From positions 25,746-89,745 of IMG/VR virus record IMGVR_UViG_3300031555_001586: a stretch of DNA of 64,000 nt; one strand, 5' to 3'. The notes beneath the pieces were generated by a model, which saw nothing but the letters and a program-made list of their open reading frames with translations, searched no databases and was not told where the DNA came from. Made by a program: the position numbers and the translations under genes. Origin of the DNA: a virus (lineage: Duplodnaviria > Caudoviricetes). Below, piece after piece: positions 1 to 64,000 of the stretch (the first letter of the stretch is position 1; each line of letters starts with the position of its first letter).

Positions 1-298
1 TAATCAAATAAATAAACAGAACAATAAAACCAAGCCAACCAAAGCACACCAGAAGCGATATAAACGGCATTTTAATTAGTAACCAAGCTTCCGCAAGCGT
101 GGCGGATACCTCAGCCCATACAGCCACCAGCTCGCCAATAGAGACAACAAAAAGAATCGTTGCACATGCTGTAATTGTTATTAGAATATACCAAAACAAT
201 TTAGCCATGAATTTTTCCAGCGCTGTCTTGTTTATCTTTATATCAAATACTCTTTCTTTATTAGTTTTATTGACTTCCTTTTTTACTGTCTTTTCCAT
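1..298 (-). CDS. Early-region membrane protein, truncated by the window edge (>=99 aa)
   Basis: Manual translation gives MEKTVKKEVNK...KLFWYILITITACATILFVVSIGELVAVWAEV...FISLLVCFGWLGFIVLFIYLI. It has an AAGGAG RBS and 2-3 hydrophobic segments and is open to position 1. Confidence 0.7.
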   Translation of the reverse strand, partial: MEKTVKKEVNKTNKERVFDIKINKTALEKFMAKLFWYILITITACATILFVVSIGELVAVWAEVSATLAEAWLLIKMPFISLLVCFGWLGFIVLFIYLI

Positions 299-317
299 AG
301 TATTTTCTCCTTTTTAA

Positions 318-443
318 TTAACAAATAACAGCAAGTGAAAAGAAAATTGCAACGGCAGAGGCCACATAAAATATGCTTATAATAACCATAACAAACTCTT
401 TTATATAATTACGGCGATAATCTTTAGGAACTTCGTAATACAT
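318..443 (-). CDS. 41-aa single-pass membrane peptide
   Basis: Manual translation: MYYEVPKDYRRNYIKEFVMVIISIFYVASAVAIFFSLAVIC. AAGGAG RBS; first gene after the promoter at 496-524. Confidence 0.65.
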   Translation of the reverse strand: MYYEVPKDYRRNYIKEFVMVIISIFYVASAVAIFFSLAVIC

Positions 444-495
444 AATCAATTCTCCTTTTGTTTTCTGTTGTTGTTTGTTGTTTGATTACAAGAGG

Positions 496-524
496 ATTAT
501 AACATAAATTTACTTATTTGTCAA
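496..524 (-). promoter_or_regulatory. Consensus sigma70/sigmaA promoter
   Basis: Reverse strand reads TTGACA-17 bp-TATAAT, with an A/T-rich upstream tract. Confidence 0.9.
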
Positions 525-761
525 GTATTTTTTATAAAATTCTGATAATTTTTCCGATAATTTTCCGAAGACATCTTGTATATTATACCAAAGGTATATC
601 TTTATATATTATACCAAAAGTATAAACTGTTTAATTACGTATATTATACCGTTGGTATATTCCATTTGTTGTTCTGGTATATTATACCGATTGTATAATA
701 TACCGACGGATACCAGAAAATATATTTGGTATATTATACGAAATTACGCCACACAAAAAAC

Positions 762-793
762 AAAAGAAAAAGAAGGTGGATTTCTCCACCTTC
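762..793 (-). terminator. Intrinsic terminator
   Basis: GAAGGTGGA-tttc-TCCACCTTC stem with a U-tract on the minus strand, just after the stop of 810-1064. Confidence 0.85.
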
Positions 794-809
794 CATATAA
801 CTTTATTTG

Positions 810-1064
810 TTATTCCTCTTCCTCCTCTTCCTCTTCTCTGTACATCAGTTCTTCAAAACTTCCATAGCCCAGCCAATCAGCAATAGTATCGTCCTCAAAC
901 CAAAAGAAATCATTAATTTCAACGTCCTCCATTCCATCAGGATAAATTTCTTCCAACATGTTTTCAATAGTGTCAATTTCATCTTCGGTCAAATACTTTA
1001 CAGTATCTTTTGCACCGCTCCAAAAATCAAAGTTTACAAGTCTTTCTTCCGTGTAGATTTTCAT
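810..1064 (-). CDS. 84-aa highly acidic early protein (possible DNA mimic)
   Basis: The RBS-supported start (AAGGAGG) is MKIYTEERLVNFDFWSGAKD at 1064, not the ORF-track start at 1133. Very D/E-rich with a poly-E C-terminus. Confidence 0.85.
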   Translation of the reverse strand: MKIYTEERLVNFDFWSGAKDTVKYLTEDEIDTIENMLEEIYPDGMEDVEINDFFWFEDDTIADWLGYGSFEELMYREEEEEEEE

Positions 1065-1123
1065 GGTATTTTCCTCCTTGTTGTTTTTATCTGTTGTTGT
1101 GTTCTGTTCTTCTTTACACCTAT

Positions 1124-1152
1124 ATAATAGCATATATTTTCTAAGTTGTCAA
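1124..1152 (-). promoter_or_regulatory. sigma70/sigmaA promoter
   Basis: Reverse strand reads TTGACA-17-TATTAT. Confidence 0.85.
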
Positions 1153-1576
1153 GTAGTTTTTATTTATTTTCCAAGAAATTTTCCAGTATTTTTATACATT
1201 TGTATATTATACGAATCATAAAATTTATCACTCGTTCGTTACTGGCCTCGTATATTATACCAGTGGTATATAATATAAATTTTCCGAGCGCAGCTTGCCA
1301 TACATCCGTATATTATACCAAATATTTTCCGCATGATGTTTCTATAATATTCCGTATAATATACCAATAATACATATATAATAATATTCCGTATAATATA
1401 CGATTATATATTTATTAATTATATATGTTATATACTGTTAGTATAATATACCGATTGGTATATTATACCTCTGGTATAAATAATAAATAAATCTTCCAAA
1501 CAACTCGTATATTATACCAAATTTCTATGCTGTTTATACATCGGTATAATATACGAATTTTCCAAGAAAAAATTCT

Positions 1577-1610
1577 AAAAGAAAAACAGTGGAGATAAAT
1601 TCTCCACTGT
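1577..1610 (-). terminator. Intrinsic terminator
   Basis: ACAGTGGAGA-taaat-TCTCCACTGT stem plus a U-tract on the minus strand. Confidence 0.85.
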
Positions 1611-1618
1611 CTGTTTAT

Positions 1619-1858
1619 TTAAAGTCCAGCCATTGCCAGAATAGCGTCCTCATAATAGCAAGCTCTTTCCGTCACTGCAACCTTTTTCATTCTAGGATAA
1701 AAATTTCCTCTCAACCAAAACAACTGCAATTCTTCTGTAGTGCTATAATTACCGCTCGCATAGTTTTTCCAAGCAAGGTCAAAAGCTTGTTTTGCTCTCT
1801 TCATTTTTCCAGCCTTAATATTGTCATTACAAGCGTTGATATAATCCATGGTAGACAT
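1619..1858 (-). CDS. 79-aa hypothetical early protein
   Basis: ORF track; GGAGG RBS upstream and a terminator downstream. Confidence 0.8.
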   Translation of the reverse strand: MSTMDYINACNDNIKAGKMKRAKQAFDLAWKNYASGNYSTTEELQLFWLRGNFYPRMKKVAVTERACYYEDAILAMAGL

Positions 1859-1873
1859 AAATTTTCCTCCGTA

Positions 1874-2050
1874 TTATTTCGCTAAAAACATGCTTTTGTC
1901 GATTTTTTCCAATGCAATCATCAAACCTGTAATTACTCCATTGTAATGGTCTTCGTGCATAGCTCCGCAATTCTCCAACATTTCTTCTTCGAACTCAATC
2001 TGCAATTTAATTGCAAGTTTCAAAACGTCCGCATATTCTTTAATACCCAT
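1874..2050 (-). CDS. 58-aa hypothetical early protein
   Basis: Manual translation: MGIKEYADVLKLAIKLQIEFEEEMLENCGAMHEDHYNGVITGLMIALEKIDKSMFLAK. GGAGG RBS. Confidence 0.8.
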   Translation of the reverse strand: MGIKEYADVLKLAIKLQIEFEEEMLENCGAMHEDHYNGVITGLMIALEKIDKSMFLAK

Positions 2051-2095
2051 AAAATTTCCTCCATGTTGTGTTGTTCTGTTGTTGTTTACACACTT

Positions 2096-2124
2096 ATAAT
2101 AGCATACTTTTTATCATTTGTCAA
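2096..2124 (-). promoter_or_regulatory. sigma70/sigmaA promoter
   Basis: Reverse strand reads TTGACA-17-TATTAT. Confidence 0.85.
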
Positions 2125-2359
2125 GTAGTAAATTAAAAATTCCAACAAAAAATTCCACAAAAATCCATTCAGTATTTTGTATATTATACCGTTTCCCATT
2201 TAGTTTTTATCTGTTGTTCCTCCGTATAATATACCAAGGTATAATATACTAAATTTTCTTCCTGCAAAACTCCGTATATTATACGTTTGCGTATAATATA
2301 CCAAGATATAAAACTCCGTATAATATACCAAACTTTCCATATTTAAAATCCAAAACAAA

Positions 2360-2390
2360 AAAAGAAAAAGAGGGAAGTTTTCTTCCCTCT
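2360..2390 (-). terminator. Intrinsic terminator
   Basis: AGAGGGAAG-tttt-CTTCCCTCT stem plus a U-tract on the minus strand. Confidence 0.85.
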
Positions 2391-2410
2391 AATCTTTATA
2401 TCTTTATCTG

Positions 2411-2716
2411 TTAGATATCGTAATAAACTTCTTCCTTGTAATACCCTTCCATTTCAACCGCTACTGTGAATCTATCCTGTACAGAGAAAGAATATCCAAA
2501 GTCCTTGTTGTATTTTCTGCTTGCTTCCGTTGCTACATTGTAATAAGCGTCTACCGCTTTTTCCGCATCATAAACGCCCTTCTTTGCTTTCTTCTTAAGG
2601 CTGTTAATAACCGCTGTGGTCATCCCTCTGTAAAGTTCTCCGTCATTGGTAGCATACAAGAAAAGCTCTCTGGATTCAGTGGTTTCCTTATAAATCATGT
2701 TTTTTGTACGTTTCAT
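2411..2716 (-). CDS. 101-aa hypothetical early protein
   Basis: The RBS (GGAGGG) supports the start MKRTKNMIYKETTESRELFLYATNDGELY at 2716. Confidence 0.85.
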   Translation of the reverse strand: MKRTKNMIYKETTESRELFLYATNDGELYRGMTTAVINSLKKKAKKGVYDAEKAVDAYYNVATEASRKYNKDFGYSFSVQDRFTVAVEMEGYYKEEVYYDI

Positions 2717-2769
2717 GGTGTATCCCTCCATAAGTTGTTGTTGTTTGGTGTTGTTCTTTATCTGTCTAT

Positions 2770-2798
2770 AATATATCATATAAAAAGTGGCTTGTCAA
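2770..2798 (-). promoter_or_regulatory. sigma70/sigmaA promoter (extended -10)
   Basis: Reverse strand reads TTGACA-17-TATATT with TG one base upstream of the -10. Confidence 0.8.
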
Positions 2799-3354
2799 GT
2801 AGTAAATTAAAAATTCCAAACAATTTTTTCCATGTTGAATGGCTTTGTATATTATACCAACTGCCAGCATACAAAGCCCGTATATTATACCGCTCTGGTA
2901 TAATATACGGATAACGTAGCAGCATCACTATTTGGTATATTATACCACGGGTATAATATACCTCTGGTATACCTGAAACGGTATAATATACGGCTTGCGT
3001 ATATTATACCGAACACCAAGAAAAGCGTATATTATACCAAGCTGTAAACAGCGCCGTATAATATACCAAAGACAGTACAAAACAAAACCGTATATTATAC
3101 CAATTGGTATAGCTCTGGACTCTTTCAGCCTCTCAACAATATCCCAAACAGTATTTTATACCGCTCTCAGGCTCTCAGTGGCTCTCTCTGCCATTTTAAT
3201 AGTCTCAGAGGGTTAACACAAGTGAAGAAAAAACGACGCTCTCAGAGGCTCACAGAGGCCCTCAGAACGTCGGTATAATATACGGAAATGATAGAAGTAT
3301 AGACGGCGGAAATCAGTGGTATAATATACGATTGCACACAATTAAAATAGGCAT

Positions 3355-3386
3355 AAAAAAAGAGGGGCATTTTAGCCCCTCTTTTT
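3355..3386. terminator. Bidirectional-looking intrinsic terminator
   Basis: AAAAAAAGAGGGGC-loop-GCCCCTCTTTTT. Confidence 0.85.
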
Positions 3387-3692
3387 CATAGTTTCTATAG
3401 TTTCTTTAATCTCACAATCTACAATTGCTTTTTCGTCGTAGTTTAACCAATAGTAATAGCCCTTAACAGGAGCGCATAAAAAATCACCTTTTTCGTTGCT
3501 AACTCCAAGACCAACCGCATAATGAGCTGGGAGATTAGTAAGCGCCCATAAATAAGCGGTGTCAATGTCAGGCGCATCAATTTCGATTTTGATACTATCG
3601 ACAATAGCGAAGTCGGGGTATTTACGAGCGGTGTCCCATGCAAAATAAGTAGGGACATCAGAAAAGCGATTAGCACGAATAAAATGTTTCAT
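3372..3692 (-). CDS. 106-aa hypothetical early protein
   Basis: ORF track; GAGAGG RBS. Confidence 0.75.
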   Translation of the reverse strand: MKHFIRANRFSDVPTYFAWDTARKYPDFAIVDSIKIEIDAPDIDTAYLWALTNLPAHYAVGLGVSNEKGDFLCAPVKGYYYWLNYDEKAIVDCEIKETIETMKKRG

Positions 3693-3713
3693 AGTAACTT
3701 TCCTCTCTTTAAT

Positions 3714-3738
3714 AAAAGGGGCTGATTCCTCAGCCCCT
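3714..3738 (-). terminator. Intrinsic terminator
   Basis: AGGGGCTGA-ttcc-TCAGCCCCT stem plus a U-tract on the minus strand. Confidence 0.8.
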
Positions 3739-3751
3739 ATAACTTTATCAC

Positions 3752-4453
3752 TTATAAAGCATAGTCGATAAATACGGCCTTGTAATATCCCTTGTTGTAA
3801 TCAAAGATTACGCCGGAGTTACCGCCGTTATGCATCGCATCACGCCAGCCCTGTTTTTTAGACATTCTAGCAAGTTTTTGAAGTCTTTCGTCGGCATCTT
3901 CACCGACATATCCATGTTCACGGTTCAAACGTTCGGCCTTGCGACATGCGCTATATGCATCGGATACATAAACGGCCTTTTGTGCAATAATTACCACATT
4001 GTTTTGCATTGTCTCAGAAGTTGCGGTAACCTTATCAGATTTGCTAGTAAAATACTTAAGAATCGGACAAAGTAAATCGGCGTATTCAGTTTCTGCGAAC
4101 TCTACCCAACAATTGATTTCGTCAACCAACTGATTACCAGTGCATTTGGCGTGTTCACCATGGACATTAGGTACATAACCGCCAGTTTTATGACGCTTAA
4201 TAACGATATACTTAAAAGCGTCACCCTCATGATTAACTAGGTGGCAAGTCTTAGTTGCGCCATGCTCACAGCTCCAATCATCACGGCTATACAGCTCGTT
4301 AATACGCCACTGGTCGTAAACCATGCCACGATTAGAGTTGGTATTGCAAGCAATCAACCATTCGATTAACGCACGATGGTTGTGCTTCTTTGCCTTTGCC
4401 ATAGCGGACTGAATAGCTTTAGTTTCAGGGTTCTTTCTAGTTGTCATTGTCAT
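3752..4453 (-). CDS. Putative protein-kinase-like (PKL fold) early protein
   Basis: Motifs appear in kinase order: HGATKT (Gly loop), YIVIK (beta3 Lys), NQLVDE (helix C Glu), IAQK (hinge), RDAMHNGGN (catalytic-loop-like), FIDY (DFG-like). AAGGAG RBS. Confidence 0.6.
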   Translation of the reverse strand: MTMTTRKNPETKAIQSAMAKAKKHNHRALIEWLIACNTNSNRGMVYDQWRINELYSRDDWSCEHGATKTCHLVNHEGDAFKYIVIKRHKTGGYVPNVHGEHAKCTGNQLVDEINCWVEFAETEYADLLCPILKYFTSKSDKVTATSETMQNNVVIIAQKAVYVSDAYSACRKAERLNREHGYVGEDADERLQKLARMSKKQGWRDAMHNGGNSGVIFDYNKGYYKAVFIDYAL

Positions 4454-4507
4454 GATAATGCATCTCCTTTTGTTGTTGCGGTATGTTATACCGTTGTTGT
4501 TGTCTAC

Positions 4508-4537
4508 ATTATAAGCTAGTCAAAAGCTACTTGTCAA
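4508..4537 (-). promoter_or_regulatory. sigma70/sigmaA promoter of the kinase-like gene
   Basis: Reverse strand reads TTGACA-18-TATAAT. Confidence 0.8.
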
Positions 4538-4701
4538 CTGATATGTTGCGAGTACAAAACGCCCACCGTTCTTGTGCAATACTGCTATATCCCTTGGAGC
4601 GAGAAACTGCCTATGACTTAGGGCGTTTAGACGGTATAGCCCGCCCTAATTAGGGCCAGACCGCTTGACTGATTGGATTTTGCTTTGCTTTGGATGTCTC
4701 A

Positions 4702-4729
4702 ATTATAGCTCATATTTTACACTTTTCAA
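4702..4729 (-). promoter_or_regulatory. Probable sigma70/sigmaA promoter with no ORF downstream
   Basis: Reverse strand reads TTGAAA-16-TATAAT. Confidence 0.55.
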
Positions 4730-4959
4730 GATGGGAAATTGCACAAAAAAAGAGCTTTAAAAAGCCCGTTTTGACTATGGTTTTTGTATAAAATACACAA
4801 ACGAAAATATGGGCTTCGGTATATTATACAAAACAGATACACTGTTTATAGCTCTGTTTTGTGCACATTGTATAATATACAAAAGGATATAGCATATTGC
4901 ACAAATAATATAGTTTTGTTTTGGCTATTTTGACGATAGACAAGGGGCGGTATAATATA

Positions 4960-5121
4960 CGAACGAACGTTCGATAAAATAGTGTGACATAATATCGAAC
5001 GAATGTTCTAAAAAATAGGGTGGTATAATATACAAAAATTTGTTCGAAAATATGGGCTGGTATGGATATAGAACAAATGTTCAATAATAGGGGTGGGGGG
5101 TGGTTTACAAACAAATGTTTG
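4960..5121. promoter_or_regulatory. Cluster of Firmicutes-type LexA (SOS/Cheo) boxes
   Basis: CGAAC-GAAC-GTTCG (4960-4973), CGAAC-GAAT-GTTCT (4996-5009) and AGAAC-AAAT-GTTCA (5070-5083). Degenerate copies at 5033-5046 and 5108-5121. Confidence 0.75.
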
Positions 5122-5194
5122 TTTTCTTTTTTAGGAAGTTGGATATGGGGTTCATCTATTCCTAAACGGTAAAAAAATTAACACGGTAAAAAAT

Positions 5195-5276
5195 AACACA
5201 GCTAAACACAGCTAAACATAGCAATAACACAATCAAACACAATTAAACACAATCAAGCACTAACTAACACAATATA
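5195..5276 (+). repeat. About 8 imperfect tandem 10-bp repeats (AACACAGCTA / AACACAATYA)
   Basis: Read directly; lies within a G-depleted C/A-rich tract (about 5160-5760). Confidence 0.8.
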
Positions 5277-5803
5277 ACAATCCCACCTCTCCAACCTTTC
5301 ATACTTCTCTCATCCCCAACCCCATCTCCATTCACATCCTCTCTCCTTTACCCCCTATATTCACGAAAACCCCACGAGCCAAAATAACGACCGTCTCAAC
5401 CACAAAATCACAAACAACAACCAAAACACAAACCAATAATAACCTAAAAATAATGCACTAAACACAACAACTATAATTACAATAATCCAACAACGAAGTC
5501 AACATACATATTACAAATCCATATACCACTACTCATACACTCCAAATATCATAAAAAATATCCCATTAGTATCTCTAATCATCGTTAACTACAAACAACC
5601 TAAAAACAAGACAGCTTAAATCAAAACAAATATCCAAAATTTAATCATAAATACCGTCAAAATTTCCCGTGACAAAGATAAATAATAAAATAAATACATT
5701 GTTTTAATGCCATTTATAAAATTATCAAAATAATAATCGTAAATCGTATGTAACATATACAAAAAATAAAATAAAAAATATTAAAAATTTTCTAAAAAAG
5801 TAC

Positions 5804-5832
5804 TTGACTTTTTAAAACAGATATGATATAAT
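5804..5832 (+). promoter_or_regulatory. sigma70/sigmaA promoter driving the rightward arm
   Basis: TTGACT-17-TATAAT with an extended TG and an A-rich UP-like tract. Confidence 0.85.
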
Positions 5833-6057
5833 TCCATCAACGGTTGAGTTAAGAAATTTATAACTAATAAATTGATATAAATATTAATTTATATAATTAT
5901 TAAAGTTATAGACTATCTTATATAAAACCAATATAATAATCATATAAGAATCTGTGCTACGAATAACGCATCTTTTAAAACGTAGCTCAGTAAGTGGCCG
6001 CAGGTCACTATAGTATTTTTATATATCTATATACTTATATGTATAGAACGGAAAAAA

Positions 6058-6129
6058 ACCGTACATTTTGTACGGTGGTCAAAGCCAAAAATACAATTAG
6101 CACCGTACATTTTGTACGGTGGTCAAAGC
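6058..6129. repeat. Two identical 28-bp direct repeats, each containing an 8-3-8 palindrome
   Basis: ACCGTACA-TTT-TGTACGGT-GGTCAAAGC at 6058-6085 and 6102-6129 (44-bp period). Confidence 0.95.
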
Positions 6130-6164
6130 AAATTTCAAACATTAAAGGTGGTGATAGAATCAGT

Positions 6165-7064
6165 GTGAATAACAGACATGAACAAAACCAATACAAAGTT
6201 ATTGATGGCAAATATGAATACAAAAAACTCCCCCTAGAAGAATCGCAATCAAAATATATATACATTCCTTCGTCTGTTATTACGGACACTGAACTAGATG
6301 TAAGAAGAGTTGGAGTATTTTCATATTTAAGAATCCATTGCGGATTAAACAATGTAATTAATTTTACTGTTCCAGATGTAGTTGAATGGTGTGGTGGAAA
6401 GCCGGATAGAAGAGCAAATGGCTCTAATGATAAAACTTTGTCTACTATGGATTTATTAAAGAATAGGGGTTATTTAACATATTTAACCGAAATTAGCAGA
6501 AGTTCCTTTATGAAATGTAGATTTAATACAGATTATTATTATGATAATTGTTCTAATGGATATGCCGCTATTTATTTAGACGAGTTAGGTAGTATAATGA
6601 GTTATCAAAAAGACAACTCAAAAGATAGTACTATAAACAATACAACTATACTTCTTGTGTTCGCTTTTCTCAGACTCAGGATAAAGCGCAGACCGAATGA
6701 GCTAAAACCAGAGGAAAGATATCCAGATAATATTAAAAGTCGGAGAGAAAGACTTCCAGAGGCTTACAGCGGCAATATTAATGATATGGCTAATGAAATT
6801 GGAATATCGTCAAAGACTTTTTCAAAAATAATTGATATCCTTGAGTATGAGTTATGTTTAATTGTAACCGATAGAGCTTATAGGATTAAGAATGAAAATA
6901 AAGAATTTAGAACACTGCCAACTATTTTTGCGAATGCTTATAAACGTGAAGACAGATATCTTTTGGATACTGGTAGCGATTATAGCAGGACAGAAATAGA
7001 ACTAAAGGCACGGCATTATCAAGATTATAAAATTGATAAAAGAAAAAGGAAAAGAAAGGAGTGA
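6165..7064 (+). CDS. 299-aa DNA-binding protein with probable tandem winged-HTH domains (regulator or Rep-like)
   Basis: The GTG start follows AAAGGTGGTGA; the track start at 5994 lacks an RBS. wHTH-like segments FSYLRIHC...TVPDVVEWCG and INDMANEIGISSKTFSKIIDIL; basic C-terminus. Confidence 0.6.
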   Translation: MNNRHEQNQYKVIDGKYEYKKLPLEESQSKYIYIPSSVITDTELDVRRVGVFSYLRIHCGLNNVINFTVPDVVEWCGGKPDRRANGSNDKTLSTMDLLKNRGYLTYLTEISRSSFMKCRFNTDYYYDNCSNGYAAIYLDELGSIMSYQKDNSKDSTINNTTILLVFAFLRLRIKRRPNELKPEERYPDNIKSRRERLPEAYSGNINDMANEIGISSKTFSKIIDILEYELCLIVTDRAYRIKNENKEFRTLPTIFANAYKREDRYLLDTGSDYSRTEIELKARHYQDYKIDKRKRKRKE

Positions 7065-7070
7065 ATGTAA

Positions 7071-7349
7071 ATGGATGAAAAATATATGGTAGATGATATA
7101 TTGAATGAGCAATATTGTGAATATTTAAAAGACATCTTTTCTCTTCCAAAGAAAAGAGATGTATATAAACAACGAAATAATCTTTATCAAGAAGATAACA
7201 ATTTCTATTTATCAGAATCTGATTTTTACCCATCTGCCGATAATAGAGTTTTAAAATCATTTGTTGAAGATATAAACGGTGGAGATAATTTTGCTGATTA
7301 TTGTGAGGAATTTTTTGAAATGCTTGAAGAAGAAGGATATTATGATTGA
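7071..7349 (+). CDS. 92-aa acidic hypothetical protein
   Basis: ORF track; AAGGAG RBS. Confidence 0.8.
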   Translation: MDEKYMVDDILNEQYCEYLKDIFSLPKKRDVYKQRNNLYQEDNNFYLSESDFYPSADNRVLKSFVEDINGGDNFADYCEEFFEMLEEEGYYD

Positions 7350-7382
7350 TAACTAATAAGGTTATAAAGGGAAGGCGATAAA

Positions 7383-15974: not shown

Positions 15975-17525
15975 TTGGGCAGAAAGAATAAGTCAAAAAC
16001 TGTAATTTACACAAAATCAGATTATAAAAATGACCAGAAAAATTTTGAAGAATCTATGAAGAATAACAGACTAGATTTAAGTTCGTTTCATAGATTAATG
16101 ACATATGACCTTTGTACTAACACTAGTGTCATTGATAATGGATGTATCGGTAACATTAGTTTAAGAGATGTGGAATTGGCACTAAAATATCCAAAACAAG
16201 GTTGGAAGATACTTCTTCGTACTTCTGAAGAACTTATGCGAATCTCACCTCATTATTATAGAATGAATAATCTTTATTCTAATATGGCTCTTTTTTGCTG
16301 GTGGATAGATTTGTATGATGTTAAAGATAATGCAAAAATTGATAGTGTAAAGAAGAGTTATTCCACTCTTGCCGCTAAGTTAGAGGGAATGAATTTAAAA
16401 CATGAGTTTTCTAAAATTATGAAGGTTATACCTTATCAAGATATTTACTGTGGATTAGTGTTTGAAAATCAATCTGATTTTTTCTTTCAACAAATTGATT
16501 ATAAAATTTGCGAGTTATATCAAATTCAAGATGGATTGTATAATTTTAGAATTAATTTAACTCAAATTGATGCAAAATATCTTAGTGCGTATCCTGACTA
16601 TGTTCAGAAAGCATTCCTTGATTTAAGAGATGGAAAAATAAATGACCGTATAAACGGTAAATGGTATACACCACCTGCTGACAAACAAATTTGTTTGAAG
16701 ATGAATCCTCAGTGGACATTTCCCTACCCAATTTTAATTGGTTTGGTCAAGGATATTTTGGATTTAGATATCTATAAGAAATTGAAGTTACAGTCTGCAA
16801 GAACAGATAATTATAAGGCTATTGCAGTTGAAGTTCCTATTGATGAAAACACCATTGATAAGCCACTGCTTACTCCTGAGACGCTTGGTATTTTTGCAGA
16901 GATTAACAGAGAAAGTATGACAGATGATATTGGAATGATTCATACTTTAGGCTCTAATGCTACTCCTATTAGCTTTAAAGATAGTAGTAATACTAGGAAT
17001 AATGTAAGCGATTCTATAGATGAAATTTATAATTCTAGTGGTCAGACAAAAGAGCTGTACAATGGTAGTTCATCGGGTACGGCAGTGACCCTTTCTATTG
17101 AGAATGATTCTGGATTTGTCTATAATTTGTACAGGCAATTTGAACGTTGGGTGAATCGTTTTATTAAGATTAGAAAATATAACAAACCAGCTTATAAATT
17201 TTATTTCTATCTTTTAGACGTTACTATATTTAATAGAGATAGTGTTTCTAGCAGATATAAGGATGCTGCGTCACTTGGAGCTTCTGTTATAGATAAGTGG
17301 CTTGCTTCTTTGGATTTAACACCTTCTCGTACGCTTGGTTCCTTCGTGTTGCATAAAGACATTTTTGATTTTCAAAATAATTTTGTGCCACTTGCATCTT
17401 CGTTTAACAGTTCTGTTGAAAGTAATAATAGCGAAGGCGGAAGACCTACAAACAAGAGTCAGAATAAAACGCTTGATGAATCTGGCGAGAAAACTGAAGA
17501 TTTGGATTCGAACATGGATAGATAA
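15975..17525 (+). CDS. Portal protein (SPbeta YonE-like position)
   Basis: 516 aa, immediately after terL and before the scaffold and capsid genes; TTG start with an RBS. Confidence 0.75.
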   Translation: MGRKNKSKTVIYTKSDYKNDQKNFEESMKNNRLDLSSFHRLMTYDLCTNTSVIDNGCIGNISLRDVELALKYPKQGWKILLRTSEELMRISPHYYRMNNLYSNMALFCWWIDLYDVKDNAKIDSVKKSYSTLAAKLEGMNLKHEFSKIMKVIPYQDIYCGLVFENQSDFFFQQIDYKICELYQIQDGLYNFRINLTQIDAKYLSAYPDYVQKAFLDLRDGKINDRINGKWYTPPADKQICLKMNPQWTFPYPILIGLVKDILDLDIYKKLKLQSARTDNYKAIAVEVPIDENTIDKPLLTPETLGIFAEINRESMTDDIGMIHTLGSNATPISFKDSSNTRNNVSDSIDEIYNSSGQTKELYNGSSSGTAVTLSIENDSGFVYNLYRQFERWVNRFIKIRKYNKPAYKFYFYLLDVTIFNRDSVSSRYKDAASLGASVIDKWLASLDLTPSRTLGSFVLHKDIFDFQNNFVPLASSFNSSVESNNSEGGRPTNKSQNKTLDESGEKTEDLDSNMDR

Positions 17526-17536
17526 GGAGGGATATT

Positions 17537-19063
17537 GTGTCAGAATCAAAAATTAAAAAATCTACACTCTCCTTCCCTGTTATGTTTGAAAAAATCAAAG
17601 ATTTTGAGGCGGAAGATGATAGATTTACTAAAGTAAAAGTATGGTTAATGCACTTGGGTAAAAACTTGAACAATAGTGCATTTGAAAAATCTGTTGTTGA
17701 TAAGGCAATTCCAACTCTGCAATACATTCCAATCATGGGATTTGTCGAGATGAACGATGATAACGAAAAGGATTTTTCAGACCATAGATACATAATTACA
17801 AAAGATGAAAAAGGTGTCAGAAGAAAGTATATGGGTACACCATATGGCGTTATAAAATCTTCTGATGATAATAATGCGCATTATGAAGAACGTCTGTGTG
17901 AAGACGGAGAAAGCAGAACATTCTTGGTTACTGAAGGTGTAATATGGAATGTTTTAGAAGATGGCGCAGAAATTTTTCAACGTGATTTAGTTAAATCACA
18001 ATCAATGGAATTATATGAGAAGTCCATTGACGGCTATGAAGACGATGATGGAGTGTTTCACTTCACCGAATTTTCATTTAGAGCGGCATGTGTTCTTGGG
18101 GATGATGTAACTCCTGCCATGACTGGCTCAACAATTGAAGTTCAGTTTGCATTGAGTGATTTTGTTAAAAATATTCAGAGTGAACTTAACGATAAATATA
18201 CAACTTTCACCAAACTGACTGAAGTGGTGAATGAAAAAACTAATGGAGGTGTAGAAATCATGGATAATACAGATTTCACTCAGACTTTGTTATCTCAGTT
18301 TGAAGACATCTCTGCAATGGTAAGACAGCATGAAACTTTTACAGATAGATGGGGCTATGAATGTGCTCGTTATTACGCTGTAGATATTCAAGAAAATGAA
18401 GTAATTGTCGTTGATGCAAAGAATAATTATAATTACTTCGGTCTTTCATTTACCATGAATGGTGATAAGGCAGAGATTGACTTTGAAACTGCGAAAAGAA
18501 AGAAGCTTCGTTATGATGACTATGTAGAAGGCGCTAATGCGCCAGAAGGCGCATTTGATTTTGGTAAGCATATTTCTGAGATTGAAGATGCTGCTTTTGC
18601 CAAGGTCGAAGAAGCTAATACAAGAGTCTCCGAGGCTGAGGGCAAAGTTTCTGAATTTGAAACTAAAGTTTCCGAACTTGAAACAGCCAAAGATGAGATT
18701 GAGACCAATTACAATCAGATTAGTGCTGAGTTCGAGGAAATGAAGCCGAAGTACGAAGATTATGTCAGAGCCGAACAAGCTCGTATTGAAGCTGAGCTTG
18801 ATGCTCAGAAGGACGCAGAATTTGCTAAGTATGAAACTGTTTTGGCTGACGATGTTAATTTCGCCGCTCTTAAGGAAAAGAAATCTGAAATGACTATTAA
18901 GGAAATTGAGAGCGAATGCGCAATTATGTATGCTAGAAAGAATCTTGCACTTAATTTCAGTAACAATAATAACGGGGCTATGACCGCTGGACTTGTCGAT
19001 AATGGCGGTGCGTCCGATGGTTTTATTCAAACCAAGTACGGTCTCGTTCGTAAATCACGATAA
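17537..19063 (+). CDS. Prohead protease/scaffolding protein (YonD-like)
   Basis: N-terminal domain with QSMEL...FSFRAACVLG, followed by an acidic coiled coil; position before the capsid genes. Confidence 0.7.
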   Translation: MSESKIKKSTLSFPVMFEKIKDFEAEDDRFTKVKVWLMHLGKNLNNSAFEKSVVDKAIPTLQYIPIMGFVEMNDDNEKDFSDHRYIITKDEKGVRRKYMGTPYGVIKSSDDNNAHYEERLCEDGESRTFLVTEGVIWNVLEDGAEIFQRDLVKSQSMELYEKSIDGYEDDDGVFHFTEFSFRAACVLGDDVTPAMTGSTIEVQFALSDFVKNIQSELNDKYTTFTKLTEVVNEKTNGGVEIMDNTDFTQTLLSQFEDISAMVRQHETFTDRWGYECARYYAVDIQENEVIVVDAKNNYNYFGLSFTMNGDKAEIDFETAKRKKLRYDDYVEGANAPEGAFDFGKHISEIEDAAFAKVEEANTRVSEAEGKVSEFETKVSELETAKDEIETNYNQISAEFEEMKPKYEDYVRAEQARIEAELDAQKDAEFAKYETVLADDVNFAALKEKKSEMTIKEIESECAIMYARKNLALNFSNNNNGAMTAGLVDNGGASDGFIQTKYGLVRKSR

Positions 19064-19087
19064 TTATTTATTTAGGAGGAATTTAAT

Positions 19088-19657
19088 ATGGCTATTGATA
19101 ATAAAGTCCATACTGTCTTTGAGTCTGTAAACATGGCTTCCACAAAATATGCCGAAAGAATTTTTGACTGTGTTTGTGAAGAAGATGTTGATAACGGTAC
19201 TTTTGGCTATATGGGTGAGCTTGTTGACCGCAACATTTATAAGTTTGTGAAGGGTACTAAGGCTGGCGAGAAGGTTCTGGTCGTCGATGTTCCTGTATGG
19301 GACGAGGATGAATCCAGTGTTCTGAATCAGCGTCGTAATCGTTTCTACATTCCTGCTGGTACTCCTTTCCGTGCTCGCATTGTTAAGATTAATGATGAGT
19401 TTGGCATTACCATCGAGGGTGTTTCCGCAGCTACTCAGGCAGTTGTTTCTGAGCAGACTGATTTTATGGCTAATGATGTGTTCCTGACCGTCGGCACTGA
19501 TGGTAAGCTTGTTGCTTCTGCTACTTCTACCGCAGATGCTGTTATGGAAGCTCGTGTTGAACGTAAGCGTATGCATGGTGCAAAGCTTATTACCCCTCTG
19601 CGCCAGTATGGTAGTGACTACTTTATGTACGAAGCCCGTATTAAGGCTACAGTTTAA
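19088..19657 (+). CDS. Probable head decoration/auxiliary capsid protein
   Basis: 189 aa between scaffold and MCP; strong codon bias. Confidence 0.55.
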   Translation: MAIDNKVHTVFESVNMASTKYAERIFDCVCEEDVDNGTFGYMGELVDRNIYKFVKGTKAGEKVLVVDVPVWDEDESSVLNQRRNRFYIPAGTPFRARIVKINDEFGITIEGVSAATQAVVSEQTDFMANDVFLTVGTDGKLVASATSTADAVMEARVERKRMHGAKLITPLRQYGSDYFMYEARIKATV

Positions 19658-19676
19658 TTTAAGGAGGTAATAGACT

Positions 19677-20705
19677 ATGGCAAATTTTGATTTTAGCGCT
19701 GAACAGAAGCGTGTATTTTCTCTTGCCGAAGACCTTGTTAGCGGCAATTATTCTCTTGAGGGTGGTCTGACCAAGAAGGACTTGGAGAATCATCTGCGTG
19801 AGACTATTAATAATGATATTTTTGGCGGTCTGAATTTTAAACAGGCTCTTCGTCGTAATAAGAATACTGTTTACGAAGTTATGGAGCAGATTACCGACAT
19901 TGTTGTTGGTGAGAATGTTCTTAAGAGCGCATTTGTTGACCAGTTCGTTGAAGTTAAGAACCGTGTGTTTAATGACCGCACTGATTGGGTGACTGAGGGC
20001 GATTCTCTGCTTACTGTCGCTTCTTTCGCTGGCAACCACTGGGATACTAACCGTCAGTACTTTGACTCTGGCGAGAAGTTCACTCTTCCCTCTGAGTGGG
20101 CATTCATCCATGTGTATATGGAGTTTGAGCGTTTTATGTTGGGCATTGACTCCTTTGATAAGCTGACCAATGCTATTACTAAGTCTTTTGAGGCTTTCAT
20201 TAATGAGCGTATTTTTGCTCAGTTCCACAACATCGCTTCTGCCGTTCCTTCCGAGTTTGTTTATAGCGGCAATGACGAGGAGACAATTTTGGCTCTTTGT
20301 GAGAAGCTGGAAGTCTTTGGCGGTTATAACAACATGATTATTTGTGGCACTCAGGCTGCTCTGCGTAAGCTGGATGGTGTCATCCCCGAAGTTATGATTA
20401 CTGAGTCTCAGAAGGAGTCTCGTGCTCTGACTGGTTCTTTTGGTGTTTGGAATGGTTATAAGCTGATGCGCATTCCGCAGGTGAAGAAGAACGACGCATT
20501 CGAGCTGGCTCTGGATAATAATAAGCTGTTTATTATTGGTGCTGATACCAAGCCCATTAAGCTTGAGTATATTGGCGATACTCGTGCAAAGATGATTGAC
20601 GATGAGCATGTTAACAATGACCTGACTCTTGACCTTCAGGTTCAGACCAAGTTTGCTTTGGCTACACTGCTTCCCAAGTACTTCGGAGTCGTCGATTTAG
20701 CTTAA
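19677..20705 (+). CDS. Major capsid protein
   Basis: 342 aa, strongest codon bias, strong AAGGAGG RBS, typical position; C-terminal segment QVQTKFALATL...FGVVDL. Confidence 0.8.
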   Translation: MANFDFSAEQKRVFSLAEDLVSGNYSLEGGLTKKDLENHLRETINNDIFGGLNFKQALRRNKNTVYEVMEQITDIVVGENVLKSAFVDQFVEVKNRVFNDRTDWVTEGDSLLTVASFAGNHWDTNRQYFDSGEKFTLPSEWAFIHVYMEFERFMLGIDSFDKLTNAITKSFEAFINERIFAQFHNIASAVPSEFVYSGNDEETILALCEKLEVFGGYNNMIICGTQAALRKLDGVIPEVMITESQKESRALTGSFGVWNGYKLMRIPQVKKNDAFELALDNNKLFIIGADTKPIKLEYIGDTRAKMIDDEHVNNDLTLDLQVQTKFALATLLPKYFGVVDLA

Positions 20706-20758
20706 TAATAAAGTTATAAAGTTATAAATATTTGGATTTTAAGAAAGGTGGTTTAGTT

Positions 20759-21313
20759 GTGGCTCAGCAAAAAAGAAACACTAAACTCACTGTTGATACA
20801 GTGGATGAAAATATAAATGTAAAAGTTGAACAAGATGTAAATGTTGAGAAGATTGTCAAGAAAGAAAAACCTCTTGATAAAGACGATGTAATTGAAGTAA
20901 TGTCCCTTATCCCGAATGTTAGCTATAAGGATAAGAAATATGGCGATATTTACAGATGGGAAAAGGCTGGTGAAATTGTTGAAATGACTTTTGATGTTAT
21001 CAACTATATGCATCAAAATCATAAGACATATTTCAAGTCAATGTGGATTAAACCTCTTGATAGTCGAGTGGTTAAGAAGTTTGGTTTGGAAGCTACTTAT
21101 CGAGATTATGACTTCTTGATGGACGCTTCTAATTATACCAGAAAGAATGTAAATGAGATTTGCGATAGTATTCGCAAAACGCCTCAGTCTCTTAAGTTTG
21201 CAATTTGCAATAAGATTAAGAGCTTGGTTTCTTCTGGTGAAATTTCTGATATTCATATTCTTCGTGAAATCGAAAAGAGTCTCAATATTGATTTAATCCC
21301 TTTGATTGGATAA
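20759..21313 (+). CDS. Hypothetical virion-assembly protein
   Basis: ORF track; likely GTG start after AAAGGTGG. Confidence 0.6.
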   Translation: MAQQKRNTKLTVDTVDENINVKVEQDVNVEKIVKKEKPLDKDDVIEVMSLIPNVSYKDKKYGDIYRWEKAGEIVEMTFDVINYMHQNHKTYFKSMWIKPLDSRVVKKFGLEATYRDYDFLMDASNYTRKNVNEICDSIRKTPQSLKFAICNKIKSLVSSGEISDIHILREIEKSLNIDLIPLIG

Positions 21314-21340
21314 GTAAAAATATGAGAGGTGGATTTAGGT

Positions 21341-21805
21341 ATGCCGACTCCATATGAAAAACTTTATGAGAATCTTTTACCTAAATTCCGTAGTTATGAA
21401 ATTCCTCTTATGTCTACCGAAGAAGTAAAAGATTATCTTCACGATTTTATTATACCAGCAACTGCAAGGTTTCATATTTGTCGAAAGGATTTAACTGATA
21501 GGGACGATATTATTCAAAGATTCAATGTCGAGTTATCCGATATTGAAATAGAGATTTTGAGTAACTATATGCTTATTGAGTATATTGACTCTGAGTATAT
21601 TAGAACGCCAAGTCTATTGAAGGTTCAATTACCTTCAAGTGACTTTAAGGCGTTCTCTCCTGCGAACTTTCTTGATAAGTTGATGGCAATGCATAAAACT
21701 TATAAGACTGAGAATGAAACCCTCCTCTCTCGTTATGCGTGGATGGGAGCTAAAGAATCAGGTGTTAAACTTGGTGCTGGATATAAGAAAAATAATAGAT
21801 TTTAA
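21341..21805 (+). CDS. Probable head-tail adaptor
   Basis: Position and size (about 154 aa), mostly helical; ATG after GAGAGGTGG. Confidence 0.55.
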   Translation: MPTPYEKLYENLLPKFRSYEIPLMSTEEVKDYLHDFIIPATARFHICRKDLTDRDDIIQRFNVELSDIEIEILSNYMLIEYIDSEYIRTPSLLKVQLPSSDFKAFSPANFLDKLMAMHKTYKTENETLLSRYAWMGAKESGVKLGAGYKKNNRF

Positions 21806-21822
21806 TAATTATTTAATGAAAG

Positions 21823-22920
21823 GTGGTGAGTCGTTTGCAGTGTTTGGATAGATTTAATAAGAGAATGTCTTATAGTGGTGGGTCTTTAAGAGAAGAGTAT
21901 ATTTTTAATACTAGAGAATTATTAAAGGAAACATTTGCAGACGACCCATCATATATAACTGGTGTGTATTTTTGGCGACTTGGTTTAAAAGAATATAGAC
22001 ATGAAAAATCTGTTAGCATTCGTTTATATGGTAGAACTTATTCTGCTGCAAATGGCGTAACTGTCAAATTTCAAACGCTTTATAATACTCCTGTTAATGT
22101 AGGAGATATTATTTATGATACAAAGGCAGATGAATATTTGATTTGTACCGAGGCATTTGATATAGACGGTATAAATTATAAGGGTAAATTTACGCTTTGT
22201 AATTGGATATTGAAGTGGCAAAACAAGGATGGAAAAATTCTTGAATATCCTTGTTATGATATGAATAGTACACAATATAACTCTGGTGAGCAATCAAATA
22301 GAAACTTTACAATTACTTCTTCGCAGCATATGATTACTCTTCCTAGCGATAAAAATACTGTTGCATTGAGTAGTCCACAAAGATTTTATCTTGATAAAAA
22401 TACAGAGAACCCTACATCATTTATTGTAACTCAGAATGATACGACCAGTCATAATTATGGCAAAAAGGGTTTGGTTAAGATTACAGTGTATGAATATCCA
22501 AATAATCCTGAAACTGATAGACCTGATTTGGGTATTTGTGATTACATCGATGTATCAAATCAAAATATGATTGAAACTAATATATCTGATGATAATAGTA
22601 TTAACTTATTTAAAGCGTCTAAGGCGATTATTGAATATAATACAACAGTCATTAAATCTGGTGGAGATTCACAAATGTTTATTGGTAAATTCTATGATGA
22701 TAAAGGAAATGAAATTACAAACATTGTACCGCACTGGACGATAGCTTGTGATTTTTCAAAAATATTACAAGTAAAGGAATTTGAGGATGGTAGGTTGAGT
22801 ATTGGAATTGACGACGACAATTACATTGACGAAGAATTTAAACTAATTCTTTCGGCAGAAGATGATGAGAGCGGCGTTCTATCTTCTACTTTACTTATCA
22901 AAATTGAGTCACTATTGTAA
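21823..22920 (+). CDS. Probable head-closure/neck protein with a C-terminal Ig-like part
   Basis: Position and beta-rich sequence. Confidence 0.5.
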   Translation: MVSRLQCLDRFNKRMSYSGGSLREEYIFNTRELLKETFADDPSYITGVYFWRLGLKEYRHEKSVSIRLYGRTYSAANGVTVKFQTLYNTPVNVGDIIYDTKADEYLICTEAFDIDGINYKGKFTLCNWILKWQNKDGKILEYPCYDMNSTQYNSGEQSNRNFTITSSQHMITLPSDKNTVALSSPQRFYLDKNTENPTSFIVTQNDTTSHNYGKKGLVKITVYEYPNNPETDRPDLGICDYIDVSNQNMIETNISDDNSINLFKASKAIIEYNTTVIKSGGDSQMFIGKFYDDKGNEITNIVPHWTIACDFSKILQVKEFEDGRLSIGIDDDNYIDEEFKLILSAEDDESGVLSSTLLIKIESLL

Positions 22921-23435
22921 TGTCTAATAGTTCAATTGTTGGAAAAGCTAAAAATAAAATTATCAAAGAATTTATCAAAGACCCAGAAATTATAGCGGCT
23001 ATTGATAGCAGCGAAATTAAACCAAATGAACCAGAAAAACTTATCAATAAACATATTTTTAACTTTAATCAGAATCCCCACACTCTGAATATAGTTGGAA
23101 CATTTATAACGATACAGGTACATATACCTCAAAATTATTATACTGGATACCATGGCACTTCTACAATTCATGTGAAACCAACTATCGAGATATGGATTAT
23201 ATCTCATGAGAAACATATGGTTGTTGATAATGTGCCAAAAGTTACCCAAAATCGAAATGATTATTTGTCAGAATTGATTGATATGAAGATTAATAAAAGA
23301 AGTGGTTTTGGTATTGGTGAAACTAAATTGATAAGCAATGTAGAGGGCGCATTTCAAGCAGATTATTTATATAGAAAGCTAGTCTTTGAATGTTTGGATT
23401 TAAACGCTTCTATGTGTGGAAATGACGATGGGTAA
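22920..23435 (+). CDS. Probable tail terminator/completion protein
   Basis: Position; 171 aa; translationally coupled to the previous gene. Confidence 0.45.
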   Translation: MSNSSIVGKAKNKIIKEFIKDPEIIAAIDSSEIKPNEPEKLINKHIFNFNQNPHTLNIVGTFITIQVHIPQNYYTGYHGTSTIHVKPTIEIWIISHEKHMVVDNVPKVTQNRNDYLSELIDMKINKRSGFGIGETKLISNVEGAFQADYLYRKLVFECLDLNASMCGNDDG

Positions 23436-23456
23436 ATAAAATGAGGTTATGTAAAA

Positions 23457-24284
23457 ATGTTTGATATAGATGAACTAAAAATTTATAAAGGCAGTGATAT
23501 CCCTATTACTGACAAAATAATTGTCATACAACCAACAATAGACCAAATTATTGAATTTGGTGAGAAAAAATATTTTCAAGCTGTTCATACTTTGACTGGT
23601 GTTGGCGCTGATTTTAAATGGCAATTATGGGACTATTTTGGAAGAGATTATACTACGATTGACGACTTTGAATTATTTAAGCTGATGATTTGGGGAAGTC
23701 TTTCTAGTAAAAAACATATCTATAAAGAGTTGACAGAAAATCGGGAAAAATATGCCGAAGAATTGAAAAAGATATCGGAAGAGGATTTGGCTGAAATGCT
23801 GGTCAACCCTCTTTCTTTAGTATTAAAAGATATTGATTTGGCTGATTTTGAAGAATATGAATCAGACAAAAATCAAGAAACTATTTTATATGATAAAGAA
23901 CATGATATTACAATTGATAGATTTGTATATACAAGAATTGTTGATGCGGTTAGAAAAATTCATGGGTTTAAAAGGAATGGTGAGATTCCTGCAAATGAAA
24001 GAACCAAAATGGATTTGATTGAAGATGCAAGAGATGATGCTATGAGAGATTCCCAAAAACCTTATAAAAGTGTGTTAAAACCTCTTATTTCAGCTTTGGC
24101 TGTTAAGACAGGACAATTGGGAAGCGATAGTATATGGAATACAAAAATCAACATGTTCTTTGATGCTATAAAAAGAATTAACAAAATTCAGGATGCAGAA
24201 TTGTTATTGCAAGGTGCATATTCTGGATTTGCCAGTTTGAAGGGTGTGGATAAGACACGCTTAGATTGGGCTGGCGATATTTAA
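23457..24284 (+). CDS. Hypothetical tail-region protein
   Basis: ORF track, 275 aa. Confidence 0.6.
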   Translation: MFDIDELKIYKGSDIPITDKIIVIQPTIDQIIEFGEKKYFQAVHTLTGVGADFKWQLWDYFGRDYTTIDDFELFKLMIWGSLSSKKHIYKELTENREKYAEELKKISEEDLAEMLVNPLSLVLKDIDLADFEEYESDKNQETILYDKEHDITIDRFVYTRIVDAVRKIHGFKRNGEIPANERTKMDLIEDARDDAMRDSQKPYKSVLKPLISALAVKTGQLGSDSIWNTKINMFFDAIKRINKIQDAELLLQGAYSGFASLKGVDKTRLDWAGDI

Positions 24285-24333
24285 ACTTGATTGCAAGTTT
24301 TATTAAAATTAAATTTATAAAGGAGATTTTATT

Positions 24334-25146
24334 ATGGCTTTTAATAAAAACGAGGTTCTTATCGATAGAGTCAGAAGCCTGACTTGCCACGACCTTGAGA
24401 CTAAGAAGATGTTCATGAGACTGACTTCTCTGGAAGATTCTAGCCTGAACTGCACTGCTGAGGGTGAAGAGATTGTTGACGCTATCGGTGCTCTGATTAC
24501 TACTCTGTATCGTGCTAAGAAGGCCACCTTCTCTGCTTCTAACTCCCTTGTTTCTCTTGACCTTGCTGCTGCTCAGTATGGTGCTAAGAAGGAAGTTGTT
24601 GGCGAAAATGGTGTTGAGAAGATTGTTGATTATACCTATGAAATTCTGCCCGTTGTCGCTCCTGCCGAGGAAGGTCAGTCTGCTACTGTAAAGTTAGCTC
24701 ACGCTCCTATTAAGGATAGCATTAAGTGGATTTACACTATCGAGAACAATGAAATTGGCACTGCTTATGCAGTGGCTGCTGCTGCTTCCGCAACTGAGGC
24801 TGTTGTGTCTGAGGAAGGAGTTATTACTCTGCCTACTGGCGTGACTTCTGGCAAGGTTTATGTTGAGTATACTTACGAGACTGAGAACGCTGTCCGTGTG
24901 GTCAACAAGGCTTCTGAGTTCCCCACTGCTTGCAGCGTTGTTATCTATGCTTACTTCAGAGATGTCTGCAACGAGAACAAGGTTTACTCTGGCAAGATTA
25001 TTTGCCCCAAGGCTAAGCTGAATCCTGAGTCTGTTGAGATGGCTCTGACTTCCACTGGCAAGCATCCCTTCGAGTTTGTCATTAACCGTGACTATTGCGC
25101 TGAAGAGGGCGAAGATGTCCTGTTCGAGATTGTGCTGGCAGAATAA
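24334..25146 (+). CDS. Major tail (tube) protein
   Basis: 270 aa with capsid-like codon bias, strong RBS and a downstream terminator; position in the tail module. Confidence 0.7.
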   Translation: MAFNKNEVLIDRVRSLTCHDLETKKMFMRLTSLEDSSLNCTAEGEEIVDAIGALITTLYRAKKATFSASNSLVSLDLAAAQYGAKKEVVGENGVEKIVDYTYEILPVVAPAEEGQSATVKLAHAPIKDSIKWIYTIENNEIGTAYAVAAAASATEAVVSEEGVITLPTGVTSGKVYVEYTYETENAVRVVNKASEFPTACSVVIYAYFRDVCNENKVYSGKIICPKAKLNPESVEMALTSTGKHPFEFVINRDYCAEEGEDVLFEIVLAE

Positions 25147-25193
25147 TTATAATTTATAATTTAGATTATAATAATTAAAGTTATAAAAAATAT

Positions 25194-25225
25194 GAGTAGG
25201 GGTTTAAATCCCCTACTCTATTTTT
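25194..25225 (+). terminator. Intrinsic terminator
   Basis: GAGTAGGGG-tttaaat-CCCCTACTC followed by TATTTTT. Confidence 0.85.
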
Positions 25226-25240
25226 GTTTGGAGGTAAACA

Positions 25241-25630
25241 ATGGCGGCAAAAAATAATGCTACTTGCAGTATCTGTGGAAGACCGTATCATATGTGTGCT
25301 TCTTGTAAAGATTCAATGCAAGTGAATCCTTGGAAGATGTTTACCGATACATCCGAACATTACAAAGTGTTTCAGGTTGTTAAAGGTTTCAATACTGGTG
25401 TATATACCAAGGATGAGGCTAAAATTAAATTCAAAAATATTGACTTGAGTGATAAGGATTCTTTTCGACCACATATCAAACAAATTATTGATGATATTTT
25501 GTTTGAGCCTGTTGTCGAAAAGGTTGTTACTCCTAAAAAGAGAAATAAAGTTAATAAAATTGAAGCAGAAGCAATCGACGATGTTAAAATTAACGAGATT
25601 GAAGTTGTCGAAGTTGTTGAAGCAGAGTAA
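25241..25630 (+). CDS. 129-aa protein with an N-terminal CxxC...CxxC
   Basis: CSICGRPYHMCASC; GGAGG RBS. Confidence 0.75.
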   Translation: MAAKNNATCSICGRPYHMCASCKDSMQVNPWKMFTDTSEHYKVFQVVKGFNTGVYTKDEAKIKFKNIDLSDKDSFRPHIKQIIDDILFEPVVEKVVTPKKRNKVNKIEAEAIDDVKINEIEVVEVVEAE

Positions 25631-25822
25631 TCTGTTTTTTAAGTGTGTAAATAAATATTAGTTTAGATAAATGTAAAAAGGAGTATTATTTCACACTTTT
25701 ATAATTGTTATAGATAATTAGTTTAAGTTGGAAGTTAGTACTCCTTTTTTTTTACGCTTATCTAAGCTAATATTTGGAGTGCAAAAATGAATTGAAAGGT
25801 TAAATTTGAAGGTGAAAAGAAA

Positions 25823-26053
25823 ATGAAGACTATAAGTGATGTAACTGGCATTGAATATGAAATGGAAGATGTAGTCCATTTCCGAAATTTATATCAATCA
25901 AGTTTTTATATTGGTCACAATGCGAAGATTGTAGATGTGTTTACTGATAGTAAAGGAAAGTTAGTATTTGTCTTTTATCGCAATCAACATGAAGAGCTGA
26001 TTAAGTTGTGGCTTGCTAATAAGAAAGAAGATAGTGAAACAAATAAAAACTAA
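25823..26053 (+). CDS. 76-aa hypothetical protein
   Basis: ORF track; GAAGGTG RBS. Confidence 0.7.
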   Translation: MKTISDVTGIEYEMEDVVHFRNLYQSSFYIGHNAKIVDVFTDSKGKLVFVFYRNQHEELIKLWLANKKEDSETNKN

Positions 26054-26073
26054 ATTTTAAATGGTGAAAATGA

Positions 26074-26610
26074 ATGACAAAGAAAGCAACCATCAACTAT
26101 GGCAAGCGATTTGAAGAAGATTGGTCTTCCTCTCTTCCCTCTTATTGTTATGTTCACCGTCTTAGAGATTCTGCGCAATCTTATAATAACAGTAGTAAAA
26201 CCCAGTTTTCATGGGATAATGAATGTGATTTCTTTGTGTTAGACTCTCATACTCATTTATTCTATGCTATCGAGTGCAAGAGCACGAAATATAAAAGCAT
26301 TTCAGTAGAATTAAGTAAAGATGAAAAATCTAGTAAGATGATTAAATATCATCAAATTGAATCACTTAAAAAGATATCTGAATATGACGGTACTGTTGTA
26401 GGATTGATGCTTAATTTTCGTGGTGAAGATAATGACAATCAGAGATTGTATTTTATAGATATAAAAAATTTTTGTAATATGATGAAACAGATTGATAAGT
26501 CTAGTTTTAATGAGCTAGACTTATTGACTGTTGGTAGAGCTGTTAGAATACAAGGCGAGAAAAAACGTACTAGGTGGAAATGGAATCTTGAAGATTTTCT
26601 AAAGTCTTAA
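26074..26610 (+). CDS. recU: RecU-like Holliday junction resolvase (PD-(D/E)xK)
   Basis: GKRFEE...CDF...AIECKSTK...IKYHQIESL motif series. Confidence 0.75.
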   Translation: MTKKATINYGKRFEEDWSSSLPSYCYVHRLRDSAQSYNNSSKTQFSWDNECDFFVLDSHTHLFYAIECKSTKYKSISVELSKDEKSSKMIKYHQIESLKKISEYDGTVVGLMLNFRGEDNDNQRLYFIDIKNFCNMMKQIDKSSFNELDLLTVGRAVRIQGEKKRTRWKWNLEDFLKS

Positions 26611-26662
26611 TCTGCTCTTCCTCTCCCCTCCCTCAAATGAATGAAAAGAAAGGTGAAAATAC

Positions 26663-27271
26663 ATGGAAAATAAAAAGAACGTAATGACTGGTATGTATAC
26701 ACATAAAACTGACGACAATGAAGTTTCTCATAATTTCAATTTTTATACAAATCTCTCTACCGCTTCTAAATTGAGATTTGTTAATAATGTTACAAAACTT
26801 TTGGTAGATACTGATAAAAAGAGATATGATTCTGTGTTAAGAAATTTGGTATTTGATTTTTTTATTGTTGAAGGGTTTACTTCTGTTAATGTAGATGAAA
26901 TTATCAAGTCCAACTTTTTTGTTAATGATGCTGAAAAATTCTTAGAGGAAACAAACATTGTGGATATTGTTAAGGCAAATATCGAAAATGGTGTGATTGA
27001 AGAGTTGAATCGTGCAGTAGATTTGAATATTCAATATATTACTGGCATCCATCCTAATCCTTTGAATGAAGCTCTGGCAAGACTGATTAATACTTTTGAA
27101 AAGAAAGTTAATGAAGTTGATTTGAGCAATATGTCTGCAATGTTAGAAGCTTTTAATAATATGTCTGGCGAGTTTACTCCTGAGAATGTTGTGAAGGCAT
27201 ATATGAATACTGATTTTGCTAAGAAGAATATGGCTGAGGTTATGGAGGCTAAAAATAAAAAGCAAGAATAA
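26663..27271 (+). CDS. 202-aa hypothetical protein
   Basis: ORF track; AAAGGTG RBS. Confidence 0.75.
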   Translation: MENKKNVMTGMYTHKTDDNEVSHNFNFYTNLSTASKLRFVNNVTKLLVDTDKKRYDSVLRNLVFDFFIVEGFTSVNVDEIIKSNFFVNDAEKFLEETNIVDIVKANIENGVIEELNRAVDLNIQYITGIHPNPLNEALARLINTFEKKVNEVDLSNMSAMLEAFNNMSGEFTPENVVKAYMNTDFAKKNMAEVMEAKNKKQE

Positions 27272-27303
27272 GATATAACTGATAGAGTTATAGGTGATTA
27301 AAA

Positions 27304-27729
27304 ATGAGAATAGAAAATATAGAGAAAAAACTATTGGCGGCATGTTTGGGCGCTATGGATGAAGTTGAGTATAAAGTACATAATGAGTTTTCTAAAAATT
27401 TAGATAATTTTTATGGAAGTTATACGCCAGCAGAATATATAAGAACTGGTGCTCTTCGTGGTTCATTGAATACCACTGGCGTAAAATCAACTGGAAATGG
27501 CGCTGAAGCGGAAGTGTATTTTACTACACCTAGTTATCAAACTGGCTGGGTTCCGTTACAAAGTGGTGATTACGGATGGGCTGAATGGAGTGGTCAGAAG
27601 GTTCTTGATAACGCTATGGATGGTAGTCATGGCGGTTGGGCACATTCTGCACCTATATGGTCAACAAGCATGAATAATCTTGGAGATTTAAAGGCATTAT
27701 TGTTGGCTGAAGCAAAGTTTCGTCTTTAA
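27304..27729 (+). CDS. 141-aa hypothetical protein (possible tail-completion family)
   Basis: ORF track; YxRTGxLRxS motif. Confidence 0.6.
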   Translation: MRIENIEKKLLAACLGAMDEVEYKVHNEFSKNLDNFYGSYTPAEYIRTGALRGSLNTTGVKSTGNGAEAEVYFTTPSYQTGWVPLQSGDYGWAEWSGQKVLDNAMDGSHGGWAHSAPIWSTSMNNLGDLKALLLAEAKFRL

Positions 27730-27776
27730 TAGATGGCAATATGTTTATTTTATTTATTTAGGAAGGAGGATGATTT

Positions 27777-28811
27777 ATGGCAAAAAGTAGAAAAACATTT
27801 AGAAAAGTTATAACCTCAGAGTATTTGACGGCTCAAATTAATAAAGAAAACATTCGGCTTATGGAGAGATTCTTAAAAAATTTTGCCACAAAACGCTCTC
27901 CTAAATCGGTTGTTGTATATAGAAGCAATTTGACGATTTTTTTTACATGGAATTTGCTTGAAAATTCTAATAAACCATTTGCTAAAATTCGCAAGCTCGA
28001 AATGCTTGATTTCTTCGATTACGCTTTAAGTGAATTGAAATGGTCTCCAAACCGTTTCCACCAGTGTCATAGTTCGCTATCTAGTTTTTCAGATTGGGTT
28101 GAAAATTATTATGATGAAGTCGAGGGATATGAAAATTTCAGAAATATAGTTAAGAAAATTGAAAAGCCGTCAAAAGAAGCGGTTAGAGAAAAAACTGTTT
28201 TGAAAGAAGAGGACATTGACAAGATATTTGTAGTTCTTGAAGAAGAAAACAGAGTTCAAGAGCAATGTTTATTAGCTCTAGCCATCTCTTGTGGCGCAAG
28301 AGTTTCTGAATTGGCTCAGTTTACCACTTCCCTAATTGATGAGGATAATACTGTTTTTGAAGGATTGTTTTTGGAAACCACTGAAAAGATTCGCACGAAA
28401 GGTTCTGGAACTCAGGGAAAGATGCTTAAGAAATATATTTTAAAAGATATGTTTTTGCCATATTATCATAAGTGGTTAAAAGAAAGGGAAGAAATTATTA
28501 AAGAAACTGGTCAAGACCATGATTCTCTATTTATTACGAGAGATGGAAATCCAGCAACCGCAGATAGACTAAGAGATTGGATTGGTACTTGGGGCGACAT
28601 TGTTAATCAACCATCGTACCCTCATATGTATCGCCACTATCAAATAAGTTTGTTAAAGAGATTGGAAATTGACGATGATTTGATTGTGTATCTTACTGGT
28701 TGGGCAGAGGGCACTGGTCATACAATGATTTCAATTTACAACGACAATGATTTAACTGAGACGCAGTTTGCGTGTCTTAGCAATCTAAAAGATTTTTTAA
28801 AAAATAAATAA
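27777..28811 (+). CDS. Tyrosine recombinase/integrase-family protein within the tail operon (SPbeta YomM-like position)
   Basis: Catalytic set GARVSE (R), RTKG (K), PHMYRH (HxxR), TGW (W) and ISIY (Y). Confidence 0.88.
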   Translation: MAKSRKTFRKVITSEYLTAQINKENIRLMERFLKNFATKRSPKSVVVYRSNLTIFFTWNLLENSNKPFAKIRKLEMLDFFDYALSELKWSPNRFHQCHSSLSSFSDWVENYYDEVEGYENFRNIVKKIEKPSKEAVREKTVLKEEDIDKIFVVLEEENRVQEQCLLALAISCGARVSELAQFTTSLIDEDNTVFEGLFLETTEKIRTKGSGTQGKMLKKYILKDMFLPYYHKWLKEREEIIKETGQDHDSLFITRDGNPATADRLRDWIGTWGDIVNQPSYPHMYRHYQISLLKRLEIDDDLIVYLTGWAEGTGHTMISIYNDNDLTETQFACLSNLKDFLKNK

Positions 28812-28861
28812 TTTAAAAGGTTAATTTTAATACCTTATAACAAATAAAGTTATACAAAGAT

Positions 28862-28898
28862 AGGATTGGAGGATAACTACCTCCCTCCTGTCTTTTTT
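28862..28898 (+). terminator. Intrinsic terminator
   Basis: Imperfect GGAGG/CCTCC stem followed by a T-run. Confidence 0.6.
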
Positions 28899-28975
28899 AA
28901 ATTTTAAATTAGAATATTACAGCACCTTTGTGGTGCGTTTCATTATGCACCTATAAAGGAGTGTGAAATATATAT

Positions 28976-31900
28976 ATGGCAGATTATAATGTTAGTCTTG
29001 GAATCGATTTTGACGACGATAGGTTATCAAAGATAAAGAATACCTTAGAAGAAATCGAAGGTAAAAAATATAATATTAAATTTGATATCGATGATGATGT
29101 TGATAATAAGATTGACAAGATTAAGTCTGGATTAAAAGAGTTAAATAAAAGCAATAAAGGTTCTATTGCTACAGAGTCTTTAGAAAAGTCTCTTACCGAA
29201 GTATCTCGTTTAATTGCAAATATTAGTCGTTCTATCGGTACGCTTAATACCAAAAAGGGAACGTCTATTGTTACTACCGTTAATCATGTTAACACTGCAT
29301 TACAAAAGGCTTCAAAGCAGTTTGAACAAATAAACAAAACTATGTCCTCCTTTGCTGGAAAGGATTTTGTTATAAATTTTGACCTTAAAATGGGAAATGC
29401 TAATCCAGTAAAGGCAATGACCGATTATGGTAGAGTGGCAAGAGAAAGCGCTATACCAGACTTAGAAAAACAAGTTGTATATTTAAAAAAATTATTGGGC
29501 AATACGCAACAAGCTGAAAAGGCAATAAATAGTTACTTTTCTGCATATCATGGAGGATTCGAAGGATTAACTAAGAAGAATATTCTTTTGGATAGAATGA
29601 AGGGTCTTTCTGCTGATGGCGGAAAAGCAAGTATAGCCGACCAGATGAGCGCATATAAGCAGTTCGTTGGTTATTTAAAAGAGATAGCTCAGATGAGAGG
29701 CATTAATTTAGATGGCTTCGACATTCAATTTCCAAAGACTGCTGATGAAATAATTGATGAGACTGTTAAAATTCAAAGTGGTGTTGACCAAACAGAAAAA
29801 CAGTTTGAAAGATTAAAGCAAATTTTTGGTGGAAGCGGTGTTGATGCTGAAAAACTTTCTGCGCAACTTCAGCCAATTATTGATGATTTAGGCCAGATAA
29901 GAACTGCTCTTGTTGGCCTACCAGATGATGCTGCTGGCGGTCTGGTTAATGGTTTAACTCAGAATTTCAATAAGCTGTCTGACGCATTGGATAAGTTTGT
30001 TTCCAATATTGATATTGTTAAGACTGCGCTTAATAGCGGTAATCTAGCTGGTGCTGACAGCGATGTAGCTGATATCGAAAGACAAGTGGAAAAATCTATC
30101 GAGAAGAAAAAGCAGGAAGCTAAACAGGCGCAGAAAACTGCTGATATTGTCGAACAAAGCGAAAAGCAGATACAACAAGCAAAGAAAAAGACAGATAGCG
30201 TTCATACTTTTGATATTGCCAGATTAGACAAGCAGAATACACTAGAAAGCCATTTAGAAAAACTTCATTTTGATGATGCAGCTATAGAAAAAGTAACAAG
30301 CGACCTCAAAGAAATGAATGTCGTTGCAAAAAGTATAACCACTACTTTTGAAGATGGAAAACTTGTTAAGCTTGACATAGATGGAGTCCAAAAGACGGCA
30401 GATGGTCTTGAAAGAATCGTCAAAGTAACAAGAACACTTGAAGGCGCAACTGTAGATACTGATATAACCAAGGTTAAAACTTCTCTCGAAGAATCTGATA
30501 GGTTTATTAAGCAAAGAAAAAAGGCTGTTGCAGATTTATCTAATCAAATTAAACAAGTAAATCGTTCGGCAATAGACCCAAATGCGGAAAGGTCAATTAA
30601 AGACAAATCTCATTTAGCTTCCTTAGAAACCGAATATAATAAAATCACTGCTGCTATTCAAAGAATGCAGACTGCTTCAAGCGGCACTTTCGATGACGAG
30701 CAAATAAATGTTAAAAATTTAATATCTGATTTTAAGAGTCTTGTAAGAGAATATAAAAATGCTGAGAATATTGCCTTAAAAAATAAAGGTGTGGATATTG
30801 ACTCTGGCTTGGCTATAGCAAAGAATAACTTGGATAAATTGAAGTCTGATGCAAAAGGTTATTCTCAAATTGCAGAAACTATAGAAAAGTTAGATGAAGC
30901 TATTACTGGGGTTGGAGATAAATCTTCTCTTGATAAATTTAATAATCAATTAAGAGTAGCTAGGTCTGAATTAGACAAAATTAAATCCGAGGAAAGAGCT
31001 TCAAACAGAGTTCAATCAGATTTGAGTAAAGATGCAAGAGACCTTGCTGCTCAACAGAAAAAAATTAGTGATTTAAGACTTGAGATTGAAAAGCTTCAAG
31101 ATGCTGGTGGCAAATCTAATCAAATTGAAGTTTTAACTAAACAGCTAAATGAATATGAAGATGCCTATAATCGTGCTATGGGTTCTTTCATGAAAAAATT
31201 ATCAGCAAATGCTGGTGATGCTCCTTTAGGAATTACCTCAAAGATTGAAGCCGAGATAGAGAAAGGCGAGGCCGCTCTCGAAAAATATAGAGCACTTGGG
31301 AAAGATATACAAGCTTTAAAGATTAGAGATATTGAACTCAAGTTGGATAGCACTGGCGCAAATAGCTTCCATTCTCAAGTAGAGCAAATGCATAAAGATG
31401 CAGAAAAATTAAACTCTGCTTCTGTCGATTTGGGAACGGCGCTAGACAAGCTTGACAATGCTTATGAAGAACTGCGTAATGCTCGTGGTGATACTAGTGA
31501 CGATGGAGCAGAACGTTTAATTGTCGCAGAAGAAAAATATCAGAGAGCACTAGAAGAAACTGCAAATCAGTTAAAAGAAAATCAAAGAATTGAAAAGAAT
31601 GCATTTGGTGAAAAAAGCCTAAACCTTGATAAAGCAAAAGCTCAATTAAGACTAGATGGTATATTTGAAGAAAATTCTGCCGCTGCAAAAGTATTTGGAG
31701 AAAGACTAGATGAATTAAAGAGTAAGTTAAATAGTATTAAAAATGATGGTGATTTAAAATTATTTAACAAAGAAATTGACATTTTAGAAAAAGATGTAAA
31801 AAATTCTGGTCTCTCTACTCAGACTTTTGGCAGTAAGTTTAAAGAACAATTTCAGAAATATTCTCAATATTTTTCTGTTGCAGAAGTCTTCATGTATGTT

Positions 31901-32398
31901 GAAGAGGGCTTAAGAGATATGTTTGAGCAGGTCAAACTAATTGACTCTGCTATGACGGAACTTAAAAAAGTTACTAATGAGTCTGATGCGGCTTATAACC
32001 AGTTCTTAAGCAATGCTGCATCAAGGTCTAAAGAGATTGGTACTACTATTGACGGTCTTGTAAATTCTACTGCTGATTTTGCAAGGCTTGGCTATGATTT
32101 TGTTGATTCTCAAGGACTTGCTGAAGTAGCAAATATTTATGCAGTTGTTGGCGATGAAGTTGAGGGCGTTGAAGGCGCTACAGAGAGCTTAATTTCTACA
32201 ATGGCTGCATTTAAGGGCGAAATGGATGGCATGAGCAACAGCGATTTCGCCATGAATATAATTGACAAATTTAATGAGATAGGTAACAACTTTGCTATCT
32301 CATCGGGCGGCATTGGTGAAGCATTAGAGAGAAGTGCTTCTTCTATGTATGCTGCAAATAATACTTTGGATGAAAGTATTGCCTTAATCACGGCAGCT
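28976..32398 (+). CDS. Tape measure protein, exon 1 (1141 codons)
   Basis: Coiled-coil N-terminal part followed by the TP901-type TMP core (IDSAMTELKKVT...STADFARLG...GNNFAISSGGIGEAL...ESIALITAA). Confidence 0.9.
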
Positions 32399-32834
32399 AT
32401 GTAAAATTGGCTGTTCATATAGCAATATATGATTTGAATACATTTAATTGCTGGGAACTTCTTAGAGCTTTACACCACAATAACGGAGAAATCACGTTAT
32501 GAAGGTTTGACAACGTAAAGATTGGATAATCAGCAGCGAAGTACCCTAACGTATTCCGTAGACCATACGGTGTTTAGTCGAGGGTAAACGTTCAACGACC
32601 ATTCCCAAGTCGGGGTTTAGAAATACCAACAATGTTGGTTATAAAATAAAGGTGGAAATCCTGAATATCTAAACCATTAGAAGTAGGGCGCAATTGCAAA
32701 GGTGCAGGTGAGAATCCTTTAAATCGAAATAGTGTACTCCTTATTTTTCGAGGATGAAGATATGGTCTTTTCAATATAGAAATATGTTGGTGTGTTTTAT
32801 GATAAAAATATATTTGTAAATAGTCAGAAAATTC

Positions 32835-32863
32835 TTGACTTATAACAAATAATGTTATATAAT
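32835..32863 (+). promoter_or_regulatory. sigma70/sigmaA promoter inside the intron
   Basis: TTGACT-17-TATAAT; the -10 overlaps the inverted repeat GTTATATAAT...ATTATATAAC. Confidence 0.75.
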
Positions 32864-32897
32864 ATAAATAAAATTATATAACTTGTAGGTGAAAACA

Positions 32898-33065
32898 ATG
32901 AAAAGATACGATAAAGAATATTCTACGCAACATACGCCAGAAAAAGAGTATTTGTTGCAAAATGGAATTAAGCCATCATTTGTAAAAATTATTGATGGTA
33001 TTACAACTTATAAATATACAAAGACGGCGACATTATTTAAATTGTTGTCTGTTTTTTATGATTGA
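32898..33065 (+). CDS. 55-aa intron-encoded small protein (DUF5659-like)
   Basis: Manual translation: MKRYDKEYSTQHTPEKEYLLQNGIKPSFVKIIDGITTYKYTKTATLFKLLSVFYD. AGGTG RBS. Confidence 0.7.
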   Translation: MKRYDKEYSTQHTPEKEYLLQNGIKPSFVKIIDGITTYKYTKTATLFKLLSVFYD

Positions 33066-33093
33066 AATAAAATGATAATATACGGGTGATAAT

Positions 33094-34248
33094 ATGGCTA
33101 AGAAAATTCATATATGTGTAAATTGTGGAGAAAAATTTGAAAGTTATGCAGATAATACAAAATTTTGCAGTAGAAAATGTTATGAAGAAAATAGACAATC
33201 AAATAGAAAAACGAAAAGGGTTGTTTGTCCTATTTGCAATGAAGAATTTCTTCAGATTCGTCCAGAACAAATATTTTGTAGTAATAAATGCAAGGTCAAA
33301 TCAAGAGAAGATAAAATAAAGTGTGTTTGTGAGCATTGCGGTGTTTCATTTGAAAGAAAACGAAGTGAAGTTGATAAAAATCAAAGACATTATTGCTCTA
33401 ACGAATGTAAGATAAATGGGATGTTTTGGAGCGAAGAAGATACGAATATTTTAATTTCTAATTACAAGAAATTGTCTTATAGAGAAATGAGTGAAAATGA
33501 TATTTTTTCTGTTCATAAAACGATTGATGAAATTAAAAGAAGAGCTATTTATATTGGCATTACTTCTTCAAGAGATTGGTCTGATGAAGAGATTGACGTA
33601 TTAAAGAATAATTATTCGAAAGTTTCTATGAATGAAATATTAAATATGCTGCCAAACAGAACAAGACCGTCTATATTGGGCAAGGCCCGCAGTTATGAGC
33701 TAAAGAGCAAATTTTATCTTACTCATATGTATTCAAATGAAGAAAATGAATACATAAAAAATAATTATTTGCTTAAATCGAACGAAGAGATGGGAAAAGA
33801 ATTAAATAGAAGTGTTCAAGGTATTGCCGAACATTTGTTAGTTCTTGATTTGCATAGACCAACTGAAATAGATAATTATAAAACACTGAAAAAGTATGTT
33901 AGATGTAGATTGACTACTTGGAGAGATAATATAAGAGAATTAAATAATTATACTTGTCAGTTGACTGGCATAAGAACGAATATTGTAGTTCATCATATTC
34001 GTAGTTTTAATTTACTTTTTCTTGAAACAATTAAGGCATTAAACTTCCCAATTTACGATGATATATCTAATTATAATCAAGAACAATTGGATGAATTTCT
34101 AAATATGTTTTTAGAGATTCAGGAAAACTATAATAGTTATATTTGCATTAATGAAGATATACATAAAAGGTTTCATAAGGAATATGGCTATGGAGATAAC
34201 ACAGAAGAACAATGGGATGAATTTATAAATAAATATTATAAGAAATAA
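33094..34248 (+). CDS. Intron-encoded HNH homing endonuclease with Zn-finger and Myb/SANT-like repeats
   Basis: Three CxxC...(F/Y)CSxxC repeats, WSxEE/D...LxxNY repeats, and a C-terminal CQLTG...VVHH...HKRFH. Confidence 0.8.
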   Translation: MAKKIHICVNCGEKFESYADNTKFCSRKCYEENRQSNRKTKRVVCPICNEEFLQIRPEQIFCSNKCKVKSREDKIKCVCEHCGVSFERKRSEVDKNQRHYCSNECKINGMFWSEEDTNILISNYKKLSYREMSENDIFSVHKTIDEIKRRAIYIGITSSRDWSDEEIDVLKNNYSKVSMNEILNMLPNRTRPSILGKARSYELKSKFYLTHMYSNEENEYIKNNYLLKSNEEMGKELNRSVQGIAEHLLVLDLHRPTEIDNYKTLKKYVRCRLTTWRDNIRELNNYTCQLTGIRTNIVVHHIRSFNLLFLETIKALNFPIYDDISNYNQEQLDEFLNMFLEIQENYNSYICINEDIHKRFHKEYGYGDNTEEQWDEFINKYYKK

Positions 34249-34297
34249 AGTTATAATACACACAACAAGAAGTTGCGATTCTTGTTAAAAACAAAAG

Positions 34298-37200
34298 AAT
34301 ACGGTTGTGCAAGACCCCGATACTGTAGGTACTGCCTTCAAGACCATAAGCATGAGAATTCGTGGTGCAAAAACTGAACTCGAAGAAGCAGGTCTTGAAA
34401 CAGATGGTATGGTAGATTCCACTGCCAAATTACGTGAAGAAATCCTCGCTCTTTCTGGCGTGGACATCATGGAAAATGATAATCAATTTAAATCAACATA
34501 TGATATTTTAGATGAACTTGCTGCTAAGTGGGAACATCTTAGCGACATCCAACAGGCCACTGTTACAGAACTTATAGCAGGAAAGCGTCAAGGCAACATT
34601 ATTTCCAGCTTAATGACTAACTTTGATACCGCTCGTGAAGCACTCGAAGTTTCAATGAACTCTGAAGGCTCAGCCATGGAAGAACATGCTAAGTGGAGCG
34701 AGTCTTTAGAGGCCAAACTTTTAAAACTTAAATCTACATGGCAGTCTTTATCTCAGTCCTTTATGAGTTCTGGATTCTTAAAGGGCGGTGTTAGTGCTCT
34801 TACTGGCTTTGTAGATGTAATAGATACTTTAATAAGTAAATTAGGTGTAATACCTACTCTTTTGACAGGCTTATCCGCATTTCAATCGTTTAAAGGCAAT
34901 GGTTTCTTTAAAGTAATTGAAGATGAGGCTGCTGCAAGCGGCAAAAGAATAGGGACAATATTCAGCACATCTCTTTCTAGCGTAACTAAGCAGTTTAACA
35001 ATATGGGCATTGGAACTAATGCAGAGTTTAGGAATTTATTAGATTCAGACATCAATATTTTAAATAATTGGATGGATGAATTAAGCAAAGGCCCTCCTGT
35101 TGCCGATGCCTTTGATAATATATTTAAAAATGCCAGTAATAGCGCTAAAGAGTTTGCACAAAGCGGCAAACTTGCCTCAGAGGGCGTTGAAGGATTTGTT
35201 AAACAGCAGAAGACTGCTCAAGTCGCTATAGTAGCGCAGAATAATAATCTTTCTTCTGCAAAAGCCATTATGAAAGAATATAACAGTGGTTGTAAAAATA
35301 CCGCAATGTCTCAAGAGGATTTTATATCTGCTGTTAGTTCTGGTAATACTGGTCTTTCCAAATATCTATCTGGATTAAATGGCGCAAAAGCATCAACTAG
35401 TGGATATATTGCATCACTAGTTGGTGCTAAAATTGCTACGATTGCTTTGGAAGCCGCTACAATGGCATTAAATGCTGCTCTTACGATGGGCATTTCTCTT
35501 GCAATTTCTGCCGCAATTAAAGCATTCGACGAATGGTATGTCTCTGCCAGTGAATTGGCAGAAAAAGTAGACGAGGTTACAACTAAATACCAAGAGCAAC
35601 ATGGCGAGTTAACAAAGCTCAAAGGCGATTATGACACTACAAATGAAGATTCCATGATTTCCAAATATGGGGAACTTTCTAAGGGTGTTGATGCTTTTGG
35701 TAAAAACATTTCCTTAACTGCTGATGAGTATGCTGAATATCAGAGTATTGTTGAAACAATAGCTGGTCAAATTCCATCTCTTGTTTCTGGATATGATTCT
35801 CAAGGCAATGCTATTCTTAGCTGTGCTGGTAATGTACAACAACTTACTGCTGAATATGAAAAATTAATTAAAGCTCAAAATGATGAAATCTTAATAGGCT
35901 CATCTGGTGATATTAATAAGGATTTTCAAAATGCAGTAAAAGATGCCGAACATGATACTGCTGGTTTCTTTGGTTGGAATTGGACTAAGGAACTTGGTTT
36001 GGGCGATTCTAAATTATCAACTCAGTCGGCGGAAATTTATGAAAATATTTTAAATAGTGCAGATGCAGTCAAAGAGTTTAATAAAGCAATCAATACTGAG
36101 GGAAATGATTTAGAATCATTCTTAGATAATTCAGATGTGGATGCCATGTCTGAATTATTAGAATCTGCCGGTTTTAAAAAAGAAGGAAGTTTTTGGAGCG
36201 GAAAAGAATCAAATGCGGAGCACATTAGAAGAGCGCTTGAGGAAGATGCGTCTAAGGTAAAAAATATTATAGACCAGTATTATGCAGGTTTGGAAGAAGA
36301 AGTAGAAGGTAAAAAATCTCAAGCCCAAGCTGCTTTAAGTAATGCTTTTGACCTTAGTGATTCTCAATATTATGGAATGAGCGATACTTTGAAGAATATT
36401 GCTCAACAAACTGCCAGTGGATTTGATTTTGAATTCTTTGCAGACCTTGAAGAACAAGGGATTAGCGTTGAAAAATATGTAAACAATATGCTTGACCAAC
36501 TTCAAGCTCTTAGTGACAATCAAGAAACTAAACTTGAGGCCGCTTTTAATCTTAGAACGCAATTTAACGATGATGAAATTTCTTACGGTGAATATGTTAG
36601 TGGCCTTGAAGATGCCGCTAGTATGGTTGATAAATTAAATTTACAACCAGAAGTTAAAAGTCAAATTAAATTAAGTCTTGGTTTAAATGAGGAAGGTTTA
36701 GTTGAAGAATATGAAAATCTCGCATCTCGTCTATCTGAAACAGAAACTGCTACTGGTAATGTTATAGGTTTTAGTAGTAAAGAAGTTGCAAAAGATTTTC
36801 TTGATGGGTTATCTTCTGATGAAGCTTCTGTTACATGGGATATCGTTACTGACCCGAACTTTGTCATACCAGAAGGTGCTACTGACGAAGTAAAGCAAGA
36901 GATACTTCAGCAAGCTATCGACCTTGAAATGATGCTTCAGGGTTTAAACTTTGACTTAAATCTTGAAGTTGAGGCCGCTGGTATCGAAGCCCTTAATACT
37001 GCTTTGTCAGAATCTGTAACAGCTACTGGTTTGTCTTCTGAATCTATTTCTGCACTGAGGTCTCGGTATGCTGGACTTGAGAATCAAGGTTTTGACCTCT
37101 CTTCTATGTTTGAAGAAACTTCTCATGGCATACGCATTAACAGACAAGAGTTTAAGAGATTTGAAAATGAACTTGCTTCTCAAAAAATAGCCGAAGTTGA

Positions 37201-40200
37201 TGGCGAATTAGAGAGAATGAAAAAGACCTATGACGAGCTTGGTGAAGCTATGGACGGTGCAAGTCCTGAAAGAAAAGCCGAACTATTTAGTCAGAGGAAT
37301 TTACTTGCTCAAAGAATTGCCGAAGCTGGTGAATTAGCTGCTCAGTATGACGGTCTAACATCTTCTTATAATCAATGGTTAACCGCTGAATCTGCTGGCA
37401 ATGAACGAGATATGTATGAGAATGTCATTAGTGGTTTTGAGACCGTTAAAGACGAACTGTCTCGTGGTTGGGCTGATGATAGTACTATTGAGTTTCTTGA
37501 ATTAGTTACTGGACGTACAGATTTAGCTAGTAAGTCTGGCAAGGAACTAAAGGAAGTCTATGATGGTTTAGATAAGACTATTAAAAATACTAAATACAGT
37601 GTTAAAGATTTCTTTACTGTTGATGATGAGGGCAATTCTACTAGTAAAGGCGTTTATAATTTCTTAGATGCTGTTGGTCAATTAGAAGAAGAGGCTTTTG
37701 GTGGATTAGATGTTGTCAAGAGAGATAAGGGTGGCAATGTCATAGGTTTCGACTTCGAAATTGCTGGCGGAGATGAAGCTATTGCAGAAGCTCTTGGTAT
37801 TAGTGAAGAACTTGTTCAGATTATGGTTCGTGCTGCTGACGATGCTGGTTTTGTCGTTAATATGGAGGGTACTTATACTCAATATGCAGACATGGCATCT
37901 GAAGCAGAAAATGCATCTAATAAATTAAAAGAGTTAAGTCAAGTAAATGATGATTTAGGTAAAAGGTTAAAGGCAACTGGTAGCGACTTTGAATTTGATT
38001 TTAATTCTACCAATGTAAAAACAGTTAAGAGCGAACTTGAAGAAGCTAATAAAATATTAGATACTTTCAAGAATAAAGACGGCACTATTAATATGGAAGC
38101 CGATGGCGCTGTTGAAGCTATGCAGATAGTTTCCACTCTTCAGGCAAGGCTTGATAGTTTAGAAAGCGAAAAGTATGGTATTGGTCTTACGGTTGAAGAC
38201 AAAGAATTTGAAGAGCCGTTGGAGCAACTTCAAAACTATGGACATACCGTAGCCGAATTGAATCAGCTTGAAATCAATCCGAAAGCTAATGCAGAAGAAA
38301 TAAAAGTATTAGAAGGCGAACTTGATAATATAGCAGAATATTTTGCCAATCTCGACAAAGATACAAAGATTAAACTTGGTTTCGAGGCAAGTGATGACGT
38401 TGAAGATGTTAAGAAAAAGATTGAATCTGGTGAAGTAAAGATTCCTACTACTCTTGATATCCAGACGAATATGGATAAAAATCTTTCAGATTTGAGAGAT
38501 TTGGCTCTGCTTAATTCTGGTCTTCTATCTCCTGAGCAAGAAGAAACTATTAAGATTAGATTAGGTATCGAAGTTGAAAGCGATGTTAAAACAGAAGGTG
38601 TTAAAGAAGACATTAATAATGCTGTTGACAATGCCGTTGGCAACAATAGTAGTACTAAAACAGAAATCAAGACAAATGTAAATGTTAAGGCTGGCGAAGT
38701 TGATGCTTCTGATGTCGATGATAATGTCGAGAAAACTCTTAATGGTCGTGGTAGAAGTGGAGTTGCAAAGGGCGCAAATGGTCGTAGACAATATTCAATC
38801 GGCACTGTAGAACCAAAAGCTGATAACGTTGACACTTCTAATTTAGAAAAAGAAACAAAAGAAAAAACCGAAGAAGCTGTTGGTGATGGTGAAACAATCA
38901 AGGCCAAAACCAACGTTGAGATAAATGCCGAAACTACTCTTTCTGAACTTACCGACATCTTAGAAGATGTTGAGAAGATTGAAGATAAAAGTGCAACTAT
39001 AGATGTTGAGGCTAATCTTGATGGTAATATTGGCAGTGCAGAAGATATCAAGAATCTAATCGAGTTTGCTGAAGGTGCTAAGGCATTGGAAGGTGTGGAA
39101 TCTTCTGATATTTCTGTTGATGTAGATTTTGACAGCAATCTTGGCGAAGCTGTAGGACTTGACCAATTAGCTAAATTTGCAGAGGGCGCTAAGGCGCTTG
39201 ACGGTGTTGAAGATGCAGATGTTTCTGTCAAAGTGGAACTGGAATGTGAGTTTAACAATGGAAACTTTGATTCTTTAGCTAAATTTGCAGATAGCGCAAC
39301 AAAACTTCAAGGCGTTGAATCTTCTGATGTTTCTGTTGAAGTTGAACTAGATGGAAACCTTAGTGAATGGAAAGGCAATCTTGAAGATTTAGGTAAATTT
39401 GCTGATAATGCTTCTAAGTTAAAGGGTGTTGAAGACGCAAATGTTTCCGTTAGGGCAACTTTAGTAACAGAATTTAATGAATCGAATTTAGATGATTTAG
39501 CTAAATTTGTTGATAATGCGGCTAAATTACAAGGTGTCAAGGATTCCGATGTTTCTATCAATACCAATCTTGAGGGAAACTTGGGCGAAAATGCTAATAT
39601 AGGAAATCTTGAGAAGTTTGTTAATGCGGCAACTAATCTACAAGGTGTTAAAGGAAAAGAAGTTAAACTTACAACTAATCTTTTTGGTAATTTAGTCGGA
39701 AATCCCAACCTTTATAACCTAGAAGCGTTCGCAGAAGGAGCTAATGCTTTACAAGATGCCAAGAGCAAAGAAGTAGAAATTAAGGCTAATCTTTATGGTA
39801 ATCTAGTTGGTAATCCTAATTTGTATAGTCTTGACGCATTTGCTGAGGGTGCTAACGCACTGCAAGATGCAGAAAGTAAAGATGTTAAATTAACAACCAA
39901 TCTTTTTGGCAATCTGATTGGCAATGGCAATCTTTATAGTTTGGAGTCGTTCGCAGAAGGAGCTAACGAACTTCAAGGCGTTGAAAGTAAAGATATAAAA
40001 ATCAATGCTAACCTTTACGGAAATCTAATTGGAAACAATAATCTTTATAGTTTGGAAGCATTTGCAGATGGCGCAAATGAATTGCAAGATGTAGAGAGTA
40101 AAGATATCAAGATTACAACTAATTTATATGGTAATTTAGTTGGAAACCCCAATCTTTACAGTCTTGAAACTTTCGCTGATAGTGCAGATGAATTGCAAGA

Positions 40201-43200
40201 TGTTGAATCTAAAGACATTAGTATTACTACTAATCTTTATGGAAACTTGGTTGGTAATCCTAATTTATATAATCTTGAAGCGTTTGCTGACGGGGCTAGT
40301 GAGTTACAAGGCGTAGAATCTAAAAATGTTAGAATTGATGCTAATCTTTACGGAAATTTGATTGGTAATGGTAACTTATACAGCTTAGAAGCTTTTGCAA
40401 ATGGAGCCGAAGATTTACAAAATGTAAATAGCAAAAATGTTAGAATTGATGCGAATTTATATGGCAATCTAATTGGTAATGGAAATCTTAGTAATTTAGC
40501 AACCTTTGCCGCAAGAGCAAAAGAACTACAAGGTATAGGAGACGTTAAAGTTAGTGTCACTGCAAATGTTGATTCTGGCGCAATAAACAATGCAATCAAT
40601 GTATTAAGCAATGTTGCCAATAGTGGATTGTTTAAAGATTATAATGCAACTGTTACAGCAATTGTTAATTATAATAAGGGTACTCAAACTCCACCAGATG
40701 ATAAGACTGCAAAAGTAAATTATGAACTTGGTTCTCAGGATGCTCCTAAAAATAAAACTGCAAAAGTTAATTATGCTTTAGGTAGTCAAGCTGCACCAGA
40801 AAGCAAAACTGTTTATGTTAATTATGTTGGCATTGGCCCTGCTGCTGGTACAGCGCATACTGAAGGTTCTGCATTTGCAGATGGTACTGCTAGTTCTTCT
40901 GGTCGTGCTTTTGCTCGTGGTGACTGGGGTATTAAGGGCAATGGCGTTGCTCTGGGCGGCGAGTTAGGGAGAGAGCTAGTCGTTAGAGACGGAAAGTTCT
41001 TTACTATAGGCGATAAAGGCGCAGAGTTTTTCCGTTATAAAAAGAATGATATAGTGTTTAACGCAGCGCAAACAGAATCGCTCTTTAAATATGGCGGTAT
41101 TAAAGGTGCTAATCCAAGAGGTAAGATGCTTGCTTCTGGTACTGCTTTTGCTTCTGGTTCTGCATTTTCTAGTGGTTCTGGCGGTGGATTCTGGTCGAAT
41201 TCTTCTTCTGGCAAAAATTCTTCTACCGGAAAATCTTACAACTCCTCCTCTTCTTCTGGCGACGCAGACAAATTCGAAGAAACAATTGATTGGATTGAAA
41301 TGGCTATTGACCGTATTGAACGTTCAATAGACCAGCTTGATACAAAGGCAAATAGTGTTTATCGTTCTTGGTCTGAGAGAAATAAAAGCCTTACAGCTGA
41401 ACTTTCTAGTATAGGCACGGAAATTGAGTTGCAGGAGCGAGCATATGATAGATATATGTCTGCTGCATATGGTACTGGTCTTAGCTATTATTGGCAAGCA
41501 AAAGTACAAAATGGTCAAATTGATATTTCAACTATTACAGATGAAGCTCTAGCCAAACAGATAGAGGATTATCGTACATATTATGAAGCAGCTCTTGATT
41601 GCAAGGATGCAATTCTTGAATTGCAAGAGACCGAATCTGAACTCTATGCACAACAATTCGAAAATATTCAAGCAAGGTATGACGGTATTATTCAAGGATA
41701 TGAACATACTGAAAAAATGCTGAATGAGTATATTTCTCAGGCTGAAGAACAGGGTTACATAATAAGTAAAAAGTATTATGAGGCTTTAATTTCTAACGAA
41801 AAATCCAACATTACCGAATTAAGGAAAGAACAAGCTAATTTGATTGCCGCTCGTGATGAAGCTGTTGAAATCGGTGTTATTACTAAAGGTTCAGAAGCTT
41901 GGATGGAGCAATGCGCAGCAATTGATGAAGTTACACAAGCAATCGAAGAATCACAAACTGCTTTATTAGAATTTGATAATGCTATGCGTGAAATTGATTG
42001 GGGTATTTTCGACCTAATTCAAGAACGTATTTCTGGTGTTACTGAAGAAGCGGATTTCTTGATTGAACTAATGAGTAATAAGAAGCTCTTTGACGACAAT
42101 GGCAAGTTAACAAGTCAAGGTTTCGCCACTATGGGATTACATGCGCAGAATTATAATTCTTATATGTACCAAAGTGACGAATATGCCGCTGAGGTTGAAA
42201 AACTTGACGGTCAAATAGCAAGCGACCCATATGACCAAGAGTTAATCAACCGCAGAAACGAACTGCTTGAATTACAGCGTGAGTCTATCCTTGCCGCAGA
42301 AGACGAAAAGAATGCCATTACCGATTTAATATCTGATGGTATTGAAGCAGAATTAGACGCATTGCAAGAACTCATTGATAAAAAGAATGAGCAGTTAGAA
42401 AGTGAAAGAGATTTGTATGAGTACTCTAAAAAGGTAAAAGAGCAGACTTCTGAGATTGCCTCTCTTGAGAAACAGCTTAGCGCATATTCTGGCGACGATA
42501 GCGAAGAGGCTAAGCAGAAAATACAACAAATTAAAGTTGATTTAGAAACTGCTCGTGATAATTTAGAGGAAACTGAATACGAAAAACTTATTGGCGATTC
42601 TGAAATTTTATTAAACTCGCTTTATGATGAGTACGAACTTATACTCAACCAACGTCTTGATAATGTAGACGCACTTCTTGAACAAGTAATCGAAAGTATA
42701 AATATTGCTACAAGTGCAGATGGCAACATAGCAGCCGCTCTTGGTACTGAGGGTGCGATAGCAATTGCTGTAAGCAATAACGCTACTTCTATTAAGAGTA
42801 CATTGGAATCCGAGACAAATAAAGTGGGAATTGCTCTGTCAAATGCAATGAACAATATTTGGAACACAGGAGAAGGCAACGCTAAATCCGTGTTAACAAT
42901 GTATGGCGAAGATTTTAAATCAAAATCTACAACCATAATTACAACATTAAATGGTATAAAGTCTAGTGTTAATAGTATGGTTTCTTCTTTGAATAAGGAA
43001 GCAGCGAAAAAAGTTTCGGCAAATAAAACTACTACTTCTGCCAAGAAGAATCCTACTACAACTTCTTCTAGCAAAACTACTAGCACAACTAAAAAGCCTA
43101 CCGGAGATGGTGTGCCTAAGATTGGCGATAAGGTTACGTATGTAAGCGGTCAATATTATTATGATTCTGAGGGCAAGAAACCTCTTGGTTCTCAAAAAAG

Positions 43201-43747
43201 AGGCGAACAAGTTTATATTACTAATATTAATACAAGGGATTGGGCTACTCATGGTTATCATATTAGTAGAGGAAATAAGCTTGGCAAGGGTGACTTGGGT
43301 TGGTTAAAATTAAGTCAGCTTAGTGGTTATGCAACTGGCAAACAAGATATCTCAGAGGATGAGGTTGCTTGGACGCAAGAAGGCAGGAAGCGAGAGTTTA
43401 TTGTTCGTCCTTCTGATGGGGCTATTCTTACTCCTGTTGCTAAGGGCGATAGTATTCTTACTTCTACTGCAAGCAATAATATTTGGAATATGGCTAACTC
43501 TCCTGCTGAGTTTATTAAAGAAAACTTAAAGCTGGATACCTCTAATGTTCCTAGCGCCCCAAATGTTAGCAATGTATATACTCAGAACTTTGAGAATGTC
43601 ACATTCAGTATGCCTAATGTCCATGGATATAGTGATTTGCTGACAGAGATGCAGAAAGACCCCAAATTTGAAAAACTGATATTATCAATGACTATTGATA
43701 GAATTGCTGGTAAAAGCAGTCTCGCAAAAGGTAAGTCTATTAGATAA
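34298..43747 (+). CDS. Tape measure protein, exon 2 (3149 aa; spliced product about 4290 aa)
   Basis: Continues the TMP core (QDPDTVGTAFKTISMRIRG...IAGKRQGN). Long helical regions, 37-aa repeats and a C-terminal SH3b-like segment (KIGDKVTYVSG...GWLKLSQLSGY). Confidence 0.9.
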   Translation, partial: NTVVQDPDTVGTAFKTISMRIRGAKTELEEAGLETDGMVDSTAKLREEILALSGVDIMENDNQFKSTYDILDELAAKWEHLSDIQQATVTELIAGKRQGNIISSLMTNFDTAREALEVSMNSEGSAMEEHAKWSESLEAKLLKLKSTWQSLSQSFMSSGFLKGGVSALTGFVDVIDTLISKLGVIPTLLTGLSAFQSFKGNGFFKVIEDEAAASGKRIGTIFSTSLSSVTKQFNNMGIGTNAEFRNLLDSDINILNNWMDELSKGPPVADAFDNIFKNASNSAKEFAQSGKLASEGVEGFVKQQKTAQVAIVAQNNNLSSAKAIMKEYNSGCKNTAMSQEDFISAVSSGNTGLSKYLSGLNGAKASTSGYIASLVGAKIATIALEAATMALNAALTMGISLAISAAIKAFDEWYVSASELAEKVDEVTTKYQEQHGELTKLKGDYDTTNEDSMISKYGELSKGVDAFGKNISLTADEYAEYQSIVETIAGQIPSLVSGYDSQGNAILSCAGNVQQLTAEYEKLIKAQNDEILIGSSGDINKDFQNAVKDAEHDTAGFFGWNWTKELGLGDSKLSTQSAEIYENILNSADAVKEFNKAINTEGNDLESFLDNSDVDAMSELLESAGFKKEGSFWSGKESNAEHIRRALEEDASKVKNIIDQYYAGLEEEVEGKKSQAQAALSNAFDLSDSQYYGMSDTLKNIAQQTASGFDFEFFADLEEQGISVEKYVNNMLDQLQALSDNQETKLEAAFNLRTQFNDDEISYGEYVSGLEDAASMVDKLNLQPEVKSQIKLSLGLNEEGLVEEYENLASRLSETETATGNVIGFSSKEVAKDFLDGLSSDEASVTWDIVTDPNFVIPEGATDEVKQEILQQAIDLEMMLQGLNFDLNLEVEAAGIEALNTALSESVTATGLSSESISALRSRYAGLENQGFDLSSMFEETSHGIRINRQEFKRFENELASQKIAEVDGELERMKKTYDELGEAMDGASPERKAELFSQRNLLAQRIAEAGELAAQYDGLTSSYNQWLTAESAGNERDMYENVISGFETVKDELSRGWADDSTIEFLELVTGRTDLASKSGKELKEVYDGLDKTIKNTKYSVKDFFTVDDEGNSTSKGVYNFLDAVGQLEEEAFGGLDVVKRDKGGNVIGFDFEIAGGDEAIAEALGISEELVQIMVRAADDAGFVVNMEGTYTQYADMASEAENASNKLKELSQVNDDLGKRLKATGSDFEFDFNSTNVKTVKSELEEANKILDTFKNKDGTINMEADGAVEAMQIVSTLQARLDSLESEKYGIGLTVEDKEFEEPLEQLQNYGHTVAELNQLEINPKANAEEIKVLEGELDNIAEYFANLDKDTKIKLGFEASDDVEDVKKKIESGEVKIPTTLDIQTNMDKNLSDLRDLALLNSGLLSPEQEETIKIRLGIEVESDVKTEGVKEDINNAVDNAVGNNSSTKTEIKTNVNVKAGEVDASDVDDNVEKTLNGRGRSGVAKGANGRRQYSIGTVEPKADNVDTSNLEKETKEKTEEAVGDGETIKAKTNVEINAETTLSELTDILEDVEKIEDKSATIDVEANLDGNIGSAEDIKNLIEFAEGAKALEGVESSDISVDVDFDSNLGEAVGLDQLAKFAEGAKALDGVEDADVSVKVELECEFNNGNFDSLAKFADSATKLQGVESSDVSVEVELDGNLSEWKGNLEDLGKFADNASKLKGVEDANVSVRATLVTEFNESNLDDLAKFVDNAAKLQGVKDSDVSINTNLEGNLGENANIGNLEKFVNAATNLQGVKGKEVKLTTNLFGNLVGNPNLYNLEAFAEGANALQDAKSKEVEIKANLYGNLVGNPNLYSLDAFAEGANALQDAESKDVKLTTNLFGNLIGNGNLYSLESFAEGANELQGVESKDIKINANLYGNLIGNNNLYSLEAFADGANELQDVESKDIKITTNLYGNLVGNPNLYSLETFADSADELQDVESKDISITTNLYGNLVGNPNLYNLEAFADGASELQGVESKNVRIDANLYGNLIGNGNLYSLEAFANGAEDLQNVNSKNVRIDANLYGNLIGNGNLSNLATFAARAKELQGIGDVKVSVTANVDSGAINNAINVLSNVANSGLFKDYNATVTAIVNYNKGTQTPPDDKTAKVNYELGSQDAPKNKTAKVNYALGSQAAPESKTVYVNYVGIGPAAGTAHTEGSAFADGTASSSGRAFARGDWGIKGNGVALGGELGRELVVRDGKFFTIGDKGAEFFRYKKNDIVFNAAQTESLFKYGGIKGANPRGKMLASGTAFASGSAFSSGSGGGFWSNSSSGKNSSTGKSYNSSSSSGDADKFEETIDWIEMAIDRIERSIDQLDTKANSVYRSWSERNKSLTAELSSIGTEIELQERAYDRYMSAAYGTGLSYYWQAKVQNGQIDISTITDEALAKQIEDYRTYYEAALDCKDAILELQETESELYAQQFENIQARYDGIIQGYEHTEKMLNEYISQAEEQGYIISKKYYEALISNEKSNITELRKEQANLIAARDEAVEIGVITKGSEAWMEQCAAIDEVTQAIEESQTALLEFDNAMREIDWGIFDLIQERISGVTEEADFLIELMSNKKLFDDNGKLTSQGFATMGLHAQNYNSYMYQSDEYAAEVEKLDGQIASDPYDQELINRRNELLELQRESILAAEDEKNAITDLISDGIEAELDALQELIDKKNEQLESERDLYEYSKKVKEQTSEIASLEKQLSAYSGDDSEEAKQKIQQIKVDLETARDNLEETEYEKLIGDSEILLNSLYDEYELILNQRLDNVDALLEQVIESINIATSADGNIAAALGTEGAIAIAVSNNATSIKSTLESETNKVGIALSNAMNNIWNTGEGNAKSVLTMYGEDFKSKSTTIITTLNGIKSSVNSMVSSLNKEAAKKVSANKTTTSAKKNPTTTSSSKTTSTTKKPTGDGVPKIGDKVTYVSGQYYYDSEGKKPLGSQKRGEQVYITNINTRDWATHGYHISRGNKLGKGDLGWLKLSQLSGYATGKQDISEDEVAWTQEGRKREFIVRPSDGAILTPVAKGDSILTSTASNNIWNMANSPAEFIKENLKLDTSNVPSAPNVSNVYTQNFENVTFSMPNVHGYSDLLTEMQKDPKFEKLILSMTIDRIAGKSSLAKGKSIR
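39011..40561 (+). repeat. 14 tandem repeats of about 37 aa (111 bp) in the TMP
   Basis: Unit (T/A)NLYGNLVGNPNLYSLEAFAEGANELQDVESKDIKIT; the last 8 copies (39674-40561) are highly similar. Confidence 0.9.
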
Positions 43748-43808
43748 TTAAAGTCGGAATAGAGACTTAAACATATTCGTGTGCAGAGTAAACTGTGAAA
43801 AATCATGT

Positions 43809-43841
43809 GGGAGGTAGAATTATATCTACCTCCCTCCTTTT
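43809..43841 (+). terminator. Intrinsic terminator after the TMP gene
   Basis: GGGAGGTAGA-attata-TCTACCTCCC followed by TCCTTTT. Confidence 0.8.
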
Positions 43842-43869
43842 AAAAATAAAATAGGGAGGTGATAAGTAA

Positions 43870-44991
43870 ATGTTTAAGACTTATAAATATAGAATTTTTC
43901 CAAACAAGCAACAAGAAGAGCTAATACAAAAAACATTTGGTTGTTGCAGATTTGTTTATAATCAAACTCTCGCTTACAAAAAACAATTATACGAAACAGA
44001 AAAGAAATTTGTTAGTAAATTTGATTGTAACAATTATAAAAATAGCGTCCTTAAAAAACAATATGAATGGTTGAAGGAAGTAGATAAATTTGCATTAGAA
44101 AATTCTATATATAATATGGATTCTGCTTTCCAGAATTTTTTTAAAGGACGTGCTAGTTTTCCAAGATTTAAAAGTAAAAAAACAAATAAGAAATCATATA
44201 AAACTAATTTTACTAATAATACTGCTGGTGGAAATATCAGGGTAGATTTTGATGACGATAAAATATTATTGCCAAAACTTAGTTGGGTTAAAATCAAAAT
44301 AAGTAGACGGTTTAATGGCAAAATTAAATCTGCTACTATATCGCAAGTTCCAAGCGGCAAATATTATGTGTCTATTCTTGTTAAAACAGAACATATTCCT
44401 GCTGAATCTACTGGCCGTGTGATTGGTATAGATTTGGGCATTAAAGATTTACTTATTACCTCTGATGGGGACAAATTTGAAAATATTCGTACTACTAAAA
44501 AATATGAAGAAAAGTTAGCAAAAGAACAAAGAAAACTTTCTCATAAACAAAAAGGTAGTAAGAATTATGAAAAACAAAGAATTAAAGTAGCAAGAATATA
44601 TGAGAAAATACATAACACTAGAATTGATTATTTGCATAAAATCTCTCATAAATTAATTAACGAAAACCAAGTTATAGTTTCTGAAGATTTAGCGATAAGC
44701 AATATGGTTAAAAATCATAATCTTGCAAAATCAATTCTTGATTGTGGTTGGTATGAATTAACACGACAGTTGCAATACAAATCTGAATGGAATAATCGTC
44801 AATATGTAAAGATTGGGCGATTTACGAAATCCAGTCAACCTTGCAATATTTGTGGCTATATCAATGCTGAAACAAAGAATCTGGCTGTAAGAGAATGGAT
44901 TTGCCCTAATTGTGGAGCTGTTCATGATAGGGATATAAATGCTGCCATTAATATTTTAAACGAAGGATTAAGGTTACTTAGTATATCTTAA
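43870..44991 (+). CDS. tnpB: TnpB, IS200/IS605-family RNA-guided endonuclease, with no tnpA nearby
   Basis: N-terminal HTH ([10 protein letters not shown]...FGCCRFVYN), RuvC catalytic residues GIDLG (D), SEDL (E) and DRDINAA (D), Zn ribbon CNICG...CPNCG. Confidence 0.93.
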
Positions 44992-45110
44992 TTTGGAGTA
45001 CATTTAGTACGGCAGGAATTGTCGGAATTCACGCTTGTGGAGTTAGTAGGTTACGAGGACGAAGAAGCAAGAAATTGTATCGTTTGAAAGCGAGGAATAC
45101 AATGTTTCAA
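44940..45110 (+). ncRNA. Predicted TnpB omegaRNA scaffold / element right end
   Basis: Non-coding segment after tnpB with a subterminal hairpin (TTGTAT...ATACAA) ending in TTTCAA. The boundaries are inferred. Confidence 0.55.
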
Positions 45111-45404
45111 AAGAAATATGAAAAGCGACTTGAAACTCAAAGTAAAATGATTTCAAGGCAATCAAACCAAATTGAAGATTTAGAACAACAAGTTAGAGAA
45201 CTTATGTTGGAAATCGAAGAAAAAAATAAAATAATCAATTCTATTTCTCCTTTAAGAGAGGAGTTGGCTCAGAATATTGTTGAAGTTAAAAAATATAAAA
45301 ACGAGTACAAAGAATTGATTGGCGAACTTAGAAAAATGAAGGAAACGATGAATCAGACTGTTTATAAAAATAGATGGAATCTGGTGAAATTCCTTATAAA
45401 ATAA
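45102..45404 (+). CDS. 100-aa coiled-coil protein
   Basis: The ATG after GAGGA gives MFQKKYEKRL; heptad pattern. Confidence 0.7.
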   Translation: MFQKKYEKRLETQSKMISRQSNQIEDLEQQVRELMLEIEEKNKIINSISPLREELAQNIVEVKKYKNEYKELIGELRKMKETMNQTVYKNRWNLVKFLIK

Positions 45405-45436
45405 ATTAAATTTAATTATGAAACGAGGTGAGGAAC

Positions 45437-46234
45437 ATGAAGGCTTTTGATTTTATATACGGGGAGCGTACTTTAAGTAGTTTTGGATTTACAATCTGTC
45501 AATTTGATGGTTCAAAAGGATTCGACACAATATCTAATGGAGCGGAAATTACATTCAATACTATATCAACTTTAAATGGACAAAAATACGAGCTTACCAG
45601 TACTCAGTATGAGGATTGTTTAGAAGCTACAATCCAGATTTGTAAATATCATTGTAATAGTGATGTTGAAGAGATTTCTTCTGATGAATTTCGTGAATTA
45701 ACAAAATGGTTAAACAGACGTAAATTCTTAAAATTTAAGTTGCTTGACGAAGACCATATCGATATATTTTATGAGGCCGCTTTTAATATAAGTCGTATTG
45801 AAATTGATGGTCGTTTATATGGTTTAGAATTAAATATGGTTACAAATCATCCTTTTGCATTAAAAGAGTCGAAAACTATTGTAATTAAAAATACTATACA
45901 AAACGGCAAACACTCAATAAACGATGAATCTTATGAAGAAGGTCATATTTATCCTTATACAGAAATTACTATTAACGAAAGCGGCAATCTGAATATACAC
46001 AATGCTATAGAAGACAGAGATACTTATATTGCTAATTGTGTTGCTGGCGAAGTCATTATTATGGATTACCCAATCATACAGTCTTCTGTTTCATCTCATA
46101 GCATACAAAATGATTTTAATTGGAACTTCTTTAGGGTTGCAAATACCTATGAAAATAGTAGAAACGATTTAACTGTTTCTATCCCCTGCACAATTAAAGT
46201 CAAGTATTCTCCAATTGTCAAAGTTGGATTGTAA
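45437..46234 (+). CDS. Distal tail protein (Dit)-like
   Basis: Position after the TMP; FIYGERTLSSFG...FRELTKWLN...YPYTEITINESGNLNI pattern. Confidence 0.75.
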   Translation: MKAFDFIYGERTLSSFGFTICQFDGSKGFDTISNGAEITFNTISTLNGQKYELTSTQYEDCLEATIQICKYHCNSDVEEISSDEFRELTKWLNRRKFLKFKLLDEDHIDIFYEAAFNISRIEIDGRLYGLELNMVTNHPFALKESKTIVIKNTIQNGKHSINDESYEEGHIYPYTEITINESGNLNIHNAIEDRDTYIANCVAGEVIIMDYPIIQSSVSSHSIQNDFNWNFFRVANTYENSRNDLTVSIPCTIKVKYSPIVKVGL

Positions 46235-46246
46235 GGCGGTGAAATT

Positions 46247-49200
46247 ATGGCTATAGATATCAAATTTGATTTGATTGGCAATCCAGAACCGCCCACTATA
46301 ATACTAGCTAATAGAAACGGTAATAAACTTGGACAATTAAAAGTTAATACTGAAAGCATCGAATTGACCGATAAATTTAATGATGTCTCTGAATTTAGTT
46401 TTACAATAAATAAATATATAGACAATGAACCAACACATTTATGGGATAAAGTTATTGATTTTAAACTTGTATATTGCAAAGAATGGGATATGTGGTTTGA
46501 AATTAAAGTTGAACTAGATGAAGCTACTGAAACTGTCAAAACAATATTTTGTACTCAGTTAGGTCAGGCGGAACTTTCTCAAATCATGCTTTACAATATT
46601 GAGATTAATACAGAGGATGATATCGCTAGAGACGATTACAAGGTTAGTGTTCTATATAATGTAGATGATACTGAAGCATCTATATTACATAGGATTTTAA
46701 AAGATAAAGCGCCCCACTATTCTATTGCAGATGTTTCACCTACTATAGCTAAGATACAAAGAAGCTTCTCTTTTGACGGCATCTCTATATATGATGCGTT
46801 TCAAGAAATTGGTGAAGAAGTGGGATGTTTATTTATTTTTCATTCTAATTCAGATGAAAATGGGAAAATTCAAAGAACTATATCCGTATATGATTTACAA
46901 CAATATTGTAATGATTGTGGTTATAGGGGAGAATTTACAGATAAGTGTCCTAAATGCAATAGTACAAGCATAACGAATGGTTATGGCGAAGATACGTTGA
47001 TTTTTGTCACTTCTGATGAATTGGCTTCTGGCGGCATCCAATTAGTTACTGACGTTGATTCGGTTAAGAGTTGTTTTAAGTTAGAAGCTGGCGATGATTT
47101 GATGACATCGACAGTCCGCAATTGTAATCCAAACGGAACTGATTATATATGGTACTTTTCGGACGACATTAAAGAAGATATGTCTGATGAATTAGTCGAA
47201 AAACTAGAATCTTATGATAAAAATTATCGGTATTACAGCAACGAATATATTGTAAATATAGACCAAGAATTATTAGATAGTTACAATGCGCTTGTTAATA
47301 AATATAAAGAATATAATTATGATTTGAATTATATTTTTCCTCCAATTAAGGGTTATTCATCTTTAATGAATGCGTATTATGATACTGTAGATTTGGCTTT
47401 GTTTTTAAAATCCTCTCTGATGCCTACTTACGATGAATATACTAGTGCCGAAGATATCTATTTGATTGATGAATTAGATAACTTTCTAACAGACGAGTCA
47501 GACAATCTATTGACATATAGAAGAGGAATTAGAGAAAAGACAAATGCCGAGGAACAAGCAAGTCTATTAACGGTCTCTGCCCTCTCCCCTGTTTCTGTAT
47601 CTAATATAAGTATTGCTTCGGCAGCAACAATTGACAGTACCGTTTTATCTGTGGCAAAGATTGTTGTTAAATCAACATACAAAGTAGAAGTAAATGCGTC
47701 TAATATAGTTGATAATGGTGATACAAAAATATGGACTGGCAGTTTTATAGTTACAAGCTATGTTGACGAAGAAGATAGAGCTATAAGCAAAACTGTATCT
47801 GTTGTAGTAAATGATAATTATGAAAACTTTGTTAAGCAAAAAATAGAAAAAGCACTAAGCAAAGGAAATACAGAAGATTTAAGTATCACTGGCTTATTCT
47901 CAAAGGGAATTTATAGTTTTAGAAGTGATTTGAAGCATTATTCATTAAATTCTCTTCTGAGTTTTCGTGATGCTTGTCAAGCATGTATTGACATTTTAAT
48001 AGAACAAGGTATTGGCAGTGATACTAATAGCGATTTGTATAAAAATTTATACAGCCCTTATCTTGAAAAGCTGCAAGCTATTGAAGCAGAGATAAAAGTC
48101 AGAGAAGATGAAATAAACTCTATAACAGGAGCTTATGATTCAGATGGCAATTTAATTTCCAAAGGTATACAAAATTATATTGACAAATATAGAACTGAAA
48201 TACAAAAGATACTTAACTTCGAAGAATATTTGGGTGAAGAATTGTGGTTAGAATTTTGCTCTTATCGCAGAGAAGATAAGTATTCGAATGAAAATTATAT
48301 CTCAAATGGACTAGATAATGCAGAGCTATTTAAAAAGGCGCTAGAGTTCTTCGAGGTTGCAGAGAATGAAATTTATAAATCATCTGAATTACAACATTCT
48401 ATTTCAACTACTTTAAATAATTTATTAGCGATTCCGAAGTTTGAACCGCTGGTCAAAATGTTTAAGGTTGGCAATTGGATTAGGGTTCAAATTGATAATA
48501 AGATATATAAATTAAGATTGCTTGAGTATGGAATTGATTATAGCAAGTTTGATAGTATTCCCGTTGAATTTTCAGATGTAACCAAAGTTAAAAATGGAGT
48601 TACTGATGTTGAAAGTATTTTGTCTCAGGCGGCTAATATGGCTACCTCTTATAGCACTGTTAAGAGACAGGCAAGTCAAGGAGAGAAAAGTAATGCCACC
48701 TTAAATGACATAATCGAAAGTGGATTAAATGTAGAAGACACTAAAATTATTGGAACAGTTAACCAGAATCAAACATGGGATAAAAACGGAATTTTATGTC
48801 GTGAATATGACCCTATTACTGAAACATATAGCGATGAGCAATTAAAAATTATTAACTCTACTATTGCTATTACAGATGATAGTTGGGACACGACAAAGAC
48901 TGCTATTGGAAAATATTACTATACAGACCCTACAACTAAGGAACTAAAAAGTGTTTACGGTGTTAATGGTGAAACAATAGTGGGCAGATTGCTTATCGGT
49001 GAACAGCTTAACATTACCAATGATAAAAATAGTCTGCAATTTACTGATGACGGACTTGTTATTAAAAATGATGTAAATACTATATCTATAAATCCAAACA
49101 ATGAATCTTTGTTTAATATAACTAGTGATAATGGTAATATATTCCATTTAAATGATGAGGGAGAATTAGCAATCACTGGAAATATCACTGCTAAAAGTTT

Positions 49201-49780
49201 GACCTTATTGGGCAATACAACTATTGGTTCTAATGAGATTGAGGGATTACATGACGTAGCTATTACTGGTTCTTATTATGATTTGGAAAATTTGCCAGAG
49301 TTATCCCCCGTTGCTATTAGCGGCTCTTACAAAGATTTGGTCGATTTTCCAAAATTTGCTCTTGTTGCTACCAGTGGTTCTTATTATGACTTGATGAATA
49401 AGCCAACAAAATTAAGTGATTTTGAAGATGATGGTGTATTTGATAGTGTTTTAGAAAATTATTATAATACATCTCAGGTCGATAATTTATTAGATTCAAA
49501 AGTTGATAAAACTAGTTTAGCTTCTGTTGCAACATCTGGTTCTTATAATGATTTAAAGAATTTACCAGAATTAGCATCTGTGGCTCTCACTGGCAAATAT
49601 ACAAGTTTATCTGATACGCCGACTATTCCAGAAAAATTAAGCGAATTAGAAAATGATAGTGCGTTTGTGACAAATAGCGTAGACAACTTAACAAATTATT
49701 ATAGTAAAGCTGAAGTTGACGCTAAAATAGAAGAATTGAAAAGTTGGGTATTGAGTCAAATACAAGGAACGGCAACTTAA
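46247..49780 (+). CDS. Baseplate hub/Tal-like minor tail protein with C-terminal VAxSGSYxDL repeats
   Basis: Position after Dit; 1177 aa; five VA(I/T/L)(T/S)G(S/K)YxDL-type repeats at the C-terminus. Confidence 0.7.
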   Translation: MAIDIKFDLIGNPEPPTIILANRNGNKLGQLKVNTESIELTDKFNDVSEFSFTINKYIDNEPTHLWDKVIDFKLVYCKEWDMWFEIKVELDEATETVKTIFCTQLGQAELSQIMLYNIEINTEDDIARDDYKVSVLYNVDDTEASILHRILKDKAPHYSIADVSPTIAKIQRSFSFDGISIYDAFQEIGEEVGCLFIFHSNSDENGKIQRTISVYDLQQYCNDCGYRGEFTDKCPKCNSTSITNGYGEDTLIFVTSDELASGGIQLVTDVDSVKSCFKLEAGDDLMTSTVRNCNPNGTDYIWYFSDDIKEDMSDELVEKLESYDKNYRYYSNEYIVNIDQELLDSYNALVNKYKEYNYDLNYIFPPIKGYSSLMNAYYDTVDLALFLKSSLMPTYDEYTSAEDIYLIDELDNFLTDESDNLLTYRRGIREKTNAEEQASLLTVSALSPVSVSNISIASAATIDSTVLSVAKIVVKSTYKVEVNASNIVDNGDTKIWTGSFIVTSYVDEEDRAISKTVSVVVNDNYENFVKQKIEKALSKGNTEDLSITGLFSKGIYSFRSDLKHYSLNSLLSFRDACQACIDILIEQGIGSDTNSDLYKNLYSPYLEKLQAIEAEIKVREDEINSITGAYDSDGNLISKGIQNYIDKYRTEIQKILNFEEYLGEELWLEFCSYRREDKYSNENYISNGLDNAELFKKALEFFEVAENEIYKSSELQHSISTTLNNLLAIPKFEPLVKMFKVGNWIRVQIDNKIYKLRLLEYGIDYSKFDSIPVEFSDVTKVKNGVTDVESILSQAANMATSYSTVKRQASQGEKSNATLNDIIESGLNVEDTKIIGTVNQNQTWDKNGILCREYDPITETYSDEQLKIINSTIAITDDSWDTTKTAIGKYYYTDPTTKELKSVYGVNGETIVGRLLIGEQLNITNDKNSLQFTDDGLVIKNDVNTISINPNNESLFNITSDNGNIFHLNDEGELAITGNITAKSLTLLGNTTIGSNEIEGLHDVAITGSYYDLENLPELSPVAISGSYKDLVDFPKFALVATSGSYYDLMNKPTKLSDFEDDGVFDSVLENYYNTSQVDNLLDSKVDKTSLASVATSGSYNDLKNLPELASVALTGKYTSLSDTPTIPEKLSELENDSAFVTNSVDNLTNYYSKAEVDAKIEELKSWVLSQIQGTAT

Positions 49781-49830
49781 TAAATAACTAATAAAGTTAT
49801 ATATGTTTTAATAAAATTAAGGTGATAAAT

Positions 49831-50640
49831 ATGAAATGTGGAGCAATATTTTCTGGATATGACGCAAGGGATTATAAGCTTATTTGTGCAGCACGAGATT
49901 ATGATTTTCCAGAAGAGTTTGAACTAAATACTGTTAGAATCAAGAATCAAATGGATGTTGGAAGTTGTGTTGCTCACTCCCTTTCCAGCATTCTTGAGTA
50001 TTATAATAATAAACAAAATAACAATCCCACTGAAATGAGTGTTGGTTATATTTATGGTAATCGTAGCACTTCTGAGTATGAAGGCGAAGGTATGATTATG
50101 CGTGATGCTTTAGAAGTGGTTAGGAAATACGGTGACGTTTATAAGACTGATTTCAGTAATGGCATTGTTGATAATGTTGAAGTGCCAACGATAACTTTTT
50201 TGTATGAAATGCAAAAAGATGCTTTGTATGATAAAGGTTACCCCCATCGTATTTCACAGTATTGCAGAGTAAATTCTGTAAATGCTATTAAGGCTTCTTT
50301 GTATGCTGGCAATCCTGTTCTTATGGCAATGATGTGGTATGACGATATGGAAGTTGTTGATGGCATTTTAACTACTTCCTATGAAGGTTGTGCTGGCGGT
50401 CATTGCATGTTTATTTATGGCTGGGATGAGACAGGCTGGAAAGTCCAGAACAGTTGGGGCGAAGATTGGGGAAACAATGGATGTATGATTGTTCCTTATG
50501 AAATGCCAATTGAAGAATTTTGGACTTTAACCGACGACATTATTGAAGGTACTTATGTTAAGAAGCCATTCCAATCTAAAATTGGTAAGTTGTTAGCAAA
50601 GGTTCTTAATAAAGCAGCCAACAAGGTTGGTGGCAAATAA
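49831..50640 (+). CDS. Papain-like (C1 family) cysteine peptidase
   Basis: KNQxxVGSCVAHS (Gln/Cys), GGHCMFIYGW (His) and WKVQNSWGEDWG (Asn). Confidence 0.9.
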   Translation: MKCGAIFSGYDARDYKLICAARDYDFPEEFELNTVRIKNQMDVGSCVAHSLSSILEYYNNKQNNNPTEMSVGYIYGNRSTSEYEGEGMIMRDALEVVRKYGDVYKTDFSNGIVDNVEVPTITFLYEMQKDALYDKGYPHRISQYCRVNSVNAIKASLYAGNPVLMAMMWYDDMEVVDGILTTSYEGCAGGHCMFIYGWDETGWKVQNSWGEDWGNNGCMIVPYEMPIEEFWTLTDDIIEGTYVKKPFQSKIGKLLAKVLNKAANKVGGK

Positions 50641-51035
50641 TGGTTTATATGACCAAAAATCAATACGATTCTAAATTAGCGAAGCTACAAAAAAGAAATG
50701 AAAATATTGAACGTCGTAGAAAATTGCGTGAAGAGCGTATGAAATATTGGCCTAAATTTGTTTTGCCATCTACAAGTAAGATTGTGTTGGGAATATCAGG
50801 ACTTCTATGTTTAGAGGTGCTAATATTTTGCCAGTATATGATTATTGTAACTGGTGACACAAATTCTTTGTATGCTATGGTTGGCGCTTTGTTTACTTTT
50901 ATGGGGACGGTAATTTCATATTATGTTAAGTCAACACGAGAGAATACGAAATCGGGAATTGTATATGAAACTGCTATGGCTCAAATACAGCAACCTGTTA
51001 TAAATCATGCTAATACGGAACAAGCGGTAGGTTAG
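50640..51035 (+). CDS. Two-TM membrane protein (holin-like)
   Basis: Basic N-terminus and two hydrophobic segments; located near the endolysin. Confidence 0.55.
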   Translation: MVYMTKNQYDSKLAKLQKRNENIERRRKLREERMKYWPKFVLPSTSKIVLGISGLLCLEVLIFCQYMIIVTGDTNSLYAMVGALFTFMGTVISYYVKSTRENTKSGIVYETAMAQIQQPVINHANTEQAVG

Positions 51036-51049
51036 ATGAGGTTCTAGTT

Positions 51050-52207
51050 ATGACAAAAATTATTGAAAATGGTTGTTGGTCTGTCTACGTTCACACCAAC
51101 AAAATAAATAACAAACGTTATGTAGGAATCACCAGTAAAAAGCCAGAAGACCGATGGCAAAATGGATTTGGTTATAGCGGACAGGTGTTTTATAAAGCCA
51201 TTCAAAAATATGGTTGGGATAATTTTGACCATGAAATTATTGCAAGTAATCTTACAAGAGAAGAAGCTGAAAATTTTGAAAGAATTTTAATTTTAAAATT
51301 AGATTCATTAGTCAAACATAATGGGTATAATGTTGCTATTGGTGGTCATACGTCAACATCCGAAACAACGCCAATATACCAATTTGATATACACGGCAAT
51401 TTAATCAAAGCATATGACGGAATGTACCAAGTTGAACGTGAGCTAAACATACCATCATCAAATCTTACTGCTTGCTGCCAAGGTTTAGTCAAACAAGCAT
51501 TTGGTTTTATTTGGAAATACCAAAAAGATGTGCCAGACATAGAAAAATTTAAGGAATCAATAAATTTTTCTGATTATGATATTTGGGAGCCGGTATATCA
51601 ATTTGACATGGAACAAAATTTTATTGCAGAATATAAAAATGCTTCAGATGCTATGAAACATAATCCTAAATGGTTTAGTAGCTCCGTTTTAGAGAACTGT
51701 AGAGGAAATCTTAAACATGCTTGCGGTTATATATGGCGATTCAAAAAAGATGTTCCCGATATCGAGGGATTTAAAAATGTGCAAATTGATATGAAAAAGA
51801 AACATTATAAAGGTCAACCAGTTCTTCAATTTGACTTAGATGGTAATTTCATTAGAGAATTTGAAACGGCAAAAGAAGCTGCTGAATTATATAATTGCAC
51901 ACGATGTACCATCACCTACGCTTGTACTGGGAGAACCAGAATGGGCGTAGGTTTTTTGTGGAGATATAAAAAGGATTATTATGGTGAAAAAATAACATAT
52001 AATCCATATGTTCCTAAAACAAAGTCTATACTTCAGTATGATTTAGAAAACAATCTTATTGCAGAATATGAATCTATGGCTCAGATTGAAGAAATGTTTG
52101 GTTATAATGGTACAAATATAAGAGGAGTTTGCAACGGCAGACAGAAAACAGCGTATGGTTTTAAATGGAAATATGCAGATAAAGTTATGGAAGAAGCCGT
52201 AGGTTAA
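51050..52207 (+). CDS. Free-standing GIY-YIG homing endonuclease with four NUMOD1-like repeats
   Basis: SVYVHTNKINNKRYVGIT; repeated P(I/V)(Y/L)QFD..GN.I.E(Y/F)...A.G(F/Y).W(K/R)(Y/F) units. Confidence 0.9.
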   Translation: MTKIIENGCWSVYVHTNKINNKRYVGITSKKPEDRWQNGFGYSGQVFYKAIQKYGWDNFDHEIIASNLTREEAENFERILILKLDSLVKHNGYNVAIGGHTSTSETTPIYQFDIHGNLIKAYDGMYQVERELNIPSSNLTACCQGLVKQAFGFIWKYQKDVPDIEKFKESINFSDYDIWEPVYQFDMEQNFIAEYKNASDAMKHNPKWFSSSVLENCRGNLKHACGYIWRFKKDVPDIEGFKNVQIDMKKKHYKGQPVLQFDLDGNFIREFETAKEAAELYNCTRCTITYACTGRTRMGVGFLWRYKKDYYGEKITYNPYVPKTKSILQYDLENNLIAEYESMAQIEEMFGYNGTNIRGVCNGRQKTAYGFKWKYADKVMEEAVG

Positions 52208-52218
52208 GGAGAATTTTT

Positions 52219-52524
52219 ATGAATATAACATTGTTTATTGCTTTATTGGTTGCTTTCTCTACAATTACAAGTTTATGTACGGAAGCTGCTAAGAAAATTT
52301 TAAATGAATTAAATGTTAAGTATGCAACTAATATTTTAGTTGTTATCCTATCTTTAATTATTGGTATTGTAGGCACAGGTGTTTATTATGTTTTATTTTC
52401 TATTGAATTTAATTTAGTAAACATTGTATGTATGCCATTAATGGGTTTGACAACTGCCGTCGGTTCAATGGTCGGATATGATAAAGTTATTCAAACTATC
52501 GAACAATTAAAAAATAAGTTTTAA
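52219..52524 (+). CDS. Holin-like membrane protein
   Basis: 101 aa with 2-3 TM segments, directly upstream of the endolysin. Confidence 0.7.
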   Translation: MNITLFIALLVAFSTITSLCTEAAKKILNELNVKYATNILVVILSLIIGIVGTGVYYVLFSIEFNLVNIVCMPLMGLTTAVGSMVGYDKVIQTIEQLKNKF

Positions 52525-52553
52525 AAATTTATAAAATAGCAATTTTAAATGTT

Positions 52554-52579
52554 GAGGGTGGATACTTCCACCCTCTTTT
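52554..52579 (+). terminator. Intrinsic terminator
   Basis: GAGGGTGGA-tact-TCCACCCTC-TTTT. Confidence 0.8.
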
Positions 52580-52604
52580 CTATGTATAAGGAGGTTGATG
52601 GCTT

Positions 52605-53987
52605 ATGTTAATTGGTAGTTCAAATGAAGAAAAAATATGGAACTTCCTAAGAAGTAAAGGTTTGAATAATTATGGGGTATCTGGGCTTATGGGTAATTTG
52701 TTGGCAGAGTCTGGATTGAAGCCAAACAATCTTCAAGATACTGGTAATGTAAAATTAGGCATGACAGACGATGAATACACCAGAGCTGTCGATAATGGCG
52801 CATATACTAAAGAACAATTTATTCATGATGGATTCGGCTACTCATTGCCACAATGGACATGGCATAAGCGTAAGAAGAATTATTATGAATATGCAAAATC
52901 TAAGAATAAATCAATCGGAGATTTAGAGACTTCGTTAGAATATCTCTATAAAGAACTAACTGAAGGCTATCCTTCTGTTCTAAATACACTTAAAACTGCA
53001 ACTTCTGTTTTGGAAGCATCTAATGCGGTGTTGTTAAAATTTGAATGTCCAGCAGACCAGAGTATATCTATGCAAAATAAAAGAGCTAGTTATGGTCAAA
53101 GTTATTATAATAAATATGCCAAAAATGGCAATACGGAGAGTGAAAAAATCGTGGGTGTTAAAACATATCAAGAAAACAATAGAATTCAATTAAGTAAAAA
53201 CTTTAATTCTTATGAGTTCAGATGTGGATTAGGAAGTCCTTGTTCTTGCTCTACTATTCTAATTGATAGTAAATTAGTTGAATATTTACAGAAAATTAGA
53301 GACCATTTTGGCAAGTCTATAACTATTACAAGTGCGTATAGATGCCCCTCTTATAATAAGCGAATTGGTGGTGCGACTGGTTCCTATCATTCAAAAGGTA
53401 TGGCTGCTGACATTGTTGTTAGTGGCGTAGCTCCTAGAGAAGTTGCTAAATATGCCGAAAGCATCGGAATTCTTGGGATAGGCTTGTACGAGTCATCTGC
53501 CGATGGTTATTTTGTTCATATTGACACTCGTACTACTAAGAGTTTCTGGTATGGACAAGCACAAGCATATCGTTCTACTTTCGGGGCATCTTCTGTGAGC
53601 AGTTCTACAACTACAACTACAACTACAACTACGAATACAACGTCTTCTTCTGACGATACAATTTATACTGTTAAGAGCGGAGATACTTTGTATAAAATTG
53701 CTACCAAATATGGTATTACATATCAAACGCTCGCTAAATATAACAATATTTCTAATCCTAGTAAAATTGGTGTTGGTCAAAAAATAAAGATTCCAAGTAA
53801 TGCGTCTGGCGGCACAAAAATCAAGGTAACTGCAAATCTTCTTAATGTCAGAGCAGGAGCTGGAACGAATTTTAAAATAGTTGCAACTATTAAAAAAGAC
53901 TCGACTCACAAACTATTAGAAGAAAAAGATGGTTGGGGTAGAATTTCGGGTGGTTGGATTAGTGCGGCATACTATAAGAAAATTTAA
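52605..53987 (+). CDS. Modular endolysin: phage-tail-lysozyme-like + M15 peptidase + LysM + SH3b
   Basis: [10 protein letters not shown]...QWT; SAYRC...HSKGMAADI...FVHIDTR; S/T linker; [13 protein letters not shown]; LNVRAGAG...GWGRI. Confidence 0.88.
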
Positions 53988-54002
53988 CTATTAAATTTAT
54001 AA

Positions 54003-54031
54003 GCAAAAGGGATTTACATCATCCCTTTTGC
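54003..54031. terminator. Intrinsic terminator (symmetric)
   Basis: GCAAAAGGGAT-loop-ATCCCTTTTGC. Confidence 0.7.
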
Positions 54032-54070
54032 AAAGTACTTGAAAGTATTATATGAAAGGGATGATGTAAA

Positions 54071-54769
54071 TTGAAATTTGAGGAGTTGGAGCAACTTACA
54101 CAAATAGATTGGTGGCAAGTGTTCATTGGTTTGTGTCTTTTGCTCTTTTTTGTAAAGGCCATTTGGTCTGTTCTTGATTGGTTATTATTTGAAAAGCTTG
54201 GAATTGAAACAAAGAAAATGAAGCAGAAACGGCAGGAAAGCGAATTGCTTAAAACTACTTATGATTTGGCGAAAACGACTGCCGAAAATTTGGATAAGCT
54301 TCAAAAGAGACATACAAAAGATGAAGAAGAGTTTAGAAATAATCTTAATAATTATATGGAAGAGAGTCGTAAAGACCGCAAGGCCTTACATGATGAAATG
54401 ACGAAGTTCACAGACAACAGGGTTAACGATAGAAAGCAGAGTTTAGAAATTCAAAAAGAGTTAAAGGATTCCATTAAAAATTTAATTGATGGTCAACAAG
54501 ACAGAGATAAGAAGATTAATGACCTTACCGACATGTTTGTTGACAAAGAAATAGACGATTTACGATTTAAGATTTTAGACTTTGCTTCTTCTATTTCTTC
54601 TGGTATGAAATATAACAGAGAATCTTATGACCACATTTTGAAAATATATGGCAAATACGAAAAAATATTAGAAGAACATAATATGGAAAATGGGTTAGTC
54701 GAAGAAAGTGTTAAATATATTCAAAGTTCTTATCAAGAACTTTTAAAAACTGGTGTAGTTGATTACTGA
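54071..54769 (+). CDS. N-terminally membrane-anchored coiled-coil protein
   Basis: TM segment WWQVFIGLCLLLFFVKAIW followed by heptads; TTG start with an RBS. Confidence 0.7.
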   Translation: MKFEELEQLTQIDWWQVFIGLCLLLFFVKAIWSVLDWLLFEKLGIETKKMKQKRQESELLKTTYDLAKTTAENLDKLQKRHTKDEEEFRNNLNNYMEESRKDRKALHDEMTKFTDNRVNDRKQSLEIQKELKDSIKNLIDGQQDRDKKINDLTDMFVDKEIDDLRFKILDFASSISSGMKYNRESYDHILKIYGKYEKILEEHNMENGLVEESVKYIQSSYQELLKTGVVDY

Positions 54770-54812
54770 TTTATTTTTATTATTTTAAAAGCCATATATT
54801 TGAGGTGGTGAT

Positions 54813-56783
54813 TTGATGGCTTTAGAAACTACTACAAAAATAAATGTTGATTTTCATGACAAAAAATATATTATGATTAACGCCAAGCAATATGACCATA
54901 ATTCAAGATGGATTGCGGTTACTTGTTATGACGATGGCAATCTTTTCAATCTTAGTGCTAGTAAGCATACTGCCTACATTAGATATAGAAAAGCCGATGG
55001 TTATGGTGTTTTAAATACTTGTAGAATAAATTATAAAGGTGAAGTTTTAGTTGAATTGACTGAGCAGATGCTTTCTGCTGTTGGAATTTGTTATGTAGAT
55101 TTGATAATTGTCAATAGAGGCTCTGCAATTGTCAATATTGAGACTGGTGAAATTATCACAACTGATGGCTCTGCAATTATTTCTACTATGGCATTTTGTA
55201 TAAACGTATGTGAAGCCGCAGTTGATAATTCTTTGATTGAGTCTTCCTATGAATATGAAGTTAATGCTCTTAATGATTTATTGCAAAAGGCTAACTCGGA
55301 ATATAAAGAAGTTATTCAGTTGGCTAGGTCTTATGCCATTGGCGACGCTGATGATGTAAGAGAAAATGAAGATTATGATAATTCGAAATACTACTCTTTG
55401 CTATCAAAATCTTATGCTATTGGCGATTTAGACGGCAGCACAGAAACAAAAGATAGAGAAAACGAGGGTGTTGACAATGCCGAATATTATTCTCGTTTGG
55501 CGAAATCATATGCCAAGGGAGATTTAAGCGGAAGTACTGGTACGAGAAGTGAAGAAGGTATTGATAATGCTCAGTACTATTCTCAGATGTCAAAATCATT
55601 TGCTATGGGCGGTACAGGTCTTGAAGCAAGAAGTGGTGAGGATGTTGACAATTCAGAATATTATTCTCAAATGTCTAAGTCCTATGCTATGGGTGGCACT
55701 GGACTTGAAGCAAGAGATGGCGAAGATATTGATAATGCTGAATATTATTCTCGGCTATCTAAGTCATATGCAAAAGGCGGAACTAATATTGCTGAAAGAA
55801 ATGTTGATGGCGAAGATGAAAACATTGATAATGCCGAATACTATTCTCGTTTAGCCAAATCGTATACTATGGGCAGTTTTGACGGAAGTACTGGAACTAG
55901 AAGTGATGAAAGTACTGAAAATGCAAAGACTTATATGGAAACTACCAAGTCTCATATGGATACTACCGACGGTTTTATGAAAACAACAGAAGAGTACATG
56001 GAAACAACTGAGGGTTACATGAATACTACCGATGGTTTTATGGATAAGGCTGAAGAGTATATGAATACCACTAATGGTTATATGGGTACTACTGAAGGTT
56101 ATATGAATAAAACTGAAGAGTATATGAATATTACCGATGGCTATATGAAAACAACTGACGGTTATATGAAAACAACCGAGAGTTACATGAATGCTACTGA
56201 AGGTTATATGAATAAGACTGAAGGGTTCATGAATACTACTGACGGTTATATGAGCGCAACCAAAGGTTATATGGAGACAGCTCAGGGTTACATGGATACG
56301 GCTGAGTCTCACATGAATAACGCAGAGACATATATGAATAATGCCGCTACTAGCGAGACTAATGCTAAAACAAGTGAAACAAATGCTGCTACTAGTGAGA
56401 CTAATGCTTATGATTATTCTATAATTGCTCAAAGGTATGCAATTGGCGGTACTGGAACGGTATCTGGCGAAGATACAGATAACGCTAGATATTATTACCA
56501 GCAAGTGAAAGGAATTCAAGATAGCTTAAGTGGAACGCTTTCTCCTCAAGGTACTATTTCTTTTGGAGAATTGGCAACGGCAGAAAAATTTACTGGTTAT
56601 ATGTATCTTATTGATGAGAGTTTTACTACTGATGAGACGTTTGCTGATGGTGGAGGCGTTCAATATCCTGCTGGTACACTTGTTTATTATACTGCCGATG
56701 GCTATTGGGCCTGTCTTGATACTTTTGGCTCAAGCGTGGCTACGGCTGATGAAGTAAAAGAATATTTAGGCTTGTTAATGTGA
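54813..56783 (+). CDS. BppU-like tail-fibre/baseplate upper protein with internal repeats
   Basis: BppU-like N-terminus (AKQYDHNSRWIAVT...VELTEQML), 7-8 SYAxG...DNAxYY repeats and 20 Met heptads. Confidence 0.7.
   Translation: MMALETTTKINVDFHDKKYIMINAKQYDHNSRWIAVTCYDDGNLFNLSASKHTAYIRYRKADGYGVLNTCRINYKGEVLVELTEQMLSAVGICYVDLIIVNRGSAIVNIETGEIITTDGSAIISTMAFCINVCEAAVDNSLIESSYEYEVNALNDLLQKANSEYKEVIQLARSYAIGDADDVRENEDYDNSKYYSLLSKSYAIGDLDGSTETKDRENEGVDNAEYYSRLAKSYAKGDLSGSTGTRSEEGIDNAQYYSQMSKSFAMGGTGLEARSGEDVDNSEYYSQMSKSYAMGGTGLEARDGEDIDNAEYYSRLSKSYAKGGTNIAERNVDGEDENIDNAEYYSRLAKSYTMGSFDGSTGTRSDESTENAKTYMETTKSHMDTTDGFMKTTEEYMETTEGYMNTTDGFMDKAEEYMNTTNGYMGTTEGYMNKTEEYMNITDGYMKTTDGYMKTTESYMNATEGYMNKTEGFMNTTDGYMSATKGYMETAQGYMDTAESHMNNAETYMNNAATSETNAKTSETNAATSETNAYDYSIIAQRYAIGGTGTVSGEDTDNARYYYQQVKGIQDSLSGTLSPQGTISFGELATAEKFTGYMYLIDESFTTDETFADGGGVQYPAGTLVYYTADGYWACLDTFGSSVATADEVKEYLGLLM
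55923..56342 (+). repeat. 20 tandem 21-bp repeats encoding T/A-x-G/E-Y/F-M-x-x heptads
   Basis: For example TDGFMKT TEEYMET TEGYMNT; read directly. Confidence 0.92.
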
Positions 56784-56793
56784 GGTGAGTTAA

Positions 56794-64000: not shown

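Follow-up and report, generated by a model that had tools for sequence, protein, structure and literature searches.

The early region of this phage raises the question of what function is performed by the copies of a short palindrome, GTATAWTATAC, that are packed into its intergenic spacers. This phage is a large gut phage of Firmicutes that encodes YonO-, YonG-, and YonJ-like genes, and its group is SPbeta-like with a YonO-type RNA polymerase. The window (the whole analysed stretch of 64,000 nucleotides) belongs to a contig of 89.7 kb. The window contains 36 exact copies of the palindrome, all at positions 578-5033, where 0.09 copies are expected from dinucleotide shuffles. The enrichment described in an earlier note, and its estimate of less than one chance copy per 64 kb, are thus upheld, while its count of about 37 copies is corrected to 36. 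The note had also noticed no copy in the other 59 kb. The remaining 59 kb of the window indeed contain no exact copy and only two one-mismatch copies (14412 and 56682), but the array runs on in the contig beyond the window. The contig contains a total of 80 exact copies in 18 clusters (contig positions 9607-30778) against 10 one-mismatch copies. All of the exact copies are intergenic and lie within the leftward early arm.

The early arm of this phage consists of about 18 units that share one order, which is terminator, array, A/T-rich UP-like stretch, and near-consensus sigmaA promoter. Across seven early arms, 120 such promoters were identified, and they consist of a UP-like A-tract, TTGACA, a 17-nt spacer, and TGnTATAAT. 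Avoidance of G at -13 of the real promoters was rejected as a general feature since it is confined to this phage (G is present in 16 of 79 across phages). The features of the window are shown in Table 1. Each of its six intergenic clusters follows the terminator of a minus-strand unit and precedes the -35 of the unit after it, as had been described for most of them. The two rightmost sites (4950 and 5023) interleave with LexA-type boxes (4960-5083). The one-mismatch copy that had been placed in the kinase leader is also real.

Table 1. Coordinates of the palindrome arrays and neighbouring features in the window.
Feature	Position	Strand	Remarks
Near-consensus sigmaA early promoter	496-524	-	TTGACA, 17-nt spacer, TGtTATAAT; A-tract and CTAC ahead
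Array, 5 exact sites	578-739	.	Upstream of promoter 496-524; motif scan
Intrinsic terminator, upstream early unit	756-793	-	By eye from sequence; array begins a few bases downstream (transcription sense)
Near-consensus sigmaA early promoter	1124-1152	-	Promoter search
Array, 9 exact sites	1202-1554	.	Upstream of promoter 1124-1152; motif scan
Near-consensus sigmaA early promoter	2096-2124	-	Promoter search
Array, 6 exact sites	2179-2328	.	Upstream of promoter 2096-2124; motif scan
Intrinsic terminator bounding next array	2355-2390	-	By eye from sequence
Near-consensus sigmaA early promoter	2770-2798	-	Promoter search
Array, 12 exact sites	2847-3329	.	10 at 2847-3100 and 2 at 3273-3329; upstream of promoter 2770-2798
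P0001, 233-aa minimal protein-kinase-fold protein, first early-arm gene	3752-4453	-	Homology and fold
One-mismatch site GTATGTTATAC	4481-4491	.	Kinase leader, directly downstream of -10
SigmaA promoter, kinase operon	4508-4537	-	TTGACA, 18-nt spacer, TATAAT
4 exact sites, divergent control region	4819-5033	.	Motif scan
Rep-like protein, 356 aa	5994-7064		
HU-like protein	10481-10936		

The sites are symmetric. When 400 sites are oriented by transcription, the centre base is A in 208 and T in 192 (p 0.45), which indicates no strand bias. The flanks are symmetric at +-2 and +-3, in the form T T n (site) n A A, and the 10 specified positions are invariant in more than 400 sites from divergent phages. 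The spacing between sites, which had been called irregular, falls into discrete steps with a period of about 10.4 bp. The spacings fall in classes of 16-18, 24-29, 34-38, and 47-48 bp, and the pooled period is 10.35 bp (R 0.53, n=322 spacings; null maximum 0.23). Similar phasing is exhibited by the window's own phage (R 0.54, n=60) and by two further independent sets (R 0.55, n=79; R 0.52, n=199). This period together with these classes places adjacent sites on opposite faces of the helix. The linker sequences are unrelated and therefore tandem duplication does not explain the spacing. A lone TATAC half-site is present 9-11 bp upstream in 42 of the 400 sites, and the mirror position is nearly empty. 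The earlier suggestion that dyad symmetry points to a dimeric protein is well supported by the unbiased centre, the symmetric flanks, the invariant positions, and the helical spacing, so that the putative binder of the palindromes is dyad-symmetric and likely a dimer.

The arrays are co-inherited with the early arm. The 11-mer, the layout, and the spacing are present in every retrieved contig that contains a homologue of the kinase-fold protein P0001. These contigs contain 6-74 copies each, and 34-74 copies where the contig is longer than 7 kb (L308, 52; L309, 38; L310, 48; L311, 74; L324, 49; L325, 40; L326, 34; L186, 51; L223, 6). Their DNA is otherwise unalignable to this phage. P0001, whose family has 349 homologues in public data, is the sole gene common to all motif-bearing contigs that extend to this arm end. 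No cultured phage was found with similar DNA or with a P0001 homologue. The motif is absent from the ten scanned records G001-G010, whose portal proteins are 61-82% identical, and P0001 was not found in the eight of these that were searched. No over-represented palindrome that could form analogous arrays was found in G002-G006 and G008. The earlier note had proposed conservation in relatives as a check, and the outcome favours function: where the early genes are kept, the arrays are kept.

A pair scan of IMG/VR, in which the window's own record is masked, gave only scattered matches with 2-5 copies, and most of the 401 Clostridia genomes searched are near the control level. The outliers can be traced to a 119-nt repeat family or to the -10s of promoters. 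Beyond the phage-like contig, only 2 copies are present in the Clostridia MAG that includes L223, a 28-nt match in G131 lies outside any repeat array, and contig C215 of G212 is a phage fragment binned with the genome. The pair matches in bacterial genome contigs were rejected as mostly unrelated hairpins (Patescibacteria, Johnsonella, and Dehalococcoidia). A full-text search of the literature found the 11-mer only in coincidental oligonucleotides, e.g., the lmrR operator.

From these sequence features we lean, if only slightly, towards reading the palindromes as predicted operators whose arrays switch the whole early arm, most likely off. We infer that a protein binds the sites and that its effect is negative. 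The sites would be high-affinity operators for the dyad-symmetric, probably dimeric DNA-binding protein. Successive sites are (n + 0.55) helical turns apart, often with the extra TATAC half-site exactly one turn upstream of the first full site, and the bound dimers would alternate faces and coat the spacer. The coat would turn all of the about 18 early units off together; the predicted effect is off because the promoters are already maximal. This may serve to end the expression of host-takeover genes at a set time, or to keep the arm silent in a carrier or lysogenic state. For the kinase gene, where a site covers the -10 or lies in the leader, repression would be direct. In L308 and L311 an exact site serves as the -10 of the kinase promoter, and in L325 one is found in the leader.

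The 11-mer is also a perfect -10 and discriminator for host-type RNA polymerase, which counts against silencing. The sites could be isolated -10 elements for host sigmaA RNA polymerase that serve as a decoy, a landing pad, or tandem weak promoters, and that would concentrate polymerase on the first-entering DNA and feed the early promoters. Both strands of each site carry TATAWT and keep T-12, A-11, and T-7. This possibility is kept in play because some Clostridia genomes use the 11-mer as the -10 and discriminator of strong promoters (in G131, G158, and G212 these are TTGACA-17 promoters, among them tRNA promoters). The kinase promoter of L308 and L311 likewise uses it as its -10. TG ahead of the site is commoner along transcription (34%) than on the opposite strand (19%). 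The TGG-TATAAT form reported earlier is thus present, but as a minority and not often. However, TG shows no association with the centre base (Fisher p 0.29), and this base is unbiased while real promoters with the 11-mer always have TATAAT forward. Shifted control positions give -35 matches that are just as good, and only 5 forward and 3 reverse of the 400 sites have a -35 with one mismatch or less. Neighbouring sites may be as close as 15-18 bp, which is too tight for holoenzymes, since the footprint of a holoenzyme is far wider. Recognition as a -10 also leaves the invariant outer G and C unexplained, and the half-turn spacing rule does not fit it. Assignment to the sigmaA promoter class was rejected, as there is no -35 partner 16-18 bp upstream and no link of TG to the TATAAT strand. 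The decoy and polymerase-recruitment ideas of the earlier note are therefore weakened by the missing -35 partner, the unlinked TG, and the 15-18 bp gaps, although the 11-mer is usable as a -10, and we consider them unlikely.

The position of the sites bears on another reading. At promoters other than that of the kinase gene, the nearest site is centred between -52 and -151 relative to the start site, with modes near -86, -97, and -108 and with weak phasing (R 0.25, n=79). Such a position upstream of the promoter, and not over it, is uncommon among repressors, counts against silencing, and would suit activation or an architectural role. The activator, which could come from the host or be injected by the phage, would bind upstream, contact the alpha subunits of polymerase, and boost the early promoters, and the UP-like A-tract between the array and the -35 is consistent with this. 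However, these promoters are already consensus in the -35, the spacer, the extended -10, and the UP-like tract. Up to 14 sites per promoter on alternating faces are not needed for face-specific activation, and the sites over the -10 or leader of the kinase gene suggest repression. An activator is very doubtful.

Another possibility is that the arrays load a protein by which the early arm is condensed, bridged, tethered, or segregated, as at parS, matS, or Noc sites, or by which the entering DNA is ratcheted into the cell, with transcription control being secondary. The number of sites per spacer (2-14 in total) climbs from 2-3 to 5-14 towards the divergent junction, a perfect host-type parS is present in the 14-copy spacer (contig 25324-25339), and another is present in the equivalent region of L311. 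The alternating faces would also fit the bridging of two duplexes. However, every cluster occupies the same slot of the transcription unit and one copy overlaps the kinase promoter. The terminal repeats of the related records are assembly overlaps of 46-60 bp and so do not mark a physical genome end. A ParB/parS array was rejected since the motif differs from the single true parS and the contig, which is 65% complete, has no ParB_N match or other ParB-family gene. Replication-origin iterons were likewise rejected; the 18 clusters extend over 21 kb and Rep-like homologues are present in motif-less relatives. The parS-like loading idea of the earlier note is supported only indirectly, and an architectural role is rated as improbable.

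The operators of the favoured silencing reading would require a binder, and several candidates were rejected. The Rep-like protein, which had been proposed as a winged-helix candidate, and the HU-like protein are excluded by their phyletic pattern, as both are present with similar identity in motif-less relatives. The other right-arm candidates (the 92-aa acidic, YonO-like, and 68-aa proteins) are ruled out by the same pattern. The idea that the sites are YonO promoters was rejected, as no copies are present in complete genomes whose YonO-like polymerase is 59-68% identical. P0001 was rejected as the binder because both its fold and its invariant residues mark it as a protein kinase; its sub-threshold RHH_1 match (E 0.04) is attributed to chance. 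The only integrase-family protein (contig 6952-7737) retains the HxLR Arg and the catalytic Tyr and has 55% identical counterparts in motif-less G002-G004. The core early-arm families are the kinase, a phosphatase, two DUF3846-fold proteins, and a 61-aa protein. None of them resembles a known DNA binder, and searches of Pfam, PDB, and Atlas gave no DNA-binding annotation. No Xre-type HTH domain was found in the 89.7-kb contig, its sole RHH match is at chance level, and no RHH or Fur-family gene was detected in it. The lack of an Xre-type HTH or ParB in the contig and of DNA-binder-like core early-arm families counts against silencing. We infer that the putative binder is encoded either in the early arm or by the host.

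A reading that joins the operators to the -10 likeness is also conceivable, but it is regarded as a long shot. As a sponge or timer, the 40-80 phage copies would hold a -10-binding factor that would shut off the strongest promoters of the host. The 11-mer would copy the optimal -10 and discriminator of, for example, tRNA promoters, and the factor would read the duplex as a palindrome. The factor would be held on the entering early arm, and a change in copy number would release or relocate it. Host shut-off, early-gene shut-off, and the switch to the phage YonO-type RNA polymerase would thereby be coupled, and the factor would be tuned by the minimal kinase and the phosphatase that are inherited together.

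The predicted silencing arrays were compared with known systems. In SPbeta, the master repressor MrpR (YopR), which is a catalytically dead tyrosine-recombinase fold, acts with SPBRE, about 10 single 15-bp sites in the promoter regions of early genes (PMC10516654). The two distantly related phages are similar in that a short element is repeated in intergenic early-promoter regions with proposed joint silencing, and the element is found here at early promoters as 80 copies in 18 spacers. Compared by layout, however, the copies here are exact 11-bp palindromes in phased arrays of 2-14, whereas those of SPbeta are single 15-bp sites. An MrpR-like inactive recombinase was rejected here, as the integrase-family protein keeps its catalytic residues and is also present in motif-less relatives.

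The gp71 protein of mycobacteriophage L5 reportedly silences genome-wide as one protein through its stoperators. Both systems exhibit tens of near-identical short sites over many intergenic spaces. L5 stoperators are asymmetric and orientation-dependent, lie inside transcription units, and block elongation. An L5-type stoperator was rejected since the sites here are exact palindromes with an unbiased centre that lie outside the units, between terminator and promoter. The pSM19035 Omega heptads and the polymerising repressors Fur and DtxR involve small dimers on repeat arrays upstream of or across promoters. Their dimers rotate around the helix, or lie on opposite faces for Fur or DtxR, and their repeats abut or overlap with offsets of 6-7 bp. 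In contrast, the palindromes here are separate, with variable gaps in a half-turn register. Upstream activators include phi29 p4 at promoter A3 and Fis at rRNA promoters. At E. coli rrnB P1, the Fis sites are degenerate, in phase, and activating, and a UP element is also present. Both layouts combine several upstream sites, an A/T-rich UP element, and a very strong promoter. However, the palindromes here are invariant and anti-phase, and one lies over a promoter core.

The arrays look like a new multi-operator switch. They are an unusually clean cis-element with invariant positions, a strict half-turn rule, and a phyletic partner in the kinase-led early arm. Early arms and their cis-elements are swapped as modules between phages with near-identical structural genes. 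The binder, once found, would be a new phage regulatory protein or a host protein put to a new use, and it would explain the alternating faces. The arrays may also provide a compact, orthogonal multi-operator switch for Firmicutes. The findings in this work bear on how uncultured SPbeta-like gut phages may run and then silence about 18-20 host-type promoters of maximal strength.

The palindrome GTATAWTATAC has 36 exact matches in the window, all within positions 578-5033, while dinucleotide shuffles of the window give a mean of 0.09 matches and a maximum of 1. The whole 89,745-bp viral contig, of which the window forms bases 25746-89745 and which has a completeness rating of 65%, has 80 exact copies in 18 clusters that span contig positions 9607-30778. 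Only 10 one-mismatch variants were identified in the contig, and 8 of them are inside the region of the exact copies. Such sharpness (80 exact copies against 10 near-copies) is uncommon among binding-site families. The literature search for the 11-mer sequence returned no mention beyond coincidental oligonucleotides.

The contig belongs to a large siphovirus-type phage infecting a low-GC Firmicute. Its genes include those for a terminase, a portal, and a tape measure, and the portal is approximately 28% identical to the portals of SPbeta-like, Lactococcus 949-group, and Brevibacillus Sundance phages. The early arm consists of all DNA to the left of window position 4540, with small genes on the minus strand. 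The early-arm products include an ArdC-like protein, a metallophosphatase, a GIY-YIG endonuclease, and DUF3846 proteins. The coordinates of the features discussed in this work are listed in the table.

Features of the contig with their positions and strands
Feature	Position	Strand	Remark
Early-arm core: minimal protein kinase, calcineurin-like phosphatase, two DUF3846-fold proteins	contig 14315-15016, 13941-14297; window 3752-4453		
Perfect host-type parS, TGTTTCACGTGAAACA	contig 25324-25339 (window -421 to -406)		inside 14-copy gene-free spacer
Three LexA-type (Cheo) boxes, GAAC-N4-GTTC	window 4960-5083		divergent control region, interleaved with palindromes at 4950 and 5023
Non-coding stretch of ~800 bp, almost only A and C on plus strand, short repeats such as AACACAGCTAAAC	window 5160-5990		upstream of Rep-like gene
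971-aa protein (phrog_8308)	window 7383-10298	+	77% identical to L310 968-aa protein, matching position
Giant ORF, 3146 aa	window 34307-43747	+	structural region
Giant ORF, at least 2125 aa	window 57626-64000	+	structural region

The order of elements along transcription is fixed in the early units. The intrinsic terminator of the previous unit is followed by 2-14 full palindromes, often with a lone TATAC half-site in front of them. Next comes an A/T-rich stretch of approximately 45 nt with AAAAAACTAC at its end, and then TTGACAA, a spacer of 17 nt, and TGnTATAAT. In seven early arms (those of the contig itself and of the loci L308, L373, L374, L375, L325, and L186), 120 promoters differ from TTGACA-N16-18-TATAAT at no more than one position, and AAAAAACTAC is conserved immediately 5' of TTGACAA in the near-consensus sigmaA promoters of these arms. 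The promoter-proximal site is centred between -52 and -151, most often near -86, -97, and -108, and its phasing with respect to the start site is weak (R 0.25, n=79). CodY-box-like sequences with up to 3 mismatches were identified upstream of 33 of the 120 early promoters compared to 2.8 in mononucleotide shuffles, and they may simply be the A/T tracts of UP elements. In G002, a relative without the motif, the inverted repeat TATGTAG ... CTACATA brackets the -35 TTGACAA of the early promoters at 10419, 12712, and 13988 of locus L059, which from its sequence looks like another operator solution for similar promoters.

The symmetry was assessed with 400 sites from eight phages, each oriented along early transcription. 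Of these, 208 have A at the centre and 192 have T (p 0.45). Symmetry extends into the flanks at ±2 and ±3 (T T n, site, n A A). Some polarity is exhibited at ±1, where the upstream side is G in 57% of the sites. A lone TATAC half-site is located 9-11 bp upstream of 42 of the 400 sites, the mirror position has almost none, and the terminator-side copy has T at its centre in 58 of 88 clusters.

The spacing of the sites had been described as irregular in the earlier note; instead, it is periodic. The best period of the pooled spacings is 10.35 bp with R 0.53 (n=322), where the maximum for random gaps is 0.23. Similar values were obtained for the phage of the window (R 0.54, n=60), seven short metagenome contigs (R 0.55, n=79), and five long contigs (R 0.52, n=199). 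The start-to-start distances between neighbours peak at 16-18, 24-29, 34-38, and 47-48 bp, distances of 19-22 bp are avoided, and those of approximately 31-32 and 40-43 bp are rare. The phase is approximately 0.55 turn, so adjacent sites are on opposite helix faces. The facing half-sites of adjacent palindromes are separated by whole turns, and this also applies to the lone upstream half-site. Linkers of equal length are unrelated (identity of 0.31-0.34 compared to 0.27 when shuffled), and tandem duplication is therefore ruled out as the source of the spacing.

The unbiased centre base, the symmetric flanks, and the helical spacing support the dyad-symmetric binder that had been proposed previously. 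Taken as sequence patterns, these arrays support a small symmetric protein that would occupy separate sites on alternating DNA faces, at a fixed place before very strong promoters. The kinase promoter is the only place where the motif meets a promoter core. The site of the kinase gene is the -10 in L308 and L311, adjoins the ribosome-binding site within the leader in L325, and is a leader copy with one mismatch in the phage of the window (window 4481-4491), as the earlier note had reported. One predicted operator lies directly on the promoter or the leader of the first early gene. The arrays could also serve the activation of early promoters by the array-bound protein or have an architectural role. 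Coordinated negative control of the early arm is favoured over these because the promoters need no help and the promoter-overlapping site resembles a classical operator. We infer that the gene of the candidate binder belongs to the early arm or to the host.

Either strand of the 11-mer reads TATAWT, and its resemblance to a host-optimal -10 is striking. This resemblance is the basis of a less likely reading of the phage copies as a sponge or timer for a -10-binding factor. In a separate reading, the palindromes would be a decoy or landing pad that captures RNA polymerase. In three Clostridia genomes (G131, G158, and G212; loci L341-L370), GTATAATATAC has 19-26 copies compared to 1-4 copies of controls, and these copies serve as the -10 plus discriminator of TTGACA-17 promoters, several of which precede tRNA genes. 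TATAAT is always forward in the Clostridia promoters that use the 11-mer, whereas the centre base is unbiased in the phage arrays. A TG precedes the phage sites in 34% of cases on the forward strand and 19% on the reverse, independently of the centre base, and -35 matches at the phage sites are no better than those at shifted control positions. The holoenzyme footprint is too large for simultaneous occupancy of sites 15-18 bp apart, so such sites cannot all be holoenzyme-bound. The decoy or landing pad is ranked below the small symmetric binder because of the unbiased centre, the unlinked TG, the lack of a -35, and the tight spacing. The sigmaA-RNAP decoy suggested earlier is weakened on these grounds.

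Two other repeats that contain the 11-mer were identified. G083 and G115 (loci L327-L340) carry a repeat of approximately 119 nt with 6-7 dispersed, sometimes tandem, copies per genome. The first hairpin of this repeat, GTATAATATACGC-N3-4-GCGTATATTATAC, has two 11-mer copies as its arms, and a second conserved hairpin comes after it. Patescibacteria (genome-contig loci such as L188-L192 and L219-L221) carry many long perfect hairpins, GAC-GTATAATATAC-TATA-GTATATTATAC-GTC, with variable outer arms. The Patescibacteria hairpins are a separate repeat family that is unrelated to the phage arrays.

The motif has no copy in ten relatives that were identified through the portal protein (61-82% identical), of which two are complete genomes and one has 91% completeness. 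The early regions of these relatives are not homologous to that of the contig, and no comparable palindrome was found in those searched (G002-G006 and G008). When metagenome contigs were scanned for pairs of sites within 34 nt, arrays were identified in the phage fragments L186 (51 copies), L078 (14), L144 (11), L080 (9), L074 (8), and L174 (6), and the scan of genome contigs added L223 (6). The DNA of these fragments does not align with the contig beyond a few short stretches. The sole gene common to these fragments and the contig encodes P0001, the 233-aa kinase-fold protein at window 3752-4453. P0001 has 349 homologues in public data, and all contigs fetched through its homologues (63-73% identity) hold the exact 11-mer in the same layout (L308, 52 copies; L309, 38; L310, 48; L311, 74; L324, 49; L325, 40; L326, 34), with copy counts of 57-78 in the extended loci. 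P0001 is present in every contig that reaches its end of the early arm, and a search of eight motif-less records did not find it. The recurrent early-arm families are P0001, the metallophosphatase, two DUF3846-fold proteins, and a 61-aa protein.

The right-arm Rep-like, HU-like, 92-aa, and 68-aa proteins are distributed independently of the motif, being equally similar in the motif-less G005, G006, and G008. Pfam RdRP-family proteins occupy the position matching that of the 971-aa protein in L311, L324, and L325, beside YonG-, YonJ-, and HU-like genes. The 971-aa protein is identified as a YonO-type single-chain two-barrel RNA polymerase because of its identity to the L310 protein and because RdRP-family proteins with Yon-like neighbours are at the equivalent position. 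The late genes of SPbeta are transcribed by YonO, whose promoter is still undefined (PMC5467207). The polymerases of L311, L324, and L325 are merely 22-25% identical to the 971-aa protein. Two YonO-type polymerase lineages are coupled to one early-arm type in different phages. Since the right-arm genes do not track the motif and the polymerases diverge, the early arm and its arrays travel as one module.

The AlphaFold model of P0001 is confident (pLDDT 91), and its best Foldseek matches are nearly all protein kinases, but weak (E ~0.03, TM ~0.35). K86, E112, D205, N209/N212, and D230 are invariant in the P0001 alignment, and these residues make up the kinase catalytic set. P0001 is read as a putative minimal host-takeover kinase, and the role of DNA binder is disfavoured. 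The kinase, the phosphatase, and the DUF3846-fold proteins may constitute a phosphorylation-based host-takeover set.

The L5 stoperators, omega heptad arrays, Fur-type polymerisation, and Fis plus UP layout each have one feature in common with the phage arrays. The nearest concept is SPbeta MrpR/SPBRE, where MrpR has approximately 10 SPBRE sites (PMC10516654). None of these compared systems matches the combination of an exact odd palindrome, up to 14 sites, half-turn phasing, and location outside transcription units.

The stretch of A and C that precedes the Rep-like gene is a possible origin or genome end. A second parS is located at about 9780 in the equivalent region of L311, and a search of the contig gave no ParB_N domain. 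The contig also encodes a Xer-like recombinase. The LexA-type boxes, parS, and the Xer-like recombinase together hint at a carrier or plasmid-prophage state. If the phage does adopt such a state, silencing of the early arm would be essential.
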